This document shows, in pieces, positions 1-64,000 of a stretch of DNA of 64,000 nucleotides; the first letter of the stretch is position 1; every line of letters starts with the position of its first letter. The stretch is taken from the NCBI GenBank assembly GCA_017643365.1, contig JAEPNO010000004.1, positions 77,085 to 141,084 of the forward strand. Reading direction: 5' to 3'. This stretch comes from Balneolaceae bacterium. GTDB taxonomy: Bacteria > Bacteroidota > Rhodothermia > Balneolales > Balneolaceae. Under the pieces are notes generated by a model, which saw only the letters and a program-made list of their open reading frames with translations, ran no database searches and was not told the origin of the DNA. The translations under genes were made by a program, and so were the position numbers.

Positions 1-1
1 C

Positions 2-277
2 CGAGCAGAAAAAAAACGAGAAATCGAACAAAAGAAATCAGCCAGGGATGCGTTTTTAAACGAGAAGTTTGGACCGGATGGAGAGTATTTTCGTAGTCAG
101 GATGAGCTTCTCGAACCTATAATGAGACAGATTTTTACCGCGGTAAGCGAAGTAGCAAGAAAACAGGGATTTGATTTCGTATTCGACCGCTCGGGTGATA
201 TTTATCTGGTATACGCCCGAAATGAATGGAATTTAAATGAGTCGATTTTGATCGAACTCGGAATTGATATTGAGTAA
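2..277 (+). CDS. OmpH/Skp-family periplasmic chaperone, C-terminal fragment (5' end lies outside the window)
   Basis: The frame is open from the window edge to TAA at 275-277. The tail ...GFDFVFDRSGDIYLVYARNEWNLNESILIELGIDIE parallels the C-termini of the two downstream OmpH paralogs. Confidence 0.6.
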   Translation, partial: RAEKKREIEQKKSARDAFLNEKFGPDGEYFRSQDELLEPIMRQIFTAVSEVARKQGFDFVFDRSGDIYLVYARNEWNLNESILIELGIDIE

Positions 278-323
278 ACACTTTACACGAACAAGCGGTA
301 TTTTACCGCGCAAAAAAAGGCAA

Positions 324-842
324 ATGAAAAAACGGATACTATTACTAATCGCAGTTGTAGCAACTTTCGGGGCGGTTCAGGCTCAAGTGAAAATTGCATA
401 CATGAACCCAAACGAGGTTCTGGTACAATTGGAAGAAGTAGCTGCTATCGATCAGCAGATACAAGCTCTGATTGCACAACGTGATGAGGAAATCATCGCA
501 AAAGCAACATTACTGCAACAAGAATTCACTGATTATGAGTCGGAAAGATTGGCTCTTACTCAGGAACAGCAACAAGCAAAAGAGCAAGAATTATTGCAAC
601 AAAATCAGGATTTGGAGTCTGAGCGTGATAGTTACCTGAATGAAATCAGACAGCGTAGAGCGCAATTAATGCAACCTATCATCGAGCGAATGGATGCTGC
701 AATTCAAAAGATTGCAACCAGCATGAGTATCGATTTGGTATTAAATGAAGGGACATCTTACGGAGATGCCATCGTATTTTACGCCAACGCCGAACGTTTA
801 AATATCACCAATCAGGTGTTAGAAGAGCTTAAATCAGAATAA
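324..842 (+). CDS. OmpH/Skp-family outer membrane protein chaperone
   Basis: Part of ORF 264..842. I prefer the ATG at 324, which gives the signal peptide MKKRILLLIAVVATFGAVQAQ. The body is Q/E-rich coiled coil and the tail (IDLVLNEG...IVFYANAE) is typical of OmpH. Confidence 0.8.
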   Translation: MKKRILLLIAVVATFGAVQAQVKIAYMNPNEVLVQLEEVAAIDQQIQALIAQRDEEIIAKATLLQQEFTDYESERLALTQEQQQAKEQELLQQNQDLESERDSYLNEIRQRRAQLMQPIIERMDAAIQKIATSMSIDLVLNEGTSYGDAIVFYANAERLNITNQVLEELKSE

Positions 843-870
843 AAGAAACTACTTACCTTTGAAGAATACA

Positions 871-1428
871 ATGAAAAATACAATCACATTATCGCTCGCT
901 GCTATCGTAATGGTACTCGGGTTTGGAGTAACTAACACCGCACTTGCACAAGGTGGCGAAGACGTTAAAATCGGATATGTAAATCCGCAAGCTATTTTGG
1001 CAAATATGCCGGAAATGAAAGCCGTTCAGCAACGTATTCAGAATTTTGCGCTGCGTAAGCAACAAGAATTAGTGCAGAAAGAGCAAGCATTTCAGGCTGA
1101 AGTAACTACTTACCAACAAAAGATTGGGGTGATTTCTGCCGAAGCACAAGCACAAGAAGAAGAGCGTTTAGGTCAGCTCCAAGCAGAGTTGGTTCAAGCT
1201 CAACAAACAGCGGAAACCGAATTAGAGCAAAAGCGACAAGAATTGGTAGGTCCGCTTCTTGAGCAGATCGGAAATGCAATCAATGTTGTAGCCGAACGCA
1301 TGGCTTTAACGTACGTGCTAAACACTACAACTTCTACCGGCGACTTAGTAATCCTTTATGCTTCTGAAGAATACAGCGCCAAGTATAACATCACTGAAGC
1401 TGTGATGGAAGAACTCGGAATGTTCTAA
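871..1428 (+). CDS. OmpH/Skp-family outer membrane protein chaperone (third tandem paralog)
   Basis: Part of ORF 859..1428 with an ATG at 871. It has a signal peptide ending ALAQ, the motif KIGYVNPQAIL, a Q/E-rich coiled coil, and the C-terminal YVLNTTT...LVILYASEE. Confidence 0.8.
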   Translation: MKNTITLSLAAIVMVLGFGVTNTALAQGGEDVKIGYVNPQAILANMPEMKAVQQRIQNFALRKQQELVQKEQAFQAEVTTYQQKIGVISAEAQAQEEERLGQLQAELVQAQQTAETELEQKRQELVGPLLEQIGNAINVVAERMALTYVLNTTTSTGDLVILYASEEYSAKYNITEAVMEELGMF

Positions 1429-1452
1429 ATAGCTTTTCAAGCAAGAATATTT

Positions 1453-1486
1453 AAAGCCCTACTCGTTGAGATAGGGCTTTTTTTAT
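1453..1486 (+). terminator. Rho-independent terminator between the convergent OmpH and vWA genes
   Basis: A 9-bp stem (AAAGCCCTA at 1453-1461 pairing with TAGGGCTTT at 1472-1480) is followed by a T-run. Confidence 0.6.
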
Positions 1487-2595
1487 TTCACGTTTTTCCG
1501 ACGATTACGGATGTAATCTTCAAAAATATAGCCGCCTAAATTGTCCAGCGAAGCAAAGTAGGCCTTTCCTTTGTTAGCTTCGGTCATTTCTCGAACAAAG
1601 CTCTGTAAATAGGGGTCACTGGCAATCATAAAAGTGGTGATGTTTATCTTATCCCGTCGGCATTTAACCGCTTCATCCAGCACTTTGTTTACAATCTTGC
1701 GATCTAAGCCAAAGCTGTTTTTGTATAATTTTCCATTCTCGAACATACAGGATGGCTTTCCATCGGTAATCATAAAAATCTGTTTGTTAGCATATTTACG
1801 ACGTTGAAGAATATGTCGCGCTACTTCAAGCCCTTGCTTAGTATTGGTGTGATATGGACCAACTTTTAAATAAGGCAGATCTTCTACCGATATTTGCCAG
1901 GCTTCATTTCCAAAAGCAACGATATCAAGAGAGTCTTTGGCATAGTTATTCATAATCAGCTCTGAGAGCGCCATAGCCACTTTCTTAGCGGGTGTGATGC
2001 GGTCTTCACCATAAAGTATCATCGAGTGGCTTAGGTCGATAAGAAGCACGGTTGCCACCGATGTATAGTGATCGGATTCGTACACTTCTAAATCATCCTC
2101 TTCGAGATTGAAATTATCGATGCTGGAGTGTCTCAGCATATTCAACATGGTTTGCGACGAATCTATTTGCCCGATATCATCGTTCTTACTCCATCGCCGG
2201 GTTTCGGGTTGGCGCTCAAGTCCGCGTCCGCTGTAGGAGGTTTTATGCCCGCCAAAACCACCTTTGTTTAGATTCTTGAATACTTCCTCCAGCGATTTTT
2301 TTCGTAAGCTGCGTTCAGTCTTCCTGGTGATGATAACTTCGGTGGCGTCTTCATTATTTTCAATGTACCCGCGCTCCATCAATTCTTCGATAAAATCACC
2401 CATCCCATACCCATCTTCAAATTGGTCGGTGATGTTGTACTGTTTGTCCAGTTCGTTAAGCCACGATAGAGCCTGGCTTACTTCTCCACTGGCAATGGTG
2501 AGCAATTGCTGAAATAAGTCCCAAAGTGTATCAAATGGGGACTTACCTTGATGTTGGTTAAACCTCTCGTCCCATTCGAAATATCTAAAATCCAT
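1483..2595 (-). CDS. von Willebrand factor type A (vWA) domain protein
   Basis: 370 aa. It carries a MIDAS-like motif, LLIDLSHSM (DxSxS), and ...IFMITDGKPS in the C-terminal half. Confidence 0.75.
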   Translation of the reverse strand: MDFRYFEWDERFNQHQGKSPFDTLWDLFQQLLTIASGEVSQALSWLNELDKQYNITDQFEDGYGMGDFIEELMERGYIENNEDATEVIITRKTERSLRKKSLEEVFKNLNKGGFGGHKTSYSGRGLERQPETRRWSKNDDIGQIDSSQTMLNMLRHSSIDNFNLEEDDLEVYESDHYTSVATVLLIDLSHSMILYGEDRITPAKKVAMALSELIMNNYAKDSLDIVAFGNEAWQISVEDLPYLKVGPYHTNTKQGLEVARHILQRRKYANKQIFMITDGKPSCMFENGKLYKNSFGLDRKIVNKVLDEAVKCRRDKINITTFMIASDPYLQSFVREMTEANKGKAYFASLDNLGGYIFEDYIRNRRKNVK

Positions 2596-2671
2596 ACTAT
2601 AGCTTTTGTTTAAACAATGGAAAGATTACAACAACAGTTCCTGAAAAGTAGAATAGTATCTATCTTTGGGC

Positions 2672-3307
2672 ATGATTAAAAATGCTATTCAGGACCGGTT
2701 AAGTTACGAGAAAAAACTCTGGGCAGAAGGTTTTCAACGAGTGATGGGATTGGATGAAGTTGGTAGAGGTTGCCTTGCCGGACCGGTTGTAGCTGCCGGG
2801 GTTATTTTTCATCCCGATACAAATATTCCCGAAATACGTGATAGCAAAAAAATAGCGGAAAATGAGCGAGTTGAATTGGTGAAACTCATCAAAGAAAAAG
2901 CCGCATTTTGGACCATTCAGGAGCGACCACCATCAAGAATTGATGAGATAAATATACTTTGGGCTTCTATCGAGGCCATGCGTTTTTGTGCCGAAGCTGC
3001 TAAAGCGAATCCCGATTATCTTTTGGTGGATGGAAACCGATACACTACATCGCTTATACCGCACACCTGTGTGGTTAAAGGAGATGACAAAAGCATGAGC
3101 ATTGGCGCGGCATCAATTTTAGCTAAGGTCCATCGAGATTCCATAATGGCAGAGCTGCATAAAATTTATCCAGAGTTTGGTTGGGATACCAATGTTGGAT
3201 ATCCAACTCCCATCCACAAAAAGGGATTAAAAGATTTTGGGTTTACCCCTCACCACCGCAAAAGCTTTAAGCTTGGGACACAAAAAGTGTACAAAACTCA
3301 GCGATAA
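2672..3307 (+). CDS. rnhB: Ribonuclease HII
   Basis: The motif GLDEVGRGCLAGPVVAAGV is the classic RNase HII catalytic N-terminus. The ATG at 2672 lies within ORF 2666..3307. Confidence 0.9.
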   Translation: MIKNAIQDRLSYEKKLWAEGFQRVMGLDEVGRGCLAGPVVAAGVIFHPDTNIPEIRDSKKIAENERVELVKLIKEKAAFWTIQERPPSRIDEINILWASIEAMRFCAEAAKANPDYLLVDGNRYTTSLIPHTCVVKGDDKSMSIGAASILAKVHRDSIMAELHKIYPEFGWDTNVGYPTPIHKKGLKDFGFTPHHRKSFKLGTQKVYKTQR

Positions 3308-4548
3308 ATACTGAATTCGCGTTTATGGAAATCCATATTCAGGATGATGGCCAGCATCAGGGTATTGGTTAAAAATGCAGAGCCTCCATAGCTGATAAAC
3401 GGTAGCGGGATTCCAATCACCGGCAAAAGTGCCGTTGCACTCCCCACATTGATAAAAAAGTGAATGAAGTAAACGGCGGTTACACTAACTGTTACTAGCT
3501 GAGCAAAAGGATGCTTATGAGTACCGGCTATGCGAAGTAAGCGCAGGAAGAGAATCATGAAAAGGATCACAACTAATCCGGCGCCGATGAAACCGAACTC
3601 TTCTCCAATCACACAAAAAACAAAATCGGTCCACTGTTCGGGCAAGAATCGTAATTGAGTTTGAGTTCCCTCAAGAAAACCTTTTCCACTTAAGCCACCC
3701 GACCCAATTGCCGTTTTAGCTTGAATCACATTCCAGCCGGCTCCGGTTGGATCGAATGATGGATTGGTGAAGGCGGTAATTCTTGCTATTTGATGAGGTT
3801 GTAAAACCTCAGTGAGCGCCAAACGAACTCCTACAACCGTTGAAATGCCGGTAATAAAAGAGGTGATGGTTAACCATTTTCGGCGTTGAATAAAGAAGAT
3901 AATGCCGGTTAAAAGTGCAGCTGATAGCAAACCTAGTTGCCAATTAATAACAGTGAGGTAAAGTATTAGAGCCGGTGAGACTATAAAAAGAGAAACCCCA
4001 TAGGGTAAGCCCGACCAAAACAGCATCACCGGAATCAAAGCGATGAAAATGATTGCCGTACCGAAATCGTTTTGTGCGATAACCAATGCAGTTGGAATTG
4101 CAATGATCAAAACAGATACCAACGCATAGCGAATATTCTCAACCGAAATATTACGCCTACTTGTTAGGTAATTTGCTACTGCAAGAATGGTAGCAATTTT
4201 CATGAACTCACTGCTCTGGAACCCAAAAGGTCCAATCCGGAACCAGCTTTTTGCACCGTTTATTTCGTTTCCGAAAAACAAGGTCAGGATCATTAGCACA
4301 ATTCCAACAAAATAGGCGACGTAGGAAAGTTGTATAAAGGTTCGGGGAGATACGAATTGAACGCCGGCCATTAACAGTACCGACACAACCACAAATGCCA
4401 ACTGTTTTACAAAATTGTTTTGAATGAAAGCCGGTAGAAATTCAGAAACCGGTCCCTGAGTAGCGCTGTAAATAGCAATTAACCCGATAACGGTAAGTAT
4501 TATCCAGGTGATTAAAATAATCCAGTTGAACTCGCGAGGGTTACTCAT
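3298..4548 (-). CDS. rodA: Rod shape-determining SEDS protein RodA (FtsW/RodA/SpoVE family)
   Basis: 416-aa polytopic membrane protein with ...PLPFISYGGSAFL at the C-terminus. It lies immediately downstream of mrdA. Confidence 0.9.
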   Translation of the reverse strand: MSNPREFNWIILITWIILTVIGLIAIYSATQGPVSEFLPAFIQNNFVKQLAFVVVSVLLMAGVQFVSPRTFIQLSYVAYFVGIVLMILTLFFGNEINGAKSWFRIGPFGFQSSEFMKIATILAVANYLTSRRNISVENIRYALVSVLIIAIPTALVIAQNDFGTAIIFIALIPVMLFWSGLPYGVSLFIVSPALILYLTVINWQLGLLSAALLTGIIFFIQRRKWLTITSFITGISTVVGVRLALTEVLQPHQIARITAFTNPSFDPTGAGWNVIQAKTAIGSGGLSGKGFLEGTQTQLRFLPEQWTDFVFCVIGEEFGFIGAGLVVILFMILFLRLLRIAGTHKHPFAQLVTVSVTAVYFIHFFINVGSATALLPVIGIPLPFISYGGSAFLTNTLMLAIILNMDFHKREFSIYR

Positions 4549-6383
4549 TATTCCGACCTCTGCGAATTATCTTCTTTTGGTACCCAATTCATCACGTAAT
4601 TGTATACGTATTTTCTGGTCACTTCACCGGTAAGGTACTTTTCATGTAACAGCGCGGCGATGGGTGCTGCAGACGTTGAGGCAAATCCGGCATTTTCTAA
4701 AAACACCGTTACTACAATTTGCGGATCATCGAAGGGGGCGAAGGATGTAAACCAACCGTGACTGAATCCATGTGGATTTTGAGCCGTTCCGGTTTTACCA
4801 GCAATCGCAACTTTATCCGTTTTAGCGTAAGTGCGTCCGCTTCCTTCTTCAACCACCCGACGCATTCCGTTTTTTACGATTTCCAGATACTCATCCTTAA
4901 CCCAATCAATAGGTTCGTACTGAATAGGCGTGTATTCAAAAACCCCATTACTTCGTTGGATGGAATGCACGATATGAGGTTGAATTTTATAACCACCGTT
5001 GGCTATGGAGCTGGTCATTTGCGCAATTTGAAGCGGCGAAACCGAAAGAATCCCTTGTCCAATTCCTAGATTAATAAGATCACCGAGCCCCCACTGTCGT
5101 TTTCCAAACCAACGATCCATAAAAGCACTATCCGGTACAATTCCCTGATTGGCGCTAGGGAGATCGATAGCATTTGGAACGCCGAGGCCGAATTCCTGCA
5201 CAAGATCATGCCATTCGTTCAGCTGACCGCTGCTCGCAATTTTATCCATCAACGCATAAAAATAGGTGTTACTGGAATAGGCGATGGCTCTTTCAAGATC
5301 ATAGTCGCCTTTAGGAGCAATATCGCGATACAAACGTCCGCGTTGATAACCTCCGCGATTCGCAATTATAGTTTCTTCATTAACATGCCCAAGATGCAAT
5401 CCAATCATGCCCATTAACGGCTTAAAGGTAGATCCGGGAGGTTGCCGACTAGAGATTGCTCGGTTGTACAAAGGCCTCGTTGTGTCGGTATTTATTTCTA
5501 CCCAATAATCGCGATCCAAGCGACCTGCGAGACGATTTACATCGTAATTTGGGCTGCTCACCAAAGCTAAGATTTCACCATTATTTGGATTCATAGCTAT
5601 AACTGCGCCACTTTTTCCTTGCATCAATTCCTCGGCATAGGCTTGTAATTCGGCATCGATGGTGGTGATAATATTATCACCTTGTTGAGGACTCTGCCCG
5701 GCACGTTCACCTTCGTATTCGCCAATCGTTTGCCCATAGGCGTTCACTCTTTGGAACTCAATTCCAAGATCGCCACGCAGATTTTTTTCATACACAAGCT
5801 CCAGTCCACTCTTCCCGATTTTATCGCCCAGCCTTAAATCTTCAGTAGCTTCGTATTCTTGTCGATCAGCTTCGCGAAGATATCCGAACAAATGGGACGC
5901 TTTCAAATTGGTAGGATAATGCCGTTTACTTCCAATTTCATGCCCGATACCGGAAAGTTGCCAGAGGTTTTCCTGAACCCTCGAAAACGTTTCAAAATCT
6001 ACATCGGTGAGTAGGGGAGAATTTCGATACCAACTGTAGCGCTGAGCTTCATCAACCCGCTCGGTAATTACCGAATCAGACACATTCATCAAACCTGCAA
6101 GCAAAGGGATGTTCTCTCGATCGAACTTTGACGGGGTTACCGTAATAGTAAAGATCGGTTCGTTATCTACTAGCAGCACTCCATTTCGGTCGAATATCAA
6201 GCCACGGGATGGACTCACATATTCTTGCCGAATAGAATTCTCTTCTCCGAGCACTGAATACGTATCGTATTGAATAATCTGTAAATAAAACACCCGTCCT
6301 AATACCACCATACACAACCCTAGTATGATAATTTGCAAGGAACGTATGGAAGTACGGGTTCTATTTGAGCTTCGAGAATCCAC
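4548..6383 (-). CDS. mrdA: Penicillin-binding protein 2 (elongasome transpeptidase)
   Basis: 611 aa with an N-terminal TM anchor, the STFKP active-site motif (GSTFKPLMG), SSN and KTGTA motifs. It sits in the mre operon. Confidence 0.9.
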   Translation of the reverse strand: MDSRSSNRTRTSIRSLQIIILGLCMVVLGRVFYLQIIQYDTYSVLGEENSIRQEYVSPSRGLIFDRNGVLLVDNEPIFTITVTPSKFDRENIPLLAGLMNVSDSVITERVDEAQRYSWYRNSPLLTDVDFETFSRVQENLWQLSGIGHEIGSKRHYPTNLKASHLFGYLREADRQEYEATEDLRLGDKIGKSGLELVYEKNLRGDLGIEFQRVNAYGQTIGEYEGERAGQSPQQGDNIITTIDAELQAYAEELMQGKSGAVIAMNPNNGEILALVSSPNYDVNRLAGRLDRDYWVEINTDTTRPLYNRAISSRQPPGSTFKPLMGMIGLHLGHVNEETIIANRGGYQRGRLYRDIAPKGDYDLERAIAYSSNTYFYALMDKIASSGQLNEWHDLVQEFGLGVPNAIDLPSANQGIVPDSAFMDRWFGKRQWGLGDLINLGIGQGILSVSPLQIAQMTSSIANGGYKIQPHIVHSIQRSNGVFEYTPIQYEPIDWVKDEYLEIVKNGMRRVVEEGSGRTYAKTDKVAIAGKTGTAQNPHGFSHGWFTSFAPFDDPQIVVTVFLENAGFASTSAAPIAALLHEKYLTGEVTRKYVYNYVMNWVPKEDNSQRSE

Positions 6384-6384
6384 G

Positions 6385-6855
6385 TTATCGTTTTCTGAAA
6401 ATGTAGATTAATAATCCTATCAATGCCGTGTAAAACGTATTTCCGAAGATGATTGTAAAGGGGGAATACGAAGTGGCAAATGCTATAAAGAAACTGCTTA
6501 ACGCAAATAAAATGATGTTATGTATGAGAGCTCCCATAAAAATGATGAGAAATATCTGCCATAGCAAAAGCTGTGCCTCTGATTTCCGTTTGATAAAATT
6601 ATAAACAAGAAAAATGGTGAGCGTTTTAGAGAACATCATAATTCCCCAGAAATCGAATAATGCATCTTGTAGCAATGCTAAGCTGGCAGCCATTATCAGT
6701 AAAGGTACTCGATCGTACTTTTGAATAATCCACAGTAAATAGCAAAGCAGTGGATCAGCCGTGGCATTAAAAACCGACAAATGCTGAAAGAACAGCACAT
6801 CTAACAGAACAAAGAAAATACCGAGCAGGATATGTCGTATTAACTGATTACTCAT
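6385..6855 (-). CDS. mreD: Rod shape-determining protein MreD
   Basis: 156-aa hydrophobic multi-TM protein located between mreC and mrdA. It overlaps mreC by 4 nt. Confidence 0.7.
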   Translation of the reverse strand: MSNQLIRHILLGIFFVLLDVLFFQHLSVFNATADPLLCYLLWIIQKYDRVPLLIMAASLALLQDALFDFWGIMMFSKTLTIFLVYNFIKRKSEAQLLLWQIFLIIFMGALIHNIILFALSSFFIAFATSYSPFTIIFGNTFYTALIGLLIYIFRKR

Positions 6856-7694
6856 CTAAATAGACTCTGAGTTTGGATAGATAATGAATCTAGTGTGCTA
6901 TCAGGCTGGAATTTAATTACAAATCCTTCCGATACTTCAGATAATGAGGTAAAAGGAGAGAGATAAATTTTTTGAGTGTCTTTGCCTTCTTCTTCTTCGG
7001 TATAAAGTACCGTTCCGATCGGGATTCCACCAGGAAATTCATTACCAAATCCACTGGTTTCAACTACAAAACCAGAATCTACGGGTATAGTTTTTGGAAC
7101 AAAATCCATCACCAGTTCCGACATATTATCTCCCGGCCAACTCACAATCCCCATCGACTGTGTTTGTTGAATACGAGCACTCACTCTGAACAAATTGTTG
7201 AAATATGGCATTACCTGAGAATAATTCGATGCGGTAATGATCACTTTGCCAACCAATCCGTCGGAAGTAATTACCGGCATACCAACTTCTACACCTTGCT
7301 TTGATCCCGCATTAACGGTAAAGGTGTTATTGATACCATTGAGCGTTTTAGTTACAAATCGCACAGGCTGCAGATCAAAATTGCTGTTATTTTGATAGTT
7401 TAACAGCTTCCGTAATTCAATATTCTCTTGTTCAATTGCGCGCAAACGGCTAAGCTCATCTTGCAACAGAATATTCTGTTCCTGTAAATAGGTGTTGGTT
7501 CGCAAAGCCTGTCGATAAACCCTCACGTTCGAAAGAGGTTCTTCAAGCACACTTACTACAGTAATAGAAATTTGACGTAAGCTATTTAGTCCATCTTGAT
7601 GGCGATTAATAGCAATTGCCAGTGCAAAGACTAGAATTAACGCAGTAATTATATAATCGGAAGCGTTTTCAACTTTAAATACTCTAAACTGCAT
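6852..7694 (-). CDS. mreC: Rod shape-determining protein MreC
   Basis: N-terminal TM segment, a coiled coil (LQDELSRLRAIEQENIELRKLL) and the motif SDGLVGKVI. It lies directly downstream of mreB. Confidence 0.85.
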   Translation of the reverse strand: MQFRVFKVENASDYIITALILVFALAIAINRHQDGLNSLRQISITVVSVLEEPLSNVRVYRQALRTNTYLQEQNILLQDELSRLRAIEQENIELRKLLNYQNNSNFDLQPVRFVTKTLNGINNTFTVNAGSKQGVEVGMPVITSDGLVGKVIITASNYSQVMPYFNNLFRVSARIQQTQSMGIVSWPGDNMSELVMDFVPKTIPVDSGFVVETSGFGNEFPGGIPIGTVLYTEEEEGKDTQKIYLSPFTSLSEVSEGFVIKFQPDSTLDSLSIQTQSLFR

Positions 7695-7703
7695 TCAGCA
7701 TGG

Positions 7704-8771
7704 TTATGAGTCGATTACTGGTCGGTAATATTCGAGGTTTTCTAAAATGGCACCGGTACCACGAACAACAGCGGTAAGGGGATCTTCCGCAATATGAACC
7801 GGAAGATCAGTGGTTTCCATGATCAGTTTGTCAAGATTCTTTAACAAAGCACCACCTCCGGTTAACATAATACCTCGATCCAAAATATCAGCAGATAATT
7901 CAGGCGGGGTTTGCTCAAGTGATTTTGTGATGGATTCTACAATGGTATTCACCGATTCTGCCATTGCTTCACGCGCATCTTTCGAGGTGATATGACGAGT
8001 TCTTGGCACACCATTTACGAGGTCACGACCTTTAGTGATCATCTCAAGCTCTTCGTCGAGAGGAGCAGCAGATCCGATCTCACACTTAATTTTTTCAGCA
8101 GTTCGCTCACCAATCAACAGATTGTGATTTCTTCTGAAATAGTTAATAATATCTTCGTTCAGTTCATCACCACCAAGGCGAACCGACTGTGCGTAAACGA
8201 TGCCCGAAAGTGCGATTACAGCAATCTCTGTTGTTCCACCTCCGATGTCCACAATCATATTACCTACCGGCTCGTGCACATCTAACCCAATACCAATTGC
8301 AGCGGCCATCGGCTCATCAACTAGAAAAACTTCTTTTGCACCGGCGTGCTCTGCGCTATCACGTACCGCACGTCGTTCAACCTCTGTGATTCCACTAGGC
8401 ACACAAATCACCATTTGGCGTGTGCTCGAATACCACTTCACCTTCACCTTTTTGATCATTCCACGAATCATTTGCTCAGCAACTTCAAAATCAGCAATTA
8501 CGCCATCACGTAGTGGGCGAATAGTTCTGATTTTTCGGTGCGTTTTTTCGTGCATCAATCGCGCTTCGTGTCCGGTAGCAACAGGAATATTCTGCTGATT
8601 TAATGCTACGATCGAAGGTTCGTTTAAAACGATTCCTTCACCACGAGAGTAAATAAGTGTGTTCGCTGTACCTAAATCGATAGCGATGTCGGTATAAAGA
8701 AAATCGAATAAGCCTTTTTTAGGCTGTTTTTTAACTGAGAATGGGGAAGGGATGCCTTGCCGATTGGACAT
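7704..8771 (-). CDS. mreB: Rod shape-determining actin homolog MreB
   Basis: Contains DLGTANTLIY, VDIGGGTTEIAV and LTGGGALLKNLD, the actin-fold phosphate and adenosine motifs. Confidence 0.95.
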   Translation of the reverse strand: MSNRQGIPSPFSVKKQPKKGLFDFLYTDIAIDLGTANTLIYSRGEGIVLNEPSIVALNQQNIPVATGHEARLMHEKTHRKIRTIRPLRDGVIADFEVAEQMIRGMIKKVKVKWYSSTRQMVICVPSGITEVERRAVRDSAEHAGAKEVFLVDEPMAAAIGIGLDVHEPVGNMIVDIGGGTTEIAVIALSGIVYAQSVRLGGDELNEDIINYFRRNHNLLIGERTAEKIKCEIGSAAPLDEELEMITKGRDLVNGVPRTRHITSKDAREAMAESVNTIVESITKSLEQTPPELSADILDRGIMLTGGGALLKNLDKLIMETTDLPVHIAEDPLTAVVRGTGAILENLEYYRPVIDS

Positions 8772-8877
8772 TTGAGGTGCTTAACTATAGGTTTTTGTGA
8801 CGATATTAATTCGGTTGAAAATACAATTTTGATACTCTATTTGCGAATGCCAGTATGTACTTTGTTTTTAAATGATT

Positions 8878-10452
8878 TTAGTGCTTAAAATGACGCTTGC
8901 CTGTGAAAATCATACACAGTCCAAGTTCGTTGGCTTTAGCAATTACTTCTTCGTCGCGGATGCTGCCACCGGGCTGAATTACAGCAGTTGCTCCAGCCGC
9001 AGCTGCCGCCTCAATTCCATCAGAAAACGGAAAAAATGCATCACTTGCAATTGCGGCTCCTTCAAGCGATAAGCCTTCTTTCTGAGCTTTTGCAACCGCA
9101 ATTTCGGAAGAATGAACGCGAGAAGTTTGTCCTGATCCAATGCCGAGGGTTCGGCCCTCTTTGGCATACACAATTGCATTCGATTTAACATGACGAACTA
9201 CATTCCATGCAAAAAGTAAGTCTTGCAGTTCATCGGTTGATGGCTCACGGTCGGTGACAACTTTAAAAGTAGCGTGATCAAATGGTTCGAGGTCGGCATC
9301 TTGTTTGAGAGCGCCGCCAAAAATTGAACGATAAGTAAACGATTCACTTTTCGACACATTTTTTTTGATGCGAATTAACCGACGGTTCTTTTTGGCAGTC
9401 AACAATTCGAGTGCATCTTCATTAAACGAAGGGGCAATGATAATTTCGGTGAAGATTTTGTCGATGGCTTCAGCGGTTGATAAATCCAACGCATTATTTA
9501 GCACAACTATGCCTCCAAAAGGAGAAACGGTATCAGTACTAAATGCTTTTTCGTAAGCCTCTTTTAATGTTGATGCTGTTCCAACACCACACGGGATGGT
9601 ATGTTTGATGATAGCACAACTTGGGAATGATGGATCAAAATCAGAAATAATATTTAAGGCGGCATCTACATCCAGATAGTTATTGTAGCTAAGCTGTTTG
9701 CCATGGAAGCAATCGATGATTTCATCCTGAGTGCCATAAACCGCTGCATTTTGATGCGGGTTTTCACCATATCGCAGAGGATGAGCTAATGGCTCTGATA
9801 CACTAAATTGTGTGGCCGGGTTTTCATTCACAAGTTCCGTAAAGTAATTTGATATGGCTACGTCGTAATCAGCAGTGTGAGTAAATGCAGCTTTTGCCAT
9901 TTTGAGGCGCAAGTTGTAACTGATTCCTTCTTCGTTGTTTAGCTCTTCAATAAAAGCGGAATATTGATCGGGTGAACTTAAAATACATACATGCGCAAAG
10001 TTTTTAGCCGCAGCTCGTATCATAGTGGGGCCACCAATGTCGATGAATTCGGTAGCAGTTGCCGGTGTAATATCCGGTTTGTTTACGGTTTCTTTAAAAG
10101 GATATAAGTTTACCACCACTAACTCGATAGGCTCGATTCCAAGTTCTGCCAACTCAACATTATCCGGTTCGTAACTGGTTCTAGCCAGCAATCCGCCATG
10201 AATGTGCGGATGCAATGTTTTTACTCGTCCATCTAAACACTCAGGGAAACCTGTTACTTCGGATGCATCCGTAACCGGGATTCCTTCTCTTTTAATAACA
10301 TTAGCAGTTCCACCGGTAGAAATAAGCTGCACACCTTGGTTATGCAATGCCTTTGCCAGCGGAATGATGTCTGTTTTATCAGATACAGAAAGCAAGGCTC
10401 GTTTGATGGTTAGAGGTGTTTCAGGTAACTGAGCTAGAGGTTTTAAAGCCAT
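8878..10452 (-). CDS. purH: Bifunctional AICAR transformylase / IMP cyclohydrolase
   Basis: 524 aa. Contains RALLSVSDKT, LISTGGTA, VKTLHP.IHGG and a C-terminal ...FTGKRHFKH. Confidence 0.95.
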   Translation of the reverse strand: MALKPLAQLPETPLTIKRALLSVSDKTDIIPLAKALHNQGVQLISTGGTANVIKREGIPVTDASEVTGFPECLDGRVKTLHPHIHGGLLARTSYEPDNVELAELGIEPIELVVVNLYPFKETVNKPDITPATATEFIDIGGPTMIRAAAKNFAHVCILSSPDQYSAFIEELNNEEGISYNLRLKMAKAAFTHTADYDVAISNYFTELVNENPATQFSVSEPLAHPLRYGENPHQNAAVYGTQDEIIDCFHGKQLSYNNYLDVDAALNIISDFDPSFPSCAIIKHTIPCGVGTASTLKEAYEKAFSTDTVSPFGGIVVLNNALDLSTAEAIDKIFTEIIIAPSFNEDALELLTAKKNRRLIRIKKNVSKSESFTYRSIFGGALKQDADLEPFDHATFKVVTDREPSTDELQDLLFAWNVVRHVKSNAIVYAKEGRTLGIGSGQTSRVHSSEIAVAKAQKEGLSLEGAAIASDAFFPFSDGIEAAAAAGATAVIQPGGSIRDEEVIAKANELGLCMIFTGKRHFKH

Positions 10453-10454
10453 TG

Positions 10455-11042
10455 TTATTTGATGGTTTTTATGAAATCTGATATTACTTTTGGATACAAT
10501 TTATGCTCTAGAGCAAGCACTTTTTGGGCAAGACTTTCCGCAGTGTCATCAACGTTAACTTCAACTTTAGATTGCCCCAAAATAGGACCGTCGTCATATT
10601 CTTCGGTCACAACATGCACGGTACAACCACTTTCTTTTTCGTGCTGATCAACTACTGCCTGATGAACTTTTAACCCATAGAATCCTTTGCCGCCAAATCT
10701 GGGTAACAACGATGGATGAATGTTCAAGATTCGACCTTCGTATTCTCGAATAACTTCTGCAGGAATTTTTTTTAGATAACCTGCCAAAATGATTACATCA
10801 GTTTCAAAATTAGATAAAACATCAAGTAAGGAAGTTGCAAATTCACTCTCATTTTTTAATTGAGATGGCACTACAACTTGGAAAGGAATCTGATGCTTTT
10901 TTGCTCTATCAATAGCTTTAATGTTTTCCCGGTCGGTAATTAAGCCAGCGATAACGCCCGGTATTTGCCCGGTAATAGTTGCATCAATAATAGATTGAAA
11001 GTTTGAACCCGAACCTGAGGCAAAAACGACGATTTTCTTCAA
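10455..11042 (-). CDS. purN: Phosphoribosylglycinamide formyltransferase
   Basis: Contains VFASGSGSNFQSI and ILNIHPSLLP. It lies directly upstream of purH. Confidence 0.9.
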   Translation of the reverse strand: MKKIVVFASGSGSNFQSIIDATITGQIPGVIAGLITDRENIKAIDRAKKHQIPFQVVVPSQLKNESEFATSLLDVLSNFETDVIILAGYLKKIPAEVIREYEGRILNIHPSLLPRFGGKGFYGLKVHQAVVDQHEKESGCTVHVVTEEYDDGPILGQSKVEVNVDDTAESLAQKVLALEHKLYPKVISDFIKTIK

Positions 11043-11122
11043 AATGAGTTAGCAATGAGCGTTGTGGATGTGCGGGTGCAAAGATAGGAAGAAAAAAGGG
11101 GATGTTACACTCTTAATTGAAG

Positions 11123-12211
11123 CTAACTGCTATTAATAGCAGGCGGAGTATTCTGTATTCTAAATACCTGATAATTATTGAAACTCCACGAAATTTGATT
11201 CACGGTAATTTTAACTACGGTAGCAAGTGGAATTGCAATTAACATCCCTAAAATACCAGCAGTTTCAGCACCAATTAAAATGATAAATAAGATAGCAACC
11301 GGGTGCATATCGGCAGAGCGAGAAAACAGGAATGGCTGAAGCACTAAGTTATCCGTTAGCTGCACGATGAAAATCGCAATGATACACACCAAAACCAGCG
11401 AAAAGTCTCCAGTTTCAATTATAGAAACGATTATTGATAACACGTAACCAATTATCGGCCCGAAATAGGGAATCGTATTGGCAATCCCTACCGAAATCCC
11501 AACCGAAAGAGAGTTTTCTAAACCGGCTACACTTAGGGTTGTCCAGGATAGAAAGGCAACAATAAAACTTTGAGCCAATACACTTCTGAAATACAAGCCA
11601 AGTCGCTTTTCGATTTTATCGATCAGAGTTAATGTGGTTTCAAAATACTTATTAGGTACAAGTTGAAGTAAATCTCTGCGAATTTTGCTTCCGTCCTTTA
11701 GAAAGAAAAATGCCGCAAAAGGAACAACTAGTACTGCTGAAAAAATGTTAGTGAATAAGCCAACAGCATCGCCTAATACCGTTGAAAGTTTGCCTAAATC
11801 GAACAGTTCGGCTGCAATTTGAGTGACATTTTCTTCAAGAAAACCGGGAGGGATAAAACTAAAATCTTCGGTTAATTTTGCTTCAACATCGGAGGCAATT
11901 TGCTCAATTCGATCGATGGTTAAATTTTCGGTTAATTCAATCATTTCGCCAACAAACAATGGGAATACATTTGTTGAAATAAATACCAGTAGAAGGATTA
12001 CAGCCGACAAAGTTAAGGTTATTCCAAACGTACGGTTCATGCCCATGCGCTGCAATCGATTCACAAATGGATCAAGAATGTAACTTAGAATCATTGCAAG
12101 CACTACGTAAGCAACTAAGGTGCTGTAATTGTATAATATCAAACCCAAAACACCCATGGCGGTAACGCCAATGCCGAAACGGACTATTTTTTCGAGTGTG
12201 ATATTTCTCAT
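11123..12211 (-). CDS. AI-2E family (PerM/UPF0118) transporter
   Basis: 362-aa polytopic membrane protein with the architecture typical of this family. Confidence 0.75.
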   Translation of the reverse strand: MRNITLEKIVRFGIGVTAMGVLGLILYNYSTLVAYVVLAMILSYILDPFVNRLQRMGMNRTFGITLTLSAVILLLVFISTNVFPLFVGEMIELTENLTIDRIEQIASDVEAKLTEDFSFIPPGFLEENVTQIAAELFDLGKLSTVLGDAVGLFTNIFSAVLVVPFAAFFFLKDGSKIRRDLLQLVPNKYFETTLTLIDKIEKRLGLYFRSVLAQSFIVAFLSWTTLSVAGLENSLSVGISVGIANTIPYFGPIIGYVLSIIVSIIETGDFSLVLVCIIAIFIVQLTDNLVLQPFLFSRSADMHPVAILFIILIGAETAGILGMLIAIPLATVVKITVNQISWSFNNYQVFRIQNTPPAINSS

Positions 12212-12900
12212 GATTCTATTTTTTTTAACAGTGATGGGAGCTCTTTCATCACCAGCGCTGAATCGTAGCCTTTTCTAATCAAAAAATCGAATAATTTCTT
12301 TCTTCTTTTTGTCTTTTCTGTTCGCAAGAATCTAGGCTTAGCTTTTTGAACAAGATATTCCATTTTTTGCGATATCTCTTCTTCTGATAACGTTTCTAAA
12401 GCTTGCTCAATATCATTTGTCTTTATGCCCTTTCGAAGAAGCTCCATTTTTATTTTTTGCTTCCCCCAGTGATTAAAATGGAATTTGTCGTGGGCAAATT
12501 TTTGAGCAAACACATCGTTTCGGATGTACTTTTTTTCTTCCAATTCGTCGAGTATTCCATCTATTTCAGAATTCAAATACCCCTTTTTTATGGCTTTTTG
12601 AACTAATTCCTGCCTTGAGTGATCTCGACGGGCTAATAATCGAATAAAGTAATCCTTAATTTTCCATTGATCTTCGAATGACTCAATTTCTTGTATTACT
12701 GCATGTGTAATTTCTTTTCCAACGTGTAGATCAAAGTGGGTTAGAGTTTGATCAGAAACTCCTACAAGAAAAATATTCTCAACAAATACTGTGAATCTAT
12801 ACGAATTCTTCTTTTGTACCTCAATTTTGCTAATCAGTGCACATTCCTTGCCCAATGATTCAAATATTTTAATGGTATCCCGTTTAGTATTTGGTTTCAT
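12208..12900 (-). CDS. recX: RecX-family regulatory protein
   Basis: 230 aa of basic helical repeats (RRDHSRQELVQKAIKKGY..., KQKIKMELLRKGI...IEQAL). Its stop overlaps the AI-2E transporter start by 4 nt. Confidence 0.7.
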   Translation of the reverse strand: MKPNTKRDTIKIFESLGKECALISKIEVQKKNSYRFTVFVENIFLVGVSDQTLTHFDLHVGKEITHAVIQEIESFEDQWKIKDYFIRLLARRDHSRQELVQKAIKKGYLNSEIDGILDELEEKKYIRNDVFAQKFAHDKFHFNHWGKQKIKMELLRKGIKTNDIEQALETLSEEEISQKMEYLVQKAKPRFLRTEKTKRRKKLFDFLIRKGYDSALVMKELPSLLKKIES

Positions 12901-12923
12901 TTATGTAAATAATAAAAAAAAGG

Positions 12924-14078
12924 ATGGACATGGAAATTTCTCAGCAAATTTACAAAGATGAATCGGGATGGACATCAACTAAATCAACAAAAAACTTTGA
13001 GCCAGAGGAGTGCAATTTAGTTCTGGCTTTCGGGTCAAAATCAAAACTTGGGGCTGAAATAGCATTACAAGAATTAAGAACACAATTCCCAAACGCACAA
13101 TTAATGAGTTGTAGCACCGCCGGCGAAATTTCAGGATTAACAGTGAATGATGAGACCATTGTTGCCACCGCTATATCATTTCAAAAAACTAAAATCCGAA
13201 CTGAGCTTGTTAATTTTGAGGATTACGGAAATAGTGAAACAGTTGGTAAAGAAATTGCCCAAAAACTATATACCGATAATCTAAAACACGTCTTGATAAT
13301 TTCGGATGGCCAACTTGTGAATGGCTCTGAACTTGTAAAAGGAACGAATTCTGTGTTGCCAATCGAAATACCGGTAACCGGTGGATTAGCCGGTGACGGC
13401 ACCGAATTTGAAGGCACCTTGGTTGGTCTAAACGAAAATATTAAGCACGGCAACATAGTGGGAATCGGTTTTTATGGCGATGACTTAAAAGTTGGTTTTG
13501 GCTCACATGGTGGATGGGATGAGTTTGGTCCACATCGTAAGGTAACTAAGTCGAAAGGAAATATACTTTACGAGGTTGATGATCAAAACGCACTCGAATT
13601 ATATAAAAAATACCTTGGCCCAAAAGCCGAAGAACTACCGGGTTCAGCGTTGTTATTCCCACTTAGTATGCGTGTAACAGAAGATTCACCTTCTTTGGTT
13701 AGAACGATACTCTCGGTTGATGAAGTTGATCAGTCTATGACTTTCGCAGGCGATATTCCCGAAGGTGCAACCGTACGATTTATGAAATCGAATTTTGATC
13801 GGTTGATTGATGGTGCTTCGAAAGCCGCCAGCGATGGTTATTATTTTAAGGATCAGCCAATAAATCCGGAATTAGTCTTATTAATCAGTTGCGTTGGCCG
13901 AAAAATTGTACTTGATCAACGTATTGAAGAAGAAATTGAAGCTGTTGAAGAAATTTTTGGCGATCAGGCATTTTATTGTGGATTTTACTCATACGGTGAA
14001 CTCGCGCCAAGTTCGACCGGAGCAACTTGTGATCTGCACAATCAAACGATGACGCTGACTACATATTCAGAAAACTAA
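12924..14078 (+). CDS. FIST (N+C) domain signal-transduction protein
   Basis: 384 aa with ...VTGGLAGDG..., LLISCVGRK and FYSYGELAP, a pattern typical of FIST_N/FIST_C. It ends 5 nt upstream of the histidine kinase. Confidence 0.75.
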   Translation: MDMEISQQIYKDESGWTSTKSTKNFEPEECNLVLAFGSKSKLGAEIALQELRTQFPNAQLMSCSTAGEISGLTVNDETIVATAISFQKTKIRTELVNFEDYGNSETVGKEIAQKLYTDNLKHVLIISDGQLVNGSELVKGTNSVLPIEIPVTGGLAGDGTEFEGTLVGLNENIKHGNIVGIGFYGDDLKVGFGSHGGWDEFGPHRKVTKSKGNILYEVDDQNALELYKKYLGPKAEELPGSALLFPLSMRVTEDSPSLVRTILSVDEVDQSMTFAGDIPEGATVRFMKSNFDRLIDGASKAASDGYYFKDQPINPELVLLISCVGRKIVLDQRIEEEIEAVEEIFGDQAFYCGFYSYGELAPSSTGATCDLHNQTMTLTTYSEN

Positions 14079-14083
14079 TTCGA

Positions 14084-15982
14084 TTGAAGAACACTGATTC
14101 TATTAATAATAAGCTGCTCAAAAGGCAGATTCGGAAATATCTGGGTTCCATCAACGACGTCCCTGAAGAGATAATGCCCCTCCTCAAGGCGATTGATCAA
14201 TCCTACGGCCATTATGATAGTGATCGTGAATTGCTTGAAAGAGCTATGGATTTAAGCTCCGAAGAACTGTCGATAACAAACAATCGGTTAAGAGAAGAAC
14301 TTCAAATTCAAACACAAGTAGTTGAAAAGCTTAAAAATAATTTAAGCAAAATTCAGATTCACGATGCCGACTGGGACTCGAACGATTTATTCAAAGTAGC
14401 AGAGTTCATCTCTCTTGAAATTGATAAGAGAAAAGAAGCCGAAAAAGCACTTAGATATAGTAGACAGGCGTATAAAACACTGGTTGAAACAGCTCCTGAT
14501 ATAATATATCGCGTGAATGCAGAAGGATTCTTCACCTATGTAAACCCAATCGGTTTTCAACTTTCCGGATTTTCTGAGGATGAAGTTTATAATATGAGAT
14601 ACATCGATGTTGTTCGCGATGACTATAAAAAACGAGTGGGTGCATTCTATATTAAGCAGGTAAGAGACAGAAATGAATCAACCTATCTCGAATTTCCGCT
14701 GCATAATATTAATGACCAAGAATTATGGGTTGGGCAAAAAGTTCAACTAATTTATAAGGATGGAGAATACGATGGCATATTAGCCATTGCACGTGATATC
14801 ACTGAAGTACGACGTATTCGGGAAGATCTCAAGAAAGCGAAAGTTGAAGCAGAAGCTTCTTCGAAGGCAAAAGAAGCCTTTTTAGCAAATATGAGTCACG
14901 AAATTCGAACTCCAATGAATGCAATAATTGGGATGTCGCGACTTCTAAGGCAAACCAAGATTAATAGCGAGCAGGCAAAATATCTGAATGCTATTTCCAC
15001 TTCGTCATCGAATCTGATTGTATTGATAAACGATATTCTAGATTTATCAAAAATAGAGTCAGGTAAGTTGGAGTTAGAACAGCTTGGGTTTAGCCTAAGA
15101 GATATGTTAGATAGTTTATTCTATGCTCAAAAACTGCTAGCTGATCAAAAGGGCGTTGATTTCCACTACACTGTAGATTCAAATATCCCAAATGCTTTAT
15201 ACGGTGACCCGTACAGACTTAATCAGGTTTTAACCAACTTAATCAACAATGCAATTAAATTTACGCCAGAGGGTAGGGTTGAGTTGAGTGTAAAACTCAC
15301 AAAGTCGCTAAATAATAAGTTTATAATCGAATTTAGTGTAAAAGATACCGGAATAGGAATATCACGAGAGAATCTAAAATCAATATTTGATGCTTTTTCA
15401 CAAGCGGATACCAGTATAACCAGAAAATTTGGAGGAACAGGTCTGGGACTTGCTATTACTCGCCATCTTGTATCAATGATGAAAGGAGAAATAGATGTAC
15501 AAAGTACTGCTGGTGTTGGAACCGAGTTTAAAGTACGTGTACCTCTGCGAAAGGCTGAAAAAATTGAAGTTAAGGTTGAGGAAAAAATCGAAACCGATTT
15601 ATTAGATCTTCAAGGACTGAAACTTTTACTTGTTGAAGACAATCGCATCAATCGCCTTCTTGCATTTACTTTATTAGATAAATGGGGTGTTAGTTACGAT
15701 TGGTCGGAGAATGGTAAGGATGCTATTGAACAATTATCAAAAGAGAACTATGATATTATATTGATGGATATGCAAATGCCGGTAATGGATGGATTGGAAG
15801 CAACATCATACATTCGAAATAAGCTTCATTTGGATATCCCAATCATTGCGTTAACTGCCAATGCTTTTAAAGATGACGCAAAAAAGTGTATCGAGAGCGG
15901 CATGAATGATGTAATTACAAAGCCGTTTGAGCCATCAATTTTATACAATAAAATCCTCAAGCAAATCTATCAAAAGATATAA
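14084..15982 (+). CDS. Cytoplasmic PAS-containing hybrid sensor histidine kinase / response regulator
   Basis: H-box SHEIRTPMNAIIG, N-box NLINNAIKFT, G-box GTGLGLAI, and a C-terminal REC domain (LLVEDN...ILMDMQMPVMDG). It uses a TTG start and has no TM segment. Confidence 0.9.
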   Translation: MKNTDSINNKLLKRQIRKYLGSINDVPEEIMPLLKAIDQSYGHYDSDRELLERAMDLSSEELSITNNRLREELQIQTQVVEKLKNNLSKIQIHDADWDSNDLFKVAEFISLEIDKRKEAEKALRYSRQAYKTLVETAPDIIYRVNAEGFFTYVNPIGFQLSGFSEDEVYNMRYIDVVRDDYKKRVGAFYIKQVRDRNESTYLEFPLHNINDQELWVGQKVQLIYKDGEYDGILAIARDITEVRRIREDLKKAKVEAEASSKAKEAFLANMSHEIRTPMNAIIGMSRLLRQTKINSEQAKYLNAISTSSSNLIVLINDILDLSKIESGKLELEQLGFSLRDMLDSLFYAQKLLADQKGVDFHYTVDSNIPNALYGDPYRLNQVLTNLINNAIKFTPEGRVELSVKLTKSLNNKFIIEFSVKDTGIGISRENLKSIFDAFSQADTSITRKFGGTGLGLAITRHLVSMMKGEIDVQSTAGVGTEFKVRVPLRKAEKIEVKVEEKIETDLLDLQGLKLLLVEDNRINRLLAFTLLDKWGVSYDWSENGKDAIEQLSKENYDIILMDMQMPVMDGLEATSYIRNKLHLDIPIIALTANAFKDDAKKCIESGMNDVITKPFEPSILYNKILKQIYQKI

Positions 15983-15984
15983 AA

Positions 15985-16019
15985 AAAGGCGTTTTAACTT
16001 TTGCTAAACGCCTTTTAAT
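15985..16019. terminator. Bidirectional rho-independent terminator between the kinase and recA
   Basis: A 10-bp stem (AAAGGCGTTT at 15985-15994 pairing with AAACGCCTTT at 16006-16015) is flanked by an A-run upstream and a T-run downstream. Confidence 0.65.
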
Positions 16020-16040
16020 TAAGATCTAAGTATACTGTAT

Positions 16041-17078
16041 TTACACTTCTACAGTTGCTGCCGATTCAGAAACTAGTTCTTCATCTTCAATGCCATTCAA
16101 TTTTTTGCGAACGGCTTTCTCTATATTATCGCATAATTCAGGATCTTCTTCCAAGAATTGCATCGCTGCATCAGCGCCTTGGCCTATTGGCTCGCCATTA
16201 TAACGGAACCAGCTTCCTCTTTTTTGGATGATGTCGAATTCGACAGACAAATCCAGAATTTCAGAGATCTTTGAAATCCCTTTGCCATACATAATGTTGA
16301 ATTCCACCACTTTAAAGGGAGGAGCCACTTTGTTTTTAGCTACTTTTACTTTGGTGCGGTTACCGATTACTTCGTCACCTTTTTTGATGGCGCCAATTCT
16401 ACGGATATCTAATCGAACCGAAGAGTAAAATTTAAGTGCACGTCCACCAGTAGTTGTTTCAGGATTACCAAACATCACTCCAATCTTTTCACGTACCTGG
16501 TTGATAAAAACACAAGAAGTAGCAGTTTTGTTTACGATACCGGTAATTTTTCTTAGTGCCTGCGACATCAATCGAGCCTGTAAACCCATATGAGAATCGC
16601 CCATTTCACCTTCAAGCTCAGCGCGTGGTACCAAGGCAGCAACTGAATCCACAACAATTACATCCAACGCCCCGGAACGGATTAATGTCTCAGTAATTTC
16701 AAGAGCTTGCTCACCGCTATCTGGTTGCGAAACCAGCAATTCTTCGGTGTTGATGCCGAGTGCACGTGCATATCGAGGATCGAAAGCGTGCTCCGCATCA
16801 ATAAAGGCAGCATAGCCACCATTTTTCTGTGCCTGGGCAATTACTTGTAGCGCCAAGGTTGTTTTACCGGAAGCTTCAGGACCGTAAATTTCTGTGATTC
16901 TTCCTCTTGGAACGCCTTGTACGCCCAGCGCGTAATCAACCATAATAGATCCGGTTGAAATTACATCAACATCTTGCGAAGCGCTATCCCCCAATTTCAT
17001 GATAGTTCCCTTGCCATGTTGTTTTTCAATTTGCCCTACGGCAATGTCGAGTGCTTTAAGTTTGTTTTCGTTAGCCAT
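16041..17078 (-). CDS. recA: Recombinase RecA
   Basis: Walker [13 protein letters not shown], plus IDAEHA and VVDSVAAL. 345 aa. Confidence 0.97.
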
Positions 17079-17103
17079 ATTTTTGTGCTTTATTGATTTT
17101 TCT

Positions 17104-17111
17104 CAAATATA
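17104..17111 (-). promoter_or_regulatory. Candidate Bacteroidota-type -7 promoter element (TAnnTTTG) for recA
   Basis: The minus strand reads TATATTTG about 26-33 nt upstream of the recA ATG. This matches the sigma-A -7 consensus described for Bacteroidetes. Confidence 0.3.
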
Positions 17112-17145
17112 GTGGGGGAGGGTGTCAGTTCTTGTCACATCAGGA

Positions 17146-17163
17146 CACATATAAATATATGTG
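17146..17163. promoter_or_regulatory. Perfect palindrome upstream of recA (candidate operator)
   Basis: CACATATA-AA-TATATGTG has 8-bp arms and lies 68-85 nt upstream of the recA start. Confidence 0.25.
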
Positions 17164-17243
17164 CAAATTATGTGAGGTGCAATATTAAATTCCAAATTTC
17201 AATTATCAAAATTCAAACAATATTGAATCAATAATTAATCAAG

Positions 17244-17591
17244 CTAGGTACTTTTAACTAATATTGAACTGAATATTTTTAGTAATTGAGTGGCCTCATC
17301 AATTAATGCAAGCCTCTCATTATTAAGTTCTAAACTTGAATTATCATCAATCAGATTTAGCCAATATCGACTTTCCTTGGCTTCCTTTCGAGCAATTTTG
17401 ATTCGAAAGGCAAAATCTTTTTTACTAACCGCTTCATTTGCTTCAATATAGTTTGCTCCAACAGAGCCAGATGAGCGGATTAATTGTTTGGTATCTTCTA
17501 TTGTGATGACATTTTTTGGAGTTTGTTTAACAAAATTTCTTACACGCTTTGCAAAATCAAGCGTTCTTTCTTCAAGATTATAGATTGCCAT
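17244..17591 (-). CDS. Four-helix-bundle protein (23S rRNA intervening-sequence protein / Avd-like family)
   Basis: 115 aa with ...SSGSVGANYIEANEAVSKKDFAFRIKIARKEAKESRYWL..., the characteristic family signature. Confidence 0.8.
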   Translation of the reverse strand: MAIYNLEERTLDFAKRVRNFVKQTPKNVITIEDTKQLIRSSGSVGANYIEANEAVSKKDFAFRIKIARKEAKESRYWLNLIDDNSSLELNNERLALIDEATQLLKIFSSILVKST

Positions 17592-17657
17592 TTGTTTGAG
17601 ATTTGTCGTTTTGATCTTTGTTGTTTATTGAAGTCAGATCAATCTCAAACCCATTCC

Positions 17658-18845
17658 TTACAAAATTTTCTCTACCGATACTTTTAACTCACCCATCATT
17701 TCTTCGATTTGCGAAGTAGTTGTGTACGGTGCGGGGCCTAAACGAAGGATTTCATTTCGAGCGTCGGTGTAGATATTCCGTTGCATCAAATCTGCTTTGA
17801 TTTCTCTTGCTTTTGGAGATGTTAGTGACAAAAACCCACCATTTCTGGAGAGAGCTTCGTTGTGGGTTAATTTGATCTTATTTGGATCAAAATCTTGCTG
17901 CAAGAATAAGCTTCTCAGTATTCCAACTTGCGCTTCATATTGTGCACGCAGGATATCCGGTGTGAGGCCTTGATCATTAAAAAAATCAACAACTTTAGCC
18001 GCTCTAAATTGTGATGAAGGATCGTAGGTAGCACTTGCAAAACGTTGATCGGAATGGTCGTAGTTAACAGGTGCATCGGTGCGAGGATGTTCCAACGTAC
18101 TGAAAGAGGCAAACCAGCCTGTAATTGCAGGTCGGTATTCACAATCTTTAGGGAAACGTAAGAAACAGTTAGCTTCACCCCATTGTAGATATTTATAGCC
18201 TCCGATCAGTATAAAACAATCTTCCAAATCTGCTTCGCGCAGCGAAAGAGGAACAACATTAGTGCCATGGTAATCATCGATAATTACAGGAATGCCTTGA
18301 ACACGTGCCGCCGCAGCAATTTCTGATAAATGACTGTTAATCAGACTTGTTTCGAAATACACTCTTGATAGCATGATTGCAGACGTCCGGATATCAATCT
18401 CTTCGATGATACGAGTTGCAAAGTTTTCATCCGGATTAACCGGAACTCGTGCTACTTCGAGTCCGTCTTCTTCTAGGCGTTTGAGTTGCCGATGCATTGA
18501 GTGAAATTCGCCATCCGTGGTAATGATTTTCGGTTTATTCTTTAAGTCGAAACTACTCATCAGGCTTACCATCAGAAAGTGAGTACTTTCTTCCCGGCAA
18601 TAGAATCCATCGGGATCGTCGTAATACTCTCTCAAATAATTTCTGAGAACTTCCGTCTTTTCCATGGCAATGTCCCACTTTCTATCTACTTCGCGGGCGC
18701 AGATGTCGAAATATTCAACTTGACCTTCTCGTGCAACATCGGGCCAGGCTTGATGCGAATGCCCCGTAAATAAAAGTCGGTTTGCTACATCAAAATGTGA
18801 ATAATGTGGTTGGAGGCGTTTCGCAAGCTGGTCGATTTCAGACAT
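17658..18845 (-). CDS. kynU: Kynureninase-like PLP-dependent enzyme (aminotransferase class V fold)
   Basis: GGYKYLQWG (PLP-lysine region), ITGWFA and ILRLGPAPYTTT align by eye with kynureninase motifs. It is adjacent to tryptophan 2,3-dioxygenase. Confidence 0.7.
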   Translation of the reverse strand: MSEIDQLAKRLQPHYSHFDVANRLLFTGHSHQAWPDVAREGQVEYFDICAREVDRKWDIAMEKTEVLRNYLREYYDDPDGFYCREESTHFLMVSLMSSFDLKNKPKIITTDGEFHSMHRQLKRLEEDGLEVARVPVNPDENFATRIIEEIDIRTSAIMLSRVYFETSLINSHLSEIAAAARVQGIPVIIDDYHGTNVVPLSLREADLEDCFILIGGYKYLQWGEANCFLRFPKDCEYRPAITGWFASFSTLEHPRTDAPVNYDHSDQRFASATYDPSSQFRAAKVVDFFNDQGLTPDILRAQYEAQVGILRSLFLQQDFDPNKIKLTHNEALSRNGGFLSLTSPKAREIKADLMQRNIYTDARNEILRLGPAPYTTTSQIEEMMGELKVSVEKIL

Positions 18846-18921
18846 AAATAATGAAGGTTAAAACTTATTTCTAGGCTAATACTTTTCGTTGAATGAAAGT
18901 TCGGATGATAGGAATTCTATG

Positions 18922-19722
18922 TTAAAATTCAGTCCGAATTGCCCAAAGATCCGGAAATATGGCATGATTGGTAGTTTTCTTGAGGTAGTCGACGCCTGCC
19001 GAGCCTCCGGTTCCTTTTTTTCTGCCGATGGTTCGCTCAACCATTTTTACATGACGGTAGCGCCATTCTTGTAAACCTTCATCAAAATCTACCAATAACT
19101 CGCAAACAAGAGCTAATTCGGGAGCTGTTTTCATTACCTGTACGAGCTGTTTTTGAATCTCATCGGAGGTATTAAACATCAATCCAACTTCATTTTCACG
19201 AACCGGACTAACCGGGTAACCTTTCTGAGTTAGGTACTCACCAAAACTTTCCCAAATGGTAGATTCTTCCATTCGTGCCTTCAAAAGTTCGATGGTTTTA
19301 TCATCGCCTTCGTGTGCTTTTAACATCATCGGCAATCGTAATCCGCATAGAATTTCTATCTCTCTAAACTGAATCGATTGAAAACCGGTAGATTGACCTA
19401 AAAATGATCGAAAGCTATTAAATTCTAGGGGAGTCATTGTTTCCAAAATATCAACTTGAGAAACCAATGTTTTCATTATGGTTAAGATGCGCCTTAACGT
19501 CTTAATTGCATGCCACGTTTCTCCCTTTTTCAGATCATTTCTTAATTTGCCGAATTCGTGCAAAATCTGTTTAAACCAAAGCTCGTAGGTTTGATGAATT
19601 ATGATGAAAAGCATCTCATCATGTTCTTCCGGTTTCGACTTCAAATTTTGGATAGATGTTAAGGCTTCAACCTCGAGATAACTTGAATAGGTAAGATTCA
19701 TTTCACGCACAGTTTTAGACAA
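18922..19722 (-). CDS. kynA: Tryptophan 2,3-dioxygenase
   Basis: Contains YSSYLEVEALTSIQ, HDEMLFIIIHQTYELWFKQILHE, and GTGGSAGVDYLK at the C-terminus. Confidence 0.85.
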   Translation of the reverse strand: MSKTVREMNLTYSSYLEVEALTSIQNLKSKPEEHDEMLFIIIHQTYELWFKQILHEFGKLRNDLKKGETWHAIKTLRRILTIMKTLVSQVDILETMTPLEFNSFRSFLGQSTGFQSIQFREIEILCGLRLPMMLKAHEGDDKTIELLKARMEESTIWESFGEYLTQKGYPVSPVRENEVGLMFNTSDEIQKQLVQVMKTAPELALVCELLVDFDEGLQEWRYRHVKMVERTIGRKKGTGGSAGVDYLKKTTNHAIFPDLWAIRTEF

Positions 19723-20040
19723 AATTGATTATAAAAAGATAATGTGGGAGAGCACAATGGGCACAAATAATTGCGATTAGACTGACTTAAAGTGCTGCAT
19801 GATGGGTGATTAGCGACTTTGTCAATCAGCTAACTTACTGCTATAATTTTAAAAAACGAATTTTTTCTTAGAAGTTTTGCAAATTTAAAATCAAAAAGAC
19901 GATTATGCATTTTTTTAAATGAAAAATTCAGAAAGGCTTTCCTTTGTGGTCGATATTTTGATACAATTCGTACATCAATTATTTATCAAATCTGGGGTCT
20001 CGGATAGGTACATATCTACAGACTCAATTGTAAATTCACT

Positions 20041-23000
20041 ATGGTAAAAAACAGGCTATTAACACTTCTCATTTTCGTCTTGTGTTCGGGCTCGGTAGTT
20101 GCTCAAACTGGTAAAATTACCGGATTTGTTACCGACAGCGAAGGTGAGCCACTTCCCGGAGTAAGTATCCTTATTGAAGGTACGGTACAAGGTGCCGCAT
20201 CATCAGCAGATGGATATTATCAAATTCTAAATGTGGATCCGGGTGTATATACATTGCGGGCATCTTTCATAGGGTTTGCAACTTCAATAATCGAAAATGT
20301 TGAAGTAAACACCGGGTTAACTACTGAACAAGACTTCGTAATGTCGGAACAGACTATCGAAGGAGAAGAAATAGTTGTAACGGCAGAACAACCTGTTGTT
20401 CGAAAGGATGTTTCCTCGAGTCAGGCAAACATCAGTACAGATGATATTAAAGCACTTCCTGTAACAAGTGTAGCTAGTGTAATTGGACTACAGGCCGGGG
20501 TTGAAGGTTTAAGCATTCGTGGAAGCGGTTCCGATGAAGTGGCTTTTAATCTTAATGGTTTCAATTTGCGATCGGGTAGAGATAACAGCCCGTTTACCGG
20601 TATTAGTGTTACCTCAATTCAATCGGTGCAGGTTCAAACTGGTGGATTTAATGCAGAATATGGCGATTTAAGATCGGGTTTGATTAACGTAACCAGTAAA
20701 GAAGGTAATCCGGATCGCTACACAGTTGAGGGGTTATTCAGAGTTACCCCGCCTCAGGCAAAAAATGTGGGCCAAAAAATTAACGATCCTAATTCCTATT
20801 GGTTGCGCCCTTATTTAGATGATGACGTTGCATGGACCGGAACACAAAACGGTGCTTGGGATCAGTATACACAAGACAGTTACCCTGAATTTCAAGGATG
20901 GAATGAGTTTTCGAAATCGCTATTAGCTGATGACGACCCAACGAACGATTTAACTCCAGAAGGGGCTCAACAAGCATTTTTATGGCAGCATCGCAAAGAC
21001 TTTGCAATCACCAATCCCGATTATGAAATTGATTTGACCATTGGCGGTCCAGTTCCGGGAATTAGCGAAAAACTTGGAAATCTTCGATTCAGTTCTTCGA
21101 TTCGCCAAACACAGAACATGTATATCGTGCCACTTTCCAGAGATCGGTACAAGCAAACAACCTTTCAAACAAGGCTTACCAGTAATGTTGGTGATGGAAT
21201 GAAGCTATCCATTGATGGTTTATACAGCCTTGAAACCGGTACCGGTGCCAGCCAATCCGGGGATCCCGGCTTTTTTGTATCACCTTCGGGAATAGCAAGT
21301 AGCATGGATCAAGTAAGCTTTATTGATACTCGTTTATATGCCAGCGATTATTGGGCTCCATCGGAACGTGTTAATGCAAATATTGGTGCTGAGTTTACGC
21401 ATTCGCTAAATGAGAACACCTTCTATGAAATCAGCATAAATAATTATTTCTCAAGAAATTCAACCAATCCGGGAGACTATCGCGATTCAACCACTGCAGT
21501 AACCATTGGTGGTGTAGATTTTGATGAAGCTCCTTTTGGTTTCTTCGAAGCAACGTCATTCGGTATTGCATCGGGAATGCGAATGGGTATCGGGATGAGT
21601 ACATCACGCGATAGCAGTCAGGTATCTGATCTTACGATTAAGGCGAGTATTACAAGCCAAATGAACAGATTTAATTTGGTAAAAGCCGGTATCGATATTG
21701 TTCGAACGCATAGTGAGGTTAACTATGGTCGTTTCGATAAGAATCTGCAATCTAGTAATGTGAATAACACATGGAATAATAAACCCTATCGCATTGCGGG
21801 GTATGTTCAGGATAAGATCGAATTTGACGGCATGATTGCAAATTTGGGGCTTCGGCTCGACTATGTGAACCCAAATGTAGATTGGTATGATTATGAGCCT
21901 TATTCAGAGATTTTTGCTCCGGGTTTTGCCCCTGCATTAGATACGGTTTCAACTTCCAGAGTAAAGCCACAATTATTTTTACAGCCCAGGGTAGGAGTTT
22001 CATTTCCAATCACGGATAACAGCAAGCTTTTCTTTAACTATGGGCATGCGTTGCAATTGCCTGAGCCATCAACATTATATTTGGTAAGAATCGAACCTAA
22101 CACGAATACGGTTACTCGATTAGCTTCGCCGGATAGCCCGCTTGCTAAAACGGTAGCTTATGAAGTTGGTTTCGAACAAAACCTGCTAGATATTTATCTA
22201 ATTAGAATTAGTGGATACTACAAAGATATTACGAACGATCCGGCATCTCAATCTTACGTAGCACGAGGCGGATTTTCTTACAGTACCATTCAACCATTTT
22301 TCTATCGCGATATTCGAGGAGTCGAGTTTACCTTTAGAAAACAAAGAGGTAAATATTTCTGGGGCGAGATCAATTATACCTACGATGTTCAGAAACGTGG
22401 ATTCTTCGGCACACTAGTAAATTATGAGAACCCTTTCCAACAGCGTGAATATGATCGCGAAACTAACTCAAATGCTATAACACGCCCAATACCACGTCCT
22501 TTTGCACGATTGCAGCTTTATTTCAGAACACCAGAAGATCTGGGACCTGAAATATTGGGAGGTCATCCACTTGGCGGTTGGCAATTAGTGCCTATAGTTA
22601 GCTGGAAGGCTGGTTATTACTTTACTTATACAGGCGGCGGTAACATTCCGGGATTATCGAATAACCTAAAGTACAAAGATACCTGGGGCACCAGTTTACG
22701 ATTAAACAAGAACTTCAATTTAAAAGATGGGTCTAATATCAGCTTCTTTGCAGATATTTCGAACGTAATCAATCGTCGTAATTTCAACATCTTCAATTCC
22801 GGTTTAATCGACGGTAACGATTACTTGGATTATATGAGGTCGTTGCATTTACCTGAGGACAAACTAGATGAAATCGGGGTGCTAAATCAAAGTGTACCGG
22901 GGTCTGATAAGCCGGGCGATTACCGTCCTTCGGATGTTGAGTACGTACCAATCGAAGCTTCATCAGATTTGTCTACTATTACTAACCCGAATAGCCGTGC

Positions 23001-23184
23001 ACTTTATTTCAATACAAGCGAAAGAGAGTACTACCAATTTGTAAACGGGCAGTATGTAAAAGCCGATGGCGGTTTTGTTAGCCAAGTACTCGACGACAAA
23101 GCATACATCAATATGCCAGATCAACAATTTTTTAATTTCCTTGATCCGCGGACCATTCGTTTCGGCATCAAGTTTTCATTTTAA
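20041..23184 (+). CDS. TonB-dependent outer-membrane receptor with an N-terminal CarboxypepD_reg domain
   Basis: Signal peptide, a carboxypeptidase-regulatory-like domain (GKITGFVTDSEGEPLPGVSILIEGT...YTLRASFIGF), a plug region, a 1047-aa barrel, and a terminal ...FGIKFSF. Confidence 0.9.
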   Translation: MVKNRLLTLLIFVLCSGSVVAQTGKITGFVTDSEGEPLPGVSILIEGTVQGAASSADGYYQILNVDPGVYTLRASFIGFATSIIENVEVNTGLTTEQDFVMSEQTIEGEEIVVTAEQPVVRKDVSSSQANISTDDIKALPVTSVASVIGLQAGVEGLSIRGSGSDEVAFNLNGFNLRSGRDNSPFTGISVTSIQSVQVQTGGFNAEYGDLRSGLINVTSKEGNPDRYTVEGLFRVTPPQAKNVGQKINDPNSYWLRPYLDDDVAWTGTQNGAWDQYTQDSYPEFQGWNEFSKSLLADDDPTNDLTPEGAQQAFLWQHRKDFAITNPDYEIDLTIGGPVPGISEKLGNLRFSSSIRQTQNMYIVPLSRDRYKQTTFQTRLTSNVGDGMKLSIDGLYSLETGTGASQSGDPGFFVSPSGIASSMDQVSFIDTRLYASDYWAPSERVNANIGAEFTHSLNENTFYEISINNYFSRNSTNPGDYRDSTTAVTIGGVDFDEAPFGFFEATSFGIASGMRMGIGMSTSRDSSQVSDLTIKASITSQMNRFNLVKAGIDIVRTHSEVNYGRFDKNLQSSNVNNTWNNKPYRIAGYVQDKIEFDGMIANLGLRLDYVNPNVDWYDYEPYSEIFAPGFAPALDTVSTSRVKPQLFLQPRVGVSFPITDNSKLFFNYGHALQLPEPSTLYLVRIEPNTNTVTRLASPDSPLAKTVAYEVGFEQNLLDIYLIRISGYYKDITNDPASQSYVARGGFSYSTIQPFFYRDIRGVEFTFRKQRGKYFWGEINYTYDVQKRGFFGTLVNYENPFQQREYDRETNSNAITRPIPRPFARLQLYFRTPEDLGPEILGGHPLGGWQLVPIVSWKAGYYFTYTGGGNIPGLSNNLKYKDTWGTSLRLNKNFNLKDGSNISFFADISNVINRRNFNIFNSGLIDGNDYLDYMRSLHLPEDKLDEIGVLNQSVPGSDKPGDYRPSDVEYVPIEASSDLSTITNPNSRALYFNTSEREYYQFVNGQYVKADGGFVSQVLDDKAYINMPDQQFFNFLDPRTIRFGIKFSF

Positions 23185-23214
23185 TTAGGTAAGATTTTAA
23201 AACGTCATTTTAAC

Positions 23215-25338
23215 ATGAGAAATAAGAATTTATATATCCATATTTGTGTTTTCTTTGTGGCTGTTTTTCTTTCAGCTGATGCGTTTGCACAAATTGAAAA
23301 TAGATGGCTTTCCGCGGGTTCGTTTCATAATTATTACGCAAGTATTGGTTCAGAAATCGAAAGTGGATTCATTAGTGCCCAACAGGGCGGTTGGCAATGG
23401 CCTGCTATTTATGCCGGACAGGATGCTTTGGCGATGAAAGGCTTCTGGCTGGGCGTTGAAAATTTTAACGATGGTTTTACAACTTGGAACAAAAGAGTGG
23501 TACATGTTGGGCCGCGTGTAACCGGTATTGGCGAATTCTATCCAGTGAGTATAGAAACAGTGAGTAAATTCCCGCCTCCTGAAGTATATGTAGATGGTGT
23601 GCTTTCTATTTCGAAAGATGTGCAAAACGAACGGGTTGATCCTGATTTGGAAGCTGATCGAGAAATTAGAATTGTAGTAAATACCTTGATAGGAGTTACT
23701 GTAAAACGCACCATCAAACAATTTAGCCAACAGTATCACGATAATTATCACGTACTCGAGTATACCTTTATTAATACCGGTAATATCGATTCTGATCCCG
23801 AAATCGAACTTCCGGGTCAGGATTTAGAAGGATTTATTCCTTATTTCTTAAATAGAATGGCTCCCGTAAAAGCTACCCGCTATACCATTGGTAATGCTTC
23901 CGGTTGGGGAATTAACACAATGAACGATCAACGCGGAGATGGTTGGCGACCCGAAGAGCCGGAACAATTCCGAGCATCCTTTGCATGGCACGGTTACTGG
24001 CCAAATGCTGATGTTGATTACGATAACATTGGGGCTCCAATTTTTGTACCCAATACAACCGGAGGATTCTTAGCTCCTGACGATACAACCGGCCGATTGG
24101 GTGCATATCACTTTGTGGGCACCGTTACCCTTCAAGCACCCGGCTCAGTAGATAACCCAGTTGATGATCCGAATCAGCCGTTTACAATGTCGTACGAGCA
24201 TAACGATGATCCACTGTATTTTAATAACGACCCGTTTGATGCCAATAAAATGGAAGAAGAATACGCCATGATGAGTCGAGGTCGTGTAACACCTCGCCAC
24301 GCTTACGTGGTAGAACCTAGTGGAGACGCAGGATTTATTGATCCTAGTGGCGATCCATCACTAGGTGAAGGCGGTGGGCAAGCTTATACCTACGGCTACG
24401 GACCTTATAACCTCGCCTTTGGTGACAGTGTGACCATTGTAATAGCAGAAGCATCATCAGGAATATCTCGTGAACTAGCCGGTACAACCGGGGCTGCCTT
24501 TAAAAATGGTGAAATAAGCGCAATAGAGAAAAACCAAGTTGTATTTCAAGGCAGGGATTCGTTGTTCCAAACTTTTGAACGTGCGATTGAAAACTACAAA
24601 TCGGATTATGCAATACCTGAATCTCCAGAACCACCTTCGTTATTTCAATTATTTTCAGCAGGTGATGGGATACGGTTAGAGTGGGAATTTGATGGTAATG
24701 CATCAACATTAGAAGGATTTCAAATTTACAGAACTACAGGTGCTGTTGATAACGAATACGAATTATTATACGTAGCTGATGCAAGTGAAAGAAAAATAAG
24801 TGATGGAGAAGCAGATCGAGTAACCAACCCGGGGGCTTTTTTGTTAGAAACTCCCATTCGTGGCCGAGATTACTATTACTACATTGTTAGTGTTGGGGCG
24901 GTGAATTCTGATAATACCGGATCTACACCAACCGGTAATCGCTTAATTAGTAATCGATATTATTCTCAAAGTTACGATCCTGTTCGATTACTAGGCCCTC
25001 CGGGCGAATTATTATCAGAAATTCGAGTAGTTCCGAATCCATATAGTCCAAGAGCGGCATCGGAACTAAGCTTGGATCTAGACAGGAGTATTGAATTTGG
25101 ACGAATAGATTTTGTTGGGCTTCCAAGAATTGCCACTATTGAAATCTACACCGAAATAGGTGAGCGTGTTAAAACGATAGAACACACGAACGGTTCGGGG
25201 TCAACATCTTGGAATTTACAAACTGATTCTCGTCAGGAAGTAGTAAGTGGAATTTACATTGCACGATTTATCAATAAAGATCCACTCGACGACGAGTTTG
25301 GAAGAGAAATCATCCGTAAAATAGTAATTATTCTATAG
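23215..25338 (+). CDS. Secreted hypothetical protein (707 aa) with an FN3-like segment and a divergent T9SS-CTD/FlgD-Ig-like C-terminus
   Basis: Signal peptide ...LSADAFAQ, an FN3-like stretch IRLEWEF...FQIYRT, and a C-terminal VVPNPYSP...VSGIYIARF...RKIVIIL. I recognise no family for the first ~450 aa. Confidence 0.7.
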   Translation: MRNKNLYIHICVFFVAVFLSADAFAQIENRWLSAGSFHNYYASIGSEIESGFISAQQGGWQWPAIYAGQDALAMKGFWLGVENFNDGFTTWNKRVVHVGPRVTGIGEFYPVSIETVSKFPPPEVYVDGVLSISKDVQNERVDPDLEADREIRIVVNTLIGVTVKRTIKQFSQQYHDNYHVLEYTFINTGNIDSDPEIELPGQDLEGFIPYFLNRMAPVKATRYTIGNASGWGINTMNDQRGDGWRPEEPEQFRASFAWHGYWPNADVDYDNIGAPIFVPNTTGGFLAPDDTTGRLGAYHFVGTVTLQAPGSVDNPVDDPNQPFTMSYEHNDDPLYFNNDPFDANKMEEEYAMMSRGRVTPRHAYVVEPSGDAGFIDPSGDPSLGEGGGQAYTYGYGPYNLAFGDSVTIVIAEASSGISRELAGTTGAAFKNGEISAIEKNQVVFQGRDSLFQTFERAIENYKSDYAIPESPEPPSLFQLFSAGDGIRLEWEFDGNASTLEGFQIYRTTGAVDNEYELLYVADASERKISDGEADRVTNPGAFLLETPIRGRDYYYYIVSVGAVNSDNTGSTPTGNRLISNRYYSQSYDPVRLLGPPGELLSEIRVVPNPYSPRAASELSLDLDRSIEFGRIDFVGLPRIATIEIYTEIGERVKTIEHTNGSGSTSWNLQTDSRQEVVSGIYIARFINKDPLDDEFGREIIRKIVIIL

Positions 25339-25350
25339 GTAGGTATTAGC

Positions 25351-26358
25351 GTGAGATTCAAAAGTATCATATTAATTGCACTGGTTAGTTTAATATCTAC
25401 CGGATTTGCACATGCTCAAAGTAAAAGAGCGCAAACTTCAATGAAGTTTCTTAGTGTTTCTCCATCAGCGCGCGCTGCAGGTATGTCGGATGCCGTTACC
25501 TCGTTAGATATGGGAGCTTATGGTGCATTGTACAATCCTGCTACAATGTCCCAGTTTAATGGTAAGTATGCAGCAACAGTTGGCGCCGTTCAATGGATTG
25601 CTGATATTTATCATAGTTCAGCTTCATTTGTTTATAAGCCTGGTTCTGGTAAAGTTGGAGTATTTGGGTTTAATATTATATCTGTTGACTATGGTGATAT
25701 TCTGGCAACAGCATTTTCAGAAACTGAAGAAGGCGGTTATGTTGATCTAGGTACCTTTAGCCCTTCAGCTATGGTGTTAGGATTATCCTATGCTAACGCA
25801 CTAACCGATAAATTTTCAATTGGGGTAAACTTCCGCTATGGAAGTCAAGATCTTGGCTCCGCTCCAATCAGTTTAGATGGTGCAGGTGGATATAATTATC
25901 AATCATTCTCAGCTAATTCTCAGCTTCTCGATTTTGGAATACTGTATAAAACCGGTTTTGAAAGCCTGAATTTAGCGATGGCAATTCGAAATTTTGGACC
26001 TGAAACTCAATATGATGTCGAGTCAGCAGAGCTGCCACTTACTTTTAAAATGGGTGTTTCCATGGATATTTTGGATGTCACCAACATCGACAAAGACATC
26101 CATTCATTGTTGATTAGTATTGATAGTAACAATGCCCGTGACTACGACGAACAACTGCTTTTTGGTTTTGAATACACCTTTGTAGATCGCTTCGTGATAC
26201 GAGGGGGGCATGGTTTCCCGAAAGACGAAGAAAGTTTCAGTTTAGGTATGGGGGTTAAACAACCTTTGGGCTCACTTACTTTAAGTGTCGATTACTCATA
26301 CACTGCTTTCGGTGTATTTGGTGAAGTACAACGCTTTGGTGCACAAATAGGATTTTAA
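25351..26358 (+). CDS. PorV/PorQ-family outer-membrane beta-barrel
   Basis: GTG start and signal peptide ...GFAHAQ. The motif SARAAGMSDAVTS...ALYNPA resembles the PorV/PorQ N-terminal signature. It ends in an aromatic residue (...AQIGF). Confidence 0.65.
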   Translation: MRFKSIILIALVSLISTGFAHAQSKRAQTSMKFLSVSPSARAAGMSDAVTSLDMGAYGALYNPATMSQFNGKYAATVGAVQWIADIYHSSASFVYKPGSGKVGVFGFNIISVDYGDILATAFSETEEGGYVDLGTFSPSAMVLGLSYANALTDKFSIGVNFRYGSQDLGSAPISLDGAGGYNYQSFSANSQLLDFGILYKTGFESLNLAMAIRNFGPETQYDVESAELPLTFKMGVSMDILDVTNIDKDIHSLLISIDSNNARDYDEQLLFGFEYTFVDRFVIRGGHGFPKDEESFSLGMGVKQPLGSLTLSVDYSYTAFGVFGEVQRFGAQIGF

Positions 26359-26371
26359 TAGGTATCGGATA

Positions 26372-27628
26372 ATGAAGTTTAAAAAATCAGTTTTTGCCAT
26401 CCTCTTTCTTTCACTTATTGTGGGTGGGTATTCGTGTAACGATGGATTTAGTGTGTACGATCCCGAATACGAGTCGAGCGCACCAAGCCCTCAAATTACA
26501 AACATCAGTCCGGCAGGTGGTTATCTGGCCGGTGTTGATTCTGTAATCGTAACCGGAACGAATTTTTCTGCTGATCCGGATTCGTTGATTATAGATTTTG
26601 GCGGTTCAGCCGGCATACTTAAAATGGTTTCCAAAACGGAGATGATTGTTCGTCCCGGTAAAAATTTTGGTGAAAACTTACCGGTTCGAGTAGCCTTACG
26701 TGGCCAAGAATTTTTCAGCGATCCATATCCATATACTCTTTTTCAACCTTTTGGAGTTTATCCCGGTCTAACTTCTGAAGATGAGCCAACTACCCCGGTT
26801 GCTGTTGATGCAGACAATAATGTTTATGCGATTTTCACAAGAAATAAAGAAACTCGGTATCGTAAAATATCGCCAGATGGAACTATAGAAACGGATGCTG
26901 TACTAGCACCGGATGATAACGGCCCCACCAATAGTACCATGAGATTTAACGCGTATTCGTCGCTAGTAGTTGGCCCAGGTGGCGAGCTTTTTATGGCTCA
27001 GCAAAGTATTCGGGCTATTTTCAGAAAAACCTTTGGTGATGGGGCTAGAGAAGGGGTTTGGGCTGCTTCCTCTTCAGGTTCATTCAAAATCCGTGACATG
27101 GTATTCGATAATAATGGCTATTTATGGGTTGTTGGGCGAGATAGCGATCAAATACATCGATTTGATGCCACTACTCGCGCCGAATCCAAATTCCCATTTG
27201 AAGGAATCCTATCATCGGTAGCATTTTACAGTAACGAAAATGAATTGTATGTTGGAGGTTTAGTAGACAGCACTCAAAGCATTTGGAAATTCACAATCGA
27301 CGGATCGGGTAACATAGGATCGGGCGAACTCTATTTCGATTTTGGCAATCATTACAAAGGAATTGTTGCCTCTATGATTTTTGCGTCAAATGGAGAATTA
27401 TTAATTGCTACCGGACCGAAAATTGACGGCATTGATAAACCGGGGATCATTAAACTTTACCCGGATGGAAGACATGAGCAACTCCATAACGATATGATAA
27501 AAGACGGAGCGTACAGTATAACCTGGCGCGACGATAAATTCGCCGTTGTTGCAATTCAAGGCGAAGAAACGAGCATTAACTTACTGGATATGTATGATCG
27601 TAATCGATCAGGTATATTCGGATTTTAA
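26372..27628 (+). CDS. IPT/TIG-domain lipoprotein with a beta-propeller-like body
   Basis: Lipobox-like ...VGGYSC. An IPT/TIG-like segment follows (ITNISPAGGYLAGVDSVIVTGTNFSADPDSLIIDFGG), then repetitive beta-rich sequence. Confidence 0.65.
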   Translation: MKFKKSVFAILFLSLIVGGYSCNDGFSVYDPEYESSAPSPQITNISPAGGYLAGVDSVIVTGTNFSADPDSLIIDFGGSAGILKMVSKTEMIVRPGKNFGENLPVRVALRGQEFFSDPYPYTLFQPFGVYPGLTSEDEPTTPVAVDADNNVYAIFTRNKETRYRKISPDGTIETDAVLAPDDNGPTNSTMRFNAYSSLVVGPGGELFMAQQSIRAIFRKTFGDGAREGVWAASSSGSFKIRDMVFDNNGYLWVVGRDSDQIHRFDATTRAESKFPFEGILSSVAFYSNENELYVGGLVDSTQSIWKFTIDGSGNIGSGELYFDFGNHYKGIVASMIFASNGELLIATGPKIDGIDKPGIIKLYPDGRHEQLHNDMIKDGAYSITWRDDKFAVVAIQGEETSINLLDMYDRNRSGIFGF

Positions 27629-27689
27629 TTACAATCAAACCGATAACTAATCTAAATACTATCGATACACTGATACTAGGAGATATATT

Positions 27690-29069
27690 ATGAAAATAAA
27701 CAAACTAATAGCTCTATTGGGCTTACTGCTCATACCGGCTATGGCAAGCGCACAATGGGCGCATGACACTACTTTTGTACCAATGGGGGATGATCTCTTC
27801 TTAGAAGTTCATGGAGTAGCTGTTGACGGCGAAGGCAAAATTTGGATTCAACCATTTTCTGCCACAGAAACAATTGTAACCAACCGTGACTTAGGTGACG
27901 ATGGTGTGCCTGATACATTAAGTACACGAGTTGTATATGTATACAATGCTGACGGTACTCCGGCAAGTTTCTCTCCACTTAAAGTAATCACATATGCTGA
28001 CGATACCCCTGCTGATACACTTGGTAGAGTATGGACAGGTGATTCATATGTAGGGTATTCTGGTCGTGGAATTGAAGCAGATTATAATGGCGATATCATT
28101 ATTTCTCAATTTAACAGATTATATAAAGTAAACCATGTTACAGGCCAAGGCATTGCGAAAGCTGATGTTCCTGATGTTTGTGCAATTACTGAAGCTAGTA
28201 CTGATGCTGCAAACAACATCTACGTTGGTGCTGTTTGTGCTGCAGACACTCCAATTTGGAAGTACGATTCTAACCTTGAAAACCCAGAGCAGGTTATTAC
28301 TCTAGGAAGCAGTTTCTCACGTGACCTTCAAGTATCTGCTGATGGTAATACCATTTGGTGGGCTGGTTATACTCTAGGCGCTGTACTAAAATACACTCGT
28401 CCGGATGAATTCAGTGGTTTCGATGCTACTCCAGATACTGTACTTCGCGGTATGAAATCAGAAAGCTTCGATATCCATCCAGTAACAGGTTACCTATGGG
28501 CAGGTTCCGGTTCATTAAATGATGTACCTAACGCTCCTTACCAACCACAAACTTGGTATGCGTTTGATCCTGCTGATATTGGTACTGATAACGAAGCACC
28601 ATTAGATAGTATTCGCTGGGCTGCCGGTGCAGATGTTGCTGCCGGTTTCGATAATGCTCGTCCTCGTGGCTTAGATTTCTCAGCGGATGGTAAAACGGCT
28701 TACGTTGGTGCTTTCAGTGCTGCTGAAACTACTGTTGATCTCCAAAAATTCACTACCGATCAGGTATTTATTTCTAACGAAGAAGAAAATATCAGTGGTA
28801 TTCCTGCAGGTTACAGCCTAGAGCAAAATTACCCGAATCCATTCAACCCTTCTACTAACATTCAGTTCACAATCAACGAACCGGGTGCAGTTACTTTGAA
28901 GGTGTATGACATGACCGGACGTGAAGTGGCTTCCATTCTTGATGGCCGCATGAACGCTGGTGAGCATACTGTAAGATTCGATGCTTCTGCACTTTCTTCA
29001 GGTGTTTACATTTATGTAATGCAATCAAACGGCGTACGTTTGACCAACAAAATGACTTTAATTAAATAA
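27690..29069 (+). CDS. Beta-propeller-like secreted protein with a T9SS type-A C-terminal sorting domain
   Basis: Signal peptide ...AMASAQ. The C-terminal ~80 aa read LEQNYPNPFNPSTNIQF...SSGVYIYVMQ...KMTLIK, a Por secretion tail. Confidence 0.8.
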   Translation: MKINKLIALLGLLLIPAMASAQWAHDTTFVPMGDDLFLEVHGVAVDGEGKIWIQPFSATETIVTNRDLGDDGVPDTLSTRVVYVYNADGTPASFSPLKVITYADDTPADTLGRVWTGDSYVGYSGRGIEADYNGDIIISQFNRLYKVNHVTGQGIAKADVPDVCAITEASTDAANNIYVGAVCAADTPIWKYDSNLENPEQVITLGSSFSRDLQVSADGNTIWWAGYTLGAVLKYTRPDEFSGFDATPDTVLRGMKSESFDIHPVTGYLWAGSGSLNDVPNAPYQPQTWYAFDPADIGTDNEAPLDSIRWAAGADVAAGFDNARPRGLDFSADGKTAYVGAFSAAETTVDLQKFTTDQVFISNEEENISGIPAGYSLEQNYPNPFNPSTNIQFTINEPGAVTLKVYDMTGREVASILDGRMNAGEHTVRFDASALSSGVYIYVMQSNGVRLTNKMTLIK

Positions 29070-29090
29070 TTTTAGTTATAGGTTACCAAA

Positions 29091-29120
29091 GAGGCAGCAT
29101 GTTATGTGCTGCCTTTTTTA
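29091..29120 (+). terminator. Rho-independent terminator inside the receptor locus
   Basis: The stem GGCAGCA (29092-29098) pairs with TGCTGCC (29108-29114) and is followed by TTTTTTA. Confidence 0.6.
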
Positions 29121-29143
29121 TTCCAATCTGTTATCCAAAAACA

Positions 29144-31135
29144 ATGCAGTTCAGATTTTTACTCACTTTACTTCTTACCCTTAGCTTTTCTGCTGCCGTA
29201 TTTTCGCAGAATAGTGATCAACCTAAATACGAGTTTCGCGCTACGTGGATGGCCACTGTTGTAAACCTAGATTGGCCGGCGTCAGGATCTTTACCTGTTC
29301 GATTTCAAAAACAAAGTTTAAAAGACCGCCTAGACGATATGAAAGAAGTGGGCATTAATGCCTTGTTCTTTCAAATCAGAACCGAAGGCGATGCATTGTA
29401 CGCATCCGATTTAGAGCCGTGGTCGAAATACCTTACCGGACAAGAAGGAAGGGCACCGGATCCATATTGGGATCCTCTTGAATTTGTGATAGAAGAAGCT
29501 CACAAACGAGGAATGGAATTACATGCGTGGTTGAATCCTTACCGAGCAATGAGAACAATACCGGATGATTTTTCTCAAAAAGCAATGGTGCAAAATATCG
29601 AAGAAGAGCATGAAGGCTTAACATCTTTCTTAAAAAAATATGAAGCCGAAGCTGAGTATTACAAAGCTAAAGGAACGACTGCCCGAGATTCGATGCATGT
29701 TGCAAACAAAAACCCTGAATGGTTGATGGTTATGAACGATGCCATCGCCATTATGAATCCGGGTTTACCTGAGGTTATCGATTATAACGTACAAGTGGTG
29801 ATGGATGTAGTTAACCGGTACGATATCGACGGAATACATTTCGATGATTACTTCTATCCATATCCACCAAATAATATGGGAAGTAACGATAACGAGTCGA
29901 TGGATGATTCAACTTTTGCTCAATACCCTCGTGGCTTCGATAATAAAGGAGATTGGCGCAGAAATAACATCGATATTTTTGTAGAAGCACTGCATGATTC
30001 CATCCAACAGGTGAAACCTTGGGTTAAGTTTGGAATAAGTCCTTTCGGAATCTGGAAATCGGGTGTACCATCCGGTATTAGCGGAATGGATGCATACAGC
30101 GTTATTTATGGCGATGCCTTAGCATGGATTCATGCGCAAACCATCGACTATATAACTCCTCAATTATATTGGGCAATTAGCCGGTTTGGAACCGGTCAGG
30201 ATTATAAGAAACTAGCGGATTGGTGGGCAGATGAGGCATTTGCCTACGACCGACATACCTATCCCGGACATGGATTGTATCGCTCAAGTAGTAGTACTTT
30301 CTCTGGATCACTATTTGCCGCAAATGAAATACCTAGGCAAGTTCAACATAATCGTGGTAATGATAAGATTACCGGAAGCGTGTTTTTTCGATCAAGCAAT
30401 CTAACAACATACAGTTCAAAAGGCTTTGCTGATACGCTTAAAACAAATTACTACCGTTTTCCTGCGCTACAACCAATCATGGATTGGAAAGACACTACTG
30501 CACCGGCAACTCCGGATCTTTTAACTGTAAACAGAGATACCGAAGCACAAAATACGTTTCATTTAGAATGGGATCGTCCTTCATTGGATATGAACACTAA
30601 AAATACGAGTGTATATCAAGATACTTTGCTTAAGTATGCCATCTATCGTGTGGATGCAGCAGAGCAACCGGATGCAATTAGCGCCATGGCATCTCCTGAA
30701 AATATGATTGCTGTAACAGGGCAAACTTCTTACACCGATGTTGCCCCACCATCGGAGCATAGCTATTGGTATTTTATTACTTCGGCCAGTAGAAATAATG
30801 TTGAAAGCGAACCTACCGAAGTTGAAGAGGCTGGTGTGGTTGTGAGTAATGAAGAACCAACAGAGCTTCCATCAACCATTTCACTTCAACAGAATTACCC
30901 GAATCCATTCAATCCCGCAACTTCGATAAGTTTTAAACTACCCGAAAGTGGCAATGCGCAGTTAGTTGTTTACAATTTGTTGGGACAGCAAGTGGCAACA
31001 ATCCACGAAGGCAGATTAAACGCCGGATCGCATACCTTCAGATTTGATGCATCAGGATTATCAACCGGTGTGTATGTATATCAATTGCGCTACAATGGTA
31101 CTGCTCTAACACGTAAAATGATGCTCATCAAATAA
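29144..31135 (+). CDS. Glycoside-hydrolase-like family 10 (GHL10/DUF187) protein with a T9SS C-terminal sorting domain
   Basis: The ATG at 29144 gives the signal peptide MQFRFLLTLLLTLSFSAAVFSQ. EFRATWMATVVNLDWP and GIHFDDYFYP are GHL10-like. The C-terminus reads LQQNYPNPFNPATSISF...KMMLIK. Confidence 0.8.
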   Translation: MQFRFLLTLLLTLSFSAAVFSQNSDQPKYEFRATWMATVVNLDWPASGSLPVRFQKQSLKDRLDDMKEVGINALFFQIRTEGDALYASDLEPWSKYLTGQEGRAPDPYWDPLEFVIEEAHKRGMELHAWLNPYRAMRTIPDDFSQKAMVQNIEEEHEGLTSFLKKYEAEAEYYKAKGTTARDSMHVANKNPEWLMVMNDAIAIMNPGLPEVIDYNVQVVMDVVNRYDIDGIHFDDYFYPYPPNNMGSNDNESMDDSTFAQYPRGFDNKGDWRRNNIDIFVEALHDSIQQVKPWVKFGISPFGIWKSGVPSGISGMDAYSVIYGDALAWIHAQTIDYITPQLYWAISRFGTGQDYKKLADWWADEAFAYDRHTYPGHGLYRSSSSTFSGSLFAANEIPRQVQHNRGNDKITGSVFFRSSNLTTYSSKGFADTLKTNYYRFPALQPIMDWKDTTAPATPDLLTVNRDTEAQNTFHLEWDRPSLDMNTKNTSVYQDTLLKYAIYRVDAAEQPDAISAMASPENMIAVTGQTSYTDVAPPSEHSYWYFITSASRNNVESEPTEVEEAGVVVSNEEPTELPSTISLQQNYPNPFNPATSISFKLPESGNAQLVVYNLLGQQVATIHEGRLNAGSHTFRFDASGLSTGVYVYQLRYNGTALTRKMMLIK

Positions 31136-31137
31136 AG

Positions 31138-32157
31138 ATGTCGAATCGAAGAAATTTCATCAAAAAAATTGGACTGGGCACTCTTGGAATAGGCGGAGCA
31201 ATTTCCGCCGGGTGCTTAACCAATGATGAGGTTTTTAACTTCGTTCATCTAACCGATACACATGTAACTTCTCGCCGGCAAGGCCACTTGGGGTATCAAG
31301 CATGTGTGGACTCGATTAATGCACTACAAACACCGCCTGATTTTGTATTGATGGGCGGCGATATGGTGTTTGATGGATTGTACAACGAAATGGATGAATA
31401 CGACGAGCAGATTCGACTTTTCAAAGAAATCAGCGAAGGGTTGAACATGCCGTATTACCCTTGCCTTGGAAATCATGATGTGCTCGGACTTTCTTCTAGA
31501 AGAAAGGTTCCGGTTGATCATCTGGGGATGGGAAGAAAATACATTATGGATGCTCTCGGTATGGATGATGCATATTATTCGTTCAATCATAAGGGATGGC
31601 ATTTTGTAGTGCTTAATTCCATTCATGAGATTGAATTAAGTCACGGTCCGGCTTATGAACATAAAATAGGGGAAGAGCAATTAGATTGGCTACGGTACGA
31701 TTTAGGAGCTCATAAAGACATGCCGACGATTGCCACATCTCATTACGCTGTGTTTAATCACCTTGGTCAAATCAATGCTGATCCTGATTTGAAGGCAATG
31801 AATCACCTGATTTTAAAAGACAACAAAAAGCTTCGCAATATTTTAGAACGGCATGGAGTAAAAGCGCTACTTCAAGGACATACACACATCAGCGAAGATT
31901 TTCGTTTTAACGATGTCTGGTACATTACTAGTCAGGCCGGATCAGCAGCATGGTGGGGTGGAAATTGGCTGGGTTTCGAACCGGGTTATAACGTTATGAC
32001 TTTAGGTAAAGATGAAATCCTCGATTGGAAAGCTCATACCTTTGAATGGGAGCATCAATTAGAACCGGATGACACCATCGAACGTGATCGCATTCTGGAA
32101 AGAGAAGAATTCAACGCCCGAATGGATAGCCTTTATCAGGCTGAAATTTCTGGGTGA
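31138..32157 (+). CDS. Tat-signal calcineurin-like metallophosphoesterase
   Basis: Twin-arginine leader SNRRNFIKKIGLG, plus LTDTHV, GGDMV, GNHD and GHTH metallophosphatase motifs. Confidence 0.8.
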   Translation: MSNRRNFIKKIGLGTLGIGGAISAGCLTNDEVFNFVHLTDTHVTSRRQGHLGYQACVDSINALQTPPDFVLMGGDMVFDGLYNEMDEYDEQIRLFKEISEGLNMPYYPCLGNHDVLGLSSRRKVPVDHLGMGRKYIMDALGMDDAYYSFNHKGWHFVVLNSIHEIELSHGPAYEHKIGEEQLDWLRYDLGAHKDMPTIATSHYAVFNHLGQINADPDLKAMNHLILKDNKKLRNILERHGVKALLQGHTHISEDFRFNDVWYITSQAGSAAWWGGNWLGFEPGYNVMTLGKDEILDWKAHTFEWEHQLEPDDTIERDRILEREEFNARMDSLYQAEISG

Positions 32158-32171
32158 TCTCTTCATTTGTT

Positions 32172-32313
32172 AACCCTTCTAGGGTTTCGATGAATATCGA
32201 ATTTCCTTCTCCTTCTTTTAGCAACCTTACTTCTTCTTTAACCCTTCTAGGGTTCCAAACCCTAGAAGGGTTAGCAAAACGAAAACGATGGATTTTAAAC
32301 CCTAGAAAGGTTG
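32172..32313. repeat. Cluster of nested palindromic intergenic repeat units (AACCCT-NNN-AGGGTT family)
   Basis: AACCCTTCTAGGGTT lies at 32172-32186. A perfect 16-bp-arm palindrome, TAACCCTTCTAGGGTT-CCA-AACCCTAGAAGGGTTA, lies at 32239-32273. The partial unit AAACCCTAGAAAGGTT lies at about 32297-32312. Confidence 0.85.
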
Positions 32314-32367
32314 TTAATTGGACAACGCATGGTTTGCAAAACCACGCTAGATTAGAACCTTTACCAA

Positions 32368-32389
32368 GTGAAGGACTTTAGTCCTTCAC
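32368..32389. repeat. Perfect 10-bp-stem hairpin just downstream of the nagX-like gene
   Basis: GTGAAGGACT-TT-AGTCCTTCAC lies 22 nt beyond the stop of the minus-strand gene that ends at 32411. Confidence 0.7.
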
Positions 32390-32410
32390 ACGATTACCCC
32401 ACAACACCAC

Positions 32411-33571
32411 CTAAACCTTGATAATGATATTCTTTTTCTTCATCCAGCGCGCCAGCAAGTAAAACAGAATTATCCAAGTGATGGCATACAGTAACGAGGC
32501 ATTTATCGGCGAAGCAACCGAGCGGTAAACAACTTCATACAAGAATGTTTTTAACGCATATTCTTGTCCGTTATAACTGAATTTGATGAGGAACATCAAT
32601 CGACCGATGATTCCACTTAAAAAGAAAACGGTGATGGCATTCAGCCCAAATGCAACGCCCCAATCAGTAAATCGTTGCTTCTCTTTCACATCTATAAACC
32701 AATAAGCCAGCCCGAAAAAGCACATTGCTTGTCCGCCGGTAAACAACGTATACGAGCTGGTCCAGATGTTTTTATTGATAGGAAAAACCCAACTCCAAAC
32801 ATACCCGAGGATGATCAGAATGAATCCCCAAACAAAAAATTGAAGAGTTCGACTCGATTCTGATTCGTGATCTTTCATCAACATTCGACCGGTCCAAATA
32901 CCGATTAACGTGCTACCGATTGCGGGAAAAGTGCTCAGGAATCCTTCAGGATCCCAGTTTTCTTTCCAGGTATGTCCTTCAAGCAATAATTGATCGATGT
33001 AAGCAGCAAGGTTTCCATCAGCGAGATGAATGGCCCCGGCGCCATGACCGGGAACGGGAATCAAGGTCATTGCCAGCCAATAGCCAACTAAAAGGGAACC
33101 GAGCGTAATCATTTGGGCTTTCGGCTTGGTGTATAAAAAAAGAAAAGCTCCAACTGCGTAGCAAATAGCGATACGCTGTAATACCCCGGGAATGCGAATG
33201 TCGATCAGGTTTGGGTGGAGTGAAAATCCCGATGTGAAAGAGAAATAGGGGAAAGCAGAAAGAGCCAATCCTAAACCGAAAATTTTGGCAGCTCTGATCA
33301 AAGTTTTTCGCGCTAAATCGGAATCCTGCGCGCCTTTGGCCTTAGCTTTTGTAAATGCGAGGACAATGGATACACCGACAATAAATAGAAAGAAAGGAAA
33401 GATCAGGTCTGTCGGGGTCCAACCATGCCAAGGAGCATGTTTCAAAGGGCCGTACATGTGCGACCAAGAACCCGGATTATTAACCAAAATCATTGCTGCA
33501 ACGGTAGCGCCCCGAAAGAAATCTAAAGAGACCAAACGCTTGCCCGACGAAATTCCGCTAAGTGTTGTCAT
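32411..33571 (-). CDS. Heparan-alpha-glucosaminide N-acetyltransferase-like membrane acyltransferase (DUF1624/DUF5009, NagX-like)
   Basis: The N-terminal signature is LVSLDFFRGATVAAMILVNNPGSWSHMYGPLKHAPWHGWTPTDLIFPFFLFIVG. 386-aa polytopic protein. Confidence 0.8.
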   Translation of the reverse strand: MTTLSGISSGKRLVSLDFFRGATVAAMILVNNPGSWSHMYGPLKHAPWHGWTPTDLIFPFFLFIVGVSIVLAFTKAKAKGAQDSDLARKTLIRAAKIFGLGLALSAFPYFSFTSGFSLHPNLIDIRIPGVLQRIAICYAVGAFLFLYTKPKAQMITLGSLLVGYWLAMTLIPVPGHGAGAIHLADGNLAAYIDQLLLEGHTWKENWDPEGFLSTFPAIGSTLIGIWTGRMLMKDHESESSRTLQFFVWGFILIILGYVWSWVFPINKNIWTSSYTLFTGGQAMCFFGLAYWFIDVKEKQRFTDWGVAFGLNAITVFFLSGIIGRLMFLIKFSYNGQEYALKTFLYEVVYRSVASPINASLLYAITWIILFYLLARWMKKKNIIIKV

Positions 33572-33670
33572 CAGAAAGTAAATTGTTTATAAGATGCCAT
33601 AAATAACGGCTTCTGATTGGGAATGGAAACACGGGATAACTATTTTTGCAACAATTAATTAAACGAATTG

Positions 33671-34528
33671 ATGAACATACTTGTAGCCGACAGCGGATCG
33701 ACCAAAACGGAATGGATTTTCAGTAAAAAATCAGGTGAGCAAATTACTTTGCACTCTGAAGGTTTGAATCCTTATTTCAAAGATGAGCTCCTTATTTCAG
33801 ATGTTTTACGAGAACAAGTAGCTTCGAAGATTGATGACCAAGTAGATAAAATCTATTTCTACGGGGCAGGCTGTAGCTCCCCAATCAAGCAGTTGGAAGT
33901 AGGCAAGGCATTAAAGAATTATTTCAAATCTGCTGAAATTGCAGTAGAGTCTGATCTGTTGGGCGCAGCGATTGCCTGTTTTGGTGATGATCCCGGGGTG
34001 GCATGTATTTTAGGTACGGGATCAAATGCGTGTATTTTCGATGGAGAGAAAATCACCACAAAAATTCCTTCTCTCGGTTTTACGTTGGGCGATGAAGGCT
34101 CCGGTGGACATTTCGGTAAACAACTTTTGCGCGCTTATTTCTACGAAACCATGCCCGAAGATTTAAGATCGGCGTTAGAGAGCCAGCACAATATGAACCT
34201 TGATACCATCTTGGAAAACGTGTATCAAAAACCGGCGCCCAATAAGTTTGTAGCTTCCTTTGCTCGGATGCTTGCCGATTATCCCGATCATCCTTTCATC
34301 AAAAAAATAGTGAAAGAAGGCTTCAGCGAATTCATCGATCAACAGCTGGGATATTTCGGCGACCGTATTTCGAAAATGGATATTGGATTTGTGGGATCCA
34401 TCGCCAAAATTCATGAACAAACACTAACAGCCGCACTTACTGAAAAGGGATTCAATCCACCTGCAGTGATTGTTCAAAAACCGATCGAAGGAATATTAGC
34501 CTACCACTTAAGAAAGAACGGAATCTAA
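33671..34528 (+). CDS. BadF/BadG/BcrA/BcrD-type ATPase (N-acetylglucosamine/amino-sugar kinase family), paralog 1
   Basis: ILVADSGSTKTEW (phosphate-1) and ILGTGSNA motifs. About 285 aa. ATG at 33671. Confidence 0.75.
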   Translation: MNILVADSGSTKTEWIFSKKSGEQITLHSEGLNPYFKDELLISDVLREQVASKIDDQVDKIYFYGAGCSSPIKQLEVGKALKNYFKSAEIAVESDLLGAAIACFGDDPGVACILGTGSNACIFDGEKITTKIPSLGFTLGDEGSGGHFGKQLLRAYFYETMPEDLRSALESQHNMNLDTILENVYQKPAPNKFVASFARMLADYPDHPFIKKIVKEGFSEFIDQQLGYFGDRISKMDIGFVGSIAKIHEQTLTAALTEKGFNPPAVIVQKPIEGILAYHLRKNGI

Positions 34529-35586
34529 AGATTACCTTTTAATTCTAGAATCCGTGCAACCGATTCGTCGATGCGTGAAAGCGGAATTTCACCATCGGAA
34601 ATGAGTTCTTCAACGGCGTCAATGGCATCGGATAGCAGGACTGGTTCAGGTAACAAATTGTTGCCAAAGCAGAACATATCAATGCCGGCATTTAATCCCA
34701 ATTTAAGCGAATCTTTTAAACTGTAGTGATCAGAAATGGCACGCATTTGCATGTCGTCCGAAATCACCACGCCGTTAAAGCCTAAATCATCACGTAGCAT
34801 TTTTGTTAATACGAATTCCGATAGCGTAGAAGGATTGTCCGCATCCCAATTTGAATTGAAGATGTGCGCCGTCATTATCATCTGACATAAATCTTTGTTA
34901 ATTAATGCTCGATATGGCTCTAACTCTTCTTCCAGCCAGGTATCAGAAACATCTACAAAACCGGCGTGTGTGTCGCCTAATGCGCTTCCATGTCCCGGAA
35001 AATGCTTGCAGCAGGTCAAAATTCGATGTGATCGATGCCCATGAATGTACGCCTCAGCATGTTTCGTTACTTTTGCTGCATCCCGACCAAAAGATCGTTC
35101 TCGTCCGGCAATAATCGAGCTTTTAGGTTGAATGGCTAAATCTACAACTGGGGCAAAGTTTAGATTGATGCCCGCATCCGACAACACACTTGCGATCAAC
35201 TCAGATTGCTCTTGGGTATAATCCAGATCATCGCGTTCGCCCAAATGTTGGTGCGACTTCGTTTCAGGGAATCCATACTCCGGTTTAAGTCGTTCGATAA
35301 TTCCACCTTCTTGATCAATCCCAATCAATAAAGGCAAATCGGCAGCTTCTTGAAGTTTCTTTGTGAGTGCTTGAAGTTGCTCGGGCGATTGGATGTTATG
35401 CACGGGTTTTTTGTGCACCATGTCGCGATCGAATAGAATAACACCGCCGGGATTTTCCTCTTTAATATCACGTAAAACCTGTGAGTTTTCTGAGACATCA
35501 GCCCCCCGAAAACCCATCATAAATAATTGCGCAATTTTCCGGCGTGTACTTTGTGACCGTAAGATTTGTAAATATTTGTCATTCAT
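34525..35586 (-). CDS. nagZ: Beta-N-acetylhexosaminidase NagZ (GH3 N-terminal domain)
   Basis: Contains IDQEGG, KHFPGHG and VISDDMQM, the GH3 NagZ motifs. Confidence 0.85.
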   Translation of the reverse strand: MNDKYLQILRSQSTRRKIAQLFMMGFRGADVSENSQVLRDIKEENPGGVILFDRDMVHKKPVHNIQSPEQLQALTKKLQEAADLPLLIGIDQEGGIIERLKPEYGFPETKSHQHLGERDDLDYTQEQSELIASVLSDAGINLNFAPVVDLAIQPKSSIIAGRERSFGRDAAKVTKHAEAYIHGHRSHRILTCCKHFPGHGSALGDTHAGFVDVSDTWLEEELEPYRALINKDLCQMIMTAHIFNSNWDADNPSTLSEFVLTKMLRDDLGFNGVVISDDMQMRAISDHYSLKDSLKLGLNAGIDMFCFGNNLLPEPVLLSDAIDAVEELISDGEIPLSRIDESVARILELKGNL

Positions 35587-35689
35587 GGCTTTAAGTTACA
35601 GGAAAAATGCCAAAAATTTAACGCTTCTGAGAACTTTTAACATAGATTGTATACCTTAAAAATCAGTTAAAAATTAAGTCACTTATTCT

Positions 35690-36937
35690 ATGATTCGAAT
35701 TGCTTTTCTATGCTTCATTTTCGCTTTTTCTATTGGGTGCAACCAATCAAAAGCACAGCAAGACCAACGGGTAAAAACGGGGATTGAGGTCCTTGCCGAA
35801 AATAATTTTGAACTCCTAAAAGGCAAGCGTGTTGGATTGATCACAAATGCTACTGGAGTAAACTCAGCTCTAGTTTCAACCATCGACTTAATCGATCAAG
35901 CCGAAGGTGTGGAGCTTGGCGCTTTATACGGACCTGAACACGGAGTACGAGGCGAGTATGCTGCCGGTGATAAGGTGAAAACGTACTTGGATGAGCGAAC
36001 CGGAGTGACTGTTTTTTCTTTATATGGGGCAACCCGAAAACCAACCGACGAAATGCTGGAAGGCATCGATGTATTGGTGTACGACATTCAGGATATCGGC
36101 TCGCGATCATATACTTACATAAGTACGATGGGCTTAGCGATGGATGCTGCAGCTGAAAAAGGAATTGAGTTTATTGTATTGGACCGACCAAATCCATTAG
36201 GTGGAAATAAAGTAGAAGGGAATATTGTGGAAGAGGGCTATGTGAGTTTTGTTAGCCAGTTTCCGGTGCCTTATATCTATGGGCTAACGCCGGGTGAGGT
36301 TGCTAAAATGATCAACGAAGAAGGTTGGTTAGATAGCGGTAAAAAAGTTGATCTCAAGGTGGTTCCACTCGAAGGCTGGAGCCGTTCCATGACTTTCGAT
36401 CAAACCGGATTACCATGGGTTCCAACTTCGCCACATATTCCACACGAATATTCGGCTTATTTTTATGTGGCAACCGGAGTGATGGGAGAACTCGGAGTGT
36501 TTTCAGAAGGTGTTGGATACACTTTGCCATTTCAGGTGTATGCTGCTGAGTGGATTGATGAAGCCGAACTCGCTAACGAAATGAATAAATTGAATTTACC
36601 GGGAGTAATTTTCCGTCCAACAGTTTTTAAGCCATTTTATGCGAAACATCAGGGTAAAGAATTACACGGTGTTCAAATTCATTTCTCTGATTTTGACCAA
36701 GCTGAACTGTTGAAACTCCAATTCTATTTCATGCAAGTTCATCATCAGCTTTACCCGGAAGTTGATGTATTTGAACAAGCCGAAAATCGCTGGTCGATGT
36801 TTGATAAAGTGAATGGTACCGACCAAATTCGACTAAAGTTCAGTGAAAATTATTTGGTTTCAGATATCGAAGAATACCTTGATAAAGACGTTCAATCATT
36901 CCGCGAAAAATCTCAAGCTTACTATCTCTACAATTAA
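35690..36937 (+). CDS. namZ: DUF1343 protein (exo-beta-N-acetylmuramidase NamZ family)
   Basis: Contains VGLITNATGVNS, LYGPEHG, VYDIQDIGSRSYTYIST and LDRPNPLGG, the typical DUF1343 pattern. Confidence 0.8.
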   Translation: MIRIAFLCFIFAFSIGCNQSKAQQDQRVKTGIEVLAENNFELLKGKRVGLITNATGVNSALVSTIDLIDQAEGVELGALYGPEHGVRGEYAAGDKVKTYLDERTGVTVFSLYGATRKPTDEMLEGIDVLVYDIQDIGSRSYTYISTMGLAMDAAAEKGIEFIVLDRPNPLGGNKVEGNIVEEGYVSFVSQFPVPYIYGLTPGEVAKMINEEGWLDSGKKVDLKVVPLEGWSRSMTFDQTGLPWVPTSPHIPHEYSAYFYVATGVMGELGVFSEGVGYTLPFQVYAAEWIDEAELANEMNKLNLPGVIFRPTVFKPFYAKHQGKELHGVQIHFSDFDQAELLKLQFYFMQVHHQLYPEVDVFEQAENRWSMFDKVNGTDQIRLKFSENYLVSDIEEYLDKDVQSFREKSQAYYLYN

Positions 36938-36941
36938 TTCC

Positions 36942-38780
36942 ATGCATCTAAAAAAATTATTACTACTTGCCGGCGTGTTAGTGTTAGCTAATTCTGCCAT
37001 TTTAACTGCTCAATCAAACATGGTTCGAGTTGGAGTTTCGCAGTCAGATTCGCTCTATCTGAACATCGTTATTCCGGAAACTGATACAGTTCAATACAGT
37101 TATTCGCGCTATAGAATTGGTGCCAATACGCATCCAAATGCAAAAGCTTATGTAAACGGAAAGGAAGTGAAAGTGTACGAAACCGGGGCTTTTATCGACA
37201 TGATTGAGCACACTGATGATTCTACGGATATTCACATCCGGGTTGCCATGAATGGGGAGGAGCTGAATTATCATGCAATGTTAGTTCGGCCAACTAGCGA
37301 AATGCCTGAATTTTATGGAAAGGTGATTTCAAATCTGAACATGAAACCCGACAGTGATTTATGGCTTACCGCCGGCGAGCTTCTTGAGGTACAATTTGTG
37401 GGCACTCCCGGTGAATCAGTAGTATTTAATATCGATGGGTTTAAGCGAAATATTCCGATGCAGGAAGTACCTGAAGAAGAAGCAGGATATGCAGGTTTGT
37501 ATCGTGGATATTATAAAGTGTTGGATAGCGACTTGGTGTACAATCAGTTCATTACTTTTAAGATGAAGAAAGGATTGTTCGGCTACGAAAAAGTTAAAAG
37601 CGAACACACCGTTACATTCAATGGTACTCCTCGTGTAGCTGAAGTTGTGGTTGATGATGCCTATCTAAATATCGGGATGGGAACCGATCGATTAGGTGGT
37701 GCTAGGTATGGTTATCTGGAAAAAGGAGTTTTGCTCAATATCGACGGACAGAAAAAGGGAAATTATCGCGTTCGGCTATCGGAAAAACTAAGTGCGTGGA
37801 TACCAATGCGTTTTGTGGAATTAAAGCAGGATCGTCGCCAACCGGTGAGCTCTTTAACGGGTAACATCCGAGTTTCGGGTAGATTTGAATCGGATCTAAT
37901 CCGTGTATCACTTTCCGAAAAACTGCCATATATCACTTGGCAGGATATCAACCCGAATATGATTTATGTGGATATTTTTGGGGCAACTTCGAACACGAAT
38001 TGGAAAATTAAGCACAAAAGTAGCGAAGGGATTAAAAAAGTAAATTGGGTTCAGGTTGAGGATCACCGTTTTCGACTGGAAATTGAACTTAATCACAGCC
38101 AAAACTGGGGATATTCGGTGGGATATGGCTGGGGATCTCAAATGAATATTGAAATCAATCGACCACCCGTAATTACGAATCCGTTGAATCCACTTGCTGG
38201 TCGTGTTATTTCTGTTGATGCCGGTCATGGTGGAGATAATCGTGGTTCTTTGGGTGCAGGAGGTTTTGTTGAGAAAGATGTAACCCTTCAAATTTCGATG
38301 ATTTTAAAAGACATGCTGGAAGCAGAGGGCGCAGAAGTGGTTCTTCCGAGAACCGATGATAGCTATGTGTACATGAGCGAACGTCGAGAAATGACGCTGG
38401 ACGCCGGCGCCGATTTACTGGTTAGCATCCACACCAATTCGATAGGATACGGTAGTAATCCGTTGGATATTCGAGGAACTGGGTCATTTTACAAGCACAT
38501 TGCTTTCAAGCCCTTAGCGGAAATTATGTACGATAAGATGCTTGAGCTTGGCCTGGCTGACTACGGCCTTACGGGATCTTTTAACTTCACCTTAAATGCC
38601 CCGATTGAATTCCCGAATGTATTAGTGGAAACAGCGTTTATTTCAAATCCTGAGGAAGAAATTCTACTCATCGATCCTGAGTTTCAGCACCGCATGGCCA
38701 TGCAAATAGTTGAAGGTCTTAAAGAGTTCTATCTAAAACATGGCACGATAGAATCGCTATCAGAAATGCCGGATAAGTAG
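36942..38780 (+). CDS. N-acetylmuramoyl-L-alanine amidase (Amidase_3 C-terminal domain) with a large beta-rich N-terminal region
   Basis: The ATG at 36942 gives the signal peptide MHLKKLLLLAGVLVLANSAILTAQ. The C-terminal domain reads ISVDAGHGG...DLLVSIHTNS...VLVETAFISNPEEE. Confidence 0.8.
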   Translation: MHLKKLLLLAGVLVLANSAILTAQSNMVRVGVSQSDSLYLNIVIPETDTVQYSYSRYRIGANTHPNAKAYVNGKEVKVYETGAFIDMIEHTDDSTDIHIRVAMNGEELNYHAMLVRPTSEMPEFYGKVISNLNMKPDSDLWLTAGELLEVQFVGTPGESVVFNIDGFKRNIPMQEVPEEEAGYAGLYRGYYKVLDSDLVYNQFITFKMKKGLFGYEKVKSEHTVTFNGTPRVAEVVVDDAYLNIGMGTDRLGGARYGYLEKGVLLNIDGQKKGNYRVRLSEKLSAWIPMRFVELKQDRRQPVSSLTGNIRVSGRFESDLIRVSLSEKLPYITWQDINPNMIYVDIFGATSNTNWKIKHKSSEGIKKVNWVQVEDHRFRLEIELNHSQNWGYSVGYGWGSQMNIEINRPPVITNPLNPLAGRVISVDAGHGGDNRGSLGAGGFVEKDVTLQISMILKDMLEAEGAEVVLPRTDDSYVYMSERREMTLDAGADLLVSIHTNSIGYGSNPLDIRGTGSFYKHIAFKPLAEIMYDKMLELGLADYGLTGSFNFTLNAPIEFPNVLVETAFISNPEEEILLIDPEFQHRMAMQIVEGLKEFYLKHGTIESLSEMPDK

Positions 38781-38792
38781 TTTTTTTCTTCT

Positions 38793-38825
38793 AACCTTTC
38801 CAGGTTTTTAAACCCTGGAAAGGTT
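38793..38825. repeat. Nested palindromic intergenic repeat, copy at the left edge of the metal block
   Basis: AACCTTTCCAGGTT-TTTA-AACCCTGGAAAGGTT pairs over 14 of 15 arm positions. A degenerate unit follows at about 38845-38860. Confidence 0.8.
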
Positions 38826-38903
38826 GGCGGAGAAGATTGTTAAGAACCCTGTAAAGATTGGGGGGGGGAAATTCTAGCACCCTAAATCGTTAAAATTTTG
38901 GGA

Positions 38904-40103
38904 TTAGTACATCAAGAACAGGATAATCCCAACTAAGTTTACTCCAATAAAGGTGTAGACAACACCTCGTTTAATGGGACCACTACCTTCCATATCCATC
39001 ATTTTCATGGTGTTTTCTTTCAGATATTGGCGGTTTTGCCAACTCAACCATCCTGCAATTACAACAAATACGAGGTTCATCCAAAAGGTGTAATCAATTT
39101 TAAACCGGGTAATTTCTGACACTACGCGCTCTGTTTCGGGGATGATATCCAGCCAACCGAATATACCATTCAGGATTAATGCTGTTAACACAATACTTAT
39201 ATACATAACGCCGGCAATATAAAGCGCTACACGCCATCCGTAGTATTTCGCATTGATGCTAACCAATGGTGGAACCATCAAATCGGAATAAATAAAGCCC
39301 ATTATTCCAGCAAATAAAACGCCATTACTTTGCAAAACAGTAGCCAATGGGATGTTTCCCATCGAACCAATAAAGGTTGATGCAGCCACAAAAGGTGCCA
39401 CCAAAGCGTTTTCTAAAGTGACTAGCCAATCGGGGAGATGTGTGGCATCCACTAAAAAGAGAGCTGCCCAGAAATCCTCTGGCACTAACACAGCTACAAA
39501 TCCGGCAATCGTAAAACCGATAAGAATATCTTCCCAAGCCATTTTCCAGTCGTTTACGAATTTATGGCCCACCAGCTGCCAGCCTTCTTTACTTTTAATC
39601 CGCTCTTTCCAGTTGAAGTCATCACTCATTTCCTCACCTTCATCTTCAACTTTTTCGCGAGCGGCGTTCATCCACTTTTTAGGATAAGTAAATTTGATAA
39701 TTACACTACTTATGGCGATCAAAACTAAGCCACCGACGATTTCAGCCGCCAGAAACTGCCAGCCCAAAAAAATCATAATAAGAATACCGAGCTCAATCAC
39801 CAGATTGGTGGATGCAAACATGAACGCTACAGCAGCTATAAAATGAGCTCCTTTTTTTACCAGAGCCCGTGCTGCGGCCAATGCTGCAAACGAACATGAA
39901 GACGATGCAGATCCAAAAAGGGTACTCAAAGAGATACTTTTGAAGTCTGCCTCACCCATGTATTTGGTCATACTGCCTTTTGGTACAAAGGCCTGTATCA
40001 TCCCGGAAACAAAATAGCCCAGTATAAATGCCCAGCCGGATTTCCAAAAGAAACCCAAAGCTGTTTTAGCGGATTCAGAATAGAGTTCTAAGAATTCATT
40101 CAT
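38904..40103 (-). CDS. DUF318/UPF0718-type predicted permease
   Basis: 399-aa polytopic protein with the ...GSASSSCSFAALAAARAL... motif typical of this permease family. It is the last gene of the metal operon. Confidence 0.7.
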   Translation of the reverse strand: MNEFLELYSESAKTALGFFWKSGWAFILGYFVSGMIQAFVPKGSMTKYMGEADFKSISLSTLFGSASSSCSFAALAAARALVKKGAHFIAAVAFMFASTNLVIELGILIMIFLGWQFLAAEIVGGLVLIAISSVIIKFTYPKKWMNAAREKVEDEGEEMSDDFNWKERIKSKEGWQLVGHKFVNDWKMAWEDILIGFTIAGFVAVLVPEDFWAALFLVDATHLPDWLVTLENALVAPFVAASTFIGSMGNIPLATVLQSNGVLFAGIMGFIYSDLMVPPLVSINAKYYGWRVALYIAGVMYISIVLTALILNGIFGWLDIIPETERVVSEITRFKIDYTFWMNLVFVVIAGWLSWQNRQYLKENTMKMMDMEGSGPIKRGVVYTFIGVNLVGIILFLMY

Positions 40104-40147
40104 AAATTTAAAATTTAAACTATGAACTTATACTAAGGCATTTAAAA

Positions 40148-40627
40148 TTAGTTCCTTATAGTTCTGCTTGAGCCGTGGTTTTGAATGATTTTCCATTCAC
40201 CATCAAAGTTTTTTAGTACAGATGTGGCTACTCCTTGACGTTCAACTATACGAGGTTCCTCATCATCTAAAACGATCTTGTAGGTGTACGTTTCATGAGC
40301 TACGGCCATATCACCTTCTAAGCGAATGCTTACTTCGTAATTATTAAAACTGAATTCTTTAAAATGACCTAATTCTGGCCCAATGTGATTATCCAAATAA
40401 TCCTGATAAGTGCCTTCAAATTTTCCATTTTCGAAAACGGTCGCATCCTCAGCAAATAGGTGTTGAGTATTGCTCACATCCAAATTTTCAAGTGCCGATT
40501 TGTAAGCTTTAAGTACTTCTTTTACTGCATTTTCTTTCATCATGGCTTCATGGTCGTGATCCATGTTTTGAGCAATAAGTGAAGTTGAGAAGAAGATCAA
40601 AGTGATAGTAAATAGTAAGTTTTTCAT
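40148..40627 (-). CDS. Secreted SnoaL/NTF2-like (DUF4440-like) protein with an N-terminal His/Met motif
   Basis: Signal peptide ...SLIAQ, followed by NMDHDHEAMM. The rest has NTF2-like length and pattern. Confidence 0.55.
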   Translation of the reverse strand: MKNLLFTITLIFFSTSLIAQNMDHDHEAMMKENAVKEVLKAYKSALENLDVSNTQHLFAEDATVFENGKFEGTYQDYLDNHIGPELGHFKEFSFNNYEVSIRLEGDMAVAHETYTYKIVLDDEEPRIVERQGVATSVLKNFDGEWKIIQNHGSSRTIRN

Positions 40628-40653
40628 ACTTGTATTAGGTTAGGTTTTCGAGT

Positions 40654-41724
40654 TTAAAGTTGAGTTAATTCTATTTTATCGATGAGAATAGTGCCATTAC
40701 CTTCAATTAGGAGACCAACAGCGCCGGGGTTAGGGGCATCACCGTGGCCATGTACCACCATTTCTTGATTGATGTATCCTCTGAAATGAGTTCCATCGCC
40801 AACTACTCGGATGAAGAGCACTCCGGTTTGATAGGTTGATGAAGATTCGAAAATGGTGTCATTGCCATTAATTACTCTGCCTTGAATAACAGTTCTATCA
40901 GAATCTATCGAGACATAGTCATAATTGTCCATATCAACGAAATGATGCATCAATTTGACGGAACCAGACAAATCATCCATGTTTAGATATGCATCCAATT
41001 GGATGTTTTGATAACTGGAGTGAGTCACAAATGAATTGATGGCATCCTTTAAGCTAAGTTGCAGCAGATGATTTTGATTGGATTGCAAAGTGATAGGAGA
41101 GAGATCACTCACAGAACCTGAAACCCAATGAAAATTTTGAAGTAACTCAGAAACACCGTTTTTGCTAATCGTCCATTTCCATTTGTCATTTGTGTCATAA
41201 ATAAATGACGAAGAACTTGATGTAACGAGACTATCAGTACTCAGCGATTCTTCAAGCTCATTCGACAGAAGCTGACCGGTTCCTGCTCCATATCCATAAA
41301 CCATTTTGCCACCATACTCTCCAGTTTCATACAAAAAGAAAAGTCCCGGTAGTGCTAAAAAGACCATCACTACTTTGATAGCTTTCCGATTAATTAAATC
41401 GAATCTATGTAGAATTACTCTCAGCACACTATAAAGCCCAAAAAACCAGACTGTCCAAAGTGCCCAATCGGCATGTTCGGTTAAAACGGTTTGAGCTTCG
41501 GTAACTAAGAAAATAGAGTCCGCAGCTGATTTCCCTGTGTAGAATACTGCAATAGCACTGATCGAGGCTAAAATATAGAGTAGTGTGTTTTTTTGTTCAT
41601 CCCACCATTTTTCAGACACAAAAAGCGAGGCTATACTCATTCCAAAGGCTAGAATTATTAATGCAATTGGAAAATGAATAACTAGCGGGTGAATATTGGG
41701 AGCCCATTCAGGTAGAAATTCCAT
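40654..41724 (-). CDS. DUF2231-like membrane domain fused to a beta-sandwich (DUF1080/LamG-like) domain
   Basis: The N-terminal WAPNIHPLVIHFPIALI plus 4 TM segments is DUF2231-like. The C-terminal ~190 aa are beta-rich and end ...GAVGLLIEGNGTILIDKIELTQL. Confidence 0.55.
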   Translation of the reverse strand: MEFLPEWAPNIHPLVIHFPIALIILAFGMSIASLFVSEKWWDEQKNTLLYILASISAIAVFYTGKSAADSIFLVTEAQTVLTEHADWALWTVWFFGLYSVLRVILHRFDLINRKAIKVVMVFLALPGLFFLYETGEYGGKMVYGYGAGTGQLLSNELEESLSTDSLVTSSSSSFIYDTNDKWKWTISKNGVSELLQNFHWVSGSVSDLSPITLQSNQNHLLQLSLKDAINSFVTHSSYQNIQLDAYLNMDDLSGSVKLMHHFVDMDNYDYVSIDSDRTVIQGRVINGNDTIFESSSTYQTGVLFIRVVGDGTHFRGYINQEMVVHGHGDAPNPGAVGLLIEGNGTILIDKIELTQL

Positions 41725-41760
41725 AGTATTTGATATTTAAATTAATCAGTTAGTAATAGA

Positions 41761-42276
41761 TTAGTCGATCTTCTCAACCGTTTCGCCACATTTGTGCATC
41801 ATCTGCCCGTAAAATGGGTTGGCAATTTTCTCTTCGTTACTGATCCATTTCGCACCTTTTCCGTTGTTGGCCATTGGACAAAACTGCACATACAACGAAG
41901 GATGCTCGTAATTTTGATTTTCAAGCGCTGTTAATAATTCTTTGGAGAGATCGGCAAAAACAACACGGAAATCTGCAATCGTTTCAGCACTATCAGCCTT
42001 TGAAACTGCGGTGAGCATCATGCCATGATGGTTTTGATGTTTCGCTGCATGCTCTTGATGATTATTCATTTCATCGTTGTTGCGAACTTCCTTGGCAAAC
42101 TTAGTAAAAGCAGTTTTAGCTTGATCAAATTCATCTTGAACGAGGGCGCTTTTCATAACCAAATAATGTTCAACCAACACATCTAGGTGCTTATTATGGC
42201 TATGTGATTCATGTTGAGCATTCGCCGATTGTATTGCAAAAAGTGAAGTAAAGAATAGGATGTATAGAGTTTTCAT
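41761..42276 (-). CDS. DUF3347 domain protein (periplasmic, His-rich)
   Basis: Signal peptide, then HESHSHNKH, NHQEHAAKHQNHHGMM, and a C-terminal YVQFCPMANNGKGAKWISNEEKIANPFYGQMMHKCGE. Confidence 0.7.
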   Translation of the reverse strand: MKTLYILFFTSLFAIQSANAQHESHSHNKHLDVLVEHYLVMKSALVQDEFDQAKTAFTKFAKEVRNNDEMNNHQEHAAKHQNHHGMMLTAVSKADSAETIADFRVVFADLSKELLTALENQNYEHPSLYVQFCPMANNGKGAKWISNEEKIANPFYGQMMHKCGETVEKID

Positions 42277-42293
42277 AAGAAGAAGTATTTAGA

Positions 42294-44087
42294 TTAAAAT
42301 TCAATTTTGGTTATGGTTTCGCCGCAGTTATGCATTTGAGAACCGAAGTACGGGTTGGCAATTTCTTCTTGTTCACTTAACCAATAAGCGCCTTCACCGT
42401 CGTTACTCATTGGGCAAAATTGTTGGTAAAACACGCCGTTTATTTCGAAGTGCTTCACCACTTCAATTAATTTTGGAGAGAGTTTTGAAAATGCAGCTCT
42501 TTGTTTGTCGATTGGGTTACCTGAAATTTCTTTGATGTGAGTGGTTAATTCACTCAGAAACCTCATCCATTCAAGATGAGTGTCTCCTTTAAGTAGAGCC
42601 ATATCTACCTCAGAAAGGCTGTTTAGCATCTCTGTTGCAGAGGCGGAAGCTTGATTGCTGTTAGATTCAACAAAGGCGTCTTTCATCGACAGATAGTGAG
42701 AAACAACATCCTTTAGCTGATTCTTGAATTCTTCCGGAATTGTTGAAGCGTGTTGAGTTTGATGATCGGAATGGTCTTGAGTAGTGCTTGGAGTATTTTC
42801 CGGCATGGCATGCCCTTCGTGACCGCTTCGATTTGCCCCCGAGCCCGGTGTTCGATTCATCATGCTTAATTTATCTGCGAGTTGAGCGGCGCTATCCAGT
42901 TTGAATGTGCCGTTGGTTACCACTCGTTCGCCTTCACCTAAGCCTTCCAAAACTATAAACTGATTGCCAACACGTTCGCCTAATACAACTTCACGAGCGG
43001 TAAAAGTAGGTTCCTCAGTATTTGGCTCTTCTACAAAAACGATCGATCGGGTTCCTGTCCACATAACGGCAGAGCGAGGTATTAACAGCTGCTTTTCTTT
43101 GTTACTCGCTGTTATTACACCTTCAACCAACATATTTGGTTTGAGTTGAAGTGATGGATTTTCAGCTTGAACTCGAATTTCAACGGTTCGGCGAGCATTG
43201 TCTACCATCGGATTGATGTAGTCCACCATTCCGGTGAATGTTCTACCCGGATAAGAAGCGGTGGTGAATTCGATATTCTGACCGTTGCTTATCTTCGCGA
43301 TGTCTTGCTCAAACACATCAAACAGCACCCAAACCGAGGTTAAATCAACAATTTGATACATCAAAGAACCGGCTATCACGTGTTGCTCTCGATCCACAAA
43401 AATGCTCTCAACATAGCCTGAAACGGGCGAAACGATGTCCACACTTTCCATCACTTGCTTACTTTCTTCGATTTCATCAATCGTAGATATCGGCAGCTCC
43501 CAGAGCTCGAGTTTACGTCGCGCCGCATTATAGAGCGTTGGATTCTGATTTTTTACCTTCGCGGTTTCCAGCAATTCCTGCTGCGCAGCCATCAACTCAG
43601 GAGAATATATCGAGGCCATTCGTTGACCTTTTTCCACAAAATCACCCTCAAAATCTACATACAAATCAATTATCCGGCCCTTTAGGTGAGAGGTGACTGA
43701 CGAACTATTATTCCAGTTGATACTCACTTTTCCGGGTAACCGAATTTCCTCGCTTGCAATAGCAGAAATTACAGGAGTTGTTTCGATTTCAGCCAGACCC
43801 ACAGCGGCTTCGCTCAGCACAAGACTGTTCGGGTTTTCACTCACGTTGTTATCATCTGCAGGGATTAAGTCCATTCCACAAATTGGGCAGTTTCCCGGCT
43901 CGTTTTGCCGGATTTGCGGATGCATACTACACGTGTATACAATCTCGCCGGCTTCGTTGGTATGCACTTCAGCAATATGTTCGTCCAGAGATTGAGGTTC
44001 TGATTCCCCACCAAAAAGCCATGCGCCTATAACCACACCGGCTAATCCGAAGATCGCCATCAATAAATAAGAGTACTTTGTATTCAT
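42294..44087 (-). CDS. RND efflux periplasmic adaptor (CusB/CzcB-like) with an N-terminal heavy-metal-binding domain and a C-terminal DUF3347 fusion
   Basis: The ATG at 44087 gives MNTKYSYLLMAIFG.... YTCSMHPQIRQNEPGNCPICGMDL is the metal-binding domain. A membrane-fusion core follows, then a His-rich linker (HEGHAMPEN...DHSDHQTQH) and a tail QQFCPMSNDGEGAYWLSEQEEIANPYFGSQMHNCGE. Confidence 0.85.
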   Translation of the reverse strand: MNTKYSYLLMAIFGLAGVVIGAWLFGGESEPQSLDEHIAEVHTNEAGEIVYTCSMHPQIRQNEPGNCPICGMDLIPADDNNVSENPNSLVLSEAAVGLAEIETTPVISAIASEEIRLPGKVSINWNNSSSVTSHLKGRIIDLYVDFEGDFVEKGQRMASIYSPELMAAQQELLETAKVKNQNPTLYNAARRKLELWELPISTIDEIEESKQVMESVDIVSPVSGYVESIFVDREQHVIAGSLMYQIVDLTSVWVLFDVFEQDIAKISNGQNIEFTTASYPGRTFTGMVDYINPMVDNARRTVEIRVQAENPSLQLKPNMLVEGVITASNKEKQLLIPRSAVMWTGTRSIVFVEEPNTEEPTFTAREVVLGERVGNQFIVLEGLGEGERVVTNGTFKLDSAAQLADKLSMMNRTPGSGANRSGHEGHAMPENTPSTTQDHSDHQTQHASTIPEEFKNQLKDVVSHYLSMKDAFVESNSNQASASATEMLNSLSEVDMALLKGDTHLEWMRFLSELTTHIKEISGNPIDKQRAAFSKLSPKLIEVVKHFEINGVFYQQFCPMSNDGEGAYWLSEQEEIANPYFGSQMHNCGETITKIEF

Positions 44088-44097
44088 GATTGTTGTT

Positions 44098-45378
44098 TTA
44101 GTAATTAATATCCTGCATTGAGACGTTGTTGCTACCGGATAGGTAATCGAGCCGGGCAACCACTTTAAATTGATCGGTTTTAGCTTTTATTCGCTCCAGT
44201 TCATATTCAAAAAGCTTTCGCTGTAATCGAAGTATTTCTTCAAAATCGGAATTATCGGTGGCGTACGATTGGAGCATGATATTTACAGCCTGTTGCACAC
44301 GATAAATTTGTTGTTCGTCGTACAATTCGTACCTGCGTTGTGCATCCCGAAGAGCTCGAATCTCTGCAATTACAGCTTGTTCAAGTTGGTTAGTTCGATC
44401 AGAAATTCGATCGCGACTTGCGGAAAGTGCATACGTTGCTTCTTGAGTTTTCGCTCGGTTTTTTGCTCTGAAAAGAGGCACTTTTATGTTCAGTCGGGCA
44501 ATTACTGCATCTCTTCCGTTATCCGCTAAGGTTGGTACATCGGTTCGTTCTCCGGTGGCAATGTAGTCGAGCCCAACACCAAAACTTGGTTTATTCTGGT
44601 TCGATGCATTCTCCACATCCACTTCTGCTTTCTGCTCTAATAAGCGCAAACGATGAATATCCGGGTTGTTTGAAATTACTTGTTCTCGGATTTCTTTTTC
44701 ACGAGAGCTTATGCCATTTGATTCTTGAAGTGCTTTCGGAACTGTAACTTCTGAATGAAGAGGTGCATTTCGCAGTTTGTTAAAAGCACTCATCACTATT
44801 TCCAGGTCATCTTCAAGCAAAGCGATGTTAGTTTTTAAATCTTCTTGCTCGATCTGAGCACGCAACACATCAACCTGAGGTACGAGTCCGGTTTCGTATT
44901 TTCGAAGACTCACGTTCACCAGCGTGTTTACGATCTCCAGGTTTTCTTTTGCTAATCGGATTTTCTCAGTGGCTTCAAATAGCTCTGCCCAAAGGACTTC
45001 CATTTGGTAAAAAAGCTGATTTCTGGTTTCACGGAAATGCTCAAATTTCGCCTTCGCTGCAAGTAAGCGACCTGATACATTTTGTTTACGAGTGCCAAAC
45101 CAAGGCAACATTTGTGTTACTGAAATCCGAGCCTGTTGGGGTCCCAATCTAGTTTCAACCGGACGAACGAACCATGCGAAGCTCAGCTCGGGATCGGGTA
45201 GGGCTCCAACTTGCGGAACTTGTTCTAAGGCAGACAAATACTCAAAATACACCGCCCGTAATTGTGGATTATTTTGAGCAGCTTCGATCTTATAATCATC
45301 AAGATTTTGAGCAAATCCCGTTTGAACGAAGACTCCCACCCATAAAACCGATGAGATAATTTTTAGTTTGATGTTCAT
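44098..45378 (-). CDS. TolC-family outer-membrane efflux protein
   Basis: 426 aa with a signal peptide and paired coiled-coil repeats. Its start forms an ATGA overlap with the pump gene's stop. Confidence 0.8.
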   Translation of the reverse strand: MNIKLKIISSVLWVGVFVQTGFAQNLDDYKIEAAQNNPQLRAVYFEYLSALEQVPQVGALPDPELSFAWFVRPVETRLGPQQARISVTQMLPWFGTRKQNVSGRLLAAKAKFEHFRETRNQLFYQMEVLWAELFEATEKIRLAKENLEIVNTLVNVSLRKYETGLVPQVDVLRAQIEQEDLKTNIALLEDDLEIVMSAFNKLRNAPLHSEVTVPKALQESNGISSREKEIREQVISNNPDIHRLRLLEQKAEVDVENASNQNKPSFGVGLDYIATGERTDVPTLADNGRDAVIARLNIKVPLFRAKNRAKTQEATYALSASRDRISDRTNQLEQAVIAEIRALRDAQRRYELYDEQQIYRVQQAVNIMLQSYATDNSDFEEILRLQRKLFEYELERIKAKTDQFKVVARLDYLSGSNNVSMQDINY

Positions 45379-48300
45379 TTCTTCAAACTCCTTTTGAGGT
45401 TAATTTCTTTCCAAAAAGCGTAGAGCACCGGCACTACAAAAAGTGTGATAATCTGTAGCATCATCCCGCCAACACTTGGAATAGCCATGGGAACCATGAT
45501 ATCAGCGCCGCGCCCGGTTGAGGTTAGCACAGGCAAAAGTGCCAAAATGGTAGTAGCGGTGGTCATCAAGGTCGGACGAATTCTTCTTGAACTCGCTTCA
45601 ATAACTACTGCTTTGATCGATTCTTTAGATTGAGGATTCTTTTTATCGAACAATTGGTCGAGGTAGGTAGCCATAACCACTCCGCCATCAGACGCGATGC
45701 CGAACAACGCGATAAAACCAACCCAAACGGCAACACTTAGGTTGATGGATCCCATTTGGAAGAGATCACGCATATTCTGGCCGAACAGTTCAAAATTCAA
45801 AAACCAGGGCTCGCCGTACAACCACACCAAAATAAATCCCCCGGCCCAGGCCACAAAAATGGAGGTGAAAATCATGCCCGTAGTGGCCGCAGATTTAAAC
45901 TGAAAATACATCACCAGAAAAATGGCCAGCAGAGCGATAGGTAAAATTATACCGAGGCGTTTCTCTGCCCGAACCTGATTTTCATAATTTCCTGCAAACT
46001 CAAAACTGATTCCGGGAGGCACCACTAGAGAACCATCATCGATAAATTGCTGAATAGTTTGCTGTGCATTTTCAACTACTTCTACTTCTGCAAAGGCATC
46101 CGTTTTATCAAAAATAACGTAGCCAATCAGGAAAGTATCTTCACTTTTAATGGCTTGTGGACCTCGTCGAAATTCGATGTTTGCCAATTGTGAAAGTGGA
46201 ATCTGAGTTCCGGTTTTGGTAGGCACTAATAACTCAGAAATTGCTTCCGGACTGTCTCTGAATTCTCGGGCAAATCGAACCCGAATAGGATATCGCTCTC
46301 TGCCTTCGTTGGAAGTTGAAACCGGCATCCCGCCAATACCAACGGTAACAAAATGCTGCACATCCTGCATGGTAAGTCCGTAACGCGCAAGTTGTTCTCG
46401 ATTCCAATCGATTTCTAAATAGGGCTTGCCAACAATTCGATCAGCAAAAACAGACGATGGATTGACGCCCGGAGTTTGTTTCAGTGCTTCCTCGAGTTGA
46501 AGTCCGAATGCTTCGATGGTTTCCAGGTCGGGGCCTTTTACTTTAATCCCCATCGGAGCTCTCATTCCTGATTGGAGCATCACCAAACGCGTTTGGATGG
46601 GCTGCAATTTTGGAGCTGAAGTGGTGCCCGGAATCTTGGCTGCAGCTATGATTTCATTCCAAATATCATCGGGAGATTGAATATGATCTCGCCATTGTCG
46701 GTAGTACTTTCCATCAGAATCGGGAATCAACTCACCTGCTCCATCGAATACAAACTCGCCATTTTCATCAACTTTAAAACGAATTCTTCGACCGTCTGCA
46801 TCTGTTTTATATTCCGATTTATATTCGATCAGATTTTCATACATCGAGATGGGAGCGGGGTCGAGGGCAGAATTGGTGCGTCCCATTTTACCAACCACGT
46901 ATTCAACTTCAGGAATAGCGGAAACGGCCATATCGATTTTTTGCATCACGTCCATGGCTTCTTCTACACCGGCATGAGGCATGGTGGTTGGCATCAGCAG
47001 GAATGCGCCTTCATCCAAAGCAGGCATAAATTCTTTGCCAAGACCGGGGAATTTTTCTTCAACCGTCGACCAAGCTCGTGTGTTTTCTAGTCCGGTTTTT
47101 CCGATGAAGTTGAAAACAGAGCCAAAGCCCAGCCATATAACCACGCCTAGCATCACTAAAAAAGTAGGGATGGATAAAAAGGCGATTTTGTGATCCAGGC
47201 ACCACGAAATGAGCGTTTCGTAGTATCGAATCACCACCCAGAAAATGGCTAAGATCAAGCCAATCAACAGAATTACGAAGAATAAATTCCAGCTGAAGGC
47301 AGCAGCGGGTCCGAGTGGAAGCCAATATTGAGTAAGGAGCCAGGTTACAATAATCACACTCAAGGCATTATTTAGGAAAATGGCTTTTTTACTATAGTCT
47401 TGGTCCAGAAATACCGTCAGTCCGTTAATCACTCCAAAGCTCATGATGGCAAATCCAGCCCAAATTGGTCCAACAAAAAGTATTACGATTCCTCCAAATA
47501 CTAAAAGAGCGTTCCAGCAAAATTTAATCCATCGTTTTTGAATGCGGAACGAAAATAACCAGTGCGCAAATGGAGGGATAAGTGTGATGGCAATGATGAT
47601 GGAAGCAATAAGCGCGAAGGTTTTAGTGTAGGCCAGCGGTTTGAACAATTTACCCTCGGAAGCCACCATCGTAAAAACGGGCAGAAAACTAATGATAGTT
47701 GTGGTTACCGCAGTCAACACAGCCGAAGCAACTTCGGTGGTTGCGGTGTAAATGACTTCAAGCAATGATTCTTGGTCGGTCTTATTTTCGATGTGCCGCA
47801 GCATATTCTCAGACAGAATCACACCCATATCTACGATAGTTCCGATTGCGATGGCAATTCCGGAAAGTGCCACGATGTTTGCATCTACCCCCCCGTATTT
47901 CATGGCGATGAAGGTCATGAGCACCGCGATGGGCAACATCGCCGAAATGAGGAAAGAAGTGCGCAAATTCATCACCATGATCACAATTACGATGATGGTG
48001 ATTAGTATTTGAAGCGTAAGTGCTTCCTCTAAAGTGCCTAAGGTTTCGCCTATCAATTCTGAGCGGTCGTAAAAGGGCACGATCGTGACTTTAGAAGTTC
48101 GTCCATCGACCAATTCTTTGGAGGGTAAACCCGCACTTATTTCTTCGATCTTGGCTTTAACATTATCAATAACTGCCTGGGGATTTGCTCCCTGCCTTGC
48201 AACTACCACAGCGCCAACTGCTTCGGCTCCGGCTTTGTCTAAGGCTCCACGCCGCATCGCCGGACCCATGGTAACGAAAGCCACATCTTTGAGTCTGATG

Positions 48301-49118
48301 GGCGTGTTATCTACAACTTTTACTACCGATTGTTCAAGATCATCCAGGCTTTGAATGTATCCTAATCCACGAACCAGATATTCAGCATTATTGAGCTCGA
48401 TGGTACGTGCGCCCACATCCACATTGCTTTTTCGAACAGCATCAAAAATCTCGGTAAGCGAAATCCCATAATTTTGTAGTGTGATTGGGCTCACTTCTAT
48501 TTGATATTCCTTCACAAATCCGCCGATTGGAGCAACTTCGGCTACACCCTGAGCGCCAGAAAGCGCGTAGCCAACAAAATAATCCTGAATGGATCTTAAT
48601 TCCTGTAAATCCCAACCACCGGCAGGTTTCCCCTATGCATCGCGACCTTCAAGTGTGTACCAGAAAACTTGTCCTAGTGCAGTGGCATCAGGTCCTAAAG
48701 CCGGTTGAACGCCATCGGGGAGAGTACCGCCCGGTAAAGAGTTTAATTTTTCGAGAATACGTGAACGACTCCAGTAGAACTCGACATCCTCTTCAAAAAT
48801 CACATAAATGCTAGAAAAGCCCAAGATTGAAGAACTGCGAATCGTTTTTACTCCTGGAACGGTGAGCAACTGAGTGGTTAAAGGATAGGTGATCTGATCC
48901 TCCACATCCTGTGGCGATTGACCGGCCCATTCGGTGTATACAATTTGTTGATTTTCGCCCAGATCAGGAATGGCATCGACCGGAACGGGGTCGCTGGGCA
49001 GGGCTCCAATATTCCAGCCGAAAGGTGAAACAACCATTCCCCAGCCTACCAGAAGCAAGAGCAGGAGAACAGCAACGAGCTTGTTCTCGAGAAAGAAACG
49101 TATGGTTTTATTAAGCAT
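45375..49118 (-). pseudogene. CusA/CzcA-family heavy-metal RND efflux pump interrupted by one in-frame TAG (codon 162 of about 1247)
   Basis: ORFs 48633..49118 and 45375..48515 are in the same frame (48635-48515=120). The 39 codons between them translate as GKPAGGWDLQELRSIQDYFVGYALSGAQGVAEVAPIGGF, which continues the RND sequence into VKEYQIEV. Confidence 0.8.
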
Positions 49119-49236
49119 GATTTGTTGATTTAGCCAAGGCTGAAATTATCAGCAGATGTAAGAATTCCGAGGCGCAGAATAATCCTGAATGGTGGACAAT
49201 CTTAGCAGGAAGTAGTTCAGAGATTGAACGTAGTGG

Positions 49237-49530
49237 CTAGATCAGAAAGGCTTCGTTGGAGAGAAAGAGAGAGGGCGGTGAATAGGACGCAGAATTCCAA
49301 AGGGGAGGAGGAAAAGCTTCGTTTGAATCAGAAAGCGTAAGAATTTCGATCAAGAGATCGCTAGAAATCTGAGCTTTTAGAGTCAATGTTTGTGTTAAAA
49401 CCGTTGACGGCGGGATATCAGATTTTTGTGTGATGATGCAATTACAATCGATATTGATGGAGCAATGTTCTGAACCATCATCAGTAGTTGGCTTTTCCGC
49501 GGAAGCATTAGTGCTATCGCAATGAGCCAT
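49237..49530 (-). CDS. Hypothetical Cys/His- and Ser-rich 97-aa ORF between the Met-rich micro-ORF and the pump gene
   Basis: This is an ORF-track entry containing HCD and HCSINIDCNC clusters. It has no signal peptide and a low-complexity tail, so its coding status is uncertain. Confidence 0.3.
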   Translation of the reverse strand: MAHCDSTNASAEKPTTDDGSEHCSINIDCNCIITQKSDIPPSTVLTQTLTLKAQISSDLLIEILTLSDSNEAFPPPLWNSASYSPPSLFLSNEAFLI

Positions 49531-49542
49531 CGAATCGGTTTG

Positions 49543-49719
49543 CTAAGTATTCATTTCAGCATGCAAACTCATTTCGGAGTGCATTTGCATCATAGAGCTT
49601 GTCTCCGACATATCCATTCCGCACCAAAGCATCATTGCCTGGGCAGGAACAATCATGGTAACGCTTAAGACGATACTTAAAATTGTAAGTAATCCGGTAT
49701 GTGATCGAAGAATTTTCAC
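49543..49719 (-). CDS. Unannotated 58-codon ORF: signal peptide plus Met-rich peptide
   Basis: Hand translation from the GTG at 49719 gives VKILRSHTGLLTILSIVLSVTMIVPAQA|MMLWCGMDMSETSSMMQMHSEMSLHAEMNT, ending at TAG 49543-49545. It is too short for the ORF track and sits first in the metal operon. Confidence 0.45.
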   Translation of the reverse strand: MKILRSHTGLLTILSIVLSVTMIVPAQAMMLWCGMDMSETSSMMQMHSEMSLHAEMNT

Positions 49720-49811
49720 GAAGCGAATGTAGTAAATCTAAACGTCAAGCTCCATCATCCGAAAAATCTTATACGCTTTTGTGATAAAAATGTACATGGC
49801 GAGAAAAGAAT

Positions 49812-49836
49812 GGTTCCAACGCAGAGCATTGGAACC
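49812..49836. repeat. Hairpin related to the palindromic repeat family
   Basis: GGTTCCAA-cgcagagca-TTGGAACC has an 8-bp stem. Confidence 0.6.
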
Positions 49837-49847
49837 GGATGATGAAT

Positions 49848-49913
49848 AACCTTACTAGGGTTTTAAACCCTAGTAAGGTTGGTAAGATAAAAGTTTTAAA
49901 CCTTGGCAAGGTT
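49848..49913. repeat. Nested palindromic intergenic repeat, copies at the right edge of the metal block
   Basis: A perfect 15-bp-arm palindrome, AACCTTACTAGGGTT-TTA-AACCCTAGTAAGGTT, lies at 49848-49880. AACCTTGGCAAGGTT lies at 49899-49913. Confidence 0.85.
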
Positions 49914-49933
49914 GGAAAAAGAGATTGGAAACT

Positions 49934-52423
49934 CTATTTAATCAAGGTCATCTTTTTAACCACAGCGCTGTTTGGGGTGGTTAAACGATAGAGATACACT
50001 CCGCTTGATAGTGAAGATGCATCAAAACTGATGGAATGGAATCCTTCTGATTGATGACCGTCGACCAAGGTGGCTACTTCGCGACCTAGCATATCATACA
50101 CTTTAAGGCTGACGATTCCTGCATCCGGTAACCCAAAGTTAATATTGGTACTTGGATTGAATGGATTTGGGTAATTCTGATCCAAAGAAAGCTGAGTTGG
50201 TATTTCAGAACCAACTTGCTCGTTCGAAGTAGCTAGCCCTTGATTTACCGCACGTAAATCATCAAAAATTAAAAAACCAAATTCAGGGCTTCCGGGCGTG
50301 TATGTTACCTGGTAACTATCCACATACACATTCCCGTTTATCACGCCGTTGCCATTTGCCCAACCGAAAACGCTGTCTTGCGCCATATCCCAACTGAGCA
50401 GTTTCCAACCTAGCCAGTCAACGGTGTACCATTCACTGCCTTCCAATTGGCTGTTAGAATCGCGAACCATAAATCTGATTTTATTGCCACTTCCATCACC
50501 AAATACATAAGATTGTAGGATTTTGGTGTTGGAGAATCTGGGGAGGCCAACATGCCGGTATTCGCGAATCAAATGACTTGTAACATCGGTATCGAAACCG
50601 TAATTCAATTTTAAGGCACCGGTACTTTCGGTAAGCACATTCACTATTTCAGTAGATGCTTCCATTGATGTTTCGTTTGGAGTATAGCCGGTTGTGCTTC
50701 CACTTTGCGATGGTTGCCACCAAGAGCCTACACCTGCATCGAAATGATCGACACTTGTGATGTTATTGAATTCTTGATCGCCGGTTGGGAATGTGCGGAT
50801 GACATCAGATCCTATGGCGTTTCCAACGGTATCGCTGATGGCACCGGATAGTTCAATTTTGTAATTCGAATTTTTATCCAATCGCTCAGAAGGGAAGAAA
50901 TTGAGTACGCTTTTGTCGCCTACTACATAATACTTAACGGTGCCCGGAACAACGTATGTGCCTTTACGCAACTCGATCATACTTTCGATGGATGTAGTAT
51001 CAAGTTGTTCGCTAAACGTAGCACTAACAATAGGATTCAACTCACTGAATCTTGTATTGGTTGGATAAATATAGGAAACCGTAGGGGCAATGATATCTTC
51101 CTGACCGGTATCAAATTCAAGTACAAAAGTACCGCCTTGCTCACCGTCGTTATCTCCATCAAGTTTGTGCGCAAATGGCGAGCTATCAATAGCCATAGAA
51201 TCGATGGTTAAGATGTAGCTACTTTCGAAATCAAAATCACCAGTGGTTATAGTAAGTTCGTTGCCGGCGCTATTCCAGCTTCTAAACCAATCAGCTGTTG
51301 GTAACAAATTGATAGCAGAATCAACCGAGGCAGTGTTCATAGCTCGGCTAAAAGTGATCACCAAATCCTCACCCGGATTTATACTCCCATCTTCACCAAT
51401 GGTTGTTTCAACAACAAATGGTGCAACGCTTGAAATGAGGGAAACATCGGTAAACGTAAACTCGGTAGAGTCAATTTTTATGCCAACGGTATCGCTGTAA
51501 AATCCTTCAGCCTGAACGATTAACTGAGCAGAATCGATGGGGAGATTTTCGAGATAGTAAAACCCATTTTTAAGATCCTCGGGATCGGAAGTGTACTGAT
51601 TGAATAAAGATTCGAAGGTATCGGTAGTGTAGCTGGAATCGCCAATACTTACGGTTGCTCCGTTAAGTGGGGCGTTGTTATCAAAATTAGTGATAAAACC
51701 GGCAGCAATTCCTTTTTGTGGACGCTCAACACCAAGATATTCCAGAGTAACCCAGAAAAAAGACTGAGCTTCAAGTCGTTTCCACTCGGCATTCAGGTTG
51801 CGCATTTGCTGATCAGGATTGGTATGGAAACCCGACTCACTCACCACAGATGCCATATCGGTTGTTCGGTTTACAAATAGGTAAGGCCACTGATTGGTAT
51901 GATGATTTACATTAGCACCCTGATAGAAATTCCGATCGGCCCAGTTACCAATGGTTGGAATACGCATCGAGTTTGTATGTATATCTTCCATGATGTCGCC
52001 CATTGCCTTGCCGCCTTTTGGAGTCTTCTCGACCGTTTGCCCGTTCGATCTCCAGCCACCGTACAAAAATAAGGTGTTATTCGTTGTGCTTGATCCTGCA
52101 TTACTATGAATTGAGTGAAAGAAATCAGGTGCGAGAGAATTGGCTAAATCGGTTCGCTGCGATAATGAAACCAACTGGCTGTCGTTGGTTCGGCTCATAT
52201 AAACCGTGTCGATATCGGTTTGAGAGAGTAACATTTCACGAAGCGCTAATCCAACACGTAGTACTTTTTGAGCTTCCGAATAATTGTATAAACCTTGATT
52301 TTCTGTACGGCTGTGTCCCGGATCTAAAAACAAGCTAAAGCCTTCTAAGCCGGTTACGTCTTGAGCCTGCAAAGGGCTCGCTGCGTAAATAAATGCGAAT
52401 AGTATTGCGATGAATTTTTTCAT
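49934..52423 (-). CDS. T9SS-secreted multidomain protein with an N-terminal N-acetylmuramoyl-L-alanine amidase (Amidase_3-like) domain
   Basis: Signal peptide, then LFLDPGHSRTE...DFFHSIHSNAG (amidase), a CarboxypepD_reg-like segment and Ig-like repeats. The C-terminus reads LDQNYPNPFNPSTNINF...KMTLIK. Confidence 0.8.
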   Translation of the reverse strand: MKKFIAILFAFIYAASPLQAQDVTGLEGFSLFLDPGHSRTENQGLYNYSEAQKVLRVGLALREMLLSQTDIDTVYMSRTNDSQLVSLSQRTDLANSLAPDFFHSIHSNAGSSTTNNTLFLYGGWRSNGQTVEKTPKGGKAMGDIMEDIHTNSMRIPTIGNWADRNFYQGANVNHHTNQWPYLFVNRTTDMASVVSESGFHTNPDQQMRNLNAEWKRLEAQSFFWVTLEYLGVERPQKGIAAGFITNFDNNAPLNGATVSIGDSSYTTDTFESLFNQYTSDPEDLKNGFYYLENLPIDSAQLIVQAEGFYSDTVGIKIDSTEFTFTDVSLISSVAPFVVETTIGEDGSINPGEDLVITFSRAMNTASVDSAINLLPTADWFRSWNSAGNELTITTGDFDFESSYILTIDSMAIDSSPFAHKLDGDNDGEQGGTFVLEFDTGQEDIIAPTVSYIYPTNTRFSELNPIVSATFSEQLDTTSIESMIELRKGTYVVPGTVKYYVVGDKSVLNFFPSERLDKNSNYKIELSGAISDTVGNAIGSDVIRTFPTGDQEFNNITSVDHFDAGVGSWWQPSQSGSTTGYTPNETSMEASTEIVNVLTESTGALKLNYGFDTDVTSHLIREYRHVGLPRFSNTKILQSYVFGDGSGNKIRFMVRDSNSQLEGSEWYTVDWLGWKLLSWDMAQDSVFGWANGNGVINGNVYVDSYQVTYTPGSPEFGFLIFDDLRAVNQGLATSNEQVGSEIPTQLSLDQNYPNPFNPSTNINFGLPDAGIVSLKVYDMLGREVATLVDGHQSEGFHSISFDASSLSSGVYLYRLTTPNSAVVKKMTLIK

Positions 52424-52455
52424 AAAAACTTAAGATGATGAAATTGCAAGTGAGC

Positions 52456-53415
52456 TTACTGCTTATTGATAGTGAGTAAATAAATATTGCCTGTTTCAGG
52501 ACTATCGAAAACGATTCGATTTCCATCCGGAGACCAATCAGGATTGGTTGCTACCAAGTTGGTGTTTTCGGTTAGATTGATTCGAGCATCGTTATTTACC
52601 CCAAAGGCATAAACATCAGATTCTGAATACGAATACCCATCATCTTTGGCGATCATTGCAACTACGTACTCACTATCGGGCGACCATCTTGGGCGATTTG
52701 CTCTACCGAGATCTTTCAAACCGGTGCCATCAATATTCATCACATAAAGATTTCCGCCATACACTTCAAAAGCGAGCTTGGAGCCATCAGGTGATAACTC
52801 AAGATTGATGTATTGGGCATCCTCGAAAGGGGAGATATCAGACGTTGAGTTTTCAGGAATACGACCCGTAGCGATGCTTCCAGACTTTAACACGTAAAAG
52901 CGCTGATTTACCGCTTTTTGTGCTCCGGGAGCTATTTCCTTGCCCGATTTAAACGACTCGATATTATCGTCGGTAATTAAAACGATATGTTGATCTGAAT
53001 TGGTCCATTTTGGCACCGCTGTCATTCTATTTCTAAATTCTGTGATTCGCTCGGGTGTGCCGGGTTCGATATCATACACGGTAACTGCGTGCTTTCGTCT
53101 CCGATCTTCATATTCCGAAACTCTTGATAGAATGGATTTCGAATCACTAGACCATGAATACCCAAAACCGGCAGTTTCGCTGGTAATTTGTTTGGTTTGA
53201 TTGGTTGATAAATCGAACACCCAAAGTCCACTATTACGGGCTGAGGTATAAGCGATTAACTGGCCGTTTGGAGCCCATTTGGGATTCATAAGCTCAGAAT
53301 CTGAACTGCTTACCAGTACTTCGGGCTCACCAACTACCGAAATTTGTGCGTTCGCTTGTAGCGCTAAGAATGCAAAAACGGTAAGTGTAAAGGTTAGTTT
53401 TGTGATGTATTTCAT
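52456..53415 (-). CDS. TolB-like PD40 beta-propeller repeat protein
   Basis: Signal peptide plus repeated W(S/A)P(D/N)G motifs: WAPNGQLIAY, SPDGSKLAF, WSPDSEYVV and WSPDGNRIVF. Confidence 0.75.
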   Translation of the reverse strand: MKYITKLTFTLTVFAFLALQANAQISVVGEPEVLVSSSDSELMNPKWAPNGQLIAYTSARNSGLWVFDLSTNQTKQITSETAGFGYSWSSDSKSILSRVSEYEDRRRKHAVTVYDIEPGTPERITEFRNRMTAVPKWTNSDQHIVLITDDNIESFKSGKEIAPGAQKAVNQRFYVLKSGSIATGRIPENSTSDISPFEDAQYINLELSPDGSKLAFEVYGGNLYVMNIDGTGLKDLGRANRPRWSPDSEYVVAMIAKDDGYSYSESDVYAFGVNNDARINLTENTNLVATNPDWSPDGNRIVFDSPETGNIYLLTINKQ

Positions 53416-53538
53416 GTAGTTACTTCATTGAATTTATAGTCGTTATTTGGATGCATTTCGCACGATTACAAGGTATAAAACGAGCTACTTAGCAATTATC
53501 AAAATTGGTAATTATAGACGTACCAAAGTGTATGTCGA

Positions 53539-54831
53539 TTATTCCTCATCCTTCTTTTTCCCGAAATCCGGATCAATTTTAACAAAAGGCGTGAGTACAA
53601 AAATTGGGATCGATGAAATCAACACCCAAATGAAAAACTGCTCATAGCCAACCATTTCCTGGATAAAGCCACTAACCGCTCCTGATAACGACATTCCAAG
53701 TGCCATTAGTGCAGTTCCAAAGGCATAATGAGCCGTTTTGTAATTTCCGCGAGCGATGTAAATCAAGTACATCAAAAAGGCAGCAAAACCGAAGCCATAG
53801 CCGAATTTTTCAATACTCACCAGTGAGCTGATCAACCAGTATGATTCCGGCTGAGTGCTTGCCATGTACCAATAGGCGGCATTGGGTAAATTCATGATTA
53901 TGATCATGGGCCAGAGCCATGCTTTTAAACCGTGGCGAGAAATTACCACCCCACCTAAAATTCCACCGATTGTAAGTGCGATTAAGCCAAATGTTCCGTT
54001 GATAATCCCAACGTCGGTAACGGTAAGTCCGAGTCCACCCGCATCACGAGCATCTAACAAAAATGGGGCTGCAAGTTTCACAAGTTGTCCTTCGCCCAAA
54101 CGATATAACAACACAAAAAGGATTGCTAGAATGATCTGTTCCTTTTTAAAGAAGTCGACAAAAGTCTTTGCAATAGCTTGAAAAGGTGACTCTCCTTCAG
54201 TTTTAACCGCATAATCAGAATCGGGAGCAGGAAGCATGAATCGATGGTAAAACGACATCAAAAACATGAGTACTGCTACAATTCCCAAAATCGAAATCCA
54301 CGAGAAAGTAGAACTTCCGCTTTTAGTTGCGATCACACCTGCAAGAACCACAAATAAGCCCTCACCGCTTATCATCGCTAATCGGAAGAAGGTCGATCGA
54401 ATCCCAACAAAAAAGGATTGTTTGTCATCGCTCAGGGCAAGCATATAAAAACCATCGGCGGCAATATCGTGGGTGGAAGAACTGAAAGCAGCAATGAATA
54501 AGAAGAAGAGCGAAGCCTCGAAAAAGTACGGTGTGCCCAAAGTAAGTGCTGCACCTGCAAATGAAATCGAAATTACAGCTTGCATGGTGTAGGTCCACCA
54601 GCGCTTGGTTTTGTAAATGTCGATGAAAGGACTCCAAGCCGGTTTAAATGCCCATGGCAACGACAATAAACTGGTATAGAACGCGATTTCGGAATTTGAA
54701 ATCCCCAAATCTTTGTACATAATTACCGAAACGGTAACAATAATCACATATGGGATTCCCTGCGTGTAGTAAAGCGATGGAATCCACGACCACACATTTT
54801 TTTTGAACTCAGATATAGAAAATGTACTCAA
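53539..54831 (-). CDS. ampG: AmpG-family muropeptide MFS permease
   Basis: 430 aa with a TTG start. LYYTQGIPYV and LSLPWAFKPAWSPFID are AmpG-like N-terminal motifs. 12-TM-type profile. Confidence 0.75.
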   Translation of the reverse strand: MSTFSISEFKKNVWSWIPSLYYTQGIPYVIIVTVSVIMYKDLGISNSEIAFYTSLLSLPWAFKPAWSPFIDIYKTKRWWTYTMQAVISISFAGAALTLGTPYFFEASLFFLFIAAFSSSTHDIAADGFYMLALSDDKQSFFVGIRSTFFRLAMISGEGLFVVLAGVIATKSGSSTFSWISILGIVAVLMFLMSFYHRFMLPAPDSDYAVKTEGESPFQAIAKTFVDFFKKEQIILAILFVLLYRLGEGQLVKLAAPFLLDARDAGGLGLTVTDVGIINGTFGLIALTIGGILGGVVISRHGLKAWLWPMIIIMNLPNAAYWYMASTQPESYWLISSLVSIEKFGYGFGFAAFLMYLIYIARGNYKTAHYAFGTALMALGMSLSGAVSGFIQEMVGYEQFFIWVLISSIPIFVLTPFVKIDPDFGKKKDEE

Positions 54832-54840
54832 GAAAAAACC

Positions 54841-56520
54841 TTATTTAATTAATGTAAGCTTTTGGGTTTGATGCTGTGCAAAACCGTTGGCTTTATATTC
54901 GATCGATAGAAGATAAACGCCACTGGCTCTGTTGGATGCATCCCAACGAAGTTGATGTGTGCCTTCGCTTTGGTACCCTTGGTGTAATGTAGAAATTAAC
55001 CGACCATTAATGGTGTAAATATTTATGTTTACTTCACCATCAAATGGCAAAGCATATTGAATATTTGTAGATGGGTTAAATGGATTTGGGTAGGCCGGCA
55101 ACAACTCAAATTGCGAAATACTATGTTCGAACTCGGTGTTGGTATCGTGCTTTTCAACCCCAATAAACCGAATAGCATCAGCAACCACATACGATCCTGT
55201 TTCACCACCAAAATTTGAAACGGTAACCTGATCTGCCGAGGTGCCCAAAAAATTGTATTCACCAAGTTTTACCCATTGTGCATTGTCGGTGCTTTGGTCG
55301 GCGTATACCGTATCGATGCCATCAGCATGTTGCACAATAAATGGAGCTCTTTTTGCTCTGTTTGATGAGGAAACCCACCATGCATAGAGTTCATAAGCGT
55401 TTTCAGCCGGTAAATCCGGACGAAAAGTAACCGTTTTTGAGCCATCACCTTGCAGAGTAATTAACGAGGGTGTGTCCCCATAAAAGCCGGCATTTGCTGA
55501 AGCTGCCCATCCGCTCGAAACTTCAACGGATTCATCACCTGTATCTAAAATTTGTTCATAACCCACCACTGGGAAAATTGGAATAGAATCGGCCGGCATG
55601 ATGGCCAGAAAAGTGGCAACAGGTCGTTCGAAGCGAGAACCGCCGGGACGATTAATCAACTGATCGCCAATCACCATTTGGCTTGAACCGCCACCATCCA
55701 AATTAATAGCTTCTGTAGCCCCTAAATCAATCATGATTTGAGCTAATTCGGTCAAACTTACCCCAACTGTAACCGAGCCCTGTCGGCCATCAACAACCAT
55801 TAAAATCGCTTTTCCATCTGGTGTATAACCAACCGCTGTACGAGGATCCGGATTATCTCGCCCGACCCCCGATCCCCAGAAAATTTCCTCGTTGTAGCTC
55901 ACATTAACTGAGTCGCCTTTCACTAAAATTGGTCCGCCACCTACGCCCAAATAGGCATCGTTGTAAACCTCACCACTTTCTTTTGTTGGGGCCACCATTG
56001 GACTAGAAGTCGATTCTTCGTAGGGAAGGGGAGCATCAAAACGATATAAATTCTCGACACCTCCACCAAAATGATAAATCCAATCAACAGCCATCGAGCG
56101 ATCTTCTTTGATGCCAAACATACTTCGAATTACAGGGTAGGACTGAGAGTTTCTAGTTACTGAAGTCACATTTTGTGCCTGAACCTGTCCCGGCTGAACT
56201 AGTGTTGAATAACTAATACCGCCCCCGAAGTAACCGCCGTTTATTGCAGCGTAGGCATTTTTCCGAGCAGCAAATTTAGTGATGGTTTCTGTCCCACCTT
56301 CAGCCAAATAAGGCACAAGTGCAATGTCTTCGTTGTTCGTATCAACTTCGAAATACCAACCTTTAAACGCTGGTGAACTTCGTGTACCTTCAAAGTAGCG
56401 AACTCCTTCAGGAAGTTGCACCGAATCGGTTAATTCTACCCACACAATGTTCTGGGCTTGGGTTGATTTATTTGGAATTAGAAAAGCTGAAATTACAGCC
56501 AGAAAGATGAATTTTTGCAT
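54841..56520 (-). CDS. Phosphodiester glycosidase (NAGPA/DUF2233) family protein with a T9SS C-terminal sorting domain
   Basis: Contains AINGGYFGG and AINLDGGGSS motifs. The C-terminus reads LLPAYPNPFNPSTNIQY...KLTLIK. Confidence 0.8.
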   Translation of the reverse strand: MQKFIFLAVISAFLIPNKSTQAQNIVWVELTDSVQLPEGVRYFEGTRSSPAFKGWYFEVDTNNEDIALVPYLAEGGTETITKFAARKNAYAAINGGYFGGGISYSTLVQPGQVQAQNVTSVTRNSQSYPVIRSMFGIKEDRSMAVDWIYHFGGGVENLYRFDAPLPYEESTSSPMVAPTKESGEVYNDAYLGVGGGPILVKGDSVNVSYNEEIFWGSGVGRDNPDPRTAVGYTPDGKAILMVVDGRQGSVTVGVSLTELAQIMIDLGATEAINLDGGGSSQMVIGDQLINRPGGSRFERPVATFLAIMPADSIPIFPVVGYEQILDTGDESVEVSSGWAASANAGFYGDTPSLITLQGDGSKTVTFRPDLPAENAYELYAWWVSSSNRAKRAPFIVQHADGIDTVYADQSTDNAQWVKLGEYNFLGTSADQVTVSNFGGETGSYVVADAIRFIGVEKHDTNTEFEHSISQFELLPAYPNPFNPSTNIQYALPFDGEVNINIYTINGRLISTLHQGYQSEGTHQLRWDASNRASGVYLLSIEYKANGFAQHQTQKLTLIK

Positions 56521-56685
56521 TCAATCGGCAATTTTTAGAATAGATAGAAGAAGTAAAATTTTAAATCAAGAAGTATGGTATTCTTAAGTGGACATAATTT
56601 GTAAAAAAGTGCGATGTTCGTATCCGTTTATAAAATCAAAATCACTCAACATCAAGATATTTGGCAATACTTGGGATTATAATTC

Positions 56686-57867
56686 ATGGATCAGTTAAAA
56701 ATATCGGGCTACTTAGATAAATTCGAACATGAGCTTTTTGAGTCGGTACTTCCATTTTGGGAAACGCATTCTCCGGATTTCGAAAATGGCGGATTTTATA
56801 ATTGCTTGGATCGACAGGGAAAGGTGTACGATACTCGCAAACATGTATGGTTGCAAGGCAGGCAAACTTGGATGTTTAGTAAACTCTATCGAAATGTTGA
56901 GAGAAATCCGAATTGGCTGAAACTGGCAAAAAACGGTGCAGACTTTTTGCTGAATAAAACGCTCACCGAAAATGATCGTGTTTACTTTGCAGTAAATGAA
57001 CAAGGCAAAGGGCTCTGGATGCAGCGTAAGATTTTTTCGGAATGTTTCTGGATTATGGCGTTGGCCGAATACAGCAGAGCCAGCGGTGATAAATCGTATC
57101 TGCAACATACCGAGCGCTTGTTTAAAAAAGTTTGGGAATGGTCGAAGGATCTTTCGAAAGTTGGGCAGCCCACGTATGAAGGCGCTGAACCTTTAGTTCA
57201 ACTTGCCATCCCAATGATACTTTTAAACCTGATTGAGGAAGTTGCAGGCGCTAATTTTTCCGAATTCGAAACTCAAATTAATGAATGCATCGATCGAGTG
57301 ATGTTGCACGTTCACCCGGCTCGACAACTTGTTTTTGAGCAAGTAGCTCCTAATGGTGAATTTGTAAACAATATGGACGGTCGATTACTTAATCCCGGGC
57401 ATGCCAGTGAAGCGGGTTGGTTTTTACAGCACTGGGCCGGTCATACAAAGAATGCGGAACTATCGAAAACTGCGATAAATATGGTTCGATGGTCGCACGA
57501 TAAGGGCTGGGACGATGAATACGGCGGGCTGTATTATTTCCTCGATTCTGAGGGGCATTCCCCAACTCAACTTGAATGGAATATGAAACTATGGTGGCCA
57601 CACACCGAGGCGATGTATGCTCATTTACTAAATTATTCGATCACTAAGGATGAATCGGATTTTAAGAAATTCGAGCAAGTGGTTGATTATAGTTTCACTC
57701 ACTTTTCGGATGCTGAATATGGAGAATGGTTTGGCTATTTGAGCCGAGAGGGAAAACGCACGCATCACTTTAAGGGCGGACCTTACAAAGGCTGTTTCCA
57801 CGTGCCGCGTGCGCTGTATTTATGCTGGCAGCTACTTTCTAAGTTGGAATCTGATCCACAATTATAA
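56686..57867 (+). CDS. AGE-family epimerase/isomerase (N-acylglucosamine 2-epimerase-like)
   Basis: 393 aa with an alpha/alpha-barrel pattern, including FYNCLDRQGKVYDTRKHVWLQGRQ and WWPHTEAM. Confidence 0.8.
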   Translation: MDQLKISGYLDKFEHELFESVLPFWETHSPDFENGGFYNCLDRQGKVYDTRKHVWLQGRQTWMFSKLYRNVERNPNWLKLAKNGADFLLNKTLTENDRVYFAVNEQGKGLWMQRKIFSECFWIMALAEYSRASGDKSYLQHTERLFKKVWEWSKDLSKVGQPTYEGAEPLVQLAIPMILLNLIEEVAGANFSEFETQINECIDRVMLHVHPARQLVFEQVAPNGEFVNNMDGRLLNPGHASEAGWFLQHWAGHTKNAELSKTAINMVRWSHDKGWDDEYGGLYYFLDSEGHSPTQLEWNMKLWWPHTEAMYAHLLNYSITKDESDFKKFEQVVDYSFTHFSDAEYGEWFGYLSREGKRTHHFKGGPYKGCFHVPRALYLCWQLLSKLESDPQL

Positions 57868-57954
57868 ATACCGCTTGGATCAGAGCTCATTCGACAAATA
57901 ATTATGTTTTATTGATACTCGATTCGCTTGCAAGTTCTTCTTGATTGTATGAAA

Positions 57955-57990
57955 TAGAAAAGGCGAAAGTGTAACCTTTCGCCTCAAAAG
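57955..57990 (-). terminator. Rho-independent terminator downstream of nagB
   Basis: A 9-bp stem (AGGCGAAAG at 57961-57969 pairing with CTTTCGCCT at 57976-57984). On the minus strand it is followed by TTTCTATTTC. Confidence 0.6.
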
Positions 57991-58009
57991 TGTTGATGAC
58001 TGAACTAAA

Positions 58010-59938
58010 TCAGTCCAATTCTTTCCAGCGCACAAAAGCTTCCATAGCCTCATACTCTGCCAACCCAAGCTGATCGTAGGTTTGAGCCGTATTTCTAGTA
58101 CGGTCGTCGGCACGTTGCCAGAATTCACGTTTGTCAGTTCCAGGGAAAAGCGGACGGTCTTTCTGCGATTGATGCTTGAAAATAGCTCTTCGCTTTCGAT
58201 CGGTTTCTTCCGGGCTAAGTGGCACGGCCATTTCGATGTCCTCGATATCCCATTCCTGCCAAGCACCACGGTACAACCACGTCCAGCAGTCTTTCATCCA
58301 ATCTTCGTCTTTAAGTTCGCGAAGAGCTGCGAAAATGGCATCTAAACACACACGGTGAGTACCATGGGGATCGGATAAATCACCTGCGGCATAAATTTGA
58401 TGAGGTTGGATTTCCTCAATGAGCTTCTTTGTAATAGCGATGTCTTCAGGGCCGATTGGATTCTTCCGCACTTTTCCGGTTTCGTAAAACGGTAAGTCCT
58501 GAAAGTGCATGTTTTCATCAGGGATGCCCACGTATCGACAAGCAGCTTTTGCCTCGCCACGGCGGATTAGGCCTTTGATGGTTTTTACGGCATCTGAATC
58601 TACTTCACCTGGAGTTTTATCTTTGATGGAAGCGCGGACTTCTTCGAAAAGCTTGCTCGTATCTTCATTTTCGAAACCAAATTGCTCGTGATAGTCGGTA
58701 ACAAAATCAGCAAAACGAATGGCTTCATCATCAAATACGGCAATATTTCCAGAGGTCTGATATGCGACATGAACTTCATGACCTTGATCAACTAAACGAA
58801 TAAATGTACCGCCCATTGAAATTACATCATCATCGGGGTGCGGACTGAAAATAAGCACGCGTTTTTTCGCCGGTTCTCTTCGTTCGGGGCGATAGGTGTC
58901 ATCAGAATTCGGCTTGCCACCCGGCCATCCGGTAATGGTGTGCTGAATTTCGTTAAAAATACGAATGTTCACGTTGTAGGCTCGCCCAATGTCGGTGAGG
59001 ACATCATTCATGCCATGCTCGCTATAATCTTCGTCGGTGAGTTTAAGAATAGGTTTCTCTAAGTACTTACTTAGCCAAACAACGGCTTTTTTGAGCATTT
59101 GATCAGTCCATTCAATTGGACCAACCAACCAAGGTGTTTTCGAACGTGTTAGCTTTGCTGATGAAGCATCATCAAGTAAAAACTCAACATTATCGTGATC
59201 TTGAAGGAAAGTTGCCGGTATCTGTGAAGTAATTTCACCTTCAATAGTTTGCTGTACAATACCAGCTTTTCCTTCGCCCCAGGCCATAATGAAAATTCGG
59301 TCAGCCTTCATGATGGTGCCAACACCCATGGTAATTGCACGTCGTGGCACATTTTCAACACCAAAGAATCCACTGGCAGCGTCTAGAATAGTAAGACTAT
59401 CTAGTGCGATTAATCTGGTTTTTGAACTTTCTGATGAACCCGGCTCATTAAATCCAACATGACCGGTTCTACCAATTCCTAAAATCTGAATATCGAGGCC
59501 GCCGTAGGAATCAATCTTCTCCTCATAATTCGCGCAAAACTCAAAAACTTTTTTTCTCTCAAGTGTACCATCCGGGATATGGATGTTCTCTTTTTTGATG
59601 TCGATGTGATCAAACAAATATTCGTTCATAAAATGAACGTAACTATGAATAGAATCCGGCTCCATTGGGTAATATTCATCCAAATTAAAAGTAACCACAT
59701 TCTGGAAACTCAAGCCTTCTTCTTTGTGCATACGAACGAGCTCGTCATAAACTTGAGTAGGAGTGGAACCGGTAGCCAATCCTAAAACAGCATTTTCACC
59801 TTCTTTCTCCTTTTGCTTGATAAGATTTGCAATTTCTTGGGCTGCATAAATTGAAGCTACTTTTGCAGAATCAAAAACTTTAGTTGGAATTTTTTCGAAT
59901 TTCTCAAAATCCGGACGAATCAAATGCGATGAGTTCAT
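58010..59938 (-). CDS. nagB: Long-form glucosamine-6-phosphate deaminase fused to a PIG-L/LmbE-like deacetylase domain
   Basis: The N-terminal NagB domain has LGLATGSTP and LGIGRTGHVGFNEPGS. The C-terminal domain has VLIFSPHPDDDVISMGGT, the PIG-L motif. 642 aa. Confidence 0.9.
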   Translation of the reverse strand: MNSSHLIRPDFEKFEKIPTKVFDSAKVASIYAAQEIANLIKQKEKEGENAVLGLATGSTPTQVYDELVRMHKEEGLSFQNVVTFNLDEYYPMEPDSIHSYVHFMNEYLFDHIDIKKENIHIPDGTLERKKVFEFCANYEEKIDSYGGLDIQILGIGRTGHVGFNEPGSSESSKTRLIALDSLTILDAASGFFGVENVPRRAITMGVGTIMKADRIFIMAWGEGKAGIVQQTIEGEITSQIPATFLQDHDNVEFLLDDASSAKLTRSKTPWLVGPIEWTDQMLKKAVVWLSKYLEKPILKLTDEDYSEHGMNDVLTDIGRAYNVNIRIFNEIQHTITGWPGGKPNSDDTYRPERREPAKKRVLIFSPHPDDDVISMGGTFIRLVDQGHEVHVAYQTSGNIAVFDDEAIRFADFVTDYHEQFGFENEDTSKLFEEVRASIKDKTPGEVDSDAVKTIKGLIRRGEAKAACRYVGIPDENMHFQDLPFYETGKVRKNPIGPEDIAITKKLIEEIQPHQIYAAGDLSDPHGTHRVCLDAIFAALRELKDEDWMKDCWTWLYRGAWQEWDIEDIEMAVPLSPEETDRKRRAIFKHQSQKDRPLFPGTDKREFWQRADDRTRNTAQTYDQLGLAEYEAMEAFVRWKELD

Positions 59939-60032
59939 GGTTAGTTGGGAAGATTGATTGTATTAAAAATTGACTTGGCTTGGTGCGCCTTTTCCGAGCA
60001 CCAAAAATAGCTTTTAGATTACAGAAATACAC

Positions 60033-60049
60033 ATTATGATGGTCATAAT
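60033..60049. promoter_or_regulatory. Perfect palindrome in the nagB / BadF-kinase divergent intergenic region (candidate operator)
   Basis: ATTATGA-TGG-TCATAAT has 7-bp arms. Confidence 0.25.
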
Positions 60050-60188
60050 ACTATGTAAAATAATTTGTTAACATCATGACTCAGATCGGGATAGGTGATA
60101 GCCAATAAATTCACGTTATATAAATTAATCAACATTCACTTAGGCTGATTGATTGACGAAATAATGATTATCTTTCAAAGAAAAACGG

Positions 60189-61055
60189 ATGAGTATATTA
60201 ATCGCCGACGCAGGTGCTACCTCAACGAGTTGGGCACTTATTAAAGAGAATGATCATCAAATTGTTCGCACCTCAGGGCTTGATCCATCATTAAAAGTAG
60301 ATGCAGAAATAGAATCTGTAATTTTTGATGAACTCTCACTTTTGTTAAACACTTCACAAATTTCACAAGTGATTTATTATGGGGCAGGTTGTGGTGATTT
60401 TAAACATGCCAATAGAATAAAAAAGATTCTTTCGGAAGCCTTTAGAAAAGCAGAAGTGTCGGTTAAAACTGATATCGAAGGAGCGGGATTAGCTTTGTTC
60501 GCCAAACAAACCGGTATCGTTGTTATTTCCGGTTCAGGCTCAAGCGCTGGTTTTATGGATAACGGTAAACTAGTAGATGTGATGCCTTCAAAAGCGTACC
60601 CTGAAGGTGATTTCGGTTCCGGTGCTCATATTGGAGCACTTGTCCTATCCGATTTTTTTGCTGGCGATGTGCCATCGGAAATTAAAAATGTGATACAAGC
60701 CCGAAGAAGATTAAGTATCGACGATTTATTTGTTCAGTTTCAAGATCCAATCAAATCTAAACTAATAGCCTCAAAAGCATTAGGCGATGTAATATCGTCA
60801 GCTGAGTTTGATCAGCCTCTACATCAGGATTATCTTAAAAGATTGGTTTTTGAAGCGATCGAACCACTTTTTGATCAGCTTAAAAATCATTTTAAAAATG
60901 CACTGGCTCAGCAATCAATAAGATTTGCAGGTGGAACGGTTGGCGTTTTTGAAGAGTATTTTCGCGAATACTTTAGAAAGAAAGGCTTGATCATCGATAA
61001 AGTCGAAAAAACACCAATTATCGGGTTAATCGATTATCATTCCACAAATGATTGA
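60189..61055 (+). CDS. BadF/BadG/BcrA/BcrD-type ATPase (amino-sugar kinase family), paralog 2
   Basis: Contains ILIADAGATSTSW and VISGSGSSAG. It has the same length class and motif order as the gene at 33671..34528. Confidence 0.7.
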   Translation: MSILIADAGATSTSWALIKENDHQIVRTSGLDPSLKVDAEIESVIFDELSLLLNTSQISQVIYYGAGCGDFKHANRIKKILSEAFRKAEVSVKTDIEGAGLALFAKQTGIVVISGSGSSAGFMDNGKLVDVMPSKAYPEGDFGSGAHIGALVLSDFFAGDVPSEIKNVIQARRRLSIDDLFVQFQDPIKSKLIASKALGDVISSAEFDQPLHQDYLKRLVFEAIEPLFDQLKNHFKNALAQQSIRFAGGTVGVFEEYFREYFRKKGLIIDKVEKTPIIGLIDYHSTND

Positions 61056-61806
61056 TACGCATTCGCACATTTATTTACCTCAATTCGAAGAAGATCTGGA
61101 TGAAGTTTTAGATCGTGCTGCAGAAGCTGGAATCACTGAAATTTTTATGCCTGCAATCGACTTCTCATCGAATGAACAAATGAAAAAATTATCTCATGAA
61201 TCGATTCGATTTTATGAGATGTCGGGTTTGCATCCGGCCGATGTAAAAGAACTTGAGGATGGTTTTGAACAAAAACTACATGATAAATGCAGTAACGCAC
61301 ACATTTATGGTGTCGGCGAAACAGGATTAGATTATTACTGGAGCACTGATTTTGTGGCCGAACAAAAAGAAAGTTTACATGCGCATTGTAGAGTAGCCAA
61401 GGCAACTGAAAAGCCCATTATTTTGCACAACCGCGAGAGTACGAGTGATTTATTAGAGATCATCGAAGCGGAACAGGATGGAAATTTAACAGGAATCTGG
61501 CATTGTTTTAATGGTACTGTTGATGAAGGTAAGAAAGCCATTGATTTGGGAATTCATCTAGGAATTGGTGGTGTGGTAACGTTTAAAAACGGCGGTGTAG
61601 ACAAGACTGTAAAAGAGTTACCATTAGATAAGATGGTTTTGGAAACCGATGCTCCATATTTGTCACCCACCCCAAAACGTGGAAAGAGAAATGAACCCTC
61701 GTTCATGCTATTCACTGCTCAAAAACTGGCTGATATTTTTGACTTCAGTTTATCGGAGATTATTGAACAAACTAATTCTACAGCTAGAAAACTGTTTAAA
61801 ATTTAG
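61048..61806 (+). CDS. tatD: TatD-family metal-dependent hydrolase
   Basis: Contains IDTHSHI, GETGLDYY, HNRES, and LETDAPYL at the C-terminus. Confidence 0.9.
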   Translation: MIDTHSHIYLPQFEEDLDEVLDRAAEAGITEIFMPAIDFSSNEQMKKLSHESIRFYEMSGLHPADVKELEDGFEQKLHDKCSNAHIYGVGETGLDYYWSTDFVAEQKESLHAHCRVAKATEKPIILHNRESTSDLLEIIEAEQDGNLTGIWHCFNGTVDEGKKAIDLGIHLGIGGVVTFKNGGVDKTVKELPLDKMVLETDAPYLSPTPKRGKRNEPSFMLFTAQKLADIFDFSLSEIIEQTNSTARKLFKI

Positions 61807-61810
61807 AACT

Positions 61811-63094
61811 TTAATTTAGCAAAGCGGCCGGGTGATACCCTTCAACCGGCAAGTTTTTGTTTTTGTTCAATAGTTTAGTTTGAACGGAGCATTCGTCCAT
61901 CTCACCTGTTTCAATGTACTGAAGGGCTGCAGCTAACATTAATTCGGAAGTATCTCCCCAATTTGATTTTAAATCATCACAAGCCTTGAAATCAGGCTCA
62001 ATTCCATCAAAAAAATCTCCTTCTCCATTACTGTTTAAAAATTTAAAACTGATTATGGAATAGACTTGTGTCTCGTCGAGGCTGAACCAACTGTAAGTTC
62101 CAACAGGTTTGCCATAGGTGTTAGCGGTTCCAATGTGGGTAACATTCATTAGTGGTTTTAAGCCGTTCAACACCAATTCACTGGCTGAAGCCGTTTGTTC
62201 AGTGCTTAAAACGATCAGTTCATGAATATTGAGAACACCTCTACTAGTTAATTTCCGACCATCGTTGTTGTCCGTTTTATCATCGTTATGTTCAAAACGA
62301 TATAAATCTTTCCCACTATCCGTTTCATCGATGATGTAATTCGATAAATAGGTTGCAACTGAAATCCTACCACCACCATTGTAACGTAAATCGAGGATTA
62401 ACTTGCTGATATTATTCGAAGCAAACCAGATAAAAGCATCATCTAATTCTGAACGGGATGGTTCGATAAAATTATTAAATACCATATAGCCAACCGTTTC
62501 GGTGCCCACAGAAAGTGTGTCGGCATATAACACCGAATTTATGGTAACAACATCTTTAGTGATTGATAGATCTTCGGTTTCGTTTGATGCATTTTTAAAG
62601 GTAAATGATTGTGTAAAACCGGGGGTTTCATCGCCGAATACGCCACTCCAATCTGTGATAGTTTGAACATCGGTTCCGTCGATATGCGTTAACATCCAGC
62701 CTCTTTGAACTCCCGCTCTGGCAAACGGACTGTCATCGTATACGTATTTAATTCTCAGTTCATTATCACTGTTAAAGCCATAGGAGAATCCATAGCCGAA
62801 ATAGGTTCCTTCTTCGTAATAACTGTTAAATGAAGATGCATTTCCTACCGAACTCCATCGATCATAAGTTTTAAAACGAACTTGATTTAATAAGTCTGCC
62901 GGGTTTTCGTAAGAATCTAAGTCAGGATTTTCAGGTAACGTATGATTCCATAAGTACCAGTTATCCATTAAGTTGAATAAGTGTTCTTTATCAAGGTCGT
63001 TAGCTGTTGGCTCTTCCATTGTGTTTGGTTTACAAGCTCCAAGCACAAGTAATAATAACAATATCGAGAGGAGAAGGTTTTCTTTCATATACAA
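61811..63094 (-). CDS. S41-family peptidase lipoprotein with a PDZ-like domain
   Basis: Lipobox LVLGAC, a PDZ-like GVQRGWMLTHIDGTDV, LDLRYNGGG, and the serine region TASASELV. Confidence 0.75.
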   Translation of the reverse strand: MYMKENLLLSILLLLLVLGACKPNTMEEPTANDLDKEHLFNLMDNWYLWNHTLPENPDLDSYENPADLLNQVRFKTYDRWSSVGNASSFNSYYEEGTYFGYGFSYGFNSDNELRIKYVYDDSPFARAGVQRGWMLTHIDGTDVQTITDWSGVFGDETPGFTQSFTFKNASNETEDLSITKDVVTINSVLYADTLSVGTETVGYMVFNNFIEPSRSELDDAFIWFASNNISKLILDLRYNGGGRISVATYLSNYIIDETDSGKDLYRFEHNDDKTDNNDGRKLTSRGVLNIHELIVLSTEQTASASELVLNGLKPLMNVTHIGTANTYGKPVGTYSWFSLDETQVYSIISFKFLNSNGEGDFFDGIEPDFKACDDLKSNWGDTSELMLAAALQYIETGEMDECSVQTKLLNKNKNLPVEGYHPAALLN

Positions 63095-63112
63095 GGTTGT
63101 TCAGCTATGAAA

Positions 63113-63619
63113 CTAGAATGATTGATTTTTATTATTTGGAAGAATTAATTGCCAATATCCGACATTTCGCCACTCACCAAATTTAAAACCGACTTCTTTA
63201 AACTCGCCAATTTTTTCGAAACCAAGTTTTTCATGCAAACGAATACTGGCTTCATTTGGAAGTGTTATGCCGCCAATTAAAGCATGATAGTTCTGTGCCT
63301 TTAGCCTTTCGATTAAACTGGTATAAAGTGCTGTGCCTATCCCATTTTTGTGAGCACTTTGGTCGACATAAATGCTCGTTTCCACCGAAAATCTATAGGC
63401 ACTTCTACCTTTCCAAGGTGTTGCATAAGCATAGGCGATAACTTGTTTGTTCTCTTCAAACACCAGCCAAGGAAGCGACTCAGAGTAATTGTTTACTCTT
63501 TGATTCATTTCTTGTTCATCGATCACGCTTTCTTCGAAAGTAACTGCTGTATGCTCGATGTAGTAATTATAAATCGATGTTATTGAAGCGATATCTTGAG
63601 GTTGAACAGATCGTATCAT
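63113..63619 (-). CDS. GNAT-family N-acetyltransferase (phosphinothricin/amino-acid acetyltransferase-like)
   Basis: 168 aa with IYNYYIEHTAVTFE and HKNGIGTALY...LHEKLGFEKIG. Confidence 0.85.
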   Translation of the reverse strand: MIRSVQPQDIASITSIYNYYIEHTAVTFEESVIDEQEMNQRVNNYSESLPWLVFEENKQVIAYAYATPWKGRSAYRFSVETSIYVDQSAHKNGIGTALYTSLIERLKAQNYHALIGGITLPNEASIRLHEKLGFEKIGEFKEVGFKFGEWRNVGYWQLILPNNKNQSF

Positions 63620-63728
63620 TTAGCGGAAAAATAAGCGAGCAGTATCAAATTGTAACTTTTTAAAATTGTGATAGTACATAAATCGGCAAAACTGATTTTA
63701 ACGAATTCCTACAATAATCGAGAATACT

Positions 63729-64000
63729 ATGAAGCAAATTTACTGGGTAGTCTTATCAATTCTGATTTTAAGCACAGCTTGTGCGCAAGCAGTAGACGTT
63801 CAACCTTTTGTTACCGGTGAACCCTATGGATTCTGGAGTGGACTTTGGCATGGTTGTATCGCTCCAATTACATTTTTTGTTAGCCTATTCGACGATGAAG
63901 TTGCGATTTATGCCGTAAACAATGTTGGTGGCTGGTACGATTTCGGATTTGTACTGGGTGCCGGAATCTTATTCGGTGGTGGAAGCAAAGGTAGCCGCCG
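63729..64000 (+). CDS. Hypothetical small lipoprotein/membrane protein, 5' partial (continues beyond the window)
   Basis: Hand translation gives MKQIYWVVLSILILSTACAQAVDVQPF...GGWYDFGFVLGAGILFGGGSKG. It has a signal/lipobox-like N-terminus and the frame stays open to the window edge. Confidence 0.45.
   Translation, partial: MKQIYWVVLSILILSTACAQAVDVQPFVTGEPYGFWSGLWHGCIAPITFFVSLFDDEVAIYAVNNVGGWYDFGFVLGAGILFGGGSKGSR

Follow-up and report, generated by a model that had tools for sequence, protein, structure and literature searches.

In the SusC/SusD loci ("utilisomes") of Bacteroidota, the gene for a large TonB-dependent transporter, which has a CarboxypepD_reg N-terminal extension before its TonB box, is followed in one co-directional block by genes for surface accessory proteins and secreted glycan-cleaving enzymes. 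There is also precedent for CTDs that are retained on cognate PorV-like barrels; in PorQ-PorZ and PorV-PorU, a PorV/PorQ-family barrel is paired with a T9SS protein whose CTD is proposed to be kept as an anchor (PMC10202324). Cognate carrier proteins have been described as well (PMC10994853). In SprB-SprF, the carrier and substrate genes adjoin, and in SprF/PorP-type systems, the substrate stays on its carrier at the surface (PMC10202324, PMC10994853). BtuB-BtuG of Bacteroides contains a non-SusC TonB-dependent transporter, whose partner is a surface lipoprotein of the propeller type. As for enzymes that cut peptidoglycan glycans, Cwp19 of C. difficile cleaves peptidoglycan and lyses cells 13 to 66 times more slowly than lysozyme (PMC6016235, PMC5765458), and DigH of E. 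coli degrades denuded glycans and works in cell division (PMC12288456).

We compared these systems with a locus from a Balneolaceae bacterium (GCA_017643365.1, contig JAEPNO010000004.1, positions 77,085 to 141,084 of the forward strand). This whole 64,000-nt stretch is referred to as the window, and positions are numbered within it. Profile searches were done with Pfam and NCBIfam, models were built with AF2, and folds were compared with Foldseek. As shown below, the ORF listing placed seven co-directional genes on the plus strand between positions 20041 and 32157.

20041-23184, + strand: TonB-dependent receptor, 1047 aa (Pfam, NCBIfam, sequence, AF2, Foldseek)
23215-25338, + strand: 707-aa secreted protein of an uncharacterised family (AF2, Foldseek, family search)
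25021-25335, + strand: variant T9SS C-terminal domain of the 707-aa protein, aa 603-707 (alignment with canonical CTDs)
25351-26358, + strand: PorV/PorQ-family outer-membrane barrel, 335 aa (NF033709, PF19572, PDB search)
26372-27628, + strand: IPT/TIG surface lipoprotein with a propeller-like C-terminal domain (PF01833)
27690-29069, + strand: 459-aa secreted protein with a canonical type A T9SS tail (TIGR04183, 45.6 bits; PF18962)
29093-29119, + strand: intrinsic-terminator-like hairpin between the 459-aa and GHL10 genes (sequence)
29144-31135, + strand (ORF listed from 29099): GHL10 (Cwp19/DigH-type) glycan hydrolase with a canonical type A T9SS tail (PF02638, PF18962)
31138-32157, + strand: Tat-signal metallophosphoesterase (PF00149, RRNFIK twin-arginine motif)

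The intergenic gaps were 30, 12, 13, 61, 29 (74 with the later GHL10 start), and 2 nt, in agreement with the original prediction of seven co-directional genes separated by 2 to 74 nt. That prediction also held that a SusD gene was absent, and none of the seven proteins matched a SusD/RagB family in Pfam or NCBIfam. The layout resembled that of a SusC/SusD locus in the N-terminal extension of the receptor, in the order of receptor, surface proteins, and secreted enzymes, and in the Ig-like lipoprotein at the SusE/F position. It differed in that the gene after the receptor encoded a beta-rich T9SS protein rather than an alpha-helical lipoprotein, and in that a PorV-family barrel was part of the core. 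We found no published description of such a cassette in the literature.

The receptor consisted of a signal peptide, an N-terminal CarboxypepD_reg extension (NTE), a plug, and a 22-strand barrel (AF2 model, pLDDT 81.9). Pfam identified the CarboxypepD_reg and Plug domains, and a TonB-box-like sequence, EEIVVTA, was found at aa 109-115. SusC-family identity was considered and rejected because the receptor scored 68 bits on the SusC model TIGR04056 (cut-off, 368 bits) and showed no preferential match to SusC folds. Specifically, its best Foldseek matches were FusA, PqqU, YddB, and Cir, whereas SusC-type chains appeared only at ranks 17 to 20, and in a profile search of the PDB, RagA matched over the NTE and plug only. 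The BtuB-BtuG complexes 8p98 and 8bmx were among the fold matches. The TIG lipoprotein could likewise be a propeller-type surface cap, but the likeness to BtuBG came without a sequence relationship, and BtuBG has no counterpart of the 707-aa protein or the barrel.

The order receptor, 707-aa protein, barrel, TIG lipoprotein, CTD protein, and GHL10 enzyme was preserved in almost every one of 79 related loci, which were found in Balneolaceae, Rhodohalobacter, Cyclonatronaceae, Rhodothermales, Ignavibacteriales, Caldithrix, KSB1, and other MAGs. Among testable cases, the receptor was upstream of the 707 homolog in 78 of 84, and the barrel (71/79), TIG (64/75), and GHL10 (46/58) genes held their downstream positions; the failures were orphan paralogs, tandem-cassette loci, and contig ends. 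Because the loci were assembled independently and came from several phyla, this conservation is far beyond chance, and the predicted architecture survived the gene-order check in relatives. Thus, the TonB-dependent receptor, the 707-aa protein, the PorV/PorQ barrel, and the TIG lipoprotein form a core that recurs in several phyla of the FCB group, usually with the genes for the CTD protein and the GHL10 enzyme behind it. Loci L051, L059, L065, L071, and L073 carried a second, divergent cassette with its own barrel (identity of the 707-like proteins, 31 to 36%), and L076 also carried a second barrel copy.

The 707-aa protein had been taken to lack a sorting tail. Our alignments and HMM comparisons showed that it ended in a conserved variant T9SS CTD, preceded by a beta-rich N-domain (about aa 27-470) and an Fn3-like domain (about aa 475-600). 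No Pfam family matched the protein, even at E<=10. The AF2 model was beta-rich (pLDDT 86.5, pTM 0.83), and Foldseek matched it to Fn3 tandems and PorZ (5m11) but to no SusD/RagB fold, so a SusD/RagB-fold identity was rejected. The N-domain itself gave only weak beta-sandwich matches (TMq <= 0.25). The family comprised 451 representatives at E<=1e-30, and 519 stretches of the species-genome collection encoded a member.

When aligned with canonical CTDs, the variant tail was marked by IRVVPNPY, a 12- to 14-aa insert, TNGSGS..W, SRQ.VVSGIYIA, and a terminal RKIVIIL, and these motifs were common to 707 proteins from Balneolaceae to KSB1. AF2 modelled it as a seven-strand sandwich. On a local canonical-CTD HMM, the tail scored 10.7 bits and the cassette copies scored 3 to 19 bits, compared with 96 to 107 bits for five orphan paralogs that had no barrel neighbour; four of the five were in genomes that also had a cassette copy. 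All seven fusion relatives had PF18962 tails, and for the three whose surroundings were read, all with short flanks, neither a barrel nor a receptor gene was found in the available DNA. In an NJ tree, canonical-tail forms fell at at least three places among the cassette copies, with the five Balneolaceae orphans forming one clade and hence counting as one event. Judged from these sequences, the tail is a variant CTD whenever a barrel gene adjoins and a canonical one in those paralogs and fusion relatives that lack a barrel beside them. When measured against the protein body, the variant tail was no more conserved than the ordinary tails of the same loci. The tail did not match the type B models (PF13585/TIGR04131). 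Some cassette copies are named "T9SS type A sorting domain-containing protein" at NCBI, which suggests that the variant is a divergent type A tail and that normal cleavage is possible. The C-terminus weakly matched that of PorZ (E 0.0034), in line with the fold match, but the whole protein scored 15.9 bits on the PorZ model (cut-off, 260 bits).

In the case of the barrel, the prediction of a PorV/PorQ-like protein was borne out by NF033709 (PorV/PorQ family; 175 bits, cut-off 90) and PF19572 (PorV). Orthology to either PorV or PorQ was rejected because the scores were below both equivalog cut-offs (76.6 of 250 bits for PorV and 82.8 of 220 bits for PorQ). The length of the barrel is presumably about that of PorQ. 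The presence of two cassette-linked barrels per locus in some genomes indicates that the barrel is a component of the locus and not just a stray housekeeping gene. Since the tail type of the 707-aa protein co-varied with the barrel, this protein is the likelier client. Most likely, therefore, the barrel is dedicated to carrying and anchoring the 707-aa protein, by analogy with PorQ-PorZ, rather than to catching the locus enzymes. Unlike PorQ-PorZ and PorV-PorU, the putative pair lies within a nutrient-uptake locus and is found twice in some genomes. Carrier and substrate genes adjoin as in SprB-SprF, but the tail is type A-like rather than type B, the best family of the barrel is PorV/PorQ, and the proposed role lies in nutrient capture, not in gliding.

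The lipobox Cys of the TIG protein was kept in 63 of 64 homologs and was followed by acidic or polar residues. Its aa 125-346 were homologous (E 1e-16) to a domain that is fused with a 707-type domain in protein P0378, a fusion that links the TIG and 707 proteins. The 459-aa protein had no PDB sequence match, and its reading as a propeller was not confirmed by Pfam; a homolog showed only faint NHL/SBBP matches. The terminator-like hairpin that had been placed at 29091-29120 is real. Its stem, GGCAGCA-n7-TGCTGCC, spanned 29093-29113, with T6 at 29114-29119. The hairpin persisted behind the 459-aa gene in every one of 13 Balneolaceae loci examined, with compensatory changes, and RNAfold gave -19 to -26 kcal/mol. 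A simple pattern scan did not pick up this hairpin. As the ATG at 29099 falls within the hairpin and a proper signal peptide begins at 29144, that position is the most likely start of the GHL10 gene (663 aa). The enzyme matched PF02638 (E 3e-64) and PF18962, and its catalytic domain matched Cwp19 (5oq2; E 1.6e-82). We take DigH to be a GHL10 member too. Metallophosphoesterase homologs (18 ORFs among the loci) were limited to Balneolaceae.

Downstream of the cassette, the window contained a block for amino-sugar/muropeptide processing (32411-38780) and a second group of genes.

32411-33571, - strand: NagX-like transmembrane N-acetyltransferase
33668-34528, + strand: BcrAD_BadFG sugar kinase
34525-35586, - strand: NagZ-like GH3
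35690-36937, + strand: NamZ exo-beta-N-acetylmuramidase
36843-38780, + strand: Amidase_3 protein
49934-52423, - strand: T9SS-secreted MurNAc-L-Ala amidase (Amidase_3 + Big_5 + CTD)
52456-53415, - strand: TolB-like PD40 propeller
53539-54831, - strand: AmpG-family MFS permease

Synteny of the NagX-like, kinase, NagZ-like, and NamZ genes was limited to Balneolaceae loci. Homologs of the secreted amidase and PD40 genes flanked the cassette, directly upstream of the receptor, in 13 non-Balneolaceae loci, and the amidase was the most consistent cassette neighbour outside Balneolaceae. Amidase-like, 707-type fusion, and GHL10 genes adjoined each other even without a receptor, and murB and murA flanked the cassette in L005/L006. 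Together, the Cwp19-like GHL10 enzyme, the co-conserved secreted amidase, and the NamZ, NagZ-like, and AmpG-like genes indicate that peptidoglycan glycan is the likely substrate, which supports the earlier guess of cell-wall material.

We therefore propose a SusD-independent outer-membrane glycan-harvesting cassette in which the 707-aa protein would be carried and anchored by the barrel and peptidoglycan of other cells would be the substrate, a reading to which we give about an even chance. In the original prediction, the barrel captured the locus's own T9SS-tailed enzymes. A barrel that acts as a local PorV, binding the canonical tails of the GHL10 and 459-aa proteins and holding them beside the receptor, would fit the finding that PorV binds type A CTDs (PMC10994853) and the position of two canonical-tail genes after the barrel in most loci. 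We consider this unlikely because those tails were ordinary type A tails, indistinguishable from the tails of the distant amidase or the orphan paralogs, and it was the 707-type variant tail that tracked the barrel. Moreover, L082 and L085 had a barrel but no GHL10 gene within the flank, and the tandem-cassette loci L051, L065, L071, and L073 had neither a GHL10 nor a CTD-protein gene in the flank. The link between barrel presence and adjacent tail type would be left unexplained if the barrel was unrelated to T9SS tails, for instance a side channel of the FadL type that takes in an amphipathic portion of the substrate, or a structural partner to the receptor or TIG lipoprotein. That alternative seems similarly improbable given the family-model score, even though PorV is a FadL homolog, the FadL-like barrel BamG holds the surface protein BamH by its loops (PMC12578637), and the similarity to a solved PorV (F. 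johnsoniae, 6h3i_F) was remote (E 2e-6).

The architecture might also be as described but serve a different glycan, for example an alpha-glucan or an exopolymer rich in GlcNAc. Not all GHL10 enzymes share one specificity, as DogH, a member from Deinococcus, is active on starch (PMC9967864); at the P0378 locus, a T9SS-tailed alpha-amylase neighboured the 707-type fusion and GHL10 genes, and the slow action of Cwp19 on peptidoglycan fits as well. However, MurNAc-L-Ala amidases and NamZ are peptidoglycan-specific, and the standing of the secreted amidase as the most consistent cassette neighbour outside Balneolaceae makes a different glycan doubtful. Far less probable still is service to the organism's own wall, through re-uptake of shed muropeptides or remodelling. 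The role of DigH in division, the resemblance of the AmpG-like and NagZ-like genes to classical recycling genes, and rodA/PBP2/mreBCD in the same window (by synteny) would suit it, but the T9SS tails of the amidase and GHL10 enzyme imply action outside the outer membrane, away from the sacculus, and a TonB-dependent receptor implies uptake from outside.

Under the proposed harvesting of foreign peptidoglycan, T9SS would export the 707-aa protein, with the locus-encoded barrel as its cognate carrier, and the uncleaved variant CTD would keep it there, as PorZ on PorQ and PorU on PorV. Its beta-rich binding (or catalytic) module would thereby be set beside the receptor and, together with the TIG lipoprotein, would take over the job of the SusD/E/F lipoproteins in classical loci. 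The GHL10 and 459-aa proteins would take the general T9SS route. The secreted amidase would first remove peptides from the peptidoglycan of other cells, the bare glycan would be cut by the GHL10 enzyme, and the receptor would import the oligosaccharides. Breakdown would be finished by NamZ, the NagZ-like enzyme, an amidase, the NagX-like acetyltransferase, the AmpG-like permease, and the sugar kinase.

The amidase and GHL10 enzyme here differ from Cwp19 and DigH in their predicted T9SS export and coupling to a TonB-dependent receptor, which suggests that they attack external cell-wall material and are not devoted to autolysis or remodelling of the septum. M. roseus is reported to have a SusCDE operon of the classical kind (PMC3534657), and the cassette was present in a related Melioribacteraceae MAG. 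Should one lineage turn out to have both, the cassette would not be merely a substitute where SusD is absent.

The seven co-directional ORFs of the original prediction were confirmed at 20041-32157 on the + strand of the window, whose nearest named relatives are Balneolaceae/Gracilimonas. The gaps between the ORFs were 30, 12, 13, 61, 29 (or 74), and 2 nt. In order, the cassette contained the following genes:

Receptor, + strand: CarboxypepD_reg and Plug domains (Pfam, NCBIfam)
707-aa protein, + strand: no Pfam family even at E ≤ 10
Barrel, + strand: PorV/PorQ family (Pfam, NCBIfam)
TIG protein, + strand: IPT/TIG domain
459-aa protein, + strand: type A T9SS tail, TIGR04183
GHL10 enzyme, likely start 29144, + strand: PF02638 (E 3e-64) and a type A tail
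Metallophosphoesterase, + strand: RRNFIK twin-arginine signal

The TIGR04183 scores of the 459-aa protein and the GHL10 enzyme were 45.6 and 44.3 bits, respectively, against a cut-off of 23, and a distant amidase scored 44.6 bits. The lipobox cysteine of the TIG protein was conserved in 63 of 64 homologs and was followed by acidic or polar residues. Sequence searches of the PDB with the TIG protein and the 459-aa protein produced no match, and no paralogy between the two proteins was detectable. A 63-codon ORF was located directly 3' of the metallophosphoesterase gene in the window (32190-32381, + strand) and in a related locus (L001:18976-19167); it was called in both public assemblies and had no family match.

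A terminator-like hairpin had been proposed as a possible boundary between two transcription units. The hairpin was present at the predicted site, with a stem at 29093-29113 followed by T6, and it was found behind the same gene, with compensatory changes, in all 13 of the Balneolaceae loci examined. The element (29093-29119) escaped a consensus terminator scan and was then confirmed by eye and by the folding of relatives. Because an ATG at 29099 fell inside the hairpin, the GHL10 gene most likely starts at 29144, which agreed with the public gene call and with a proper signal peptide. There was no Rfam match across the whole window and, thus, no riboswitch.

To follow the cassette in other genomes, an alignment of 707-aa homologs was used to scan a collection containing one genome for each of 185,579 species. 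Relatives of the 707-aa protein were encoded in 519 stretches, and the best 80 of these yielded 79 loci for synteny; a few loci (L005, L006, and L053) were duplicates of one genome. The loci came from Balneolaceae, Rhodohalobacter, Cyclonatronaceae, Rhodothermales, Ignavibacteriales, Caldithrix, KSB1, and MAGs with other labels. When the window proteins were searched against the loci, the order receptor, 707-aa protein, barrel, TIG protein, CTD protein, GHL10 was kept on a single strand in nearly all of them. In cases with enough flank, the receptor was upstream of the 707 homolog in 78 of 84 and the barrel was downstream in 71 of 79; the TIG protein (64/75), the 459-aa type (49/58), and GHL10 (46/58) were also at their expected positions. 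The cases that departed from this pattern were orphan paralogs, loci with two cassettes in tandem, and loci cut off by the end of a contig. One complete relative, OZ245822.1, carries a 91% identical cassette.

Five loci (L051, L059, L065, L071, and L073; for example, L065:13741-21000) carried a second, far more divergent tandem cassette, in which the 707-like protein and the receptor were 31-36% and 38-43% identical, respectively. These loci belonged to KSB1, Caldithrix, Ignavibacteriales, and "Cytophagia"-labelled MAGs. Every second cassette had its own barrel, and the barrel gene was 5' of the receptor in three of the five loci. The four-gene core thus acts as a diversifying module, and in this respect it resembles SusC/D pairs. 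Taken together, we considered it nearly certain that a conserved, SusD-less cassette is a real entity.

In a Melioribacteraceae locus (L003:2428-6259), a Y_Y_Y-type hybrid sensor kinase and a GerE response regulator were encoded directly 5' of the receptor. Many classical PULs have such a regulator pair, a trait that L003 and another locus, L079, share; none adjoined the cassette in the window.

Glycan uptake in Bacteroidota and their relatives is attributed almost wholly to the SusC/SusD pair. As in an ordinary PUL, a glycan-degrading enzyme (GHL10) and a surface lipoprotein (the TIG protein) are encoded inside the same block. The receptor, however, scored 68 bits on the SusC/RagA model TIGR04056 (cut-off, 368), and the match was confined to aa 25-163, which cover the N-terminal extension and plug. 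A profile of 35 receptor orthologs likewise matched RagA in the PDB only over these two regions. The AF2 model (pLDDT 81.9) was a 22-strand TonB-dependent transporter for which FusA, PqqU, YddB, Cir, and FepA were ahead in a Foldseek search and SusC-type chains held ranks 17-20; the fold was as near to the former as to the latter. Attempts to place the receptor in SusC or another known subtype by PDB profile, Pfam (35 members), and fold search returned only a generic TonB-dependent transporter with an N-terminal extension. The extension is followed by EEIVVTA, which we take to be TonB-box-like, and Oar-like receptors are a possible lead for the subtype.

The second mark of an ordinary PUL, a SusD partner, was also missing. 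No SusD-family Pfam or NCBIfam match was found in any of the seven proteins, as originally predicted, and the possibility that the 707-aa protein has a SusD/RagB fold found no support in family models, AF2, or Foldseek. The AF2 model of this protein, built with 45 homologs (pLDDT 86.5, pTM 0.83), was beta-rich: ~440 residues of N-domain were followed by an Fn3-like domain, and a sandwich of seven strands formed the C terminus. Its PDB matches were Fn3 tandems, PorZ (5m11; E 1.9e-5, TMq 0.13), and weak beta-sandwich matches (TMq ≤ 0.25); SusD/RagB was absent from the best 50 of 1712 matches at E ≤ 10. On the beta-rich model and these 50 best matches, a disguised SusD was rejected. In addition, the protein has a type I signal peptide instead of a lipobox. 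The cassette is PUL-like in its working, but it lacks the two features that define a PUL, namely, a receptor of the SusC family and a partner of the SusD type. M. roseus is reported to have a classical SusCDE operon (PMC3534657), and the cassette was present in a related Melioribacteraceae MAG (L003). If both occur in one lineage, then the cassette would be a different system and not a lineage-wide replacement.

The 707-aa protein has a variant T9SS tail. No type A CTD model matched the protein (Pfam, E ≤ 10; NCBIfam, E ≤ 0.01), and the PorZ equivalog NF052228 gave 15.9 bits against 260, over the C-terminal 60 aa only. We built a local canonical-CTD HMM from 119 tails of the GHL10 and 459-aa-type proteins of the loci and ran it on the C-terminal 110 residues of each 707 homolog. 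The window tail scored 10.7 bits (E 0.002) and the copies inside cassettes scored 3-19 bits, versus 96-107 bits (E 1e-30 to 1e-33) for five orphan paralogs that have no receptor or barrel neighbour. The genomes of four of the five orphans also contained a cassette copy (L004; L045 with L028; L046 with L016; L023). In the alignment, cassette tails from Balneolaceae to KSB1 shared IRVVPNPY, a 12-14 residue insertion, TDGSGD.yW, SRQ.VVSGvYIA, and a K.vIIR/L end, whereas orphan tails were ordinary-looking (QNYPNPFNP ... KK.xLxK). The variant tail keeps the fold and the PNP, GxY, and K-x-hydrophobic motifs and has two insertions; judged by sequence, it is related to type A tails but divergent, and it scores below the type A models. 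NCBI labels some cassette 707 orthologs type A.

A profile search of 1.84 billion representatives identified 451 family members at E ≤ 1e-30, including fusion proteins of 1050-1600 aa that join the 707-type domain to BNR/sortilin propellers or to beta-helix repeats. Canonical tails were Pfam-detectable in all seven fusion relatives scanned, and no barrel or receptor was found in the available DNA around the three whose contexts were read. In a rough NJ tree of the N-domains, canonical-tail forms appeared at at least three places among the cassette copies, with the Balneolaceae orphans counted as one event. CTD/body identity ratios, calculated as a test for extra constraint on the tail, gave no sign of stronger constraint in the 707 family (0.92), the values being 0.91 in GHL10 and 1.31 in the 459-aa protein.

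One canonical-tail orphan (L004:10001-12112, Gracilimonas sediminicola) was located between an AI-2E transporter gene and recX; in a comparison with 11123-12900 of the window, no gene was present at the matching site. Between recX and recA, the window carried a FIST-domain gene and a hybrid histidine kinase (12924-15982), a pair common only to the window and its closest relatives (L007, L009, L010, and L012).

The barrel had been described as PorV-like, and this held at the level of the PorV/PorQ family (NF033709, 175 bits versus 90; PF19572, 38.3 bits versus 27) but not for PorV proper (NF033710, 76.6 bits versus 250). It also failed the PorQ equivalog NF033711 (82.8 bits; cut-off, 220), and its similarity to the solved F. 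johnsoniae PorV was remote (E 2e-6 over aa 8-241). By these ortholog cut-offs, the barrel is a PorV/PorQ-family member that is neither PorV nor PorQ. A cassette-barrel HMM detected no PorV-family ORF beyond the cassette copies in the window and 85 loci. Two cassette-linked barrels were found in each of six single loci, namely, the five with tandem cassettes and L076, which had only a second barrel copy; hence, several genomes have more than one cassette-linked barrel.

The known roles of T9SS carrier barrels are in secretion, attachment, and gliding. PorU retains its tail and stays on PorV, PorZ does the same on PorQ, and "cognate PorV-like beta-barrels" have been proposed to shield tails from cleavage (PMC10202324). 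Cognate carrier proteins recognize T9SS substrates, and adhesins of type B stay attached to their carriers (PMC10994853). Because the tail type tracked barrel adjacency and such precedents exist, we read the barrel as a putative carrier dedicated to the 707-aa protein: it would carry the protein and then anchor it at the surface. We gave anchoring through the tail about an even chance. PorQ-PorZ, PorV-PorU, and SprF-SprB are the closest mechanistic precedents of the pair, but none of them is tied to a TonB-dependent receptor.

Either the TIG lipoprotein or the 707-aa protein could cap the receptor. In P0378, a fusion relative of the 707-aa protein, the 707-type domain is preceded by a fused domain that is homologous, with 25% identity (E 1e-16), to residues 125-346 of the TIG lipoprotein. 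This fusion suggests that the two proteins work together. BtuB-BtuG was among the fold matches of the receptor, and this precedent makes the propeller-bearing TIG lipoprotein a candidate lid.

The genes that bear on the substrate were the following:

Downstream of the cassette: NagX-like transmembrane N-acetyltransferase
Downstream of the cassette: BadFG-type sugar kinase
Downstream of the cassette: NagZ-like GH3 (185.6 bits versus 207)
Downstream of the cassette: NamZ (E 1e-83)
36843-38780, + strand: 645-aa ORF with Amidase_3 in the C-terminal 190 residues
49934-54831, - strand: T9SS-tailed Amidase_3 and Big_5 protein, TolB-like PD40 protein, and AmpG-family MFS permease

The first ~450 residues of the 36843-38780 ORF had no family. 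Translation probably begins further downstream than the ORF start, given that the ORF and the end of NamZ have 95 nt in common. The block at 49934-54831 is 18 kb from the cassette. Secreted amidase and PD40 homologs were directly 5' of the receptor cassette in 13 non-Balneolaceae loci (Ignavibacteriales, Rhodohalobacter, Cyclonatronaceae, and others), and from this comparison the Balneolaceae layout looks like a split of an ancestral block. In another lineage, murB and murA flank the cassette.

Other neighbours in the window were unrelated. Upstream (16041-19722, - strand) were recA, a 23S-rRNA-intervening-sequence-type four-helix protein, and kynureninase and tryptophan 2,3-dioxygenase. Downstream (42294-48515, - strand) was a fusion protein of the CusB/HlyD type that has a heavy-metal-binding domain; it was followed by ORFs of 426 and 1046 aa, and the three may form an efflux set.

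The GHL10 domain matched C. difficile Cwp19 (5oq2) at E 1.6e-82. We take E. coli DigH to be a GHL10 member. Cwp19 cleaves peptidoglycan (PMC6016235; PMC5765458), and DigH degrades amidase-denuded glycans (PMC12288456). The simplest reading of the gene content is that peptidoglycan is probably the substrate of the cassette. A secreted amidase would remove the peptides, GHL10 would then cleave the bare glycan, the receptor would take up the fragments, and periplasmic and cytoplasmic enzymes would complete the breakdown. There are caveats to this reading: a Deinococcus GHL10 enzyme acts on starch (PMC9967864), an alpha-amylase adjoins the P0378 locus, Cwp19 is slow on cells (PMC5765458), and the NamZ/NagZ block was syntenic only in Balneolaceae.

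A receptor-less locus (L090:1-11423, JGI 3300021154) encoded an amidase-like C-terminal fragment, a BNR-propeller protein with a 707-type domain and canonical tail, and a GHL10 and GHL6 protein with a tail; a GH13 alpha-amylase with CBM48 and a T9SS tail was on the opposite strand. The 707-type domain and GHL10 thus remained neighbours despite the absent receptor.

For the combined model, namely, a SusD-independent cassette with a barrel-anchored 707-aa protein that harvests peptidoglycan, we saw the balance as roughly equal. A bolder version is possible but rather doubtful. One stable, T9SS-assembled outer-membrane machine might be built from the receptor, the TIG lipoprotein, and a 707-aa protein anchored by the barrel, as a second, SusD-independent "utilisome" that would be ancient in the FCB group and specialized for the peptidoglycan of dead or prey bacteria; the variant tail might then be a third carrier-specific T9SS signal class beside type A/PorV and type B/PorP-SprF. 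A full-text literature search, with incomplete coverage, yielded no description of a receptor/PorV-like cassette or a GHL10/NamZ-TonB locus. The model is directly testable, since every component is a named gene in a bacterium that has been cultured; Gracilimonas tropica DSM 19535 (locus L015) is one example.

The unannotated cassette is conserved and widespread. It unites two well-studied systems, receptor-based nutrient uptake and T9SS carrier barrels: a conserved surface partner of the receptor seems to reach the surface, and to stay there, by means of a PorV-family barrel of its own. If true, this would be a new way to build a nutrient-capture complex and would offer a natural setting in which to test how a T9SS tail selects its carrier and avoids cleavage. 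Peptidoglycan is a large pool of bacterial necromass, and the cassette would also be a candidate peptidoglycan-recycling route in abundant sediment and saline-lake bacteria.

Follow-up and report, generated by a model that had tools for sequence, protein, structure and literature searches.

A 64,000-nt stretch of the genome of a Balneolaceae bacterium (the window; C44:77085-141084 of the 3.77-Mb assembly, 41% GC, 51 contigs) carries, at three intergenic sites, a short palindromic repeat whose inner bases differ between copies and are matched on the partner arm. The question raised by this locus is whether such repeats are signals of the host, acting on the RNA of neighbouring genes or binding a protein, or whether they are mobile DNA. 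A sequence-only reading had described them as a lineage-specific, REP-like family at operon boundaries, and had suggested that they may serve as terminators, mRNA stabilisers or protein-binding sites. The elements are very probably miniature non-autonomous DNA elements of the REP/REPIN type, mobilised in trans by a RAYT and orphaned in this genome. They represent remnants of a selfish element of a known kind and do not amount to a new regulatory signal. The genome under study is referred to below as G000 and the compared genomes by other G-numbers, with G007 being the sister species.

The basic unit is a 15-nt REP, AACCYT-N3-ARGGTT, forming a 6-bp hairpin with a 3-nt loop. Two inverted units 3 nt apart make up a 33-nt REPIN, capable of folding either into a single hairpin of 15-16 bp or into a pair of small ones. 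Ten units (pattern AACCYTNNNARGGTT, at most one mismatch) are present in the window (Table 1), where dinucleotide shuffles predict 0.73 +/- 0.83 and none of 100 shuffles reaches 10. The assignment to a REP-like family is upheld. Three pairs of units form 33-nt perfect or near-perfect hairpins, of 14-16 bp by ssDNA folding, with energies of -16.5, -12.1 and -14.8 kcal/mol (z = -8.3, -5.2 and -6.7) for REPINs 1, 2 and 3, respectively. The singlets tested fold at -3.7 to -4.2 kcal/mol as ssDNA, that at 32298 being weak. The nested palindromes at the three sites read as first claimed, and the solo copies at 32172, 32298, 49899 and, in degenerate form, 38845 are there as well.

The sister species retains most of this inventory. 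REPIN 1 is identical there at 33/33 nt and the orthologue of REPIN 2 is intact, while the singlet at 32172 has a degenerate copy in G007 and is absent from G005, G003 and G010. G007 carries two direct units at the position of the 32298 singlet. The hairpin at 32368 is conserved in G007, and the intergenic region of the outgroups lacks it. The orthologue of the 38845 singlet is better preserved in G007, where it reads AACCCTAGAAAGGTT, and the 49899 singlet is absent from the orthologous G007 spacer.

Table 1. Repeat units and hairpins of the window, with the doublets of the whole assembly in the last line
Feature	Sequence	Position	Strand	Remarks
REP singlet	AACCCTTCTAGGGTT	32172..32186	.	6-bp stem, 3-nt loop; ssDNA fold -4.2 kcal/mol
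REPIN 1	T-AACCCTTCTAGGGTT-CCA-AACCCTAGAAGGGTT-A	32239..32273	.	Inverted doublet; triplet TCT/AGA; 16-bp stem counting flanking T/A
REP singlet	AACCCTAGAAAGGTT	32298..32312	.	Direct orientation to REPIN 1 right arm; partly decayed, weak fold
Hairpin	GTGAAGGACT-TT-AGTCCTTCAC	32368..32389	.	Inside inserted site-1 block; outside AACCYT family
REPIN 2	AACCTTTCCAGGTT-TTTA-AACCCTGGAAAGGTT	38793..38825	.	Triplet TCC/GGA; 1-nt deletion in left arm
Degenerate REP singlet	AACCCTGTAAAGATT	38845..38859	.	Pattern match
Native terminator-like hairpin	GGTTCCAATGCTCTGCGTTGGAACC + T-rich tail	49812..49836	-	Terminator-like scan; outside repeat family
REPIN 3	AACCTTACTAGGGTT-TTA-AACCCTAGTAAGGTT	49848..49880	.	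Triplet ACT/AGT; feet AACCTT..AGGGTT / AACCCT..AAGGTT
REP singlet	AACCTTGGCAAGGTT	49899..49913	.	Pattern match and ssDNA fold
G000 doublets		C1:15722; C12:2967; C12:4894; three window sites; C48:54933; C48:176605; C51:137260

The genome-wide search for copies that had been called for does return more of them. The assembly holds 19 exact units, versus 2 for a reversed-pattern control, and nine doublets with the exact 18-nt register, versus no control cluster with such a register. Three of the nine doublets lie inside the window, in a 17.7-kb part of it. A unit search at two mismatches was left unused because noise dominates (512 real versus 802 control matches). The AACCYT family is real but small, a low-copy population unlike the high-copy REP families.

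All copies in G000 are intergenic. The first window site lies between convergent metallophosphoesterase and HGSNAT-like acyltransferase genes, and genes for an amidase and an ArsP-type permease converge on the second. The third is just downstream of a minus-strand T9SS amidase gene, where REPIN 3 precedes both the terminator-like hairpin of that gene and a metal-efflux operon. The earlier statement that all copies sit just beyond gene 3′ ends is correct for these three sites but fails for C12:2967, which is located between divergent genes. Copies in other genomes are mostly intergenic, with a minority in frame inside genes. An Rfam scan of 31-51 kb gave two chance-level matches to miRNA models only; they score 25 bits, where the gathering scores are 70 and 99.

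The RAYT that had been proposed as a partner does exist and is flanked by palindromes in relatives, although no cognate RAYT was found in the G000 assembly. The Y1 HUH protein was first met as an ORF hosting an in-frame copy of the motif. When the RAYT-like protein of G000 was used in tblastn, a RAYT-like gene lay beside the motif in 9 of about 120 loci retrieved by the motif alone, among the matches listed. Once the relatives are included, units lie no more than 110 nt from eleven RAYT genes. At least seven of the eleven are flanked on both sides, and several also hold an in-frame unit between the HUH and Tyr motifs. RAYTs flanked by the same 33-mer are found in Bacteroidota, Balneolota, Ignavibacteriota, Chloroflexota and Lentisphaerota (G007 plus ten loci, at least five phyla). 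In an unbiased all-against-all clustering of the 684 ORFs within 1.5 kb of the motif, RAYT is the largest recurrent family, and no recombinase or regulator family recurs beside the motif in that set.

With the proteins of these RAYT genes, the NF047646 model (REP_Tyr_transpos) aligns over positions 7-146 of 146 at 57-66 bits, where the equivalog cut-off is 80, and the PF01797 scores are 23-26 bits, its cut-off being 23. A profile built from 16 members has E. coli TnpA-REP 4ER8 as its sole PDB match (E = 6e-6), and a single-sequence PDB search with the G007 RAYT gave no match. The HUH (NH[FYL]H) and YIHxNP motifs are conserved in the RAYT alignment. A RAYT-like gene occurs in 14 of 22 motif-positive versus 64 of 279 motif-negative genomes, a comparison that is only indicative as related genomes are not independent; the other 8 of the 22 have no RAYT-like gene at E <= 1e-15. 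A single origin of the palindrome-flanked RAYTs is rejected by the tree, which gives at least two supported clades plus unresolved members.

The fate of the transposase in this genome can be followed through the sister species, which shares about 88-91% DNA identity with G000. The gene order in G007 is an EamA gene, a REPIN, the RAYT (201 aa; NHFH and YIHWNP), a second REPIN and a ROK kinase gene, the left REPIN being AACCCATCCAGGTT-CTA-AACCCTGGATGGGTT and the right one AACCCTTCCAGGGTT-TAG-AACCCTGGAAGGGTT. At the syntenic site of G000 (C48:175627-177391), the same genes flank a single REPIN, AACCCATCCAGGGTT-TTA-AACCCTGGAAGGGTT (C48:176605), and no RAYT. The left arm of this REPIN has the AACCCA that is diagnostic of the left REPIN in G007, its right arm and flank match the right REPIN, and the join results in an uncompensated A.A mismatch. 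A deletion or excision running from one REPIN to the other would be expected to leave such a scar.

When the whole assembly was searched with the G007 RAYT, the only match was a gene at C33:115368-115961 (35% identity). This gene was rejected as the partner, as it belongs to a different clade and has neither the motif nor a comparable palindrome in its flanks. The IS200 copy of G000 (C44:160078, NF033573) was likewise set aside, the motif being absent nearby. With no cognate RAYT in the assembly, the REPINs here are orphans. Of the genomes sampled in the genus, G000 and G007 alone yielded the motif and G007 alone the cognate RAYT, a distribution that fits one acquisition in the common ancestor of the two. 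Since most REPIN sites are orthologous at about 88% DNA identity, there is no sign of recent transposition in G000. The exceptions are one G007 REPIN that has no counterpart in G000 and one G000 doublet that is a singlet in G007. A 2.9-kb two-gene block of G007, not found in five congeners, is also bracketed by two REPINs where G000 has one.

The family had been taken as lineage-specific, and this description does not survive comparison with other genomes, as the same 33-mer is found in many phyla. It is present, at up to two mismatches, in 7 of 41 relatives, with the reversed control in none of the 41. An exact scan of one genome per species gives at least 120 loci that carry the motif, where chance is estimated to supply about 0.07 per 596 Gb. 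Among the matches listed, the host labels are Bacteroidota of many orders, Balneolales (Gracilimonas, Rhodohalobacter), Ignavibacteria, Kapaibacteria, Kryptoniota, KSB1, Calditrichaceae, Neomarinimicrobiota, Gemmatimonadota, Chloroflexota, Poribacteria and Lentisphaeria. Doublets are carried by 22 of 301 genomes in an even sample of the phylum, at 1-13 copies each, and the control is zero throughout. The central triplet tends to be specific to the genome: TCC/GGA in G000 and G007, CCA/TGG in G020, G223 and G264, CCG/CGG in G297 (13 copies) and GTC/GAC in G242.

In other phyla, the 33-mer also occurs in frame, adding 11 codons to the genes for MetH (twice), a Cu-ATPase, two Ser/Thr kinases, a histidine kinase, CarB and T9SS-tailed proteins. 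A position inside a conserved coding frame in relatives had been named as grounds for doubting the original interpretation. Copies in frame were indeed found in distant taxa, yet they are insertions into unrelated genes, which supports mobility and not a coding origin. For genome annotation, this means that the 33-mer can show as an 11-residue insert (e.g., QPSEGFKPSEGY) in otherwise ordinary proteins.

The pairing between arms was assessed on 101 distinct copies from many genomes, with the central triplets and four Y/R positions left free in the scan. All three of the free triplet pairs are Watson-Crick in 91 of the 101 copies, where about 1.6 would be expected, and 24 triplet classes are represented. 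The cross-arm Y/R pairs are complementary in 100/101 and 98/101, and the in-arm Y/R pair in 90/101. The arm-to-arm compensation first noticed at the three window sites is therefore real and general, and the proposal that each arm is itself palindromic is equally well founded. As a single long hairpin has no need of in-arm pairing, its retention indicates that each 15-mer is a constrained palindrome in its own right. Palindromic arms that also pair with one another fit a REP unit hairpin that was duplicated in inverted orientation, i.e., a REPIN. Variants found independently of the search pattern, AACTTTGCCAAAGTC-CCT-GACTTTGGCAAAGTT and AGACCTGACAGGTTT-TCA-AAACCTGTCAGGTCT, share the design. REPs change along with their RAYTs: beside related RAYTs the 15+3+15 layout recurs, but its feet read AACTTT/AAAGTT and AGACCT/AGGTYT. 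We infer that the compensation reflects a requirement for the hairpin in mobilisation.

It could also be mechanical. In quasipalindrome correction, an established kind of mutation, the sequence of one arm is copied onto its partner. If intrastrand template switching of this kind, or replacement by another copy, had produced the compensatory changes, the covariation would be uninformative on function. REPIN 3 gives this some substance: it reads ACT/AGT in G000 and TCC/GGA in G007, amounting to two compensated double changes, on both arms, between flanks that are about 88% identical, which is fast for independent compensation. ACT/AGT has no donor copy elsewhere in G000, so that self-templating would fit better than conversion. 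Template switching fails, however, to explain feet (AACCYT/ARGGTT) that are conserved across phyla or arms that are palindromic internally, and the decayed singlets and the mismatched chimeric REPIN persist uncorrected. As the source of the compensation it is rather unlikely, and it bears on the inference from covariation only, not on the identity of the elements as REPINs.

The history of the three window sites is recorded in three congeners, G005, G003 and G010 (about 75% DNA identity), which have the same gene order without the elements. At site 1, the intergenic gap is 58 nt in the three congeners versus about 250 nt here, an insertion of about 200 nt. Site 2 is empty in the congeners, the convergent permease gene following the amidase stop at a distance of no more than about 5 nt. 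At site 3, G003 and G010 have a homologous native hairpin only, which is also present in G007, and G005 has an A/T-rich spacer of similar length. Relative to G005, G003 and G010, each of the three window sites is an insertion, and REPIN 3 was inserted between the stop codon and a terminator-like hairpin that was there before it. The association with three operon boundaries stressed at the outset is incidental, given that these congeners have the identical gene order and no elements.

The REPINs were also considered as the ends of a recently inserted metal-efflux island. This was rejected, as the 11-kb block between them (38781-49933) is syntenic in G005, G003 and G010. It is missing only in G007, where both REPIN clusters remain, about 190 nt apart. 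Because both clusters survive, the deletion of the block in G007 was not REPIN-to-REPIN. The metal-efflux block is therefore ancestral and was deleted in G007, the REPINs having arrived later at its edges. The palindromes beside the peptidoglycan-salvage and metal-efflux genes are neither operon signals nor a mark of recent insertion of the metal block.

These same sites bear on the proposal that the hairpins, whatever their origin, are primarily RNA signals of the host (terminators, insulators or 3′-end stabilisers of mRNA) that are kept by selection on RNA structure. Their positions invite it: the three window sites are downstream of 3′ ends, between convergent genes or in a 3′ UTR, and copies in other genomes show enrichment between convergent genes (30), with depletion between divergent ones (12). 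Orthologous REPINs are well conserved between G000 and G007, as in the case of REPIN 1, and the REPs of E. coli are known to stabilise upstream mRNA (PMC6006769). Nevertheless, neither strand of the REPINs has a T/U tract and none is called as terminator-like, where the native hairpin (49836-49812) is called. With no U-tract, and with REPIN 3 placed before a terminator-like hairpin that was already there, the terminator role once suggested is unlikely as a primary function. The same genes in the same order do without the elements in three congeners, and the ancestral state of site 2 is two abutting convergent genes. Other copies lie within genes, in frame, or, at C12:2967, in the promoter region of a divergent gene pair, and the same sequence recurs beside a transposase across phyla. 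A primary role in RNA is improbable on this evidence; the hairpins may still have a secondary, exapted effect at the 3′ ends of flanking mRNAs.

It is highly improbable that the 15-bp dyads are dsDNA operators for a dimeric regulator or a nucleoid or segregation protein, with doublets as paired operators. Each unit is a 6-3-6 dyad, which is typical operator geometry, its in-arm symmetry is kept in 90/101 copies, and the sites are few and clustered (three of nine doublets in 17.7 kb). However, the spacer triplets of neighbouring operators need not be reverse complements, yet in 91/101 copies they are; the sites are absent from the syntenic loci of congeners, copies lie in frame in unrelated genes, and the recurrent neighbour is a RAYT, with no regulator family. 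Integron attC sites combine R″/R′ core sites (RYYYAAC ... GTTRRRY) with an imperfect 55-140-nt palindrome that has extrahelical bases, in arrays beside an IntI integrase, and were rejected here since the flanks GTTAGCA, GTTGGCG and GTTGGTA misfit GTTRRRY, the palindrome is a perfect one of 33 nt and no recombinase family recurs nearby.

To our knowledge, REPIN-RAYT systems have been studied almost wholly in Proteobacteria, as GTAG-tagged, high-copy, species-specific repeats. The AACCYT case departs from this picture, being untagged, only 33 nt long, very low in copy number and of a sequence common to Bacteroidota, Balneolota, Ignavibacteriota, Chloroflexota and others. The points of agreement with REPIN-RAYT systems or REPtrons (E. 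coli REP/BIME with TnpA-REP; Pseudomonas REPINs; Nunvar 2010; Bertels & Rainey 2011, PMC3116915) are a short hairpin unit, inverted doublets that evolve as a hairpin, and a placement largely outside genes that favours 3′ ends. In both, a homologous HUH/Tyr gene is bracketed by the repeats (here in relatives), and orphan populations are left after RAYT loss. Unlike those systems, the AACCYT elements have no GT[AG]G or CGTC tag, and inspection of the 25-nt flanks of 133 copies revealed no conserved tetranucleotide. The doublet has a 3-nt spacer and measures 33 nt in all, compared with roughly 60-110 nt, and there are 1-13 copies per genome, compared with tens to hundreds of classical REPINs. The repeat sequence is common to many phyla where classical REPs are species-specific, and the flanked RAYT falls below the NCBIfam equivalog cut-off (57-66 versus 80 bits).

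The nearest printed description is that of RAYT subclasses 2.4 and 2.6, to which the present system is likened by motifs and description. Subclass 2.4 of TnpA-Y1 (Bertels group 4) has been reported from Cyanobacteria, Bacteroidetes and various phyla, with ‘double foot’ REPs and in-frame REPs inside tnpAREP (Quentin, Siguier, Chandler & Fichant 2018, PMC6006769). Subclass 2.6 (group 5), from Bacteroidetes, has ‘atypical secondary structures’ flanking the gene and a few copies elsewhere in the genome (PMC6006769). The same study noted that ‘double foot’ REPs can be explained as an inverted dimer with its centre deleted (PMC6006769), and the 16-mers flanking group 4 genes were found to have only about 14 occurrences (Bertels 2017, PMC5581495). 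Both subclasses resemble the present RAYTs in their motifs, NH[IFV]H and YIxNNP / YIH[QN]NP, in a length of about 180-200 aa, in having Bacteroidetes and assorted phyla as hosts, in an in-gene REP located between the HuH motif and the Tyr motif, and in the small number of copies. A difference from subclass 2.4 is seen in the REP feet, AACCYT/ARGGTT here and GT[AG]G/C[TC]AC there. The AACCYT sequences, exact 15-mers included, are absent from the supplements of PMC6006769 that were examined and from the literature searched.

Two further kinds of element share single features with the family. The IS200/IS605 elements (IS608, ISDra2), which move by ‘peel and paste’, have the same Y1 HUH fold (PF01797) and use subterminal hairpins as recognition elements; terminal inverted repeats and evident target duplications are absent from both. 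The AACCYT hairpins are unlike them in proliferating alone as 33-nt units and in having identical palindromes as ends in place of a distinct LE and RE. The true IS200 copy of G000 (C44:160078) is unrelated to the motif. Rickettsia palindromic elements (RPEs) are likewise palindromic mobile DNA found in frame inside functional protein genes. They measure 100-150 bp and are restricted to Rickettsia, and we know of no dedicated transposase for them. By comparison, all copies in the window are intergenic.

If IS200/IS605 TnpA and E. coli TnpA-REP are taken as models, the elements, as REPINs, would most likely be mobilised in trans as ssDNA by a Y1 HUH/Tyr enzyme of the RAYT type. The enzyme would recognise the hairpin, then cleave and rejoin the DNA beside it; a catalytic mechanism of this kind is the most likely one by that analogy. 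The sequence family, its adjacency to RAYT, the covariation, the scar of the deletion in a chimeric REPIN, and sites that are filled in some genomes and empty in others are all observed directly, and the following course of events would accommodate them. The common ancestor of G000 and G007 probably acquired the RAYT and seeded about 8-10 sites. G007 still carries the RAYT bracketed by two REPINs, while in G000 recombination or excision between the two probably removed it. What this left in G000 would be one chimeric REPIN together with orphaned copies, low in number and slowly decaying, of which the window holds three.

A wider reading, which is unlikely and is put forward tentatively, is that the 33-nt palindrome and its RAYT constitute a horizontally travelling, IS-like REPtron common to many phyla, in which REPIN pairs act as portable cassette boundaries. 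If this were true, DNA between two REPINs could be excised, deleted or carried along. The candidate cassettes would be the RAYT itself, the 2.9-kb two-gene block of G007 and a VapBC toxin-antitoxin cassette, which is 85% identical between a Chitinophagaceae-labelled MAG and a Rhodohalobacter MAG. The element would then drive the gain and loss of gene blocks as well as in-frame insertions of 11 codons in essential genes, and would be more than a set of junk hairpins. For the organism itself, the pair of G000 and G007 offers a clean natural experiment on a REPIN population following the loss of its transposase, with the scar still visible.

An 11-kb heavy-metal efflux block lies between two amidase genes in the window. 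Three congeners (G005, G003 and G010) have it in syntenic position, and only the sister species, G007, lacks it. The block is accordingly an ancestral feature that G007 has lost by deletion, not a recent arrival in the present genome, G000. The REPIN (a 33-nt inverted doublet of 15-nt REP units) at 38793-38825 is accompanied by a degenerate REP singlet, immediately after which there is a run of nine G residues (38860-38868) that is not found in the G007 orthologue.

Elsewhere, several genes are bracketed by two REPINs. In G007, a 2.9-kb block encoding a beta-lactamase-like serine hydrolase and an amidohydrolase is enclosed in this way, where G000 has a single REPIN. A DNA search of five congeners gave no match to this block. 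Separately, a cas2-like gene at a fetched locus is flanked on both sides by REPINs with the central triplet pair GAC/GTC, and is immediately preceded by a cas1 C-terminus.

Features associated with REPINs or with Y1 transposase-like genes (L, fetched locus; C, contig)
Feature	Position	Details
Heavy-metal efflux block	window 38781-49933	
Two-gene block between REPINs	L149:5871-8884 (G007:C8)	G000 counterpart C51:137260
cas2-like gene between REPINs	L096:440-866	
VapBC-like toxin-antitoxin pair between two REPINs	L017:5939-6824; L033:3705-4591	CCA/TGG
33-mer in frame within genes	L076:4442; L079:261; L104:906; L039:381; L060:2646; L052:6065; L112:1723	
Second, intact RAYT-like gene	G000 C33:115368-115961 (L135:1483-2076)	197 aa; NHYH, YIHQNP, SS tail
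Y1_Tnp-like stretch	G000 C33:94827-95129 (L134)	50.9 bits; within open frame >1,095 aa

The 33-mer also occurs within coding sequence. The genes carrying it in frame at the seven loci encode MetH, Cu-ATPase, histidine kinase, Ser/Thr kinases and CarB, and the added peptides include QPCEGSKPSQGY, EPSKGFKPFEGY and NLEKVLNLRKV. The insertion in MetH occupies the same loop in a Gemmatimonadota MAG and a Saprospiraceae MAG. Among copies from across the collection, the mixed-foot doublets are asymmetric, with the T.G wobble in the 5′ unit in eight and the reciprocal type in one. This may hint that the hairpin of the 5′ unit matters more, or may merely reflect kinship of the copies.

The intact RAYT-like (REP-associated Y1 transposase) gene of G000 belongs to a clade common to G010 and a further genome, G017, with an identity of 54-58%. 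The DNA flanking it carries no palindromes, and this copy may thus be either solitary or domesticated. The open frame containing the Y1_Tnp-like stretch on the same contig looks like a restriction/methylase-type protein.

The VapBC-like pair consists of a 64-aa antitoxin and a 129-aa PIN toxin at both of its loci, one in a Chitinophagaceae-labelled MAG and the other in a Rhodohalobacter MAG. The two cassettes share 85% identity across 1.14 kb. This likeness points to a cassette bounded by REPINs that has moved horizontally, unless it results from misbinning.
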